A stretch of 58,913 nt of DNA, counting the filler, from Rhizaria sp. SCN 62-66 (Eukaryota): assembly GCA_001724265.1 (NCBI GenBank). It is 5 parts of 5 records of this genome, joined end to end, with 100 filler letters (N's around TTAATTAATTAA, not from the genome) between each part and the next. Parts side by side here need not be neighbours in the genome. Positions count along the whole stretch, not along the records: positions 1 to 11,933 come from MEDY01000540.1; 4 more parts are not named here. One strand, given 5' to 3'. Below are positions 1-58,913 of the stretch, piece by piece (positions within the stretch are counted from its first letter, which is position 1; every line of letters begins with the position of its first letter). The translations under genes and the position numbers were made by a program. The notes beneath the pieces were generated by a model. It worked only from the letters and a program-made list of their open reading frames with translations, made no database searches and was not told the origin of the DNA.

Positions 1-270
1 CCTTGCAGTTCGTTCTCTGACTGCGTTGAGAAAGCGAAATGAGTGAAGGAATCGCAAATACAATGGTGTCGCTTGGTGTTGTGAATGTCTGTCAAGTGAC
101 TGGCAGTGTGGAGATGCGAGTTCGATGAAACGGGGGAGGAATGGGCTGTGTTGCAAAGAAATATCAACACGTACCTGCAAACAGGCCTCACAGATGCGCG
201 CGGGACGCTTTCCTGGAAGGGCGCGGATAACCTTACCGCATAGCGCACAGCTGGATACTGCGCTCGCCAT
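1..270 (-). CDS. 5' part of a gene encoding an N-terminal CxxC...CxxC zinc-ribbon-like peptide (runs off the window start)
   Basis: Exon 270-175 reads MASAVSSCALCGKVIRALPGKRPARICEACLQ. A GTACGT...CAG intron spans 174-21, and the next exon continues SENELQ in frame. Confidence 0.55.
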   Translation of the reverse strand, partial: MASAVSSCALCGKVIRALPGKRPARICEACLQVRVDISLQHSPFLPRFIELASPHCQSLDRHSQHQATPLYLRFLHSFRFLNAVRERTAR

Positions 271-596
271 GCAGGACCTGCAGACGTTGATGTACAGTTG
301 AAAAAGTGATTTACGCAAACGGGATGAGGCGATTCATTGGATGCAAGAGTTGACGTAGAATAACCGACTGTTATTGGAAATCGACGGGAAATTTAGACTT
401 ATTTTGAGTATTGATGTTCATTATGACCAGTCTTGAGTCTATAGATATTAACTAGAGGCTGTACAAATCGACTTTGTGAAGGTCCGACGTGGCCCAGCCG
501 CCGACTCCCCAGTCATGTTGAAGAAGTGCCGGCAAGGCAGCAGCTGGACCGATAAAATAGCTGCCACTGAAGACGAGATGTGACCATACCAATACA

Positions 597-631
597 CTTG
601 TTCCAGTTTCGCCATAAGGGTATCTTTATTA
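597..631 (+). repeat. 3' end of the 5' LTR, followed by a PBS-like GGATATGAGC (632-641)
   Basis: cttgttccagtttcgccataagggtatctttatta matches 5337-5371 at 30/35 positions. The next bases resemble the GGTTATGAGC half-tRNAiMet primer site of copia elements. Confidence 0.7.
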
Positions 632-642
632 GGATATGAGCA

Positions 643-3600
643 TTGTACGGGACAGCATATCAGGGAATATGCTCATTTTACAAAAGATGCACTCACACCA
701 GCAAGGACCAACATTTCAGGAGGAGGGAGAAGGTCGAGACGTTGCTCCGTGACAACTTTGCGAGTAACCTCTACCTCGAGATCGGCCGGACAGCGCGCCG
801 CAACAACCGCGACGTCCGCGGCAATCTGGAGCCGCACCAATTCTGGACGGCAATATACGACCACGACCGCGTGCAAATGCGGCAGCACTCTAACAACGCA
901 CAAGCCCTGCTCGACGCATACAAGGCCGACGGCACGAAGTCGCTATACGCGCACACCAGCGGGCTTGTCGGTCTCGCACACACGTGCAAGATGACCGACG
1001 TCGTGCGCCTCATGAAGACCTACTACTATTCGTTCAACCGCGAGGTCCAGGTCGCTATGGTAGCCACTTACGGCCCACTGCGCAAGACCTACTGCCTCAC
1101 CAGCGACACGTACAGCTCCTACAACAACAAAATCGAGTTCCTCCGCGCGTCTATGCTCGCGAAACTAAAGAGCTCCCAGGATGAGCTCGACGAGTGACAG
1201 AACGACAGCAACAACTGCAACAACGACAACAACAGCGAGAGCGACGATGACGCCACCGATTCTGACCGCGACCGTAACAACGAAGACAACGCCGAGAGCG
1301 CGGAGCCGGGTGTCAGCAACACCGACTCACAGCACAACTGCACCATTCCCTCAATCCTGGGCATCCCCGATGAGGACGACTTCAAGTACTGCCCTGACTA
1401 CCGCCACCTTGAGACGTCAGTCGCGCTCACGACTGCAGGCATCGCCCAGCTCCACGAGGCCGCAGCGATGTGGCTAGACGGGCTCGGAGAGAACGTCGTC
1501 CCCGCAGTCGCAACGCCTGCAGCAAGGACCATCAGGGCGAACGTCGCACACAGCGAGCAGCAACGGCAAAGCGATAACTACGCGTCGAGCAACAACAACA
1601 GCATCAACGCCGACAGCAATGCCAACAACAACAGCGGCAACTCGGCACGCGGCAACGGCTGGGGCGGGTCTACGTGCGGCGGTTTGGGCCGCGGCGGCAA
1701 CAGGCCGCCATGTGGTCCCGTCATCTGCTTCCTCAGTAAGCAGGAGGGCCATCGCGTCTCAAGCTGCCCCGAGCTGGCAGTGCGTAACAAGGTCTGGGAG
1801 GAGCACCTGGCCAAACAGGTCCACGCCAAGTCAGCGCAAGCCCACGTGACCCACAACTAGAGCAGCAGCGACACGCGCTTCCTCCTCGACTCCTGCGCGT
1901 CACAGCACCACGTACCGCCGCGCGCTGAGAAGCACATGTACAATGTGCGCGCGACCGAGTAGTGCGTCGCCACCGTGGGCGGCACAGTCACCGCCACCGC
2001 TCAAAGACGTCGCCGTTCTCACCACGCTGCCAGACAACGAGGTCCTGCTCTTAGTCCGCCAACTACACAAGAGTGGCGTGCAAGCGGTCGTGAGCAACAG
2101 CGAGTCGTACATCGAGGTAAAGCGCGGCGACAACAGTGGCGTGCGCGCCGAGTGCGTCGACTTCGAGGGCATCGTCACTGTCCCTGGCTGCGAATTCAAG
2201 GGGCAGACCCAGCACGCCCTCGCCGTCACAGCCGCAACGGTCACGAGCAAGGCGTAGAACAACAACGCGGAGAAGAAAACCGATATGAACAACAATAAGA
2301 ACGAAGAGTCCCGCGAGAAAGTACGCAATGATAGCTTAATCCACACTCGCCTATGCCATGCACCACTGTCACGGATCAATGAAGCCACCCGTAGCAAGCG
2401 CCTCTGTCAAGGCGACTGCGACGCCAAGGTGGTACCGCGCTGCGAAGGTTGCCAATTCGGCAAACTTCGCGGTGAGTCGTTTCATCTCTCATCTTCTCCT
2501 CCCGCCTCCGCTCCTCCCGCTCTGATCCACACCGACGTTATAGGCCCCTTCGTTCCCGCAGCGCGCGGTCACCGCTTCGCAGTAATCTTTGCCGACGACG
2601 CGACCAAGATGAAGACGCTCTACACTATGAGCCGCAAGTCCCACGTCAAGCGCTGCTTCGCCTAGTTTGTCGCCAAAGCTGAGCGTCTTCACGGCTGCCA
2701 AGTCAAGATGGTTCGCCATGACCCAGGAGGTGAGTACACCGGCCGCTTCAGCCGTTTCTGCACTGAGCTCGGTATCCGGCAGCAGATCACCTGTGTTCAT
2801 ACACCGCAGCAGAACGGAGAGGCCGAGCGCTTCAACGGCACGCTCGTCAACCAGGTCCGCGCCCTGTGCCACGGTCAGGGCGTGCCCGACTTCCTCTGGC
2901 CCGAGATGATGCAGGCGACTGTGCGCGTGTACAACATGCTCCATGGGCCTGACACCGCGCAGTCCGAGGACAAGAGCTGTTGGGAGCTGTGGTACCAAGT
3001 CAAGCCTTCGTTGACTCCATTCCGGGTCTACGGCTGCGTCGCGAACGTGATGCGTAAATACAAGCGCAGTCACACCAAGCTCGAGTCCAAGTCGAACAAA
3101 GGCCTCCTGGTCGGCTCCGGCGATGACACCAAGGGCTGGCGCATTTGGGTTCCGGCCCGCAGCCACACAGTGTTTGTCACATCCAGCGCCGACGTCAAGT
3201 TTGACGAGAGCATCACGGGTGCGAAGCACGTTACGACCGTCGAGCGACTCAAGGAGATCCGCGGGCGACTGCAGAAGAAGGCTGACGACGTGAGTAAGCT
3301 GAACAAGAAGACGCAGGCGAGCGCGGCGAAGCGGGCGCAGAAGAGCAAACCGCCAAAGGAGCCGGTCCGGATTGCGCTTGACGTCGCCCCTCGTGATCGC
3401 GGGCACAAGCGCAAGCACGACGGCGGTGGTGACGACGATCAGCGCGAGAGCGACGAGGAGCAGGTGCAGGTTCAGGAGGTCAACAACAACAGCGACGACG
3501 GCGGCGATGACGACGGCGACGATGACAGCGGCAAGAGCGACCACGCCACCGATTCTGACGACGACAGTGACAACGATGACAACGAAGACGACATCGAGAA

Positions 3601-5351
3601 GAAGGTCGAGCGCGTCGAGAACGGGGTCGACAACCTAGCTGAGGCTATGGAAGTCGCAACGGTGGGCAAGATTGACAAGAGTACGTTAGCATCAGCGATC
3701 AAAAATGTGCTCATTAACGCTGGGAACACCAAGCATGACATGAGTAACAACAACCAGGTCTCTGACACCGTACCCATCGATGAGCGCGACGCTGTCCAAC
3801 CGCAGGAACCCCCCCGCGCAGGCCTTCGCCCGCGCGACGCACGGAAGCAACCTGACCACATTGTGTACGTAGCTCACAACAACACTAAGTCGCCCAAGTC
3901 TCTCTCCCATGCTGTTTTCTCTGCCGTCATCCAATCTCCCCAAGTCCTCGGCATTAGTCGTAAGCATGCCAATTGTGCCCAAAACGCAGTCCCAAGCACG
4001 CCGACACCATGACGCGCAACGGTGGGGCGATGTTGAGTGAACTGAGCTGAAGCAGTTTGCTGACTTTGACACGTACGAGCTCGCGTCTCGCCCCACGCAT
4101 GCACCCGTCATTGACACGGCCTGGATGTATACGTACAAGAAGGACAACAAGGGCATGATTACTCGCTGCCGCGCACGCTGAGTTGCACCCGGGTTTCAGC
4201 AGATTGCCGGCGTCAACTACTACGACACATTCGCGCCCGTGCTGCGCAACGAGTCACTGTGCATCGTGATAATCCACGCGGCCCTGCGCGGCTGGGTGAT
4301 TGATCAGACCGATTTTACTCCGGTTTTTCTCAACGTTGACTTGGAAGAGGAAGTGTGCGTCGAGCAGCCCCAGGGTTATCACGACGGCACTGGCCGCGTT
4401 TGGCGGCTCAAGAAGGCCATGTACGGTCTCAAGCAAGCACCGCGCGCGTGGAACAAGACACTCAACGCGCTCCTCGGCATCATCGGCTTTACACCCACAC
4501 TCAAGGACCCCTGTGTGGAGTGCGCCGCGACAGTAACGGCACCGAGACAGCGACGCTGAGCTGTTTCGTCGACAATCTGGTGGTCGCCGCGGCGACGCAG
4601 GCCGCGGTGGACGCGATCAAGACTCAACTCGCGGCCCGCTTCAAGACTTCCAACGGCGGCAGGCTCAACTTGCTCCTTGGCCGCCGCTTCGAGCAGCACA
4701 ACGGCGTCTGAACCATGTCGTTTGAGCCTGTCATCGACGACCTGCTGGCTGAGTGGGACATACGTGACGTCAACACCGCGCCGTCGCCAATGCAGCCGAA
4801 GACGAAGCTGCCCGTCACCGCGGTGGTCGCGGCGCAGCAGCGCAGCTCACCTGGCGGCGATGCAACGGCGACCAACACCGACGCCCACCGCGACTACGAG
4901 TACGGCATCAGCTACAACAACGACAGCGACGACAGCGACGACAACTACAAGCGCCTCACTGCTCAGCGTGGTCATTTGGTCCGCTACAGTCGCAAAGACA
5001 TTGCGTTCGTAGTCAGTTATCTCCAGCGCTTCGTTAACTGCCACGGTCCAGACCATTAGACTGCCGCAAAGCGCGATGTGCGCTACCTCAAGGGCACCAA
5101 GCACTCCCAGCTCCACCTGGGCGGCCGCTTAAACGGGAATGAGACCATTACAGCACTTTCAGACGCGGATTGGGTGGGCGACGTCGCTGACAAGCGGTCG
5201 ACGTCAAGCGCTGTGGTGCTCTGCTGTGGCAGCCCATTCAGCTGGTTCACACGCAAGCAGACTCTCAGAGTCCACCACTGAAGCTAAGTTCGTCGCGGCA
5301 GCTGAGGCGACCAAGGACGCACTCTGGGCGCAACAGCTTGTTCCAGTTTAG
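643..5351 (+). pseudogene. Disrupted copia gag-pol polyprotein
   Basis: In-frame stops TGA 1195, TAG 1858, 1960, 2255, 2663, TGA ~4179, ~4709 and TAG 5057, with frame changes near 2000, 4010-4050, 4510-4560, 4950 and 5265. RNase H is truncated at ~5337. Confidence 0.88.
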
Positions 5352-5371
5352 CTCTAAAGGTTTCTTTATTA
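5337..5371 (+). repeat. Remnant (last 35 bp) of the 3' LTR
   Basis: cttgttccagtttagctctaaaggtttctttatta is a direct repeat of 597-631, fused directly to RNase H coding sequence. Confidence 0.7.
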
Positions 5372-5573
5372 TGCTCTGATGCAGCCGGCGGGTTCCCATG
5401 ATGACGACTATAGTACTGTAATCCATAAGACTGAAAAACCTCTAAATGGGATAAGTCATGCGAATGTTACTGTAACATCTTGGCTGCCGAATAAATTTCC
5501 GAACAAGTTGTTTGTAAGAAATCACAGGTTACGCGAACAGTACTTGTGTTTAAATTTAAGAAGATGCAGATAA

Positions 5574-8333
5574 TCACCATGGCCAGGCGGTGTAAAACTC
5601 CCGAAACGTAGTGTTAAAATCAGAGCTGCAATTCTTTGCGTGACAACATGCCTCAAAGCATTTCAAGACATTATCATCGAAGAGCTTTTTTTTGTCCCGT
5701 TTGCCGATATGCTTCGGCTCTTCCTCGTCCTCCTCGCTGAAATCCGGCTCATCATCGTCCTTCTTGCACGCCGTAACGCGGCCGATGGGCACGGCGCCGC
5801 CTAGCAGACTCGCCGGACACGGCTTGTAGACGATGAACCACGGCGTGCACGAGGGCCTGACGGGGATGACTGAGGGGGGGTAGAATAGCACAGTGCCGAC
5901 AGGGTATGTCGTCAGCTCGCTGGATTCGCCGTAGACAATGTTGTTCTTGGGAAGTTGCAAAGGCACAGAAGCACGTGAAAGCGCCGAGCTCTCTGAGTAG
6001 AGTGTAATGAACGGCAGCGGCGCCGCCGCATGATGCGCGGGGGGCGCAAAGCACGTATGCAGCTTGCTGCCAATGACCGAGTCAATTGCTGAAATGCGAA
6101 AGTGCAAAACACTGCAAGGAGACAGATGCTCATGCGTCTCAATCATAATCCAGTACTCATCAGCCTCGTTAAGACGCAGTGCCATAATAAGGTCATTACG
6201 CCTGAACTGGGCAGTCAACCTCATCTTGGCGCTCACAAGAAGACTCTCGTTTGCCATTTTCTGCATCATCGCTAGAGTAACAGCTGACGGTTCGTTGGTC
6301 GCTTTAGTACCCTGCGTCCGCGCAGCGGCTGACGGCGCGCCTGTCGTCTTGGTCCCCCGTTTCGGCGCCACAACAGGCGGGTACTCGATGGATGATGATG
6401 CGGCGGCGTGGCGGCCGGACTTGACTCGCTGCGGGTAGCCGCTCTTCTCCAGGACGCGGGCAATGTGCGCGTCAAATGTCTTTTGCCAGTCTTTCTGCAG
6501 AGATGGTGCGTCAGACGACTTTGTTGTGGCTGTGCCAGGCGGGATTATGACCATACCCACAAGCAGCGTGTGCATCTGCGTAAGCTCCTGCAGCACTTCG
6601 CGACCTCCAGCAATGCTTGAGCAGTCACTATCGCGCAGCATCTCCAGCAATCGCACTCCGTGGTTTTGAACAAACTGTGTTACGAAAGAGTTCCGCGGCT
6701 CATCCTTGCTGTCAAGCGCTGCAAAGTCAGGTGAAGTGTCACGGGTTCTCATGATTACGCGCAGCACGCGCAGAAGAAGCGCGATAGGTAGAATACTCGG
6801 ATGGGATGTCTTTTGTAATCGCTCCCACCTTGCCACAACATAAGGTCGCAATAATGTGCAGCAAAGCGGCACAACGTTACTCTCTAGCAGCTGCTGCGCT
6901 GTGAGCATCACATCAGAGGCAGCGTTCAAAGTTCGATCTAACACAGTGGCAGTATTACAGAGCATTTCCCAATAATATTTAGAGTTGCAGTCGCTAAACT
7001 CGTCCTCAATTACAGACAGAATTTTCCCAAAACATGTTACAAAGGATATTCGCTGCGCAAACGTCGGGAATCGGGTTGCCAATTGCGCAGAAAGTTTCAT
7101 AAACATCGACATCTGACCGATCGAAGACGATGCCATCGTATCAAACTCAACAATAATGTCCTCAATACGCTGTTTTGTAAACATGCGTGTAAAGATTGCG
7201 TCGTCAAACAAAGGTAGATATTCGCACAAAGGTCGAAGATGTGTCGCGACGGACAGATCCGACAGCAGGGGCTCAAAATCCTCACTAGCCACAAAGTCCG
7301 CAAAGTCACGTCGGCATTGTTCGTCTATTGGGACGTTGCTATTTCCGCTATTGTTGTCGGATTGATCACTGTCGCCGCTGCCGTTGCCACAATCGTCGCC
7401 GCAGCTCTTGTCCTGGTCGTCGGTGTTGCTGTCGTCGTCATCATCGCTGTCACTGGCATCGTTGTTGAGACCAAATATGTCGAAATCATCATCACTGTCG
7501 ACATCGTTGCTGTCCGCGATGTAGCCGAATTTGTACACGCTGCGCAATGCGTCATATATAGCGACGTATTTGTATGATGATCGACGAGACTCACTGGGAA
7601 GTACATGACGTCGAATCACACTGCGCAGCAACGGGACAACGGTCGAGACGTTCGCGTACAAAATGCGGGGCGCATCAGAAGTGTAGATCATTTTTTTACT
7701 TGGAGAAAGAATATACCCGATCAATCCACCCAGAGAGAAGTAATAGTCGTCCTCTTCTTTGTTCTGTTCTTCCGTCTTCGACTGCTGCTAAGACTGGCGT
7801 TCTCGCTGCTCTTTAGCGCAAATATGCGCCTGCACTTGCGCCAGCACAGCAAGCCTGGTGGGCGTGGGGATGGTCGAATTGACTGAAAGAGAGTTTGCAA
7901 CATCGATCAGAGCAGTCAGCTCGCGGTCGGTCTGGAGATGGGGCATAACAGCGATCAGGCTCTCGAACGCACCGGAGTAACGAAGAAACTCTCGACCACC
8001 GTCGTGCCAGATCATAGCTTTAAACAGGGCCACAATAGTCAGAACTCGGGCAGTAGCCGCGCTGTTGTCTGTGCTACTTGAGTTGTTGTGAAGCACGAGG
8101 GACTGTAGAAGCAACGGAACGATCCCGCTCTCGCAGAGCACTGCTAAGTGCGACTCGTCACAATAGGCCTCTTTGAGCTCGGTGAGTGCGGCCAGGTCCG
8201 TGTCCAGAGCTGCAATGTGACCGATCGCAGTGTGAACTTGGAGAACAGCGCGATCCCTCCGCGTCATCCTTGGCTTGAGGCTCTGACTGCTCTTGTTACT
8301 GCTGCTGGAGTTCGTGTGACGTGATGAGCTCAT
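5574..8333 (-). CDS. ARM/HEAT-like helical protein (~919 codons) interrupted by one in-frame TAG at 7790-7788; possible cyclophilin-like C-terminal domain
   Basis: ORFs 8333-7788 and 7724-5574 are in the same frame and separated only by TAG (ERQS*QQSKTEEQNKEEDD). ARM-like segments include LCESGIVPLLLQSL and LLESNVVPLCCTLL. The gene ends in TGA. Confidence 0.55.
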
Positions 8334-8848
8334 CGTGCAGCTGGTTTCGTCAAACTCGTGCTGAAAAGAAGATTTCGTCGCGACTGCGTTTTGTTAACCA
8401 GTAAAAGGTTATTTTTCGCACACGCGACAAATTCTACGACTTTTGTTTCGCGTGTCTTTGTGTGCTGAATATTCGCGAAATCATAGGAGGTGACGAGATA
8501 AGATATTTTGGCGATGACGACATAACGAAAAAGGCGCATTTCATCGTGATATTCCGGTTTATCGACAAAATAAATTTGGTAATCACAGCTTCACAATCTA
8601 TTAAAGTGCGGATGACGCATTGAAACGTCTGATGGCTTAAAAAACGCATATATCTCATCATGGCAATTCGCCAAACAAGCTCAGCAAGACAACAAAAACT
8701 GCACCAGCCGACAGAGGACCATAGCTGAGAGTTAGAGCCAACATTCCCACCTCTTGTTGTGCTCTAAAGCCTCGCTCCAATCGAGGTATGTTACCGTCGA
8801 CATTCTGCATAAAATTCCAGCTGACAGCTTTTGCCGGTCGCGATTTAA

Positions 8849-9024
8849 AGGTGGCGTTTCTCGTGTATAACACTTCGTTTTCCTGTGAACACAGACTCTC
8901 TTTTTCTATGAAAACAATAAGAACCAAGTATATAATTCGAATTATATGTATGTAAATGATATCATAAATTGTTTTCTCTGTGTTTATACAAAACAGAAGT
9001 CTGTGTACACAAGAAACGCCACCT
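8849..9024. mobile_element. Tourist/PIF-Harbinger-like MITE (176 bp)
   Basis: TIRs are AGGTGGCGTTTCTcGTGTA and TACACaAGAAACGCCACCT, with TAA on both sides (8846-8848, 9025-9027). Imperfect inverted similarity extends ~60 bp inward and there is a central 18-bp perfect palindrome at 8930-8947. Confidence 0.72.
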
Positions 9025-9154
9025 TAATATGGCCGCGGGGAATTGATGTTTGGTGGTGTTTACCCCAGTGTGAGCCTGTGAGACTTGATGTTTTATGCAG
9101 AATGTCGGTTGTGACAAGGTACAACGTCTCGGGCAATACAATACAGCTTGAACG

Positions 9155-10645
9155 ATGACGATCTTGTTTAACTATGCCTCGTTTTACTCGGTGCTCGCAG
9201 ACTTGACGTCACTCGGAACATCACTTACCGGGATTCAACAGTTAAGGAGGCTCTACGCACGAGACGATGATATGGTAGCAGCCTGCCTGGAGCACGGCGT
9301 ATTTGACTGGCTTGTGCGCTCGCTGAAGTACTCAGCTGATGTTGAAGAGCTTGAGCGCACAAACGAAACTCTTTATTTCTTCGCGAACCTGACCTCCTCT
9401 GGCGCCTGCAAGGTCTTGCTGGAATGCGGCGTCACCGAGCAGTTTTGCGCCCTGTTCCACCTCGACCTGCCGGACGAGACCTTCGAGATCCTGCTCGTGG
9501 TTCTGAGTCGCATCGTCCGCACCGGCCGCGAGGCTGTCTTCTCGCTTGTCGACCGCGGCGTGTTCGCCCATTTCTGCCGCTGCACGGCAAAGGTTTACGC
9601 ACGCTTCGACACCGTGAAGCCCAGCGTGTTAGAGCTCCTCGGTGGCACAATGTGCAGCTTCCTTTCCGTGTACCCGCCGCTGCCATTCCGCGTCGCGAGG
9701 GCGGCGATTCCGCCGCTCTTTTTTGCGCTGCGCCACTTCACGTCGATCGCAACTCTCGCTGAAGTGGTACAAGAGACGCTCGAAACGCTGCCCTACGTCT
9801 TCCGCGAAAACAGCGAGGGTGTGAGCTTGGATTCTCTCCTTGCCAGCGACGACGTCAGCGATGACGTCGACAAGGACGCAGGCAATGACGCTGGAGCGGG
9901 CGCTGACGAGGGCATTCGTCGTGATGGCACTAGTGATAGTTCCAACATCTTTGCGCTCGTGCTCACGCAGCTGCATGCGGGGCCGCGGAGGCGCGCCCCC
10001 GCGCTGCGCCTGCTCAACTGTGTCTCCGCGCTCGCCGGCGACGCACCCGCGCGCGTCTTCACGCCGCCCGCGCTGGTGCACCTGCAGCGGCTCGCCGAGG
10101 CACTGGGGCCGGATGAGGCGAGCGGACTCCACGATCTGCTAGTGACGCTGTCGCCCATGCTGGCTTGTGGCCCCGCGATGGTGTCGCGCGTGCTCGCGGC
10201 CGACGTGCTGCAGACGGTCATCCGCCGCGTGCGGGCGCCGCAGCGCGACAACGGCGTTGCATCGAACGCATGGGGCGTCGCGCGAGACTTGGTCTGTGTG
10301 ATACTCAGCTTGCTACGAAAAGTGGCTGCTAGGAATGGCGATCTTGAGGCTGTGCCACGGACGCTTCTCGACGCGGGCGCACTGCGCTATTCCGCGCAGG
10401 CACTGTCTGCTGCAACTGGGCTGTCTGAGCCGCCCCCTTTTAAACTGCTCAACCTGATATTCGAGGCCGTGTCGCTCTTTGTGAGGTTCGGGGACACTGC
10501 GGCGAGTCCCGCACTGGTGGCCGAAGGCGCCGCGCCGCGCAACGCGTTCCTGGCGGCGTTCCTCGCGGCGGGCGGCGGCAGCGCGCTGGCGATGTTGATG
10601 CAGAATGAGCAGGTGTGCGCTGCTGCGGTGGACGAGGCCGCGTAG
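9155..10645 (+). CDS. Divergent ARM-repeat (importin-alpha-like fold) protein; may extend to TGA 10733-10735 if TAG is read through
   Basis: 496-aa intronless ORF with repeated helical ARM-like motifs (CLEHGVFDWLV, LLECGVTEQF, LVDRGVFAHF, LLDAGAL). Confidence 0.6.
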   Translation: MTILFNYASFYSVLADLTSLGTSLTGIQQLRRLYARDDDMVAACLEHGVFDWLVRSLKYSADVEELERTNETLYFFANLTSSGACKVLLECGVTEQFCALFHLDLPDETFEILLVVLSRIVRTGREAVFSLVDRGVFAHFCRCTAKVYARFDTVKPSVLELLGGTMCSFLSVYPPLPFRVARAAIPPLFFALRHFTSIATLAEVVQETLETLPYVFRENSEGVSLDSLLASDDVSDDVDKDAGNDAGAGADEGIRRDGTSDSSNIFALVLTQLHAGPRRRAPALRLLNCVSALAGDAPARVFTPPALVHLQRLAEALGPDEASGLHDLLVTLSPMLACGPAMVSRVLAADVLQTVIRRVRAPQRDNGVASNAWGVARDLVCVILSLLRKVAARNGDLEAVPRTLLDAGALRYSAQALSAATGLSEPPPFKLLNLIFEAVSLFVRFGDTAASPALVAEGAAPRNAFLAAFLAAGGGSALAMLMQNEQVCAAAVDEAA

Positions 10646-11933
10646 CTGCACGGACTTGTGCTAGGCATTGTGGGCGCTAGCTCCGATGACTATGTGCCGC
10701 AATAGGCAGATCCTGGCGACGACGCAGCACGTTGATCACAAACAAATCAATCCAATAGTCCCAGGTACATCGTCGTCAAATATTATTTATTTCTCGTTTT
10801 GGCCGTTCGAAAGAACTGGTGGAATAAAACGGCAAGTTTGTCTCAACCATGATACGCATTTTACTAAGAAGTCGTAGTATGCCGTCGCACATCGCACTGT
10901 ACATCTTGTATAATAAGCTTAAGCTTACAATGTAACGCACGAACAAAACGGGCGCACACCATTAATATCTTTGCGCTCAACGTCTGTTTAATATCTTCCT
11001 GCAACAACATTGCATTGTACAGTATTAGTTAAGCGACATCGAAATACATATTTTATATAACTTGAATAAAACATTATTTTAAAGATGTTGAAGACACGTT
11101 TATCAAAGTCAACATGTTTGTTGCAAGAATTCGCTGATCTGGTACTACAAAAATTCGAGATCAAGACTCGTACAAATACAATCTCAATTGTCAAGCACAG
11201 GTACCTAATAAGATATTTCCCTGAGATCTAAACTGAAACACGTGTATTGGTGTGGTTTTCTCGTAATCTGCTGCAGCCAGGCTAACTTATCAGTCCTGTT
11301 GTTGCCTTGTCAGACACTTCTTCAACATATGAAGGAGGTGCAGGGATTAGCGGCACTACAAATGATCTGCTGCTCTAACCGCACAAAAACAAGCATATTT
11401 TGATGACCAACCAACACACAGAACAGCAACCCAAAAACAACCGCATGATAACGGTATTATCCATTATCACGCGTGCAAATGATCAAGCGGATTCGATCGT
11501 AAAATTATAATTTTATCGTTCATTCATCATGTAGATTGTCATTAGCTTGTATCGAACATCTACACAACGCCCCGTTTATCCACATGGAGCCCCTTAATGA
11601 AATTTTAACGGCTTTTTGTGTTGCCCATAGCTTTTTTCGTTCAAATATGTATGGTATTGAACGGTTATAGGTACAAAAATAGTTCAAAATGCTGAAATAT
11701 ATTAACCTAATCATTGTTAACAACGAACCATTTCTATAATTGCCTTTAGTGCGGTATGTCACTCACTTCAACTCAATGTACTCGCTTCGTCTCTTGGCCC
11801 TCACAGTAAGAACATGTCCTTTCACGCCCCGAATGCGAACACAAGCTCTATCACGCCCCTGCCTGCCGGTTTCCATGGCTTTGGTCACCGCCAGCACAAT
11901 CGCCGCCACCTGCACCGCGAGCGCCCCTTCGGT

Positions 11934-12033
11934 NNNNNNNNNNNNNNNNNNNNNNNNNNNNNNNNNNNNNNNNNNNNTTAATTAATTAANNNNNNNNNNN
12001 NNNNNNNNNNNNNNNNNNNNNNNNNNNNNNNNN
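11934..12033. other. Artificial contig-joining spacer
   Basis: 44 N + TTAATTAATTAA (stops in all six frames) + 44 N. Confidence 0.98.
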
Positions 12034-12259
12034 TCGTGTTTGTGCGCAAATGGTTAGCAATCTCACATTGTAGTTGCGCACTCTTCGACACCACCTGCCC
12101 CGTCCCTTCCGTTGGGGTTCTCAAAATATCAAGTTTGGCCGGATGCAGGAGGCCAAACAAGGGCGAAGAGAGATTTTCTGAGAATCTTTGAAGTGCCTTT
12201 GTTTGAACAGGTTTGCTGCTTTGTCGCGCAAAACCTTCAACCTCCGCGTCGGAAAGTAG

Positions 12260-15200
12260 ATGTCTCTTTATTTTTCCGGCAATAAGCCCGTTTCTGCGCT
12301 GCAGCGCGCGCTTCAACGCTCCGCCCTCGCGAACGCGTTTAAACTGCCCGCATGCCCTCTTTCCCAGCAGCCCTCGCGCTCTGTCTCCGCCTCGGCCCTC
12401 GCTCTCGACCCTGCAGCGGCCTCCCAGCACCTTTCTGCCGCCCTCCTGCGCCGTCTTTCCGCGCTTCATAAGGCGTCCTCCGCTCCGTTCGCGGCCGGCT
12501 CTGGCTCTGGCTTCGTCGCTCCTGCAACCACGTCGTTCTCCGCTCACACCAGCTCGAACAGCTCCCAGTCCTCTACTGCCGAGCCCACCGCGAAGCCCTG
12601 GTGGCAGTCCCGCTGGATGCACCTTGCGCTGCAAGTTGCCACGGGCGCCCTCACCATCGCCGCGTTCACCGAACTCACTGGCGCCAAGTCCAATGTTCTG
12701 CTCGAGGCCCAGGCCTGTGGTATTGTCGCCTTCACCTCCAAGGACACCGCCGCGGTCGACTTCCTCCTCGAGGGTCTCACCATCCTCCAGAACCGCGGCT
12801 ACGACAGCGCCGGCGTCGCCACCGTCGCCCCCGCCGCCCCCAAGGACCCCAACAACCCCGACGCTGCTCCCGCGACTGGTGGCTCTATCGTGATCACCAA
12901 GCACGCCTCGTCCGTCTCCTCGACCTCTGACTCGATCGAGCTGCTCAAGGCCAACGCGCCCGCGCGCCACGTGGGCCACACGTGCGGCATTGCGCACACG
13001 CGCTGGGCCACCCACGGCGGCCGCACTGACGCCAACGCGCACCCGTTCATCGACTACAAGCACCGCCTCGCGCTCGTCCACAACGGCACTATCGAGAACT
13101 GCGGCGAGCTCCGCGCCGAGCTGCTCGCCAAGGGCGTTACGTTCACCTCGCAAACCGACTCCGAGGTCATCGTCAACCTTATCTCGGTGCTGCTCGACAC
13201 GGGTCTCACGGTCGAGGGCGCCGTCAAGGCCGCGCTCGCCCGCCTCGAAGGCACTTGGGGGCTCGTCGTCATTCACAAGGACGCGCCGCAGCAGCTCATC
13301 GCCGCCCGCAACGGCTCCCCTCTCGTCGTCGGCATCTCCGACCAGGGCATGTTCGTCGCCAGCGAAGTCACGGCCTTCATGCGCCACACCAGCCAGTTCA
13401 TCCCCCTCGCCGACGGCGAGCTCTGCACGGTGGGTCCCGACGCGACCTCTCTGTCGCTCTCCCGCGTCCAGCAGGCCCATACGGAGGTTATCGAGTCCTC
13501 GCCGGCGCCGTACCCGCACTGGACCATCAAGGAGATCTTTGAGCAGCCCGCCGCGCTGCTCCGTACCATCGGCTTCGGCTCGCGCGTCACACAGGTACGT
13601 CGACATTTACTGTTGGCTTTTGTCGGAATGAGTCCATTTTGACTCGAAACTTTAACAAAATCCGAGTTTGTTTTTCCTTTTTCAAACGAACGCTCTCGCA
13701 TCTTACTCAACGACTCCATTTCTCATCTTGTCGGCTCTTTCACACGTTTTTTTCCGCATCGCTCGCCATAGGACGGTTTCGTGAAGCTGGGCGGTCTCGA
13801 GCGGTCTCTTGACTCGCTTCTGCATGTCCAGGACCTCCTCATCGCCGCCTGCGGCACGTCGCTCTTCGCCGCTTCCTACGGCGCCAAGATTATGCGTTCC
13901 CTGGGCTCCTTCGCCACGGTCCAGCTCGAGGACGCCGCCGAAGTCGTGCCGGACTCGCTGCCCACCGCGCGCAAGCACAGCAACGGCTCCCGCACCGGCG
14001 GCATCTGCGTCGTGTCGCAGTCTGGCGAAACCAAGGACACTCACCGCGCACTCGTGCTCGGCATGGAGAATGATCTGCCGGCCTTTTCCGTCGTCAACCA
14101 GGTCGGCTCGCTCATTGCGCGCACCACGGGGTGCGGTGTGTACCTCAATGCGGGTCGTGAGCACGCCGTCGCCTCCACCAAGGCCTTCTCCACACAGGTA
14201 CGCTTCTTTCTTCACATATTTATCTCGCAATGTCATGTTTGTGCTATAAATTTAATGTTTTATGTGTATATTTTAATGTTATTTATGATTTTTGATCTTT
14301 TTGTGTTTATCTTGTCGCTGTATTTGTCTCACTGATTGTTGTACTCCTGTTGTCACAAAACTGTCTTTTTTCGGTCCTCTGCAGGTGACTGCGATGGCGA
14401 TGATTGCGGTGTGGTTCTCCCAAGCGCGCGCTCTGCAGGAGGCACAGCAACTGGCCCGCTACAAGGCCAAGGCCCACGCGTCTGCCACCGCGCACAACAA
14501 CAACTGCAGCAGCAACACGAGTCACACGAGCCATGCCAATGCGCCTAGCTCACCGCCCGCCGCCAACGCCGCCGCGGGGCGCGCGCGCCCGACCTCTGCC
14601 TCCGCTGGCGGCCGCAACAACAGCGCGAATCATGCCCACAACAACAACAGTGGTGACAACGACGACGACGGCTGCGAAATCGCGACCATCGTGCCCACGG
14701 CCAAGCAGCGCGAGCTCGTGGCGTCGCTGCACTCGTTGTCGTTCCACTTCACCACGGCGCTCAAGACGCACGAGCAGATGAAGACGCTGGCGCAAAAGCT
14801 CACCGGCGCCAAGTCGATGTTCCTCCTCGGTAAGGGCTTCGGCGAGGTACGTATTGCTCTTCAAGCTGCAACGTCAAACAAAAATCAAATAGCATAGATC
14901 AAACTGAATTCATACCATAACATGTGTTTAACTAGCTAGTATTTTTTTATAAGTTTTATTCTCACAAGAGTCGATATATGTCTTCAAACTCCTGTTTTTA
15001 TTCAATCGTATTATAGGCTATTGCGAAGGAGAGCGCGCTCAAGATCAAGGAGATCACCTACATCCACGCCGAGGGCTTCTCCGGCGGCGCCCTCAAGCAC
15101 GGTCCCTTTGCCCTGCTCGATGAGGGTACTCCTGTTGTGCTTTTTGCGTTCAACGACTGCCACTTCGAACTCATGCGCGTCGCTGCGCAGGAAGTCAAGG

Positions 15201-15412
15201 CGCGCGGCACGTTCAACATCGTCGTGACTGACCGTCCTGACGCGTTCGGCAAGGATACCGCGGACGAGATCGTGGTCGTGCCCAGCAATGGCATGCTCAC
15301 CGCGCTCACGGCTGTTGTGCCGATGCAGCTGCTGGCGTATGAGGTCGCCGTGGCCAAGGGGATTAATCCTGATAAGCCCAAGAACCTCGCCAAGGCCGTC
15401 ACTGTCGACTAA
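12260..15412 (+). CDS. GFAT: Glutamine--fructose-6-phosphate aminotransferase (isomerizing) with a 152-aa N-terminal extension
   Basis: Exons 12260-13594, 13772-14197, 14385-14846, 15017-15412, all with GTACG..AG introns. Motifs CGIV, NRGYDSAG, AHTRWATHG, VHNG, SQSGETKD, VASTKAF, ALKHGP and PKNLAKAVTVD. Ends TAA. Confidence 0.96.
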
Positions 15413-17059
15413 GTGGAGTGTACTTGTCGTGCTGTGTGTTGTTATAACGCTTGTCGTCATGCTATAACACCAGGAACGCATGGGTCGATGGCCCGGAACC
15501 TCGACGCGGCGAAGGCATTGCCATCACTCACTGACTAGTGACTGTGAGCAGTTAAGCTGTGCGTGTCTACGGTGTGAGTTCCTACTTGTGTGTGTGTGTG
15601 TGTCTCTCACTCTTTTTTTTGTTTTCTGCTTGTCTTTTCTCTATCAGTTACGCTTTTCTTTGTGACCTCTTTGTTTCTTGTGCTATAAGTGGATGCGCGT
15701 GTGTGTTGGCTTGTGTCGAATGATCTTTTCATCGTCGTCAACCAAACATAATTGCCATCACGTCATTAATAGCAATCACAAAAATCCCACCACTGCAAGT
15801 TTCTGTTCTCCTCTCTTTTTTTTCGTTGAGCTAACAACCAGCATCACCATCATGAACACTACTCAGTAAGGTCTGCAAAACATGTGTATAGTGGCTTTAG
15901 AATGTTGCCCTTGCTATGAAAGCAGCAGCAACACTTTGGAATCAGTTATTACTACGGCAGATATTACTCCGTGTATTCACATTGCTGAAGTCACGTTTGT
16001 TGGTATTGATACCAGCTTGTACGTGTAAGTATCTTCTTAGACTGTATCGCAGTGTCTACGTTGCTTGTGTATAGAAGCGACTGCCCACACAACAATCTAA
16101 GCATTTAGAGGTCTAAGTACCTCTCACTTTAAGTACTTACGCGTCAACAGCTTAATATTGTCTCTGTTCAATTGTCGCAACTGTCAACACAATGGTAGCA
16201 GTGAAACGCATTGCTTTGCTCTTGGGTGATTGTTCTCGGTTATCTCTTTCTGCTAGTACTTCTCTTCTTTTTCGTTTCTTGGTTTCGTGGAGAATATTCC
16301 CAATAAGGCAACGGTTTGTTGTTCTTATGCTCAAACACACGATATTTGTGTGTATTAGCCCAAATACATCATCTCAACTTGATCCATCGTCCTGATTGTT
16401 CTCACAGCCACGAATTCGCGCTCACACGCATAGCCATTTGAACTTGCAATATCCGTGATTTATAACCACAATATGTGCCAAACTGTGATTAAATAATGCA
16501 TATCATGACTAAATGCATACTTCAAATTGCGTGTCATTTCCAGGGCGATCGATAAAATGATCGCCCAAAGTGAGAGTTGCAAAAGTAGAATTGTGAATTT
16601 GGTAGAAGTGGGCAGATATCGACCAAAGTAAAAAATTTAGAGAAAAAAGCAATAGATTCAAATATATTAAACCTTAATTAATCGGAATAAGTTTTATTTA
16701 TATCATCATCAACGACTAAAATCACGAATATATACGTTAATTCATCACAAATACAAGATAAACAAATGCAAGGCTTCATACCAAGGTGCCTCCACAAGAT
16801 CGAACCCGTACAAAGCAAGATATCCCATCATACGACAATACAACTTGTGCCACATAGATTTTTGGGGCATCTCGATCATTATTCTATTTATACCCCCCTA
16901 TTTTACTATCTGCTATATCGTGTCCATACTGCTGCTACGCAGGTTCAACAAGAGTGAAATCCACTTTCACACATTTATCAACCCAAAGGCACCACGATCT
17001 AACCTCAAGGAGACGATCATGCGATCTAGAGTACATGTACGAGTAGTATGTTCGTTGAC

Positions 17060-18518
17060 TTACTCATTCTTCTCAAGAACTTGAATAATCTTCGCAAGCA
17101 GTGGCGAAATCTCGCCGCCCTCAGCCTTGGCCTTGGCCACAACATCCTCCACTTCCTGCACCTTTTGCTGGTAAAACTCGCGCTCCTTGTTAACGTTCAC
17201 AGACACTTCTTCAAGTTCTTGAATACGAGCCTTCATCTCGGCGAGCTTCGCCGCGCTCACCGTCGCCCCCGCGCCCGCGCGGGCAGCGGCGGCAGCAGTG
17301 GCGGCGTTATCAGCCGCGGCGAGAGCATAGGGAGTGTAGCCAGTCCGGTTCGGCGACACAGAGGCCTTTGCACCAGCACCAGGGGCACCAGTTCCAGTCC
17401 CAGTCGCGGTCGCGGCGGCACCAGCGGCGGGGCGGCGGGCGCCGGCGCCAGTGCCAGTGGCAGAGGTCGAGGACTTGGGCTTCGCTGCAGGCGAGCTGCC
17501 GACAGCAGCCGCCGAGCCAGAGCCAGCACCGGCCTCTGTGTGAGCGGCCGAAGAAGAAGTAACCGGGGCAGCGCTGCGGACGGTGGGAGCGGCGTTGGCG
17601 TTCTTGCACTTGGAGCGGCGCTCGATGGGGTCGTACGCAGCGCCAGCGCAGTTGGCGTTGTGGAAGGAGTACATCCACTGGAGGAACTCGATGTTGTCCT
17701 AACGTGGCATGATATGCATTCAATACGACAAATAATAGAGAATTAAGATAAGAAAAGTTATATAATAGAGTTTCGCCACTATGCGCAAAAATATATGTTT
17801 TGCGAAGATAATTGTAAGGCGTGGTATGCTATAATGTGAGAATAAACGAACCTGGTACTTGCAGCGCACGAGCTGTGCCACCGGCACAGCCTTAGGTGTG
17901 ACGTTATGCTGTGCAGCAACCTTGTCAATGGCCTGCTGAAGCAGCTTAAAGTTCTCCACGCTCTCGTACTCGTGTTTGGCGCCGAAGTTAACCTTGGACA
18001 TAGGGATCGAAGGAGTGGGATAGTAGATCTTGTCGAAGATCTGGCAGTAAAGAGCGCCTGTGCCACAGTCTTCGATCTTGGCGTAGTTAAGCTGGAACGT
18101 CGAGTTCACCCAGTCGAGCAACGCTTTGCGGCCGACGAAGTAGTTGTCTGCACAGCAGTGAGTAACGCAGAGGGTAGTGGGAGAAAATGCAGGGGAGATA
18201 TGTGAAGGCGGAATGAGACAGCGACAACGAACGATTGCATGTGGGGGGAGCAAAGATGAGGACAGAGAAGGGAGGCGATTGTTTGAGAAAACAAAAGTAA
18301 CATATTTCCACAGAACGCAAGCCCACTCATCAACAAACCCAACTCTTGTTTCTAGCAGCAGTTGGTTTGCACCTACACAGATGCATGGAAAGGAGGCCAG
18401 TGGATGGTTGCGCTCGCCCCAAACCCAAGAGCAAAAACGATGAGGGGCAAGGGGAAGAAGAGTACACATGCGCATGAAACGTACTGTTAAGGATGCCAAT
18501 AGACATGTTGGCAGCCAT
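17060..18518 (-). CDS. EB1: Microtubule end-binding protein EB1 (CH domain + EBH)
   Basis: Exons 18518-18485, 18147-17852, 17698-17060. Motifs YFVGRKALLDW, GALYCQIFD, ENFKLLQ, KYQDNIEFLQW and KEREFYQQKVQEVE. Ends TAA. Confidence 0.94.
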
Positions 18519-18995
18519 GGTGATCGCGGTGTCTGCACAGAGTGAAAGCAACGAGGGCAGCGCGGGATGGAGGCGAGAGAGGCGGCATGGGTGAGAGAGC
18601 AGAACGACTCCGAATAAAAGAGTGCACTGGAGCCGAAAATTGATATCCAGGCATAATTTATCAAGAAAATAAGGAAAATAACGCAGCATTAAATAAATAT
18701 CCAGCGCGAGTTTGCATAAGAACGGACGATGGAACGCGTGATTTCTTCAGCAATCTGCAGGATTTGCAAGCCAGTCGCATCTGCTTGGTTGGCTGTTTCA
18801 AACGCCACCAACGGCTCTATTTGCTAATCACAAAACCGATTGCCGTTCTTCATGGACACACCGCCAATGCACTGCTGAGTATGATAGCGCATGTTTTTCG
18901 TCTGTTTTCATCTATCAATTTTAATACTTTCTTGATTCTCCCTTATCTTCTTTGTCGTTTTGCGCCTTCTCGTGTTCGTCTTCAGACAGTTGAGT

Positions 18996-21900
18996 ATGAG
19001 CCACGTGCGCCTCTCCGCGCCCGTGCTCTCGGCTGCAGAGCGCTCCGGCAAGCTCGACCTGCACAACCAGAACCTCTCCCACTTTCCCGACTCAATCTGG
19101 ACGATTCCCAACGTTACCGCGATCGATATCAGTGGCAACGGAGCTACTGAGATCTCCCCCCTCATCTCCAGGTACGTGTTCTGAACAGGGTAGATATGCA
19201 CATTAACAGTGTCTTTTCGACGCATACTTCAAACCTACTACACACCATCACATTTTTTTTACTGTCATAACTTTTATATTTCCTTGCTAACATCTTTTGC
19301 TCTCTACTTCTCCGCCGGATGCTTCTGTTTCCCTTCTCCTTGCCCTCTTTCTCTTCCTTCACAGGGCTATTTCGCTCCAGACGCTGAACCTGGACGAAAA
19401 CCGCCGCCTTTCCTTCCTCCCCCCGGCCTTTGCCACACTCCCGTCTTTGAAGTATGTCTGTCTCGCGCACTGCACCGCGCTGCCCGCGTCCATCCGCGCT
19501 GCGTACGACACGGCCAAGAGCGCGCCGTTGAAGTACGGCCCCTCTGCGCGCGACGCGAAGCCGGTGCAGCAAGCCGTGCTTGAGCTCTACAGCCACAATA
19601 GTGATAGCTACAGTAACAACAACAACAACAGCAGCAGCAGCAACGGCTATAACAGTGGCAGCGCGCCTGTGAACAACAACAACAACGGTTCTGACTACGG
19701 TTATGGCAACAACAATAACAACAACTACAACAACGATAACAGTGCTGCTGCTCCTGCGTCCGACTACAACAACAACAGCAGCTACAGAAACAACAGCTAT
19801 AGCAACAGCAACAATAACAACAACAACAACAACACCGCGTACAACGCCGGCTACGGGTCCGCTGCGGACACGAACACTCGCGCTAACAGCGGCATTGGCG
19901 GCTACGACGAGGACTACTCCACTAACCAGCCCTCCACTTCTGCTGCGGCGGCAGGTACTTACCCCGATGTAAGTAGCCCTTACCCGGAGTTCACTCCTGA
20001 GCAAGAGGCCGCTTTCCAGCTCTTCAAGCAGCAGCGCCTACTTGAGCAACAGCAGCAGCAGCAGCAGCAACAGCAAGCGAACGCTAATGCGAACAATTAC
20101 AGCTACAACGCTAGCAGCTCCAGCTCCAGCTCTAGCTCGAGCTCGAGCTACGGCGCGAACAACGCTGGCGCTAGCGGCTTGACTTCTTCCGCCGGCGGCT
20201 TAACTTCGATGGAAGCTGAGTACGAGCGCCTGAAGGCGGAGAACCACGCCCGCATCACGCAGCTGCGCGCACAGGGAGCGATTACGGAGGCCGAGCTGCA
20301 GGAGATCTTCCAGGAGGATTACTACCCGCCGCCGGCGACCTACAGCAACACCGGTAACGGCGGCTCTGTTCCCAGTCAAAATGCACCGAGCAGCAACAAC
20401 TACAACAACACCAGTGGTAGCGGCAGTAATACCAGTGGTTTCGTGCCTGGCCGTTACGCTCCGACCCCTGTTGCGCCCACCCCCGTGCCTGCGATGGCGT
20501 CCATGTACCAGACGTCGTCGCACGCCGCCCATAGTAAAGAGGCGGGGGAGCGCTTCGCCGCCTTTAGTAAGGAGGCGGGCGCGGCGCACGCGGGGCCGAG
20601 CCAACACAAGGTGCCCTTTGCGCTCTTTGGCAGTGGTGGCGCTGCTCCCCGTGTAAGTACCCCATTAGACGGCGGTCTAAGTGCCCCGTCTTTCGCCGCT
20701 GGCGCCGCGACTGGCATCTCACCGGGAGCTATGCACGCCTCTCAAGGCACCTACAACAACAGCAGCAACAACAACACGGCTCAGGGCGCTGCGTACACCA
20801 GTAACGCCCCCTATGCTCCGCCTGCGCCTGTGCCTGTTGCTGTCGCGCGGGCGAATCAACAGCACGCTGGCTCGTCCGTGTCTTCTCTGCTGCACCACAA
20901 CCCCTGCGCTCAGCCCGGTGACCAGTCGAAGGGGGAGCCGTCTAAGGGGGTACTTAGCGGACAGCAGCAGCAGCAGAACCCTTACTTCCAGGACTCGACG
21001 CAGGGCCGGCCTGCGACACCCTTACACTCGCGCAACGCCGCCGCCGCGGCCCAGCGCGGGCACTCGATCTTCACCCCCGTAGACGGTGTAAATACCCCGT
21101 CCTCCGGCGCTGGCGCTCGCGCATCGAGCTACCACCCGCATAACCCGATCACCGACGCGGCCCCGCCGGTGTGGCTCTCGGAGGAAGCGGCCGCGCTGGC
21201 CAGACGCAACGCGGCCTCCAGCCACGCCGCTGCGCCGGTCTCGGCCGCCGCCCAGGGCCGGTTTGCGTCGGACGTGTTCAATGTTAAGCCGCCCGCCTCG
21301 CCGGTCAAGGGACAGGGTCCGCGGTTGGTGCATGACCCCGTCACAGGCGCGTACGCCGCCGCAGGGAATCAAATGAAGGCCGCCCTGCACCACCAGCACG
21401 GTCAGGGCGACAGCGGCATCGGCGGCGGTAATGTTGGCCACGGCGGTGTGAGTACCTTTGGCGGCGTGCGCACTTACGCGAATGTAAGTAGCGGCGCAGA
21501 CGTTGTCGCTGCACTCAGGCCCTGTGACTACCCCGTCCAAGTGACTGTGAGCAACAACCAGAATTCTAACAGCAACCAGAGCTTCAGCCACAACAACGAC
21601 AACGGCAACAGAGGCTCTGGCGGTGACTTTCTGGCCCACGTTAGCGGTGGCGCCCGCATCAGCGGCGGCGTCATCGAAGTCCTCAAGCCGCCGACCAACG
21701 CCGCCGCGGCCGCCGGCATGCGTGCCCGCGCCGGCGCGTCCGTGGCCAGTGCGATGTGGGGCGAGGGCGAGATCACGACGAGTAATCCTTATATCGCGCA
21801 AGGAGTGCTCGATGCGTCCTCCTCGGCCTCGGCCTCGGTCTCTGGCTCTGGGGCGGGTCGTGTGAGTACCCCCATAGACGGCAGCGTGCCGCGGTTCACG

Positions 21901-22260
21901 ATCCCGTCAGCGGCCGCGGTCACAGCGCGCTACGGTGCTGAGACGCCTCTGGGGCTCTCTGCCCACGGTCACTCGACTGCCCACGGTCACTCGAACCAGA
22001 GGAACCAGTCGTCGATGCCGGGGGGCGTGATTCCTGTCTGGGGCGGCGTCCCCTCGCACATGGCAGGCGGCTTAGCTTCGAACAGCAACAACAACAACAA
22101 CAATAACAACAACAATACCAATGGTGGTTATGGTGATAATGGCGGCAACCCTGCGACTGTGTTGCACGGCCGGCGGAGTGGCACGCCCACTGGCGGCTAC
22201 ACTTCCGGCGGGGGTGGCTTAACTTCAGAGAGCAGCTACGCCCCGATTGCGTACAATAAT

Positions 22261-22293
<33 letters not shown>

Positions 22294-22803
22294 AACAACA
22301 ACAACAACAACAACATTGGCAACATGGGCCACAACAATAACAATGTGAACTCTCAGTCCGCGATGTACCAGCAGCAGTTCCAGCAGTTCAAGATGCAACA
22401 GCAGCAGCAACAACAGCAGCAGCAATCTCAGCAGTATGCGCATCAGCAGCAGCAGCAGGGGCAGAACAGGCCGGGTGTAAGTATCCCCGGTGGCGACGTA
22501 AGTAGTCGGTTCACGAGCGACGTCGGCGCCGCACACCGCCGCGGCTCTGATATCTTCGGCTCACAGTCGGTCGGCCACAACTCGTTCACGCCTGTTCCCA
22601 ACAACAACTACAACAACGGATATAACAATAGCAGCAACAACAACAATGGCGGTTTCAACTCCAATATGAACAATAACAACAGCAACAACAATAACAACAA
22701 CAACAACAACAACAACAACGCGCTCAATGCAGAGGCGGCGGCCAACGCACGCGCGTCGTCACTCGATTACGCGCGGCGCCAGCGCTCTTCGAACATCTTC
22801 TGA
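18996..22803 (+). CDS. Protein with N-terminal leucine-rich repeats and a very long N/Q/S/G-rich low-complexity tail
   Basis: Exons 18996-19171 and 19365-22803. LRRs include LDLHNQNL, IDISGN, LQTLNLDEN and LKYVCLAHC. Poly-N and poly-Q tracts follow. Ends TGA. Confidence 0.8.
22255..22314 (+). repeat. (AAC/AAT)n microsatellite encoding poly-Asn
   Basis: About 20 consecutive Asn codons; similar tracts at ~22087-22116 and ~22684-22719. Confidence 0.9.
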
Positions 22804-23778
22804 GTACCCTCTTACATGTACCCCTCTGTAGTAACACAACGGTGTCAACTTCAGTAACAAGGCGTTTGTGCCGCAGTTTTCGCTGATGTGCTTGCGTTGG
22901 AGTTGATGCTGGGTTGCTTTTTGTTTGTTGTTTGGACATTGCTTCTTTTATTGCCATCGCCACTGTCGCGCTGTTGTGCATTGTGTTACTTTAGTTGTGA
23001 GGGCCATCGGAGCGAGACGGGTGAGCCCGTAGTTATCTTGCACTGACATGCGGCGGGATGTGTACCTGTCAAAGACAGGTTATGTATGCAGAACATAGAG
23101 TGTACATAGAGTTATTAAGATTTTGATCAACAGTATCAGCTTTCGTGATGCAGGATTACAGATGTGTTGTAATAAGCTTACAAAGCTTACAAAGTAACAT
23201 TTCAGCGGAAGTAATTTGTGGTGGAGAACGGTTTTGACATCAGCTAAAGCCACAATGTTTGTGGTAGTCGAAAAGACAAGAAAAATCATATACAAAAATA
23301 GGAAGTACGCGCCTTCTTTAAGCAAGAACACAAAACCGAGCAATAGTTGAGCGTTTTTCGGTTGCAACATAATGCTCTCCGAGAACGAGTTTGGTTGGAC
23401 ATGAAGAACACAATGTACAGTGTACATTTCCAACCCAGATGAGCAGAACAGTCAACCTTGTTACTACACCACTTATGTCGCAACAAGCGTGATTGCTGAA
23501 ACCGCCTAAGAGCGTGTGACGTCTCCGAACGTGAAGCACTGCAAGGCGATCGAATCTCGGCTCCTGGTGTTACAATGAGTTATACCTCATGATTTTCAAG
23601 TCGTACACAGTTTTATTATATCTCAGGCTAGTTGTTATGTGCTTAGCATTAAAATGACTTGAATATTATTCGTATCATCATCTGTCACAACCGACATTCT
23701 GCATAAAACACCAAGTCTCACAGGCTCACACTGGGACAAACACCACCCACGGTCGTTTCGGGCGGGTATATAAAGGTG

Positions 23779-23878
23779 NNNNNNNNNNNNNNNNNNNNNN
23801 NNNNNNNNNNNNNNNNNNNNNNTTAATTAATTAANNNNNNNNNNNNNNNNNNNNNNNNNNNNNNNNNNNNNNNNNNNN
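23779..23878. other. Artificial contig-joining spacer
   Basis: N44-TTAATTAATTAA-N44. Confidence 0.98.
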
Positions 23879-24822
23879 CCCCGAGTGCCGGTGCGGGCGC
23901 GGGCACGGGCGGCCGCGGCGGCGACCGCGGTGGCGCGCGCGGCGGCCGCGGCGGCGGCGGCGGCCGCCTCAGCGGCGGGATCGGGTGGTGAGATGAGCCA
24001 AGGAATCCCCTCTTTGTCCTTGGCGTTGGTATCGAGCAAGTGCGAGCCCGCCGTCGTGGCGAGGCGCGTGCGCACAGCGGCTGCGGTGGAGGCCAAGGCG
24101 GCGGCCGCGGCGGCCGCGGGCGCGGCGGCGCGGCGGCGGCGGGCGAGAATGCTGTGGACGTTGCTGTTGATGCCGCTGCCGGCGCCCGTGCTGGCGGAGG
24201 CTGTGGCGGCGGCGGCGGCGTCCCGCGCGGCCGCCGAGTGGGAGAAGTGCGTTAGCATCGCAGTCAACTCGCTGTTGTTCACGCCAGCAGAAGCGAATGA
24301 CTGGTTATTGGCTCCATCGTTAGTGTAACCGTTATTAATGTTGTTGTTATGTGTTACGGAAACGAGCGATGACGCGCCCCCTGCGGCTGCTAGCGCCGCC
24401 TGGTGCGGCGCGGCAGGTTCGTACACGGTGAGCAGCCCGCCGCGGACGACGACAAAGGCGTGGGTCGGCGCAGCGCCCTGCCGCTGCAGTACGATCCCAG
24501 TCGGCAACGATGCGACCTCAGCGTAACGCGAGAGCAGGCGCAGGCGCTGCCACGACCACGTCGATAGCACGGGGGCGTGGGCCAGAACGGCCGTCAGCAA
24601 GTCCAGGCGCGGGTCCCACGGCGGCAGCGGCGGGGTGGCGGCGGGAGCCGCGGCAGACGCGGCGGCAGTGTTCGTGCCCGTGGCCGTTGCGGTCTGAAGC
24701 GATGATGATGATGGCGTCAAGGGGGCGGCGGCTGATGCATGTGGTGAGTGTGCCGGGCCAAAAACGGGTGCCACGGGCGGGCGGGGACCTGGCCCACCGG
24801 TCGGGGTGGGCTGGGAAGACAT
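23879..24822 (-). CDS. Cyclic-nucleotide-binding (cNMP/CAP_ED-like) domain protein, 3' truncated by the gap
   Basis: LAHAPVLSTWSWQRLRLL..LPTGIVLQRQGAAPTHAFVVVRG fits the first half of a cNMP fold. The first in-frame ATG is at 24822 (MSSQPTP). Confidence 0.6.
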
Positions 24823-25346
24823 TGAGTGGAGTCTGAGACGTGGCAAGGGACCAGGTACGAGCAACGGCTGTTACTGGCTCTGTGAACGGGTCTCTAAACA
24901 GGGAGAGTTGAAAATATTGAAAAGAGTTAGGGAAACACGAGTTAAAATATATTATAAATTGATATCGTTTGATATGGATTTCGCTGTCTATGGCCCATTT
25001 AACGATAAGACTGTGGATATCTATATGGTGACGATAACCAGCCACAGAGCCGTTCGGTGACCTGCCGCTCGCCCGGTCGCAGAAGCCGACTGGCAGGTGC
25101 CGAAAAGAAGTATCCTGACTGACAAAATCGCTGTTATGATGTATAATATTAACACCGTGTATTAAGAGGTGGAGTTGTATATCACACTCTTTTGTGCAGA
25201 TCGCCTGACGACGGTATAGCCTCGCTCCAGACGCCTTTACATGGGTCGTCGCTTGCCCCTTCAAACACCTCCCTTCGCTTCCGTCCCAGCTCACCCAGCT
25301 CTCCCCTCTACATGTCTCCGATTACTACCTTTACAGACGGGTAACC

Positions 25347-27999
25347 ATGCGGTTTTCCCACCAGCTCCTGTGTTTGGTGCTCGTGGCATCGCTCGCAGTC
25401 CTGTCCCTGGCCGCTCTCCCCCCGCGGTACCGAGTGACAAAGCCCACCCCCGCTCCTTCCCAGTCTGACGCGGCGGCCTCCGCTGCTCCTGCCACGGGAC
25501 CCCGGCAGCAGCCGCAGCCTGTGCGGCACATTAAGCCCCGCATTCAGCACATCGAACCCCTCTCCGCGTTCTCTCTCCGTCACACCGGACCCCGCAGCAA
25601 CAGTCCCTCTAGTCTCGACAGCAATGGTTTCGCAACTGCAAGTGCCGACGATAGCAACGAAGGCGACGCCGCCGCGCCCTACGGCGACTCCATCGAGGTC
25701 TCCTTTGTGGCGTACGGCGAACTGTTTGCCTACAACATGTCCCTGCACTCGACCGCCTTCACCGAGCGCTCCCGCGTGACGCTGCTGTCTGCCGACGGCA
25801 CCGAGACGCCCACGCCCGCCGCCCCCAAAGCGCGCACGTACAAAACCACCTTCACGGACCCCGCGACGGGCGGCGCGGGCTTCGCGCTGGCCACCGTGCT
25901 GCCGGGCGGCCGCACCGCCGACGTGACGGTGCTGCGCGGCGGCGAGGTCTACCACGCGCAACCGCTGTCCACGCTCACGGGGCTGTCTTCCCACGCGGAC
26001 ATCGCGCCCGAAACTCTGGCTGCGGTCCGGACGCAGTCGCTGGACAACGGCGGGGAAGGGCTGGCCGTGTACCGCGTGTCGGATATCGCCGCTACGGACG
26101 CGACAGGGGCGCAGTACGAGGTCTGTGGCGCCGCCAATCCCAATCCCACTCCCACCGAGACTGACTCTGAGACGACTGAGACCAATGCTGCTCACGGTCA
26201 CTCTGCGACGAAGAAGGCTGTGGCTCAGCGCGCCGGCGCTCACAGTCACTCGGCTGCAGCCACCACTGAGAGTGCCAGCACCGACTCTGAGACTGAGACT
26301 GAGCCTGAGCCTGAACCTGTGACTGCGCCTGGTGTTCCCTTCGCCACTCTCAGCTCGAATCCCAACAGTAACGGCAACGGGGCGCGCAGTCTGCTGTCGC
26401 TCTCCCGCTGGACCGGCTGCTTTCCCGGCGGCCCCCGCAGGCTTCACACTGGCTTTGCGCTCGATTACGGCTCTTTTGTGTCTCTTGGCATGGACGCCAC
26501 CCGCGCCGAGGCCCACGTCGCAGCCATCGTCGCCCAGGTATGTACAGCGCATATGTATCATGCATTTATCGATATCTAAACATGAACGAATAATATATGG
26601 ATGAATCAAATTGTTATATACTTAAATTCAATAATATTGTTTCTAATTATTTTTGATTTTGTGTGGTATTCGTCTACTTTTGCGCTCTCAGGTCAACGCC
26701 GTCTACGAGGCCCAGCTGGGCATCACAGTCACAGTGGACGAAGTTCTCCTCATGACCTCCCCGGGCAACGGTGGCAACGCGGCGTCCTACCTTGACTGGA
26801 ACCACTACGGGCGCAACGAGGGCCGCATGGGCTGCCCCGCCATAACGCCCCGCTCCCCGCAGACGCTGCTGGACCAGTTCACACGCTGGCGCGCGACGCA
26901 GCGCGCCGGCAAGCAGGGCGTCTGGCACCTGCTGTCGTCGTGCTTTGCCCCGCCGGGCACTGTGGGGCTGGCGTTCATGGGCGCGACCTGTCTCTCGGGC
27001 CAGTCCACCGGCTGGAGCCATCTGTCCAACACGGCCTGGCTCACGGTCGCACACGAGATCGGCCACTCGCTGGGCGCCAGTCACCCCGCGAACCGCGGCA
27101 CGGGTTCGGGACTCATGGGGTACGCCGACGGCAAGCTCGCGAGCGGCGAGTACGGCTTCAACGAGCAGTACACGCGACGCGACATCTGCGCGCACATCAC
27201 TGCGTCGCTGGGCTCCGGCAACGTCATCTTCGCCGGCAACACGCGCATCGAGCCGACGAGCACGTGCTGGTCCTCGTACGCGCCCCGCTGCGGTGACGGC
27301 GTCGTCGAGGGCGACGAGGAGTGCGACTCCGGCTCCGCCACGGGCAACCGCTGCTGCACAGCGCAGTGCAAGCTCGCCCCCGGCGCCACGTGCGCCAACG
27401 ACGGAACCGACTGTTGCCACGACTGCCAGGCCCAGCCCGCGACCGTGGCGTGTAACAACAACGGCAGCAGCGACAGCACGGGGAGCAGCATGGCTGGCTA
27501 CTGCGCCGCGCGCGGCGAGTGCCGCGTCTCAGAGTGCGCCGGCTTCAGCAACACACGCTTCTGCAACGGCTTCGCGGCCGATAACAGCTGCGAGGAGTTT
27601 TGCGCGTTTGATGACGACCCGGATAACCCGAATCTGTGCCAGCGCGTGACCAGCGCAGACATGTCCATTGCGGGCGGATCCTACTGCGCCCTCAGCTCTA
27701 CGAATGCCAACACTGCCAACACTGCGAACGGTGGCGCTGCATCGACTGTGGGCAAGTGCATCCGCCCTTCTGTCGAGGCGCCCGCGGTGTGCGTGCCCGT
27801 GGTGCGGTCGTGGCGCGCGGGCGCCTGGGGCGCGTGCTCCTGTGCCGGCATCCAGACGCGGCCCGTGGCTTGCGTCGAGCAAGATGGCGTCGCAGTCTCG
27901 GCGACGCTCTGTGACGCCGCGACGACGGTGGGGTCGACCGCCGGCGCGAAGCCGGAGGAGGAGAAGGCGTGCACTGCGCCCGCGGCGCCCGCGTGCTAA
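25347..27999 (+). CDS. Secreted ADAM/ADAMTS-like reprolysin (M12B) metalloprotease with disintegrin and TSP1-like domains
   Basis: Exons 25347-26537 and 26692-27999. Signal peptide, prodomain with YEVCGA, HEIGHSLGASH zinc motif, GLMG Met-turn, CGDGVVEGDEECDSG..CC disintegrin and WRAGAWGACSC..QTRPVAC. Ends TAA. Confidence 0.88.
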
Positions 28000-28963
28000 G
28001 CGCTGGTGATAAGTGCTCACTGCACCCACCCTGCTCGGCTCCGACACAAACGGGTAACTTAACTCCCTCATCGAACTAGTTCTGACAGTTGAGTTCCAGA
28101 TGACGGAGGCGTGTTTCATCCATGTAATATTCTTGATTTTGATAGCTGTATGCTAAGATTATCTTTTTTTGCTTATCGTTGTCATGTGTACTTTGTATTC
28201 CGATACTTTCTATGATCCAGTGTGTAAAAGTCTGTTTTGTTGTTCTGCTGCGCGATGTTGTGATTGGTGTAAATGTCGCAACAGCATGTATATATCTAGT
28301 TATTCCAGTGGTATACCACCAATTATATGTTTGTTTGTTTGTTTAATGTGTACTTAACAAGCAATAAAACATCTGTATTTTCTCGATGTCAAAGACAATG
28401 TGTGTGTGAGGTTGGTCATGATCACTTAAGTATTCATCAACACTTGCTTAGTTTACAAAAATGATCGATAAAATCAAAATATGATTTTGTTCAGACATAG
28501 TTCTACATATAAATTCGACTTTTATATTTCATGCGCAATCATTTGATGACTTCCATTAACTCCATCATTTTTCCTGAACATCATTTTTTCTTGCCTGATT
28601 GGAACGAAATCACAAAAATGATGGTTTCAGAAAGCAATAGTTCAACAGAATAGAAAAAAACATTCACTCAATAAAGAAATCTATTCTCAGTTTCACACTT
28701 TTAAAGTCTTCACAAATCGAGAGCCAATGTCAAATGTACTATATACTATAAGTGTTCTGTGTATCACACGCAGCACACAATGCCTTCTTGGCCAGATCAA
28801 AACCGAACTATCTGACGCTAAAATATGGATTCTGAAAAAAATAAAGTCAACTGTAAACTCTAACATGTCACACCATCTATATGCAATGTACATGCCATCT
28901 TAAATACGTTTCCGTGTTCCGACCGCTGCGAAATTTGAGTGCCACTGGCAGCCTTTTGTTTCT

Positions 28964-30432
28964 TCACTTGGTAACCGCAAACAGACTATGCAGCACCTTC
29001 TCCTGCTCCGCATCTACTTTCCCCTTGACGCTCGCCGCCTCAGCCGCAACAGCCTGGTAGTCCATCAGGATCTTCGCCCAGTCCCAGTAGCTGAACTCGG
29101 GCCAGAGCGTGTCCGTGAAGGCCAAGTGTGTGCCTCCGCTTTGCCATAGCAGGAAGTCGCTCAACCGCGTCTCGCCGGAGGTGCGGATCAACAGGTCCGG
29201 CTCGGGCAGCCCCGCAGTGTAGAGCGAGGACTCGAGGTAGCGCATCGCGGCGACGACTGAGGCGGGGGACTCAGTACGGGACGAGGACTCAGTATGTGGG
29301 GACTTTGACTGTGACTGTGATTCTGACTGCGACTGCGGCTGCATCTGCATCTGTGGCTGTGTGAGTGACTGCGACTGCAATGACCGTGATCGCAACTGCG
29401 AGTCAGAGTCAGGACAGGATTTAGACTCGGACTCATAGTCAGCTTTAGCACAAGAGCTAGAGCTCGAGTCACAGCCAGAGTCGCTGTTCGAGTCTGCGCC
29501 CGTGCTGCTGCTGACGTTGGTGTCGTTCTTGCTTGTGTACAGGGTGGGGGATGAGAAAAGTGTGCGCGTCAACGAGTGCGCAATTTCCATGTGACTGCCG
29601 TAGGAAAAACAGATGTTCAGCAGCAGGCGAGTGTTACCGGCGGTGCTTTCCATGGCTTCAACAGCTGCGGTCTGTACATCCACCGGCAAACGGCCCAGGT
29701 CCCCGATGACAGCGACGCGCGCGCCGACAGCATGAAGCGTGCTAATGTTAGAAACCATGTCGGAAAACTTGGCCGTGGCGAGCGCCATTAGACCGCGGAC
29801 TTCGGATGGGGAGCGGTGGAAGTTGTCGACGCTGAAGGCGTACACAGTGATGATCTAAATAACGCGAGAATAGACAATGTTAGTTGTACATTTAAGATTA
29901 AAGATATGAAATTCGAGTGTAAAACAACGTCATAGGCATTTAACCACGTGGGCTTATCATTAGTGGGCGTAATTGCAAAGATAAATCGATGATTTAGTGA
30001 TGGATGCTGAAGGGGGGCCTTACCTTGACGCCGACGTCTGCGCAATAGTCCATGACGTTTAGCAGTGAGTCATAGCCTTGTTCGTGACCAGACATCACCA
30101 CACGGTTAGCGCGCCGGGCAAACCGGCGGTTACCATCCATCACAAACGCGACTGAGGTAATATGAAGCAGGACAGCACGGGAATAGAGATGTGAGCGAAA
30201 GTATACAAAAAGCAACACAGAGAGCCAACATAGCGAGATATATAAGCAAGGCTTATATGCCTTATTTAAAACAAAGAACCCTACCGCGACCGTGCATATT
30301 CACCCAGGTATATGCCGATGGTCGCGATATATAGCAGTAATTGTGGATGTGCGTACCGTGGTGAGGAATGGGACCGCATCGCAATGCGTGGCCAAGAAGC
30401 TTGTGGTACCACCGAATCCGCGTGCCAGACAT
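28964..30432 (-). CDS. DHDDS: cis-prenyltransferase (dehydrodolichyl diphosphate synthase-like)
   Basis: Exons 30432-30357, 30151-30024, 29854-28964. Motifs GPIPHHVAFVMDGNRRFA, TVYAFSVDNFHR, PDLLIRTSGETRLSDFLLWQ and LWPEF. Ends TGA. Confidence 0.92.
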
Positions 30433-30915
30433 CGCAGCGGCGGGGTGACGTGGCGCAAAACGCGGCGCACGGAGACTGGGGGCGAGACAGGCTCGTGGGG
30501 TGGAGTGTCGGAGGGGCCAGGAGCTGGTGGCGGGGGAGTCTGCGTCAGCAGTACGACTGGAGCGGAGGGCACAAAACTATCACCAAAGACGTTAGCCACG
30601 AATAAAATATTATCCGGGTGAAAATAAACCAACGTATATATATCGATTTCAGTCGAATAATTCGCACTGACGATCAGTTGGTTGCACATGCGATGGGTTT
30701 GTTTGGGCGACAGGCCGGGGACTAAGGACGAGGCATCAATCGATGCCCAACTAGTGTACAATTGATCTCGATAGTTCGAGCGTGAGCCGTTATGTTTCTA
30801 CACTTCCAGGTCACAAGTGATTAAATTATACATTTTATCAAAATCACAATACCACATCCTATATTCTTATCGCACTATTCCCCGTTTTGTTGTTTCCCCT
30901 CAGCTTGCTTCCGAT

Positions 30916-32126
30916 ATGCTCGGCCGTACTGTTTGCCGCGTGAACCGCGTTGCCACCGCTGGCGCCCGCGCTGCCCGCGTCTTCTCCACCGAGGCCCCTG
31001 CCCCCATGATCCTTGGTGAGGTCAAGGGCAACGTCGGCGTCATCACCCTGAACCGCCCCAAGGCCCTCAACGCCCTCTGCGACCAGCTCGTCAAGCAGCT
31101 TAACACCCAGCTCAAGGTACGTCCGCGAGATATCTCCATAATTTGCGATATGCGCGAGATTCTGTCAAGTTTTCTCGCTGTTAAGTAGACATAACATGTC
31201 ATATCTACGTCCTATTTCATAGTGTATCCATATTGACTGTCAGCCACGTCGTCTCACTAACTCAATCGCTTTTTGTCGTTCTTTTGCTCCCGATGCTTTC
31301 TAACCTCATCTAGGCCTACGCCGCTGACCCCAAGGTTGGCGCCATCGTCATCACCGGCTCCGAGAAGTCCTTCGCTGCCGGCGCCGACATCAAGGAGATG
31401 TCCTCGCAGACGTACATGTCGGCCTACAACCAGGACATGCTCGCCTTCTGGCACGACATCACCCAGGTCAAGAAGCCCATCATCGCCGCCGTCAACGGCT
31501 TCGCGCTCGGCGGCGGCTGCGAGCTCGCCATGATGTGCGACATCATCATCGCGGGCGACAAGGCCAAGTTCGGCCAGCCCGAGGTCACGATCGGCACCAT
31601 TCCCGGCTGCGGCGGCACCCAGCGCCTCACCCGCGCCGTCGGCAAGTCTAAGGCCATGGAGTGGATGCTCACCGGCAAGATGTTCTCTGCCGAGGAGGTA
31701 CGCACTTATAACATATTGTTCACTATCTTGACATAACCTTATTTGTTTGGTATCATTTACAAACTTTTTGTTTCAGTAGGTCTCAACTGTGTTTCAACCC
31801 ATTGCATTTCGTCTCATTCTCATATCAAATGTTCTGTGTTTTCTTGTCACACTCTTTAGGCCGAGAAGGCTGGCCTCGTGTCCCGCGTCGTCCCCGCGGA
31901 CCAGCTCCTCGAGGACGCCCTCGCGACGGCCACCAAGATCGCCTCCTTCTCCCAGCCCATCGTCTCGCTGACCAAGGAGGCTGTCAACGCCGCGTACGAG
32001 ACGTCGCTGCAGCAGGGCGTGCTGTTCGAGCGCCGCCTCTTCCACTCCACGTTCGGCACCAAGGACCAGAAGGAGGGCATGGCCGCGTTCGTCGAGAAGC
32101 GCAAGCCCAACTTCACCAACGAGTAA
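30916..32126 (+). CDS. ECHS1: Mitochondrial short-chain enoyl-CoA hydratase
   Basis: Exons 30916-31116, 31314-31697, 31860-32126. R/A-rich presequence, then [38 protein letters not shown] and [10 protein letters not shown]. Ends TAA. Confidence 0.94.
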
Positions 32127-32738
32127 GCGCTGTACTGCGACACAGGTTACGCATTGTGATCAAGTGATGATGGTTCGAGACTAAACTGTTTCTGACCGCG
32201 TACGGTGGTGTCTCACTGGAATCTAGATGTGAGGTGAAAGAACTTTACTTGATGTGGCGATGTTTGTCACGAAAAGTGCATATGTAAGCAAGCTATGTAA
32301 TAAATTATATGTTTAACTGAACGAAGATTGTAAGACCACACAAGGCAAGCTTAACATAATATCATATCACGATGTGAATTAATGTTGCTGTTTGTATTAA
32401 TTTTGATTTGTTTTTGTTTTCGTTGTTTTTAGTTGTTCTTGCAAATAGATTTTGTGACCAGGGATCAACAGTTGCTCATGCCCGGAGGCATGGACAAGTA
32501 ATTGTTTGATGGTGGTTGTTTTGTTATAGTTTTGTACTACTGTAGAAATATCATGCACTCTTGTTGACTTAATAACAATATATACTACTAGTTGCCAACA
32601 ATTCATGCACTTTTGTGAAAAATAAGGGCCGAACGAGCGAAGTTAGCTTCCCACTTAGCGAGCGAGACACGGCGTGATAGGGAGCTGCTCTTCGGACGCA
32701 GAGAGTCTTTCAGCGCAAGCGCCGCCATGCGGCTTAAC

Positions 32739-34632
<1,894 letters not shown>

Positions 34633-35149
34633 TCAATGCAATGCAAAAAGGATATATGAGAGCATGAGTTGCGAAAGTAGCTACACAAGACACGGAAAAA
34701 GCTTCCAAGTGTGGTTAGAATAGTCAAATGTGATGGTGGAGCGAAGAGGGGAGTGTGGGCGGTTACCAACAGGGCCGCTGGTTCGCGAGAGCGCCTATTC
34801 GTGTGAGGTTCGTCGCGCGTGAATATCTGGGTCTATATCAACTTTGGAGAAACATAATTAGCAAAAGTAGTCCTTCCCAGCAAAGATCGATTTGGGGGTG
34901 AAACACCATTTGTACAGACGGATCGTACGCGCTCCGGTGCTCAGCAAGAGAAACAGCCCATTTCAAATCCCAAACCGAGAGACGAGCGAGACGGCCGACT
35001 CGAACAGACCGACGACTGAGACAGGGGAAAGTAAGCCGCGCGACGGTTCGCAGAAAATCGAACCGGCCGCGCTGCTTGCGGGGCCGAAAACTGAGGACGA
35101 ACTTTGACGTTAATTTCCGTGTCCATTTTGGAATTGTAAGAAACCAAAC

Positions 35150-35595
35150 ATGTCTGAGATTCTCGACCAGGTACGCACCTATCCAATTCTGTTTTTCATT
35201 CCCTATTAAACTTTGTGAGCTGTGCCCTGCAAACCCTGCTCTTGAGGGCATGTTTCCTCACCGGCAATCGCCGCTCATGCTTCGTCATCTTCCGTCTCTG
35301 TTCGCTCTCCACGCTCTCATTCATTGCATGCCACTCTTTCTCATTGCTTTTTTCTTACTCAACAACTGCCTCTTGCTTTTATTCGCCGATACAGCACGAG
35401 CGCTCGTACCAGAAGCAGGTCGGCGTGAACATCAACAAGAACGTCAACCTCAAGATCAAGGGTGACAAGAAGAAGGCCCGCTTCTACAAGGACATTGGCC
35501 TCGGCTTCAAGACCCCCAAGGAGGCCATCGAGGGTACCTACATCGACAAGAAGTGCCCCTTCACCTCGACTGTGTCCATCCGTGGCCGCATCCTC
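35150..35595 (+). CDS. RPS11: 40S ribosomal protein S11 (uS17), 3' truncated by the gap
   Basis: Exons 35150-35170 and 35395-35595. Motifs QHERSYQKQ and [36 protein letters not shown]. Confidence 0.95.
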
Positions 35596-35695
35596 NNNNN
35601 NNNNNNNNNNNNNNNNNNNNNNNNNNNNNNNNNNNNNNNTTAATTAATTAANNNNNNNNNNNNNNNNNNNNNNNNNNNNNNNNNNNNNNNNNNNN
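35596..35695. other. Artificial contig-joining spacer
   Basis: N44-TTAATTAATTAA-N44. Confidence 0.98.
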
Positions 35696-37366
35696 GCGGC
35701 GCCCGCGCCGCCCGCGCCGCCCGCGCCGGGGCCGTAGTGGCCGTGTGCGCCCATGGCGGAGCGCGCGGCGGAGGCCGACGCGGCGGCGGCGCGGCGCTCC
35801 ATAAGGTACTGCGAGCGGGCGCCAGCGGCCGTGGCGGCGGCGGCCAGCGCGGCGGCCGCGGCGCCCGTGCCCGTGGCCGAGGGGTGCACCACCGAGCTGC
35901 CGGGCAGCCCGTAGTCGGAGCGCGGCAGCGGTGAGACCAGCAGCCGCGCCAGCTCCAGCTCCGCCGCGTTCTCCGCGGAGTCGCCGCCCGCGGCGGCAGT
36001 CGCAGTCGTCGTGCCTGCAGCGCCGGCACCCGTTGCGCCCACCGCTGCGGGAGTTGCGCCGGCAGCAGCGCCGGCAGCAGAGGCGCTGGCGCCGGCCGCG
36101 GCGCTGTTGGCATTGGCGGTCTCGAGCATCGAGAGGTAGCGCTTGGCAAGCGGGAGCGCCGCCAGCGAGGCGTCGAACTGCTCCGCGTCGAGGTACAGCG
36201 CGTGCAGTTTGAGCTGCTCGCGGTGGCGGCACAGGTCAAGCAGGCCGAGGACCTGGACGAAGCGGCGGCGCAGCAGCAGCATCTTCTGGAAGGCCAGCGC
36301 GTCGTTCTTGCGCGGGTGCCGGTGCGACGCGCGGCGGCCCTGCGCGCGCGGACGGAACGCCACCTGCGGCGACGGGTTGTCCGCCGCGGGGGGCGCCTGG
36401 TACTGCCGCAGCAGCGCCTTGCCCAGCGCGAGGCGCTTCTGGCGCCAGTAGGCGTAGACGTCGTCGAGCGCGGCGGGCGAGAGCCCCGTGGCGGCGGCCG
36501 TCAGCGGCTGCATGGCCTGCGCGGGGCACTTGTGTGAGGGGTCCACGATGAAGTCGGGGTGGCTGCGCTTGAACATGTTGATTTCCAGGATCTCGATAAT
36601 CTTCTCCATCTGGTCCTCGCTGATCGAGACGCCCTCCTCGGCGTGGGCGGCGTTGTACTGCTCGAGCCACTTGACGTCCTCGACCAGCAGGTCGTACATC
36701 AGCCCCGCGTGCGTGTTGTTCGAGCCCATATTCAGCTGGCACTTGATGTAGTGCCGCGGCGGTACAAATGGAGTGAAAGGCTTCTTGTCATAGTCCGCCA
36801 CGAGACGGATAGGAGGTGTAGGGATGAAGGTACCCTTTTGTTTGCCTTGCTGGCCGCCCGCGCCTCCGCCCGCCGCCGCCGCTGACGCGGGGACGTGAAC
36901 GGAGCCCTATATGTACGAATATTTGAAAATTAAGGTGTCGATAGGATAAATAAGAAGCTTAGGTATTATTGCATTTTGGTTTCATTACTAAACAGTGACT
37001 AGGTCATGCAGGAGGAGGACAGATTTGACGACGTTTTCAGCTGCTCTCTTGCACTGGACGAAGTGTCCACTGTGGACCGAGAAATCCAGCTCAGAGAGGC
37101 ATGAGATGCGCTTTAGAGGGGAATTGTGGGGGCTATGACGTACGGGAGCTTCCGGCTTGACAAATTCGGTTTCATCTAGCGTGATGTCATCAGTTGCCTT
37201 TATCGGAAGACGCTTGTTGAAATCAAGAGGGCTACAAAATGGCAAAGAAAGCAACAACCGGACGTTAGTGGTGGGGTGCACGAGACTTGAATTTTAGAGG
37301 CAACAAAAGGGCGCGTGAAAAAAAGACGTACCGTGACCTCATCTTGATCGTCTGTCGCGACGTCAT
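35696..37366 (-). CDS. EPL1: Enhancer of polycomb-like protein (NuA4 subunit EPC/EPL1), 3' truncated
   Basis: Exons 37366-37332, 37231-37144, 36906-35696. Motifs RSRPLDFNKRLPI, IPTP, YDLLVEDVKWL, VYAYWRQKR, PQVAFRPR and RKND. Confidence 0.85.
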
Positions 37367-38143
37367 CTCCGAGAAATGAGCAAACTGAAGCCAGCTTCCA
37401 GCACAAATCCGGTCGAAAGATCGGCTCCTCGTCTCTCACCGCGATGACCCCGGTTCGACCGGCGCGGCTTCTTTTTTCTCCCTTTTTGGCCAGGATTTTT
37501 ACGAACATTGACGTCGCCACAAGCCAGCCAGACTGAAGAAGAGAGCGTTTCGAAAACCACAGATATCTCTCTGGAAACAACGTTGAACATGATTTTTGAT
37601 GCGCTTTTGGGTATTCTCAGTATGTGTTATTTCATTCACGTTTTTTACATCGCCGGCAGATGATGTAATAGACTCCGGACGCCACGGCTCGACAACCTCC
37701 CAAGCTTCCGTGAGGAGACGTCTCTCTTCATGTAATCTGTCATGTGCTTCAGAAAGACTCGTGCTAGCGTTTACCAGGACTTAATTCATCGCTCTCTGGT
37801 GCGACTTTATGCTCTGTAAACCTTGTTTAATTTCCACATACCATTGTCTCGCACTTGCTCACTTCCCTCTTCTCCTTGGCTCTTCGCACCACACTCTTGC
37901 CCCTCCTTGCTTCACTTTCCCAGCCCGCGCTCCAGGCAGTTTCTCTGCAGCTCTAACAACTCATCCCAACAGTAGCGCGCAGCCTTTTTTTGCGCCAACC
38001 CCTTGCCGGCCCCACCCGCCCGCGTCCCAGCAGTCGTAGTCGCAGCCGCCCAGCCGCAGCCACAGCTCTGCCACTGTATTATCTCCACACACAGACATAC
38101 ACACACAACAGCTGTTCGCGTTCTCTGTCCGAGCCATTGCAGG

Positions 38144-38728
38144 ATGAGTGACAGCGCACTTGACAACGCGGAGGCGTTGTCGAACATCAACCCGATCCCG
38201 ACCAAGAAGACGCTGCTGCTGGTCAATGCCTTCATCGTCAACACCGTCGACTTCATGAACAAGTTCGCCGCGCTGGCCGAGCGCAAGATCGCGCGCGTGG
38301 CCGCGCACACGCAGCGCCTCGAGGTCATGCTCGCGCTACTTGAGGCCAAGCTCGAGTCGGTGCCCTGGCTCGACTCGATGCAGTCCTCCGCCGCCGCGGT
38401 CCCCGCGCCCGCGCCGCCCACCACCGCCGCGGCCGCCGCTGCGGCTGCCGACTACGGCGACCAGCCCCCTCCGCCGCCCGGTCCCGCGCCCGCCGCGGCC
38501 GTGGCCGCCGCCGCCGCGGCGCCGGAGCTGGTGCCGGAGCCGCCCACGCCCGCGGCGGACGTGATCCTGCTCAAGGAGGACGCTCGCTACCGGCAGTACA
38601 TGAAGATGCTCGCCATGGGCGTGCCCAAGCCCAGCGTCGCTCAGAAGATGGGCATCGACGGCCACGACCCCGCTATCGCCGAGATGGACCCCGACGGGCC
38701 CGCGCCGCCCGGCGCCTACCGCGAGTAA
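38144..38728 (+). CDS. WASHC3: WASH complex subunit 3 (CCDC53); the start may lie in an upstream exon
   Basis: KTLLLVNAFIVNTVDFMNKFA..LEAKLESVP and YMKMLAMGVP..VAQKM match the CCDC53 pattern. Ends TAA. Confidence 0.9.
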   Translation: MSDSALDNAEALSNINPIPTKKTLLLVNAFIVNTVDFMNKFAALAERKIARVAAHTQRLEVMLALLEAKLESVPWLDSMQSSAAAVPAPAPPTTAAAAAAAADYGDQPPPPPGPAPAAAVAAAAAAPELVPEPPTPAADVILLKEDARYRQYMKMLAMGVPKPSVAQKMGIDGHDPAIAEMDPDGPAPPGAYRE

Positions 38729-39265
38729 GCGCACTTCTCTGCGAGTACATACTGCGAGTACGAGTAAGCAGTTGTCGCAGCAGGCAGTCAACACACGGCA
38801 GGTTTGCGCGCCACCGCGAGTGAGCGTACTGCGGAGAAGCCGACTGCGATTAAACAACAAAGCAGTAGCTAAGAGTAAACACAGCAACGAAAACACATGT
38901 GCTGATGTCGTGTCAGCACATAGTCACAGTCAAAGTGGTTGTACTAGTACATGTTGATGCGCCCCATGTCTGCTGCTGTAACCTTGTTGTGAATGCTATT
39001 TGATGATGTCCTTTGTTATATTTTAGATTATTAAATTAGTTTGGTTCTTATTGATACAAAATGTTTGTTAGTGCATTGCGCAAGTGTGCTCTCGCATTGG
39101 AACAACACGTTCTGCATCATGCTGCTTGCAAGTGAGCGTCAACAGTTACGTGGAATTTGAAGAAAAAAAAAAGTAGAATAAGTGATCCATGGCCGGATAT
39201 CAGACGCGCCGGAAGTCAAAGCGGACGATTCGTGCGGCGTAAGGGCAAGCAAGGTTGAGGCGAGC

Positions 39266-39272
39266 AAAAAAA
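39266..39272 (-). terminator. Pol III oligo-T terminator of tRNA-Gln
   Basis: TTTTTTT starts 3 nt downstream of the tRNA 3' end. Confidence 0.75.
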
Positions 39273-39275
39273 TTA

Positions 39276-39347
39276 AGGTCTTACCGAGATTCGAACTCAG
39301 GACTATTGGATCAGAGCCAATCGTACTAACCGCTATACTATAAGACC
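39276..39347 (-). tRNA. tRNA-Gln(CTG), intronless
   Basis: GGTCTTA acceptor stem, D-loop AGCGGTTA, anticodon arm ATTGG-CTCTGAT-CCAAT, T-arm CTGAG-TTCGAAT-CTCGG, and a downstream T7 run. Confidence 0.95.
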
Positions 39348-39753
39348 TTCTTATCTAATGCGTTTAGATGATACTCGTGGGCTGTTTTTATTTATATTAT
39401 CTATTATATTTGCAACATTAAAATCTCTTATACATCCATTAATTCTTTACTCCCTTTAATTTAGTGGCTATATAATTAAGCTTTGACTCATACCAATTTA
39501 CACCTTTAATCGTTGGGGTCTTTACGGAGGTTATACAAAAAAACAGGACACACCATCCCATGAAGCCTTTACTACTTAGTATACTCTCACTGCATGCGAT
39601 GTTCTTTGGCAGGTTAAGTAATTTTAAGATTTCTATTGAAAAGTTTACGATGAGATATTTACAGTAACGGTCAAAATATCGACACAAGCTCACAAGCAAT
39701 CGTGGCCGTGAGACGTTTTTACATAAAGAAACAGCTTCGCACAGTCAGATTAC

Positions 39754-42700
39754 TCAGCCGCGCAGAGGCGCCGAAGCGTCGAGCAGCTCCTGCGCGGCCT
39801 CAACGGCGCCGCGGGCCTCGTCGGCGCTGCCCGCGAGCGCGATGGCGCGCTGGAGCCCCGCGCCGATGGCGCCCATGGCGGGCTTGCGCAGCTGCGCGCG
39901 GCCGGCGACAGCGCACGCTGCGGCCGCGGCCGAGGCCTGCACCGCGGCCCACGCCAGCGCGGCGCGCCAGGGCCCCGCGGCAGCGGCAGCGCTCCACAGC
40001 GCGCGGTCAGCCGCGGCGGCCGCGTCGACGGCCTGCGCGAGCGCGCGCACCAGCGGCGGCTGCGCGCCGACGACGCGGAGCAGGCGCGAGACCAGCGGAC
40101 TGAAAAGCGAGCTCTCAGTCTTGGCCTTGGTCACCGTCACCACGGCCGCCGCCAGCCCGACGGCCGCCGCGCCGGCCTCGGCGCCATCGTCCTCGCCGGC
40201 CGCAGCGGGCTCCTGCTCCTCCTCCTCCTCGTCGTCCCCGGCGCCAGCGCCCGCTCTGGCAGCAGCAGCGGCAGCGTTCCTGCGGCGGCGCTGGAGCACG
40301 ACCTCTGCGTCGGGCCCGTCGGCCGCGGCCACGTCGCGCGCGCCGCGGCACGCCAGCGCGTCGGCCGCCGCGGCGCACAGCACGGCCGCCACGGCCGCCG
40401 CGGACCCGGGCGTCTGCTGCGCCTGAGAGCCCGCAGCGGCGGCGCCGCCCGCGGCCAGCGCGGCGGGCAGCGCGGCAGGCGCGGACGCGGCGGTCTGGAG
40501 CGCGAGCAGCAGCGACTCGAGCGTGAGCGGCTCCGTCTCGGCGCCCGCGGCCTCGCACGCGGCGGCCAGACGCACGGCCTCGGCCACCAGCGCCGCCGTC
40601 TGCGCGCGCAGCACCTCGGCGTCGGCCGCGCGGGCCGCCGCGCCCGCGGGTCCCTGCGCGCGCTCGGGCAGCGCGGGCAGCCCCGCGGCGGCGAAGTCGG
40701 CGGCCTGGAAGGCGCCCTTGGCCAGCGCGGGCAGCAGGCCGCGCGTGATGAAGGCGCCCGGCGCGCGAGCGCGGCCCGCGGCGGCGACGCGCGAGGCCAG
40801 CTCGCGCGCCCAGTCGCGCAGCAGCGGCAGCGGGTACGCCGCGCCAACCGTGCCCACCGTCACGGCCTCGGTCGCCAGCCGCGCGCACTGCAGCGCCGTG
40901 CTCTGCAGCAACCACGCAGCCGAGTACCCGCCCTGCTCCGGCTCGTCGGCGGGGCCAGCTTTGGCCTTGGTCTTGTCCTTCGATGCTGTCGCAGTGCGCG
41001 CGCGTGCGGGGCGCTTGCTGCGGTGCGAGACGCGGCGGCCGTCCTCGTCCTCGCGCACAACGCCGTCCTCCTCCTCCTCCTCTTCCACATCTTCAGCCGC
41101 GTCGTCATCGTCGTCAGCGTTGACGTCGATGGTAGAGGGTGTGACAAGGAGCCCGCCGCTGGGCGTGCAGAGCAGGTCCTGCGCGGTGTCGCAGCGCGCG
41201 AGGGCCTGGAACACAGCGCCCGCCGTCTGCGCCAGCGACGCAAAGCGCTGCGTGATCTCGGCGTCGCCGGCACTGGCGGCGCGGCGCGCGGCCGTCTCGT
41301 CGTCCTCGCTGTCCGAAGACTCGTCGCGGCCGGCGCTGCGCTCGGCGGCGCGGCGCGCGCGGCCCGCAGCGGCGGCGCGCTCGTGGCCGATCGCGTGGAG
41401 GTCGGTGCGCACGCGGCAGGCGACGATCTCACCCAGCAGCTGCCGCGCCGCGCCCGCGCCGGGACCCGCCGCGGCGGCCGCGGCCGCGCCCGTGGCCAGC
41501 GCGGCGGGCAGCACCTCGGCGGCGCCGGCCAGCAGCGCGAGAAGCTGCCCGCGGTCCGCGATCAGGAACACGTCCCCACGCCACGTGCTGGAGCCCAGCA
41601 GCAGCGAGAAGATGCGCACGCCCAGCGCAGGCGCCAACGCGCCCGCCTGCGCGGCAACCCAGTCGGCAGGCCGCTGCGACAGCTGCAGCATGCCCACGTT
41701 GCCGCCCTCGACGGCGCCAGAGCCCGTGCCCGAGGACGCCACTGCGCGCGCGTGCAGCTTCAGCAGCGCGTCCATCGCCGCACCCTTGGTGCTGGCGCCG
41801 GCAGAGCCGCGAGCGGCGCCTGTGGCGGCGGCCGCGGCGGGCGCCTCCGCGGCGACGGCGGGCGGGAGCACGACCCCGAACGCGGCCGCAGCGGAGGCGA
41901 CGCCGCGCGCGACGGCGACGCGGACGATGGCGACAACGACCTCGGTGAAGCCCCACGCGGCGAGGCAGTGGACCAGCGCGGCCAGCTCGGCGCCCGCGGC
42001 GTCGGCGGGCAGCGCGAGCAGGCGCGGCAGCAGCTCCGAGGCCAGCGATGCGCACGCGCCCGCGGGGAACTGCGCGGCGAGCCCGAGCAGCGCGACGGTG
42101 GCGAGCGCGTCGTGACCCAGCAGGCGCAGGCCCTGCGCCAGCGTGTCGCTCGTCTGCACCGCCTTGAGCAGAGGCCCCACGGCCTTGCGCAGCTCGCCCG
42201 TCACCACGGCCGGGCCCGCGCGCGTGAGCGGCACGGGCAGCGCGGCGCGCCACGAGTGCATCATCACCACCAGCAGGTCAACGAGGACGCGCTCCTCCAG
42301 CAGCGCGCCGGACCCGCCCTCGGGGCCCGCACCGGCGCGTGCAGCCGCCGACGCAGACGCAGACGAGGATGCAGAGCTGCGGTCAGGGTCGGCGGCGGCC
42401 GCGGCGCTGCCCTTCTTCTTGCCAGCGCCGGCGACGCGGGAGCGCTTGCCGGCGGTGACAATGACAACATCATCGCCGTCGTCATTGTCGTCGTTGTCGT
42501 CGTCGTTGTCGCTGCGGGCCTCAAGCCTGCGTGCCTGCTGCGTCGCGCGCAGCGCAAACTGGCGCGCGACGAGCCCGTGCGCCACGGCAACAACGCGGAA
42601 CAGCTCCGCGGGCTCGGCGCCGGCGCCCGCCGAGGCGTAGAAGCGCTTGGCCGCGGCGGAGTTGAGACGCAGCATGGCGACCATGCGCTCGCCCAAGTGT

Positions 42701-44478
42701 GCGGCGTCGGCGGGCAGAAAGACCGGCCGCAGCAGAGCCAGCAGCGCGTCGGCCAGCGTAGGGCCCGCCGACTGGAAGCGCGCGAGCAGGCGCTCGTCGG
42801 ACACGGCGTCCGAGAGCGAGAAGGTGCGCAGGCTGCGGAAGGCGCAGAGCATGCGCACGGCGGCCAGCTGCACGCGCTCGGAGCGGTCCCACAGCAGCGC
42901 GGCCGCCGAGGGCACGACGGCCAGCAGCGGCTTAGTCAGCGCGGGCAGGTCCACCAGGCGCGACAGCGTGGCCAGCGCGGCGGCGCGAACCGAAGCCGCG
43001 GCGGCGTCCGTCAGCAGCGCCACCACGCCCTGCAGCAGCGTCTTGACCTCAGCCAGCGGCAGGATCTCGGCCCATAGCGTGAGCGCGCGCGCCACGGCGT
43101 CAAGCGCGGCCTCGCGCGTGGGCACGTGCGCGTCACCGAGCAGCTTCTTGATCTTGTCCAGATGCCGGTTCGTCTCCTGCTCGATCTTGGCGCGGTCGCC
43201 GCCGCGGTCGTCCATCACGGGAAAGGCCGACACGAGCACCTGCGCGGCGTTGTGGCGCACGGCCGAGTTGGGCGCCTCAAGCGCGCGCCACAGCAGCGGC
43301 GCGTAGAGCTCGGCCAGCATCGCAGACATGGGCGCGAAGGCGCCGCGGCGCTCGTGGAAGCCGACCGAGAGCACGGTTAGCATGGCCGCAGCCGTCGCCT
43401 CGTGCTTGGACTCGAGCGCGCGGCGCGCCATGTCCTGCAGCACCTGCTGCTGCAGCGTAGCCACCAGCCCGGCCGCGACTGCCGGTTCCAGCGGCACGCC
43501 CGCGGGCCACTTGCCCGTGGCCGCAGCCGCCGTCGCCGAGTCCGCAGTGGACCAGCGCGACAGGTCCGTCCACGCACGACCAAAGATCTCGCCGTAGAAG
43601 CCCAGCGTGCCGCGCGAGGCGTCGGGCAGCTGGTGCAGGATCACCTTGTAGGCCGCGCACGCGAGCACGGGCGACAGCGTCAGGAAGAAGGACAGCACGC
43701 GGCGCCCGTCGGCCGAGCCCAGCAGCGCGGGGTCGGTGAAGGCGAGCAGAAACTTGCGCAGCGTCCAGTCCGACGACGCAGCCTCCAGGTCCAGATAACG
43801 GAAGGCCGCGCGCACGGCCAGGAGGCGCTTGACCTCGTTGGGCGTGATGCCGCCCTCGCTGCTGGAGCCGACGTTGCGGAGCAGGAATGCCGTCGTCGTC
43901 GGCGCCAGTTGGCTCGACGCCACGCGGTTCCCCGCAATCCACGTCTCGGCCACACGCGATGCAGCCGTGCTCAGTGCCGGTGCAGACTTGTTCAGCTCGA
44001 GCGCGACCACGCTCAGCCGCGTCAGCGTGTCGACGAGCTGAGGCGGGCGCGCCTCTGCCTGCGCCTGCGCGCTCAACGAGTCGATCGGAGGCACAAGGCG
44101 CGCGGACTGCGGGCCCGTCGTAATTGAGGTAAGGAGCTGAATAACGGTGTTAATGTACTGCTTCTCAGCATCACTGCATGTGTTGTCTTCGTCCCAGTGT
44201 GTGCGGCAGTCGTTCGAGAGCGCTGAGAGCTGGCGCGAAAGACCCGCGTAGAACGCATCGCGGTCAGCGCGCGTAGCCGAGACGAGAGCGTCAACCACGG
44301 CTTGGGCAGATGAGGACTGAACCAGGGCAACGAGACCCGCAGCTTCCTCAGCGTTTGACGCCGACGCAGCGGCATTCCTGCTGCGGCTGCCACCAGAACG
44401 AGATGAGGAAGAAGCCGCGGTGGATCCGACAAAATTCCACGGCTGCTTCGCAGCAGCCAAAAGGTCACCAACCTTCAT
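39754..44478 (-). CDS. NCAPG2: Condensin II HEAT subunit CAP-G2, 1574 aa, apparently intronless
   Basis: DGRRVLSFFL, YGEIFGRAW, LYAPLLWRALEAPNSAVRHNAAQVLVSAFP and LLWDRSERVQLA match conserved CAP-G2 blocks. Ends TGA. Confidence 0.85.
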   Translation of the reverse strand: MKVGDLLAAAKQPWNFVGSTAASSSSRSGGSRSRNAAASASNAEEAAGLVALVQSSSAQAVVDALVSATRADRDAFYAGLSRQLSALSNDCRTHWDEDNTCSDAEKQYINTVIQLLTSITTGPQSARLVPPIDSLSAQAQAEARPPQLVDTLTRLSVVALELNKSAPALSTAASRVAETWIAGNRVASSQLAPTTTAFLLRNVGSSSEGGITPNEVKRLLAVRAAFRYLDLEAASSDWTLRKFLLAFTDPALLGSADGRRVLSFFLTLSPVLACAAYKVILHQLPDASRGTLGFYGEIFGRAWTDLSRWSTADSATAAAATGKWPAGVPLEPAVAAGLVATLQQQVLQDMARRALESKHEATAAAMLTVLSVGFHERRGAFAPMSAMLAELYAPLLWRALEAPNSAVRHNAAQVLVSAFPVMDDRGGDRAKIEQETNRHLDKIKKLLGDAHVPTREAALDAVARALTLWAEILPLAEVKTLLQGVVALLTDAAAASVRAAALATLSRLVDLPALTKPLLAVVPSAAALLWDRSERVQLAAVRMLCAFRSLRTFSLSDAVSDERLLARFQSAGPTLADALLALLRPVFLPADAAHLGERMVAMLRLNSAAAKRFYASAGAGAEPAELFRVVAVAHGLVARQFALRATQQARRLEARSDNDDDNDDNDDGDDVVIVTAGKRSRVAGAGKKKGSAAAAADPDRSSASSSASASAAARAGAGPEGGSGALLEERVLVDLLVVMMHSWRAALPVPLTRAGPAVVTGELRKAVGPLLKAVQTSDTLAQGLRLLGHDALATVALLGLAAQFPAGACASLASELLPRLLALPADAAGAELAALVHCLAAWGFTEVVVAIVRVAVARGVASAAAAFGVVLPPAVAAEAPAAAAATGAARGSAGASTKGAAMDALLKLHARAVASSGTGSGAVEGGNVGMLQLSQRPADWVAAQAGALAPALGVRIFSLLLGSSTWRGDVFLIADRGQLLALLAGAAEVLPAALATGAAAAAAAGPGAGAARQLLGEIVACRVRTDLHAIGHERAAAAGRARRAAERSAGRDESSDSEDDETAARRAASAGDAEITQRFASLAQTAGAVFQALARCDTAQDLLCTPSGGLLVTPSTIDVNADDDDDAAEDVEEEEEEDGVVREDEDGRRVSHRSKRPARARTATASKDKTKAKAGPADEPEQGGYSAAWLLQSTALQCARLATEAVTVGTVGAAYPLPLLRDWARELASRVAAAGRARAPGAFITRGLLPALAKGAFQAADFAAAGLPALPERAQGPAGAAARAADAEVLRAQTAALVAEAVRLAAACEAAGAETEPLTLESLLLALQTAASAPAALPAALAAGGAAAAGSQAQQTPGSAAAVAAVLCAAAADALACRGARDVAAADGPDAEVVLQRRRRNAAAAAARAGAGAGDDEEEEEQEPAAAGEDDGAEAGAAAVGLAAAVVTVTKAKTESSLFSPLVSRLLRVVGAQPPLVRALAQAVDAAAAADRALWSAAAAAGPWRAALAWAAVQASAAAAACAVAGRAQLRKPAMGAIGAGLQRAIALAGSADEARGAVEAAQELLDASAPLRG

Positions 44479-45783
44479 ATACGCAAGAATAGAAAGGTCA
44501 CAAGCACAGTTACCGTCTGAAGATTCCTAGAGGCTGGCTTAAACTGAACCTAGGGCACAATGAAGCAAGAACTGCGAAACGGAAGTGAGACGTCGCGCAA
44601 TGACAACAGGACACGAAAGAAGAGCTACCGCAGATCAGATAATGATATTTGAAATACAAAATAAACAGCAAATAGATAAATATCACATGTACATAATATG
44701 TCAAATAATTGCTCAATGAACGCTCCATAAAAGAGATATTACCAGAGAAAGTTTAGACTTTTTGAAATTCGAAGGCGGCTGTCTCCAGTCGGGTTAGCCA
44801 ACGGCTATGAGTCCGGAGAAAAGCCGAACAAATAACAGGGTTATGTCGGTACAACAAACGTTCACAAACTAAACTTGTCCCTACCCCATGCATGCGCCAG
44901 TAATAACGTGTTTATTACACGAAGTATTTGTACAGCCCATGATGACGCCGGGAGCGCAGCTCAATTGAAACCTCTAGAGAGATGAAAACATACAATATTG
45001 ACCACATACCAATTTGTTCTTAAATATTACATTTTATAATATGTATACAAATAAAAATAAAATATTTAATACACGTTTCCTTCTTAATTAAATTGTATAT
45101 TATAAAAAGGCGCGCAAAACTCAATTAAAAATGTTAAGAAAATTGTGTTACATATGATATAAAATTTTAATAAATTATGCGCCGTGCCCAAACTGTTGGG
45201 CGACGCGGACAAAAGTTGATACGTTCTAGTCCTCTTGTCTAAGAAAAGAAGCAGAAATGTATTTCAAAATGAAAAAGCTATTAATATTTTTTACGCAGTT
45301 TTAATTTTAGGATAAGATAAAAAAAACAATATTAAGTAATAAAATGTTCAAATAATATCAAAATATTTTAAAGCGTTTTATTAAATGTATTTTTAAATAT
45401 AAAATTACTTTTCAATAAAAAAAGCTTATTTATGATGCTACATTGCTCTATTTTTGTCTTTTTTGCAGACTTTTGGATTGATGGAGCCAAAAGAAGTAGA
45501 GACTAAAATCATTTATTGCAACAATCACTTTATATTGCACCACCCAGTTATTATGCCTGCTCTTAAACAAGATTCTTGTGTCGTTGCACGCAATTCAATC
45601 AAATTATACTTGTTTATGGTTGTTTGTGGCAAGGTTGCGACTTTTTCGGTCTCGACAGCTTGCCGCTCGATTCTTCTGAAGTGAGCTCAAGGAGTTTGAA
45701 TCGGATTGAATACTTGCACTATTTCTCGTTCATTTCGTCAACCACACCGTTATTGGATAGAAACACAACAGTAATCATTAAAA

Positions 45784-47321
45784 ATGGAGCTTGATGCTCT
45801 TAAAGTCAAGTTTACGCACAGTAACACTGTGCGTGACAAGAAGCCCTACACAGTACGTCGACATCCCTCCGCCAATATCTCTCTTTATCACGTGATGACT
45901 TTTGCGTTCAGACATATAACTATGTCCATATGATATAGCAAGCGTACGACTACTATATGCGCGCCAGAGCATTTTCTCTAGCTACCGTGGTTCTCGCAAA
46001 ATCTGTCTGTGAACAACCGGCATGCGACTCCCTGAGGTTGTCTCCGTCTAGTCAGACGATCCAAATTGCCAACTTGTAAACACAACTGAGTGTGCAATTA
46101 CGATTATATGTGCTTTATTTGTAAATGAAGCGCAGTAATATGTCCTGCTTTTCTCTGTTTTACTCAAGAAATCCTGATCTTGACGTATAAATCCATCGTT
46201 AAAGGTCTCACTCTAACCTCTCTACATCCCTCTTTGCTTGCGATTGTCTACGCGTACAGATCTATGAAATCGAGGTTCGCAGCTCGTCTACGATCACGTG
46301 GGTGATCTACAAGCGTTACTCGTCTTTCTTCGGGTTGCACCAGTCGCTGGCGGCGCTGGAGCAGGGCGGCAAGCACGGATGGCGCCTGCCCCCGCTGCCG
46401 CCGAAGCGTCTCACGCGCTCGCTCGCGACTGAGTTCGTCGAGCGCCGTAAAGCAGAGCTCGAGGAGTACCTGCGGCTGATCCTCACAGTGCCCGCGCTGT
46501 TGCACTCTGAGGTGCTTCTGACTTTCCTGGAAGTGCCCGACTCGGTGCGGCCGATGCTCTCGCGCGCGCCAGCCTCGGCCGCCCATGGCCGCGCAGACCG
46601 CTACGACTTCCGCTCCGGCGTGGGCGGCTCCGCATGGGGCGAGGCCGCGATGCTGGGCGGCCACCACGCGCCGTCACGCACGCCCGAGGACCGGCGTGTG
46701 TTGGAGCTGTGCTCGCTGCTGCGCTCGTCGAGCAACAAGACGGCCGCGCTGCACGCCTTCGAGGAGTGGCTCTTCACTACGCGCCCGCGCCTCTCGGCCG
46801 ACATCATCCGCATGCTCTTCGAGGGCGACTCGGGCGCTGACGCCGACGGTGGGCTCATCCAGGCCTGCGGCGACCTGCGCCACTCGCGCGTGGCCTCGCG
46901 CGCCGCCCTCGCGCTCATCGCGCTTCTGCTGGACCCCGAGCGCAACAAGGACGCACCCGCCTACCGCGAGCAGCTCACCGCGCTGCCGCCCGCCACGCTG
47001 CAGAAGATGCGGCTGCACATGCACGTGCTCTCGCGCCGCGGCAACGGCCGCCTTGCCTTCAAGGTCCTCTCGGTGCTGGTCGAGCCGCAGCTGCGCCTGG
47101 CCCACGCCGCCATCGCCGCGCGCGCGACGCCCGCCGCGGCCGCCGCCTCGGCTGCGCTCGCCACGGGCTCCGACCTCACGCTCGAGCAGCTCGTCCAGGA
47201 CGCCGCCGCGCGCGCCGAGTTCCTGCTCTGGCTGCGTCGCCGCGCACGCACTACCACCGTGAGCGGCGCGCCCCCCGGCGCCGCGGCGCTGGCCGGCGCG
47301 GCGGGCGGCGGCGCGGGCGGC
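45784..47321 (+). CDS. PX (phox homology) domain protein, 3' truncated
   Basis: Exons 45784-45852 and 46260-47321. PYTIYEIEV..WVIYKRYSSFFGLH..LPPLPPK..FVERRKAELEEYL..LLTFL. Confidence 0.88.
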
Positions 47322-47421
47322 NNNNNNNNNNNNNNNNNNNNNNNNNNNNNNNNNNNNNNNNNNNNTTAATTAATTAANNNNNNNNNNNNNNNNNNNNNNN
47401 NNNNNNNNNNNNNNNNNNNNN
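47322..47421. other. Artificial contig-joining spacer
   Basis: N44-TTAATTAATTAA-N44. Confidence 0.98.
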
Positions 47422-47450
47422 TGTGTGTGTGTGTGTGTGTGTGTGTGTGT
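47422..47450 (+). repeat. (TG)n microsatellite at the contig start
   Basis: About 14 TG units, cut by the gap. Confidence 0.92.
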
Positions 47451-49982
47451 CATGAGGCTTTGAGTCTCTGTGATGGTTCGAGAGACGCGTTGCTCTGAGG
47501 GGGTTACTCGTTGTGTGCAGTGTCTGTGTTCCGGGGGCAGCGTTGTGGCTGCCCGCACCTTGCACTGCATCTGATCCTCCAACCACGCATGCATTGCTTG
47601 ATCTTACAAGTCACAACACAATACCTTCGCCGCTTAGACCACACTACACTTGCGGTGCACGGCGACTGCTCCTGTGACCTGTCACTTGCGACTGATGCTA
47701 CCTCCTGTCAATATCAAATCAAATGCAGCACAACTGTCTCTGAGTCTGCTTTCTTCTTTCCTTTTTTTATTGTTTCTGTGACTTGTTTCTGTTTTGTTTT
47801 CTTGCTCTGTTGTTGTGTGACTGTATTTCGCGGGGCCAGGTCTCTGAACCGACTCTGTCCAGGCCTCCCGGGTTTCCCTGTTTCCGTCTTTTTTGTTCAT
47901 TTTGCTTTGTGCTTTTGCCGTCTTTTTTTGCGACTGTTTGTTTACGTTATCTTCTTACGTTTACTCCGCTCGACCCTCCACTGCTTTGCTCTTTCCCCTG
48001 TGTCGTGCTTTGCACTGCACTGCATTGCTTTGCGTTGAGCGACGACTCACCCCGTTCTACTATGCTTTGTGTTATTATGTGTGATATATTTTGCGATGTG
48101 ATGTGCTACGTGTTCGTGTTTTCTCATGTCACTGTTTGCTCAGTTTTGTGTTCAGTATGTTTGGATTTACTGCCGATTACTGGCGGCGCGCGCTGTCTCA
48201 CTCTGAATCGCCGTCGTCAGGTTTATTTCTGAGTTCGTTGCCATTGCCATTGTCGTTGTCATGTAGTTAATATGTTTAAAATCAGCTCTATCGTGATCCA
48301 TCACTTCTCTGCCCTCAGCTCTCATTCTCTCTTTCCCCGCCCTCTCTCGCCGTCCACATATCGCTTCTCTTGGTATGCTCTGTGGTGTGAAGCGTACGAG
48401 ATCTGGGGGCAATGCGAAGCGATGCTACTCATGTCACGCCATGCTCTGTCTGTTTTGTTGTTGGTTTGTTGCCTCATTCTATGTCGTTTTTGTTCTTTCG
48501 TCTTTCAGTCACACAGTCTCACGCACAGTCACTTTTTCGCACAGTCACTTTTTCGCACAAGCACACATTCACTCGATCACAGTCAGTCATTATCTTCGCC
48601 ATTCACTTCTCCAGGCAAACATCCACATGTTTATCAATCAACAATGTCATTCACAGTCTTGTTCATACCATCCTCTTTTTCCTTCTGTCTCCCCGTCCGT
48701 TTCTCAGTCCCAGTCGTCCCACTCGCACGTGCGCTTTTCTCACATGTGTCTGTATCCGCGCCTCATCCTCTGGATTCACCGCATTTTACTCAATCCCCAC
48801 ATTCATTTACTCGTTAATAGCTGCGCTTCTTAAAATTCCCCGTCTCGTCTCGTATTCTGGTAAGCTCTCGGATGCATGTCGGGAGTCACTTTTTATCGAC
48901 TTCCGCTTGCATCTGTGAGTGAGAACTACTTATCTCCCTGTCAGTCTCGCCTCGCATTGAACCACAACGCTGTTTAACACAACTCTGTTCCTCAAAATTG
49001 TGGCAGAGGCGTGTCAAAACGCTTTCACCCACGTGTTCCACCTTCAAGTGTCAGTCATCGTTCTTCTGTCCTCGTTGCACTCTGCGTCACTTGACCTCAC
49101 CACGTGCTGCGCTGTGTTGTGTTGTGCTGGAGTGTGACTGTCGCGCTGTGTAAGTGTGAGTGTGAATGTAGCGTTGTTTTTGTGGGGTATCCGGCGCCTG
49201 CCCGCCTCTGCGCATGCTTTTGCGCCATGATGCTGGGGGGCCGACTCTACACACACGGAATCACGCTCATCCCACGTTCACGGCCACAGTCACACTTGCA
49301 GTCAGTCACAACCACCCACGAATAGGACGCACTGTCTCACAACTTATGCCCACTGCAATGCAGCAGGCGTGCGGTCGAACATCAGTGACTGTGACTGTGA
49401 TGGCGCTTGCATGAGTGAAGGCTGAACTTGACAGACACTTAAGATGATTCGTGGATTGAAGAAATGGCATCAGCAAGTGCAGTAATGCGGGCGCTCATGT
49501 GAGTGCTTGTGCAACTGCGTGTGAGTGTAAGTGTGACGATGACAAATAGACAAAGGTCGGGTAAGTCGCGGAGTACGTGGGAAAGAGTGGCTTGACAAGT
49601 GTGCTTTGTGACTACAGTTGTTGCAACTGCGGCGTTGAGATGAGTCTCATGACGCAATCTTAGCTATTTGTACCGTCCGTGGTGTTACAATATGAGATTT
49701 TAGCGTGAATTTGTGTGATGTTCTGTTCAAAATTCAACTATATGTAATTATGACAACTCAGAGGTCTCAAAAATATATGTACCGGCTGTATACGTCCAAC
49801 TTAACTGAATACATTAATAACTACCCTTTATCAATCGCACAACTCATTCTACAAGTTTCATTTCAATTCGTTACTACTATGTATTGATGCTCTCCCTTGT
49901 CTTCTTGAACAAGAGTAAACAACGACTATTGATCACTTGTTAAACAGTTAGCCGTGAAGGTACCACTGCGAGTCATATCACC

Positions 49983-52900
49983 TTACTCATTGCCAATGGT
50001 CTTGCTAGCTTGATTGTGACTGGCACCGAAGACGAACCCGCCAGCACTGGCCGCCGCCTTGGCAGCCTGCTCCGCAGCCACACGCAGCCCGCTCTCATCC
50101 CCAATCGCACTTGCATTGCCGCCACTGCAAGCGCTGTTCTTGCCGCTGGCAGCCGCCGCCGCTGTCGTGAGCAGCGCGATACAAGCGTCGAAGTCTTGCT
50201 GCTCGACAAACACTTCATCACGCCGCAAGCGAAGCCGCCGCGCGCGCCGCAGCGCCGCCATCGCCGCCTCGCGGCACACGTTGGCCAGCTGCGCACCCGA
50301 CGCCTGCGGGCCCAGCGCGGCGCGCGCGGCGACGGCGACTACAGCCAAGTCGACCCCCGCGGCCAACGGCATGCGGCGCGCGTGGGCGCGGATCACGGCC
50401 TCGGCGGTGGCGGCGTCGGGGGCCGGGACGAGCACGACGTGGTCGAAGCGCCCCGGTCGCAGCAGTGCGGCGTCGATGCGGTCCACACGGTTCGTGGCGG
50501 CGACGACCAGCACGCCCTCGGCGGCCTCAACGCCGTCCATCTCGTTCAGCAGCGTCGAGAGCACGCGCGCAGCCATGCTCTCAGCTGCGCCACCGCCACC
50601 GCTGCTCCTACCGCCGCCGCCGCCGCCACCACCACCTTCGCCGCTGTCGCCCATGTCGCGCTTGGTGACGAGTGCGTCGAGTTCGTCGAGAAACACAATG
50701 CACGGCCGGTTAGCGCGCGCTGTGGCAAACGCATCACGGATCGCGCGCTCAGCCTCGCCGAGAAAGGACGAAAAGGTCGCTGCCGCGTCGAGCGCCACGA
50801 AAGCGGCCTGGGCGCCGCGGGCGAGAGCGCGTGCAAGGGACGTTTTGCCGCCGCCGGGAGGGCCATGCATCAGGATGCCGCGCGGGGGGCGCAGACCGAG
50901 GCGTCTAAAAAAAAAAGAAAATAAAACAAAGATAAAACAAAAAAGATCAGGTGAGCATAAAGAATTTAGCGAGAACGGAAATATAAATAACATGAAGAGA
51001 TCATGAATAGCTATATGAATGAAATACATGTAATGCAACGTACTTGTAGGTGTCTGCGTAGCGCAGAGGCCACTCGACAGTCTGCCGCAGCCGCAGCTTG
51101 ACATCTTCCAGTCCGCCGACCTCATCAGCCCACCCGCCACCGCCGTTGCCGCTGAGGGCCGCGGATTTGTCGTTGAGCGCGTTGAGAGCGTGCCCGCGCA
51201 GTGACGCCGCGCCCACGGCCCCCAGCGCCGTGCGGAAGTGCCTCAACGCCACCGCTGGAGTCTCAGACACACTCTCCACGTCATCGGTGCCAGTGTTTGC
51301 GGCCGTGGTTGCGGTGCTTTCGCGGAGCGCCGCAAGCGCCGCCTCGCGCACGAGCGCGTGCAAATCCGCCGCGACAAACCCCACGCACGCCTCCGCGAGC
51401 ACGCGCGGCGCCACGTCCGCGGCCAGCGGCACCCGCGCCAGCAACGCGGTCAGCAGCGCGGCGCGCGCGGCGGCGTCGGGGGGCGCGACGACGAGCTCGC
51501 GGTCGAGCCGCCCCGGCCGCCGCAGCGCGGGGTCCATCGCGCCGCGCCGGTTCGTCGCCCCCACCACAACCACGCGCACGGGGCCAGAGCCAGAGTGAGA
51601 CGGCGCGCCGCTCGCAGTGAGCGGAGCGTTGGCGTTGGCGTCGGCGTTTGTGGAGTGGAAGCCGTCGATGAGCGTGAGGAGTTGCGCTACAAGCCGCGCG
51701 TCAGAGTCAGCGAGCGGCGCCCCCACGTCGCCGTCGCCCGCGCGCCGCGGCGCCAAAGCATCGATTTCGTCCAGAAACAGCACCGTCAGCACCGGCGTCA
51801 ACACGACCCGGGCCTGCGGCTGCGACTGGGACAGCGCAGACTGCGCTTGTCCGGAGTGAGAGGCGAGCGCGGCAAGTGGGAACAGCATGTCTGCAACCGC
51901 GAAGGGCGACGACGCCGTCGCCGTCGTCGCGCGCGCGGCCGCGTGCCCCGCAGCGGCGGCCGCGGCGGGCGTGGGCGCCAGCGCTGGCAGCGGCGCCGGC
52001 GCGTGGGCGTGCGCGAACAGCCCCCGCAGCCGCGCCTCGGACTCGCCGGGCGTCTGCGAGCGCAGGTGTGCGGAGTCGCTCACCAGCAGCCGCACACACG
52101 GCACCGCACACGGCACCGCCGCACCGCCACGACTGCTACTGTTCACAGCAGCGGCGGCGGCGGCGGTGGACAACTGCGAGTGTGAGCCGCTGTGGATGAT
52201 CTCATTCGCGACGGCCTCAATCGCCGCGCGCACGGCGTACGTTTTGCCGACGCCGGGCGGACCGCAGAGCAGAACACCACGCGGTGCTGTCGCCGTGGGG
52301 CCCAGGGCGGCCAATTGCGCACCGCGGCATAGGTGAGTGCGCAAGAGCTCTTGCAGCAGCGCGCCAGCGGGGCCAGCGTACGCAGAAGCAGTCGCAGCCG
52401 CGAGCGATGCTGCTGCTGCGGTGTCGCTGCTCGCAGACTCGGCGTCGGGATCAGCAGGAGCACTCGACGCAGTTGCGCTGCTGTCATGGTTGCTGCTGAT
52501 GTCGCTGTTTGAGGAAGCTGAGGCTAAGGCTGTGGCTGAGGTGGCGGCGGCGGCGGCGGTAGGATTGTCGGTCGCGACGCGGACAACGGTCATTGGCCCC
52601 ACTGAGAGCGCCCAGCCGGCGGGCAGCGGCCGCAGCAGCGCACCGTCACAGTTGCTGACACGACTGTTGCAACTCTGGGAGGAGGACGGTGAAGTGGCTG
52701 ATACCGGAGGCAGTGCGGGCGGCGCGGGGAAACAGTCAGCGACTTCCAACCACACAACACTCTCGCGCACATGCGCACTCGTACTCGCACTCGCGCTTAC
52801 ACTCGCGTCGGCACCAGCCTCATCGCCGTCTGTGTCGGCGTTGTTGCTCTTGGCGCCTGAATGCGGCGGTGTGAGCGCAATGCGCGCGCCGGCGACGAGC

Positions 52901-54156
52901 GGCAGCCCTGACAGCAGAGCGCGCAGAGCCGCGGGCGGCGCGGACAGCAGCTGCCGCGCCCACGCCGGCGGCACGCGGTCGGCCACCGCGGTCGCCACAG
53001 CAAAATCCGACTCCAATGTTGCGGACGCAGAGGCAGAGGACGACGATGATGACTGTGTCTCCGTGAGAGTGTGAGTGGGAATGATGTGACTGTGAATGCG
53101 GCGTTTTTGCGCGGGGCCGCAGCGGAGCAGCAGGAGCACGCGCACCGCCGTCACCGGCGCACCGAGCGGCAGCACCGCGGCAGTAACGCCCCCCGCCTCG
53201 CTACAACGGGCGGTGCGCGTGTACGCGAGCAGCGGGTGCGACGGCGGCAGTTGCAGCGGGCTATTTGGCGGCAGCACCGCAACGGCACGCGGTGCAGGCA
53301 ATGAGGAGGTCACGGGCTTAACCACTGGAGCAGTCACCATCGCAGGCTCGGGCTCAGTCACTGATGATGTCTCTGGTGCGGCTACAGTCCCAGTCGCAGA
53401 CACAGTCTCGGTCTCAGGCTCAGGCCTAGGCTCAGGAACTGTAGCTGCAGTCTTAGAGCCAGAGATATATCCAGTCTCACCCGCGGGTTCAGCCGGAGAA
53501 TCAGGCCCGTTAGCGCCAGGTGCGGGCACGGGCTTACGTTTAGCGGCTGCAATCAACGCCGACAACGACTGCCGACTGCCGCCGCCAACTCCGCCAATCC
53601 CACCAAGCCCAGTGCTTTGCGCCACCGACGGCGGCAGCACAGGCCTGCGGGACCCAGCAGGGACGGACGCGGCAACCACGGGCGGCGGGCGGCGCAGCGG
53701 CGCGAGCGCGGCGGTCGCGGCGGCGCTCTTGACGGCGGCGGCCGCGGCGGAGGCCGTTGCGGCGGCCGCGGCGGCGGCGGCGGGCGTCAGGACGCGGTGC
53801 GGCTGCGCGTACGCCGTGTCCGGCATAATCGCGCACGTATACACGCGCGACACGTTCGCAGCACTCGCGTCCGCCGCGGCGGAGCCGTTTGTTTGAGTGC
53901 AAGTGACCGTGGGCATGCAGAGGAGCGCGTCGCCGAGCGCGGCGCCGGAGTGCCGCAGCGCAGTGGCGTTGAGGTACCCCTCGGCAGGGGCCACGGCGCC
54001 CGACGCCGCGCGCGCCTGGCTGTAGAACGGCAGCAGCTGTTCGTGGCCACCGCGGGTTAGCATTGTGCAGGGCTGTAGCGCGGCGCCGCAGCTGCCAGTG
54101 CGAGCTGTGCCCGGTGGGTCGAGGGGGCTAGCGACCGTGGGGGCCAGAGTAGCCAT
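49983..54156 (-). CDS. Double AAA+ ATPase of the CDC48 clade, AFG2/SPATA5(-like); start uncertain
   Basis: Exons ~54156-51044 and 50904-49983. D1 has GPPGVGKT/FLDEID/LRRPGRLD. D2 has VGGLEDVKLRLRQTVEWPL, GPPGGGKT, FLDELD, VLSTLLNEMDG and LLRPGRFD. Ends TAA. Confidence 0.85.
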
Positions 54157-54552
54157 CTGGAGGAAGTTCGAAAAGTAGCATAGCAACAAGAGGCGACCGT
54201 TAACATCTATGGCTTTGTAAGAACAAATTTATCAATGTCGCGTTTCAATTTTGTCGAATTTCCTTATCCACTGGCGTTGATCTACCATGCACTTAAGTAT
54301 TTCTCCTCGAAAGCATGTGCTGGGTTACCAAACAGCTTGAGGTTGAGATTTGCCCTGCTTACTTTTGCCTCTGAAACTCATTAAAAGCAGCATAATCTCG
54401 AACAAAAATATGAATCATATCATTTCTACTCCACTTTCATCTCTGTTATCTCGCAACTCACATTCTGTCTCTCCCTGCGCCGCCGATTGCATTTGCACCA
54501 CAACGTTTGAACTCTCCCGACTCCTGACTCATCAAACGCCGCCGCACACAGC

Positions 54553-56023
54553 ATGCGTCTCTTCCCTGCGCTCTTTTGCGTCCTCGCGGCGCTTGTGGGC
54601 CTTGCGGCAGCCTCGAACTTCCGCTACCTGATCGATGACACCTTTGCGGCAGTCAAGAACGCGCCCCGCGAGCAGTTCGTCGTTTTCTACCACTCGTCCA
54701 ACCCTGACCACCTGACCAACCTCGCCGTACGTATATCTCGACCAATTTGCAACAAATGGCGCGCTGTGCAGCAAGTATCGCGTTTTTCATGTGTACTATA
54801 TTATCTTGTCTTCATTCATGTCTATATCAAATGTTTTTGTCCCATATAACTCTAAAACGCTCTCATGCCCTCAAATCTCCCTTAAATCTCGCTTTGTCCT
54901 TGCTCCGTCTTGTTCTACTCTCTCTTGTGCGCACTCCGACTATCCACAGGAGATCGACGAGGCTGCGGCGCGCCTGTCTGGCGATTTCCCTCACTTCTCC
55001 TTCCGCATCTGCGATGGTGACTCTGACGGCAACCGCGCTGACTTCAAGGAGGCCGGCTTCAACGGGCGTACGTCTATCTTCGCTCCTATATCTCCGAACA
55101 CAGAGCGGCCTGGTGTATATATAATACGACTGAAATATGCAATAATTTGGCATTTCAACTGTAATAATGTAAATTTGCCTCGCATATCTCTCACTAACTG
55201 CACGAACTCCTAACATCATCTATCCAACATCACTAATCGCTCTGATGAACCCTGTTCCCTGCGCCCTACAGCCTTCTACATGTTCACGGCGACCCCCGAG
55301 GCCGGCATCGAGCGCTACGCCCACTCGGCTACTGCCGCCGAGATTGAGACCCACATCCGCAACATCTACTCCCCCTTCGACCCGCGCGATGTGGGGACCT
55401 TCACCACGCAGGACGCCTTCCTCGCGCTCGTCGACACCGAGGACACGCCCGTCGTGGTCAAGTTCTTCGAGAACTGGTGCGCGCACTGCAAGGCACTCAA
55501 GAAGCCCTATAATATTGCCGCCACCAAGCTCCGCCACAAGGCGCGTTTCGTCGAGGTCGAGTGCTCCAAGGACGACCACACGCGTGCCTTTTGCGCGCGC
55601 CATGAGGCCCGTGCCTTCCCAGTGCTGCGCGCCTTCTCCTCCGAGCGCGGCGCCAAGTTCGACTTCGACTCGCGTTCGGTGATCAACCTCGAGAAGTTTG
55701 TCGACGCGTTCGCTGCCGGCGCTGTTGGAGACATCTCGGCCAAGAACCCCCAGGGCACCAGCAGCGGCTCCACCGGTACCTCCAACTCTCACTCGCACTC
55801 CAACGCTGGCTCTGCTGCTGCTGCGCGGTCGGCCAACGCCAACGCAAATGCAAACTCCGCTTCTGCGTCTGCCTCTGCGGCGGCGGCGGCGGCTGTGCTT
55901 GCCCGGTCCGCGAGTGTCGGCCCGTCGCTCGGCGTCGAGGCAGCCTGCGGCGACCGTGTGATCCAGCTCGAACGCGCGGTCGCCGCCCTCACGCTCCGCC
56001 TCGAGGCGCTCGAGCGCAAGTAA
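54553..56023 (+). CDS. Secretory PDI-like thioredoxin-domain protein (WCAHC)
   Basis: Exons 54553-54726, 54950-55067, 55272-56023. Signal peptide, VVKFFENWCAHCKAL, cis-Pro loop AFP and a C-terminal coiled coil. Ends TAA. Confidence 0.83.
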
Positions 56024-56795
56024 AGCGCGAACGCGAAGTCAAGCCGCGGGGTGGCGAAGTTAGGCCGCGTCCTGGTCCCAGCGAGGAGTGAAGATCGACG
56101 TTGATGTGGCTGTCCGCGCGCGCTCGCGTGGAGTGTCTTTTATTACTCGTAGTTTTAAAATTGTTTGTTGTGGAGTATTATTTCTGAATGTATTGTGTAT
56201 TTTTTGTATGGTATATGAATGTAATGTGATATAAAATAAAGTTTCGATGTCTCACACAATATCAATTCGCAATATCGATTTGTATGGAACGAGTGTGTCA
56301 CAAATGTGTTAAGCAATTGTTGATAGATGAAGAATCGAGAAAATGATCAATCTACGGATTTGTTTCTGTATTGATAATGAAAGACAGTGGTTGCACTTGA
56401 CAGCAATAGTACGACAATGCACTTATTGTTGAGATTTGTCCACAAAGACTGACTTTGGAATGAATGAGCTCAATAACAGGACAGGCAACCCCAGCACGTT
56501 CGATCTTTTGCACTTGCACTCGCAGTGGCGATTGCAGTGGCGAGGGCTGCAAGGCCTTAGACCCTGAGCAGACAAAGACTGAAGCTGAACTTGTCAACAG
56601 GAACGCAGTGAACCCAGTGGCATTGCGTTGGCCAGTCCGACTTACTTAAGCTCCACACGTAAAGCTTGACAGCAATACACAAAACCAGTAACGCTACACT
56701 ACAGATATAAGCATACACACTAGCGTGTTCATTGCTGTATATACTATGCGAGCGCCACGGGATCAATTTGCGTATATGTAAAGTGTCAATAGACC

Positions 56796-57771
56796 TCAGC
56801 CCCACTGTGCGAGCGCCGCGGGATCAATCTGTCCCATCCCGTCTCCATCGCCCCCGCCGTCAGCATCGTCACCGTCTGCGCCCGCGTTCATCCCTGGACA
56901 CAAGTGCGACAAGTGGCCAACGCGGCGACAGCGCCCGCACACGGCCGCGCCGCCAGGCCCCGCGGCGCGCGCGTCGTGCGGCTCGTCGGCGTCGCCGCCT
57001 TCGCCGAGGATGCCGAAGTTGGGCAGAAAGCGCGGGTGTGCGGCGGTGCACTCGCGCCCCCCCGGGCAGAATCCGGCCAAATACCGCGGGCAGAGCTCGC
57101 GGCGCACGTGCTCGAGCTGGCACGCGGGCCCGCGGCGGCAGAACCCGCGGTCGTAGGCCGGGCAGGAGCGCTTCGCGGCGACGGGCATGATATGCAGGAA
57201 GATGCAGTCGGCGCCAGCGTTGCAGGAGCCGGTGTCGCGGAGAAATGTGCAGCGCTGCATGCGAGCCATGTTGTACACGTGTGCGTTGTCGCAGGCTTCG
57301 TTCTTCTTGCAGATGCCGCGCACCCAGTGTTTGCACACTTCTGCGCTCCGGTGGCGCATCTAGAGTGGAGTGAATATGAATTAGCACAAACAAAGCAGTT
57401 AGCAAGATAAGAAATAGAGGGCAAAAAAGAAGGGTGAGAGAAGCCAAAGAATCATACATATGTAAAAACAGGCAATGTAAATATAAAAACCTTCGTTATA
57501 GAAAAAACTGATACGTGGTATTTGAATTGAGCGCGACTATCGAAGAGCTGAGCAGAAGTGAGGGCGTCGTGGAGAGCGTTAGTGTAGGCGGACGTACCTG
57601 ACAGAGTTGGCCTCCATTGCGCTGGCGGCACTGATCAGAGCGGCCATATGGGCAGATGAGCGCGTCTGCGCGGCGCTGGACCTCTCGCTTAACATCAACC
57701 TGCTGCGTCACAGCGACATCGATGTCCAGAGGCAGCCCAGTCAAGTCGAGCGTGCTCAGCGGGCCGGACAT
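56796..57771 (-). CDS. CPSF4: Cleavage and polyadenylation specificity factor 30 kDa subunit (CCCH fingers + CCHC knuckle)
   Basis: Exons 57771-57598 and 57359-56796. VCKHWVRGICKK..H, CPAYDRGFCRRGPAC..H, CPRYLAGFCP..HP and CGRCRRVGHLSHLC. Ends TGA. Confidence 0.9.
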
Positions 57772-58418
57772 TTCGCGAGTGCGTGGGGTGGAGCAAGTGC
57801 GGGCGGGGCGGCGGCGACGCGGGCCCGGTAGGGGGGTAAAAGGGGCAGCGGACGGGACGGGTTAAGGCGGGGCTATGAAAAAAACAGGGGCGGGCAGAAG
57901 CGCGGGAAGAGAGCTGGAGAAACGTTCTGGAAGCGTTGTGGTGAGGCAAACAAAGGACAGTAGAGTGAGTGGCAACTGAGCGGTTCAAGAGACATAATTG
58001 AACTGAACAGTAGATATGTGCATATAGAGTGATGTTAGGTCAGTAAAGCGACCTCAGAACGATTAGATCGGGGAAAATTCAGAAATCAAAGTGAGCCTTC
58101 CAGAGACTGCCAACAGCGGCTGCTGCTCACGGTCGGCCACCGCGAGGTTCCGAAAATATGCCGACTTTATTTCCGGGCTCTATGCTCAAAGTCGACAGAT
58201 GACGATTCTAAATATCGTCAGGATAGCGTCAAAAGTGTGGTATATAGAACTCTGTCTGAAATTTATAATAATTCACTGAATATATAATGTATTACTACTA
58301 ACACTGCGTCTGCCAGCGTTGTTTTGCGCTCAGGAAGACCTTATTTATGGCCCCGGTAAACCCAACTCACAACTTCGCCGTGCTTTGCCTTTGTTTCCCT
58401 GTTTTGCAGCGCTTCGGC

Positions 58419-58913
58419 ATGAACTTCCTGGCTGCTTTTGTCGCCAGCGGCGTGACCGCTGCGACCGCGACGTCTATGAAGACGGCCCGCGCCAGCGACG
58501 ACACTCTGCACCCCGTGCACGGCAGCTGGCCCCACCGCGACACCTTTTGGAAGGGGTTCGACCACCGCTCCCTGCGCCGCGGCTTTGAGGTCTACCGTCA
58601 GGTGTGCTCCACGTGCCACTCGCTTAAGTTCCTTGCCTTCCGTAACCTTGTTGGTGTGACCCACACCGAGGCCCAGGCCAAGATGATCGCCGCGACGTAC
58701 GAGGTCCAGGACGGCCCCAACGACGAGGGTGACATGTTTGACCGCCCCGGTAAGCTCTTTGACTACTTCCCCAAGCCCTACCCCAACGACGAGACTGCTC
58801 GCTTCGGCAACGGTGGCGCCCTGCCCCCGGACTTGTCCTGCATTGTCAAGGCGCGTCACGGCGAGGAGAACTACATCTACTCCATCCTCACTGGCTACCG
58901 TGAGCCCCCCGCC
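58419..58913 (+). CDS. CYC1: Mitochondrial cytochrome c1, 3' truncated by the window end; a 5' exon may lie upstream
   Basis: [23 protein letters not shown] haem motif, [15 protein letters not shown] and [13 protein letters not shown]. Confidence 0.96.

Follow-up and report, generated by a model that had tools for sequence, protein, structure and literature searches.

The TAG that interrupts a 919-codon gene at codon 182, on the minus strand of the 58,913-nucleotide stretch of DNA analysed here (hereafter the window, in which five contigs are joined via runs of N), is a real strain variant, one C>T transition away from CAG. Given the recurrence of lone TAGs in otherwise intact relatives of this gene, the lineage may read through UAG in part, and the best reading of the variant, to which we would give about even chances, is that it is tolerated since UAG termination is leaky there. 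Taken alone, the window TAG is commonplace: a one-base difference between strains by which a non-essential gene acquires a stop in place of Gln. The unusual part is that in the intact relatives TAG is the only disabling-looking change, that it avoids conserved positions and that the genes bearing it are under selection. If this holds in the full genome, the lineage would represent a case in nature of a stop codon that is decoded in part and not reassigned, a stage that theory proposes for code change and that is rarely observed, and annotation would be cutting the genes of this lineage at TAG.

Read on the minus strand, the gene (5574..8333) starts at an ATG (8333..8331) and runs through 181 codons to the TAG (7790..7788), after which 737 codons stay open up to the terminal TGA (5576..5574), a length that chance does not explain after a stop in DNA of 52% GC. 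The codons around codon 182 are CGC CAG TCT TAG CAG CAG TCG, that is, RQS-stop-QQS, and the 919-codon gene contains no further stop or change of frame besides this lone TAG. Reading the frame confirms in this respect the original prediction, which had described 181-aa and 716-aa minus-strand ORFs lying in one frame, split solely by a TAG in a Gln-rich context (ERQS-TAG-CAG-CAG) and free of a second lesion over 2.76 kb. The downstream ORF measures 716 aa when counted from its first TTG and 705 aa from its first ATG. The upstream ORF (7791..8333, minus strand) is helical, corresponds to the armadillo-like N-terminal region of the family and contains the motif ESGIVPLLLQSL; its product is recorded as P0115 (181 aa) and P0007 (159 aa). 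Within an Asp/Ser-rich low-complexity stretch of the same strand (7371..7502), a length variant replaces 130 nt by CCAT (net -126 nt, in frame), and is found in one contig apiece in runs X1, X3 and X4.

Database records hold the split products separately, the 181-aa one from three assembled contigs and the 705-aa one from six, and the two products delimited by a gene caller (181/159 aa and 705 aa) are what would favour two separate neighbouring genes that share a frame by chance. This reading is rejected and hardly deserves any credence, given that eight relatives (P0005, P0006, P0008, P0061, P0076, P0078, P0067 and P0114) join both parts as one chain, ungapped over the TAG site, and that the next ATG lies a mere 96 nt beyond the TAG. 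On the strength of these alignments, 5574..8333 is read as a single gene, in which the TAG sits in a Gln-rich linker between the armadillo-like N-terminal region and a remainder that ends in a cyclophilin-like domain. The site itself is poorly conserved (occupancy 0.22 in the family alignment): P0114, an ortholog with 77% identity, reads RERQS-P-QQ, with Pro at codon 182, so that the state of this codon is Q, P or stop depending on the source.

The polymorphism is seen directly in independent contigs. Those assembled from DNA runs X1 (7659-8120) and X3 (7659-8055) show zero differences from the window and carry the TAG, while the contig from X4 (7659-8134) differs at two sites only, one of which, A>G at plus-strand position 7790, turns TAG into CAG (Gln). 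Since the two TAG-bearing runs come from two studies and match the window without a difference, a sequencing or assembly error is ruled out; in X1 the gene is covered at a depth of about 35-50x. The host is an uncultured protist from wastewater-type samples, the strains of which differ in carrying TAG or CAG. The alleles of X4 and the window are separated by five synonymous and six non-synonymous differences, too few to show constraint, and the comparison of the window gene with its closest ortholog locus, L001, yields a dN/dS of 0.62 across 279 codons. A poly-A RNA run, X5, provides contigs over 5515-5954, 6225-6438 and 7859-8120, and none over 7788-7858; it is uninformative on the TAG allele, because the site is uncovered and the run comes from the same study as X4, whose contig carries CAG; DNA may in any case be present in an RNA library.

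A CAG>TAG nonsense allele had been named among the alternatives in the original prediction, and the allele pair in X1/X3 and X4 bears out the change itself. Its interpretation as an ordinary null allele under the standard code is a rather unlikely account, if a serious one: a recent CAG>TAG change would have truncated, after 181 residues, a dispensable member of a birth-and-death family. Of comparable, rather low probability is its corollary, by which the gene would be a young pseudogene in the TAG strain and the TAG bias among its relatives would reflect mutation spectrum, codon usage and chance. The presence of CAG in another population and the variability of codon 182 both suit this account, which is less at ease with the observation that TAG is the sole allele seen in two studies, whose runs date from 2015 to 2017.

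The TAG could alternatively form the 3' end of a 48-nt in-frame intron (7835..7788; GTGCAG..TCTTAG) and be spliced out with it, an option also raised at the outset and allowed by its GT and AG ends and by a length divisible by three. However, the 16 codons of this candidate (7788..7835, minus strand; coding sequence VQAHICAKEQRERQS, closed by the stop) align with a coding stretch of relatives, LAHLxxxMxxxxxQ, and 15 of the 16 are identical in P0114. The segment has a GC content of 54% and carries no CTAAC branch point, and no joint at 7835/7788 appears in four runs, the RNA contigs of X5 lying outside 7788-7858. The one clear intron found, in a prenyltransferase gene (~30023..29856), displays AAG/GTAAGG at its start, a CTAAC, a pyrimidine tract and low GC. 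With homologous coding sequence in its place and signals unlike those of the prenyltransferase intron, the 48-nt candidate is rejected as a very improbable explanation.

The original prediction had further proposed that UAG may be decoded as an amino acid, and a genome-wide form of this proposal, of the exLh/Iotanema kind, is not supported. The counter-argument that accompanied it, the lack of in-frame TAG in the genes of contigs 2-5, is substantiated by about 9,600 codons of long frames in these contigs, which contain none. In the non-family genes of related loci, 4,896 codons hold no in-frame TAG, against 11 expected at the family rate (P=1.6e-5), an absence that the null-allele account also foresees; in contigs that hold both kinds of genes, TAG occurs five times in 1,099 family codons and never in 2,610 others (p=0.002). 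The search for a tRNA with a CUA anticodon, one of the checks proposed, was negative in the 139 kb examined (the window plus 28 loci); the only tRNA returned by an Rfam search of the window is a tRNA-Gln(CUG) (39275-39348), and the 28 loci contain none. Regarding termination, the other long-frame ends of the window comprise six TAA, six or seven TGA and one TAG, the last closing the gene next to the 919-codon one (9155..10645), which contradicts the claim that no confidently mapped gene end uses this codon. TAG usually accounts for a share of about 0.22 of gene ends; of about 20 non-family ends it closes no more than one (p=0.046 for a share of 0.22), namely that of this neighbour, which is itself distantly related to the family, and the first stop after the C-terminal match in the 26 family loci that have one is TGA in 15, TAA in six and TAG in five. 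As far as the sampled sequence goes, the organism does not use UAG as a general sense codon.

A true reassignment of UAG to Gln or some other amino acid, in which UAA and UGA alone would terminate and UAG would be rare because the change is recent, appears improbable from these sequences. It would agree with the restriction of the in-frame stops of intact family genes to TAG, with the scarcity of TAG at gene ends, with the purifying selection on genes that bear several TAGs and with the CAG/TAG pair, which would be synonymous if UAG encoded Gln. Nevertheless, if the codon were synonymous and neutral, the non-family genes should have acquired it, and none is found in them, the neighbouring gene terminates with TAG, and no TAG site falls in a column conserved for any one residue: the check for TAG at conserved alignment columns places these sites in poorly conserved columns that share no residue. 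Panek et al. (2017, PMC5304391) describe two UAG-only stop-to-sense codes, in Rhizaria sp. exLh (UAG=Leu) and Iotanema spirale (UAG=Gln), and report for exLh 384 in-frame UAG in 71 conserved genes, mostly at conserved Leu, with a use that varies by gene class and is rarest in ribosomal protein genes. The present case is alike in that only UAG lies in frame, that UAA and UGA end genes and that use differs by gene class. In exLh and Iotanema, however, conserved genes use UAG frequently, at positions of conserved Leu or Gln, whereas here conserved genes have none, no residue is consistent and TAG is confined to one fast-evolving family, a contrast that speaks against reassignment.

The other part of the proposal, that UAG is decoded to some extent, gains support from the paralogs, in which lone TAGs far exceed the prediction of a pseudogene model and the genes are under purifying selection. 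The sample consists of 28 loci (80.4 kb) from one metagenome and belongs to a related organism (81% nucleotide identity in the ortholog), so that the family pattern is drawn from this relative and not from the genome of the window. Inside the matches to an HMM built without the 28 loci there are 18 TAG, 4 TAA, 6 TGA and 5 frame changes. TAG would be expected to make up 0.47 of one-step nonsense changes, and its raw share of 18 out of 28 stops is a marginal excess (p=0.05), a point in favour of the null-allele account. The distribution of lesions among loci is harder to reconcile with it: wherever a locus has a single lesion, that lesion is a TAG (10 of 10, none with TAA, TGA or a frameshift), and TAG is the only type in 11 of the 19 lesion-bearing loci (label shuffle p=0.004), although the lesion partition and several of the tests were devised after the data were seen. 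With TAG read through, 16 family frames are open over 8,444 codons and contain 19 TAGs. Additionally, the columns of the 20 TAG sites are less conserved (median 0.08) than those of 1,293 one-step-neighbour codons in the genes concerned (median 0.20; one-sided p=6.6e-4), an avoidance of conserved columns that a null allele leaves unexplained. The same is true of L012, which has four lineage-specific TAGs and shows purifying selection both on its own branch (28 synonymous and 19 non-synonymous changes, p=1.2e-6 against neutrality) and in the stretch between its TAGs (pN/pS 0.28); the frameshifted L018, for its part, evolves neutrally (N/S 2.7).

Several features of the family agree with simple decay. 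It also holds true pseudogenes with frameshifts, TAA and TGA, among them L001, in which TGA takes the place of an invariant Trp (W616) and a frame change and a TAG are also present, and the ortholog products of the sister lineage are in pieces even on long contigs (P0114, 276 aa; P0004, 395 aa; P0118, 507 aa). The contigs that encode these three and P0014 measure 76 kb and 58.7 kb, and the breaks fall at query positions 252 and about 690. The codons of close paralogs opposite TAG are AAG at three sites, CAG/CAA at three, TTG at one, TCG at two and non-neighbours at about five, and such a mixture of one-step neighbours is also expected from random nonsense hits. No single amino acid occupies the family TAG columns, which are too variable to infer the residue encoded by UAG, and the TAGs occur at non-homologous positions, with no common context and mostly outside Gln-rich surroundings. 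The window case resembles an ordinary nonsense allele or young pseudogene in its one-base change from the sense codon of another strain, its variable site and its decayed orthologs, but this model does not predict a paralog pattern that is TAG-only, position-selective and compatible with selection.

Three other processes were considered for the family pattern and rejected. A general TAG-making mutational process is contradicted by out-of-frame counts, where TAG is no more frequent than TAA and much rarer than TGA. The restriction of the TAGs to the family brought RIP-like C>T mutation of repeats into consideration; about half of the differences between TAG and its neighbours are transversions (AAG, TTG, TCG), TAA is rare despite the abundance of CAA (125 codons), and dN/dS is below 1. 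Finally, Sordariomycete fungi restore premature UAG to UGG by A-to-I editing of the mRNA, their TAGs matching TGG in relatives. The likeness lies in lone, TAG-only stops within an otherwise intact, fast-evolving subset of genes, but the matching codons here are AAG, CAG, TTG and TCG, and TAG stands opposite TGG at most once, in a gapped alignment. The assembly of the window encodes a condensin II subunit; fungi are not known to have condensin II, a further difference from Sordariomycetes.

Under leaky termination, the reading preferred here, UAG would remain a terminator in this protist lineage, with readthrough that is incomplete yet frequent enough to be useful and is due either to a near-cognate tRNA, tRNA-Gln(CUG) for instance, or to a suppressor. 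An in-frame TAG would then be mildly harmful, hypomorphic and not null; other genes would be purged of TAGs, which would survive only at tolerant sites in a family that is large, redundant and fast-evolving. The window allele would still yield some full-length protein, aided by the C at position +4 and the two CAG codons after the stop, and, with the same evenly balanced confidence as the reading itself, would not be an instance of a new genetic code. Programmed readthrough, which calls for a stop shared by orthologs and for a downstream signal such as UAG-CAR-YYA, is rejected, as the stop is not conserved (CAG in X4, Pro in P0114); the CAG CAG downstream of the TAG supplies the CAR and lacks the YYA. 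In yeast, a preprint (Leslie et al. 2026, PMC13192750) reports that near-cognate tRNA-Gln reads premature UAG and UAA in a Gln-rich context, and that Gln is inserted at percent level at a premature UAG that has a +4 C and lies between Gln codons, with yields of ~2-7% of full length. Both systems have a premature stop in a Gln-rich stretch, a +4 C, adjacent Gln codons and a replaced Gln (CAG elsewhere in our case); they differ in the arrangement, Gln-stop-Gln in yeast and Gln-Ser-stop-Gln-Gln here.

Codes in which stop codons are ambiguous between stop and sense occur in Condylostoma, karyorelict ciliates and Blastocrithidia, involve two or three stop codons and have in-frame stops abundant in all genes. 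On the leaky reading, the present lineage is like them in that one codon both terminates and is translated, but theirs span two or three stop codons and all genes, and here TAG is found in one family. Tentatively, and with somewhat less than even confidence, the sequence pattern can be taken to suggest that the lineage is midway through a stop-to-sense change, with UAG terminating and yet decoded enough to persist under purifying selection. UAGs would in that event have appeared first in tolerant positions of the redundant cyclophilin-like family, essential genes still excluding them, and the lineage would show the ambiguous-intermediate stage of codon reassignment occurring in nature.

The family is itself undescribed, large (more than 100 members) and known only from metagenome assemblies. 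A word-indexed homolog search returned only the window's own product, and the family emerged from an exhaustive search, with 100 relatives of the 919-codon gene at E<=1e-3; in 41 pattern matches from viral contigs there was no family relative. The conserved domain comprises the C-terminal 320 residues (5577..6536, minus strand) and is predicted to have a cyclophilin beta-barrel fold: its AlphaFold2 model, based on a 39-sequence alignment, has a pLDDT of 80.1 and a pTM of 0.81, and cyclophilins are the top Foldseek hits in the PDB (E 5e-4 to 8e-3, TM by target 0.45-0.58). Pfam matched no family to the 716-aa product at E<=0.01, the cyclophilin profile included, nor any to the 919-codon gene and its neighbour, and the ESM Atlas gave no usable match (TM at most 0.25). 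Family N-termini are armadillo-like or B-box-like. The L007-type paralogs combine a B-box-like zinc finger (22.3 bits, below the Pfam cut-off of 24.1 bits), an Ala-rich helical stretch and the C-terminal cyclophilin-like domain; in L007 the B-box match begins directly after a TAG at codon 8, and the sole upstream ATG precedes that TAG, an arrangement that favours leaky termination. Fusions of TRIM5 to cyclophilin A exist in primates, and at the level of architecture the L007-type paralogs likewise pair a B-box-like finger with a cyclophilin-like C-terminus. These paralogs, however, show no RING finger and resemble cyclophilin by fold only, and the window copy has an armadillo-like N-terminus in place of the B-box.

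The surroundings of the gene include a divergently oriented neighbour and repeated sequences. The neighbour (9155..10645, plus strand; 496 codons, GC3 0.75) is a distant relative of the N-terminal and middle parts of the family, without the C-terminal domain; BLASTP gives no significant match between the two, and a profile comparison was required (hhalign probability 90%, E 1.7e-6). Its TAG (10643-10645) is followed by 19 codons, a second TAG (10703-10705), nine codons and a TGA (10733-10735). At 1850..4012, on the plus strand, lies a truncated Ty1/copia-type pol fragment with an integrase core and an SH3-like domain, the 720-codon frame of which is open bar two TAGs (2255-2257 and 2663-2665, the latter within the integrase core match). 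Retroelement frames with TAG (1850-4012 and the minus strand of L003) were left out as evidence because such copies decay anyway; the gag frame among them also holds a TGA. Between the two divergent genes, nested inverted-repeat, MITE-like elements (8786..9125) have a depth ~250 times that of their flanks (10,238 and ~42 in X1). Contig 1 is linked only to contig 2, through a common repeat, and a 65-nt copy of the 8786..9125 repeat is found at the end of contig 2 (23683-23747, 95%).

Contig 1 of the window (1-11933) carries a minus-strand frame running from an ATG at 8333 to a TGA at 5574, in total 919 codons, whose sole interruption is a TAG at 7790..7788 in the context R-Q-S-TAG-Q-Q-S, followed by 737 open codons. 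This frame confirms the original observation of a single in-frame TAG in an otherwise intact gene of about 919 codons. The other contigs, separated by runs of N, occupy 12034-23778, 23879-35595, 35696-47321 and 47422-58913; contig 2 is linked to contig 1 by a repeat common to both (95% identity), and no tie of contigs 3-5 to contigs 1-2 was found. The gene content is eukaryotic, including a condensin II subunit, AAA ATPases, PX and CH domains, a reprolysin, a cis-prenyltransferase and a copia-type integrase. At least half of the sampled words of the stretch 5400-8600 occur in contigs from four runs belonging to three studies, which are labelled as bioreactor and wastewater metagenomes, and part of it is also found in poly-A RNA, in a run whose label is activated sludge.

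The 181-codon part and the part downstream of the TAG are, judging from alignment with relatives, one gene and not two. A word-indexed search with the window gene retrieved as sole match the window's own 705-aa product, and an exhaustive search with a limit of E<=1e-3 yielded 100 relatives, of which 33 reach E<=1e-30; every one is an unnamed protein from a metagenome assembly. Several of these (P0005, P0006, P0008, P0061, P0076, P0078 and P0067) form a single chain through the TAG region, and the 77%-identical ortholog P0114 (contigs up to 76 kb) aligns without gaps over the site, reading RERQS-P-QQ. A 48-nt GT..AG intron had been offered as one explanation of the TAG. This stretch (7835..7788) encodes VQAHICAKEQRERQS, which aligns with the LAHLxxxMxxxxxQ segment of the family, and it is rejected as an intron, since 15 of its 16 residues are identical in P0114; moreover, no joint at its proposed ends exists in the contigs of the four runs. 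It is also unlike the one clear spliceosomal intron found, of about 168 nt, in the cis-prenyltransferase gene of contig 3 (29856-30023, minus strand), which is low in GC, starts with AAG/GTAAGG, has CTAAC as its branch site together with a pyrimidine tract, and shows TTATTTAG/ at its end. The final TAG of the latter intron is in frame with the downstream exon and so mimics an in-frame TAG.

The TAG of the window and CAG are variants of one codon in different strains. When Logan contigs of the four runs were aligned to window positions 5000-10900, those of runs X1 (7659-8120) and X3 (7659-8055) matched the window exactly, TAG included, while that of X4, from a separate study dated 2025 (7659-8134), differed at two positions: plus-strand 7790 A>G, by which TAG becomes CAG, and 7821 A>C, by which Ile171 becomes Met. 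The CAG at codon 182 in X4 bears out the suggestion of a CAG>TAG allele, and the originating event was a C>T transition. The listed X4 differences over the whole gene comprise five synonymous and six non-synonymous changes, plus TAG/CAG. Codon 182 lies in a poorly conserved alignment column and is Gln, Pro or stop in close relatives: it is TAG in the window, X1 and X3, CAG in X4 and Pro in P0114. Elsewhere in the gene, an in-frame length variant in an Asp/Ser-rich stretch (7371-7502, 130 nt replaced by CCAT) has a contig of its own in each of X1, X3 and X4, about as deep as the main form, so that two haplotypes or copies coexist. In the neighbouring gene, an X4 contig over 9403-9757 shows 29 differences in 355 positions, a divergence well above that in the window gene; it represents a paralog or else an allele that has diverged much further.

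Within this sample, UAG is not a sense codon of the window genome. In the long GC3-rich frames of contigs 2-5 (about 9,600 codons), reading through TAG adds only 3-51 upstream codons, one such gain being the 3' end of the prenyltransferase intron; the earlier remark that these GC-rich genes contain no in-frame TAG holds. The accompanying claim that none of 13 confidently mapped gene ends uses TAG is contradicted by the divergently oriented neighbour (9155-10645, plus strand), a distant relative of the N-terminal and middle parts of the family (hhalign probability 90%), whose end reads TAG, 19 codons, TAG, 9 codons, TGA. The window contains a single tRNA, tRNA-Gln(CUG) (39275-39348, minus strand), the near-cognate that could read UAG by first-position mispairing. 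At 32739-34632 (minus strand), three successive frames with GC3 of 0.81-0.89, separated by gaps of 112 and 135 nt, are probably exons of one gene, and the TAG 'end' of the middle frame most likely falls inside an intron.

The window gene belongs to a hitherto undescribed family with over 100 members, all metagenome proteins. They share a C-terminal domain, conserved over about 300 residues and cyclophilin-like (window 5577-6536, minus strand; also present in the paralogous loci L001-L028), with typical motifs AAHFR, LHTCF, LPFVTLY, YPVGTVL and PWFIVFKPC..LLRGAVPVGRV. No Pfam profile matches the window product, and the closest PDB matches of an AlphaFold2 model of this domain (pLDDT 80, pTM 0.81) are cyclophilins (Foldseek E from 5e-4, TM by target 0.45-0.58). 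The N-termini differ, with armadillo-like helices in the window copy and a B-box-like finger followed by an Ala-rich helical (coiled) stretch in the L007 group, whose architecture recalls TRIM-cyclophilin fusions. Being large, quick to turn over and prone to domain shuffling, the family has the character of a birth-and-death family.

A 9-sequence alignment of the family, used to scan metagenome contigs of JGI, yielded 28 loci (80.4 kb in total), all from one metagenome, and tblastn with 110 family proteins revealed many in-frame stops within strong alignments, the majority of them TAG. Lesions were counted with an HMM derived from the 9-sequence alignment alone, which does not cover the B-box-type N-terminal regions; its matches contain 18 TAG, 4 TAA, 6 TGA and 5 frame changes. 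The raw TAG excess (18 of 28 stops) is marginal (p=0.05; p=0.01 without three match-edge stops), because the TAG share expected among one-step nonsense changes, given family codon usage, is already 0.46-0.48. More informative is how the lesions are spread over the loci: eight of these, which are true pseudogenes, concentrate the TAA, TGA and frame changes, TAG is the lesion in all 10 single-lesion loci, and of the 19 loci with any lesion, 11 show no kind other than TAG (label shuffle p=0.004). The B-box-type N-termini hold extra TAGs with no other lesion (four in L012, three in L009, one in L006), and 16 family frames open on TAG readthrough contain 19 TAGs in 8,444 codons. Proteins P0017, P0023, P0030 and P0039 from other assemblies begin or end at the same TAGs with 99-100% identity, so that the alleles persist from one sample to another. 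L001, the locus of the nearest ortholog, from a sister lineage (81% DNA identity to the window gene), is a pseudogene: a TGA replaces the invariant Trp616, the reading frame changes, and a TAG stands opposite the AAG codon (Lys883) of the window, the stops of L001 being noted at positions 74-76 and 841-843; P0004 ends at the Trp616 TGA, and P0118 and P0014 exactly at the TAG opposite Lys883.

Three tests, several of the analyses having been devised after the pattern had been seen, indicate that the TAG-bearing genes are still alive. Column conservation in an alignment of 98 sequences has a median of 0.08 at the 20 TAG sites (19 from the loci and the one of the window), versus 0.20 for 1,293 control codons of the same genes one step from TAG (one-sided Mann-Whitney p=6.6e-4), and 2 of 20 score at least 0.3, versus 32% of controls; conserved columns are thus avoided, which would not be expected if nonsense mutations struck dead genes at random. 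Paralogs with TAG give pairwise dN/dS values of 0.43-0.62, with the exception of L009-L010 (0.92). The L012 branch (outgroup L005) carries 28 synonymous and 19 non-synonymous single-step changes, fewer non-synonymous ones than the neutral share of 0.74 would give (binomial p=1.2e-6). The four L012 TAGs are lineage-specific, L007 having GAT, CAG and CTG at three of them, and the TAG-containing stretch (codons 1-310) gives a pN/pS of 0.28 against L007, while the frameshifted L018 shows N/S of 2.7, as expected of a dead gene. L007 itself has a TAG at codon 8, directly followed by the B-box-like match (below the Pfam cut-off), and its sole upstream ATG precedes this TAG.

A genome-wide new code with UAG as sense is not supported. 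The non-family genes of the same loci contain no TAG in 4,896 codons, against 11 expected at the family rate (P=1.6e-5), and the two contigs with both kinds of gene hold 5 TAG in 1,099 family codons versus none in 2,610 others (p=0.002); since a neutral synonymous codon would spread, there is selection against TAG outside the family. Nor did the close-paralog codons compared reveal a common residue at TAG sites, the codons opposite being AAG (three sites), CAG/CAA (three), TTG (one), TCG (two) and unrelated ones at about five. True UAG reassignments are of another kind: in exLh, 71 conserved genes contain 384 in-frame UAG, the majority of them at positions of conserved Leu, and genes end with UAA or UGA only (PMC5304391). 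Of the idea that UAG is decoded as an amino acid, what may stand is lineage-level tolerance of in-frame UAG, which appears the best reading of the wider evidence, drawn from paralogs of a relative of the window organism and not from its own genome. The model that fits all results is that UAG may be an inefficient terminator in this lineage, at which a near-cognate or suppressor-borne residue would be inserted; an in-frame TAG would lower the yield of full-length protein, a loss that a redundant family could bear at its variable positions but that would do harm elsewhere. The window site, with C at +4 and CAG CAG downstream, resembles a context in yeast where a premature UAG between Gln codons, with C as the next base, gave a few percent of readthrough with Gln inserted (PMC13192750). 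The main rival, a plain null allele in a fast-turnover family, accounts equally well for the window site alone but leaves the paralog pattern unexplained.

Between the two divergent genes lie nested inverted-repeat (MITE-like) elements (8786-9125), which reach about 250 times the flanking depth in the run contigs and also occur in the RNA run; a 65-nt copy (95% identity) stands at the end of contig 2 (23683-23747). Elsewhere on contig 1, a gag-like frame (556-1857) with a TGA at 1195-1197 precedes the integrase frame of a truncated Ty1/copia-type element (1850-4012, plus strand, 720 codons), after which no reverse transcriptase is present; the integrase frame is interrupted only by two TAGs (2255-2257 and 2663-2665), one within the integrase core match. 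Two minus-strand AAA-ATPase frames (49983-51242 and 51001-54228), overlapping by about 240 nt in different frames, probably belong to a single gene with two AAA domains and an intron or frame change.
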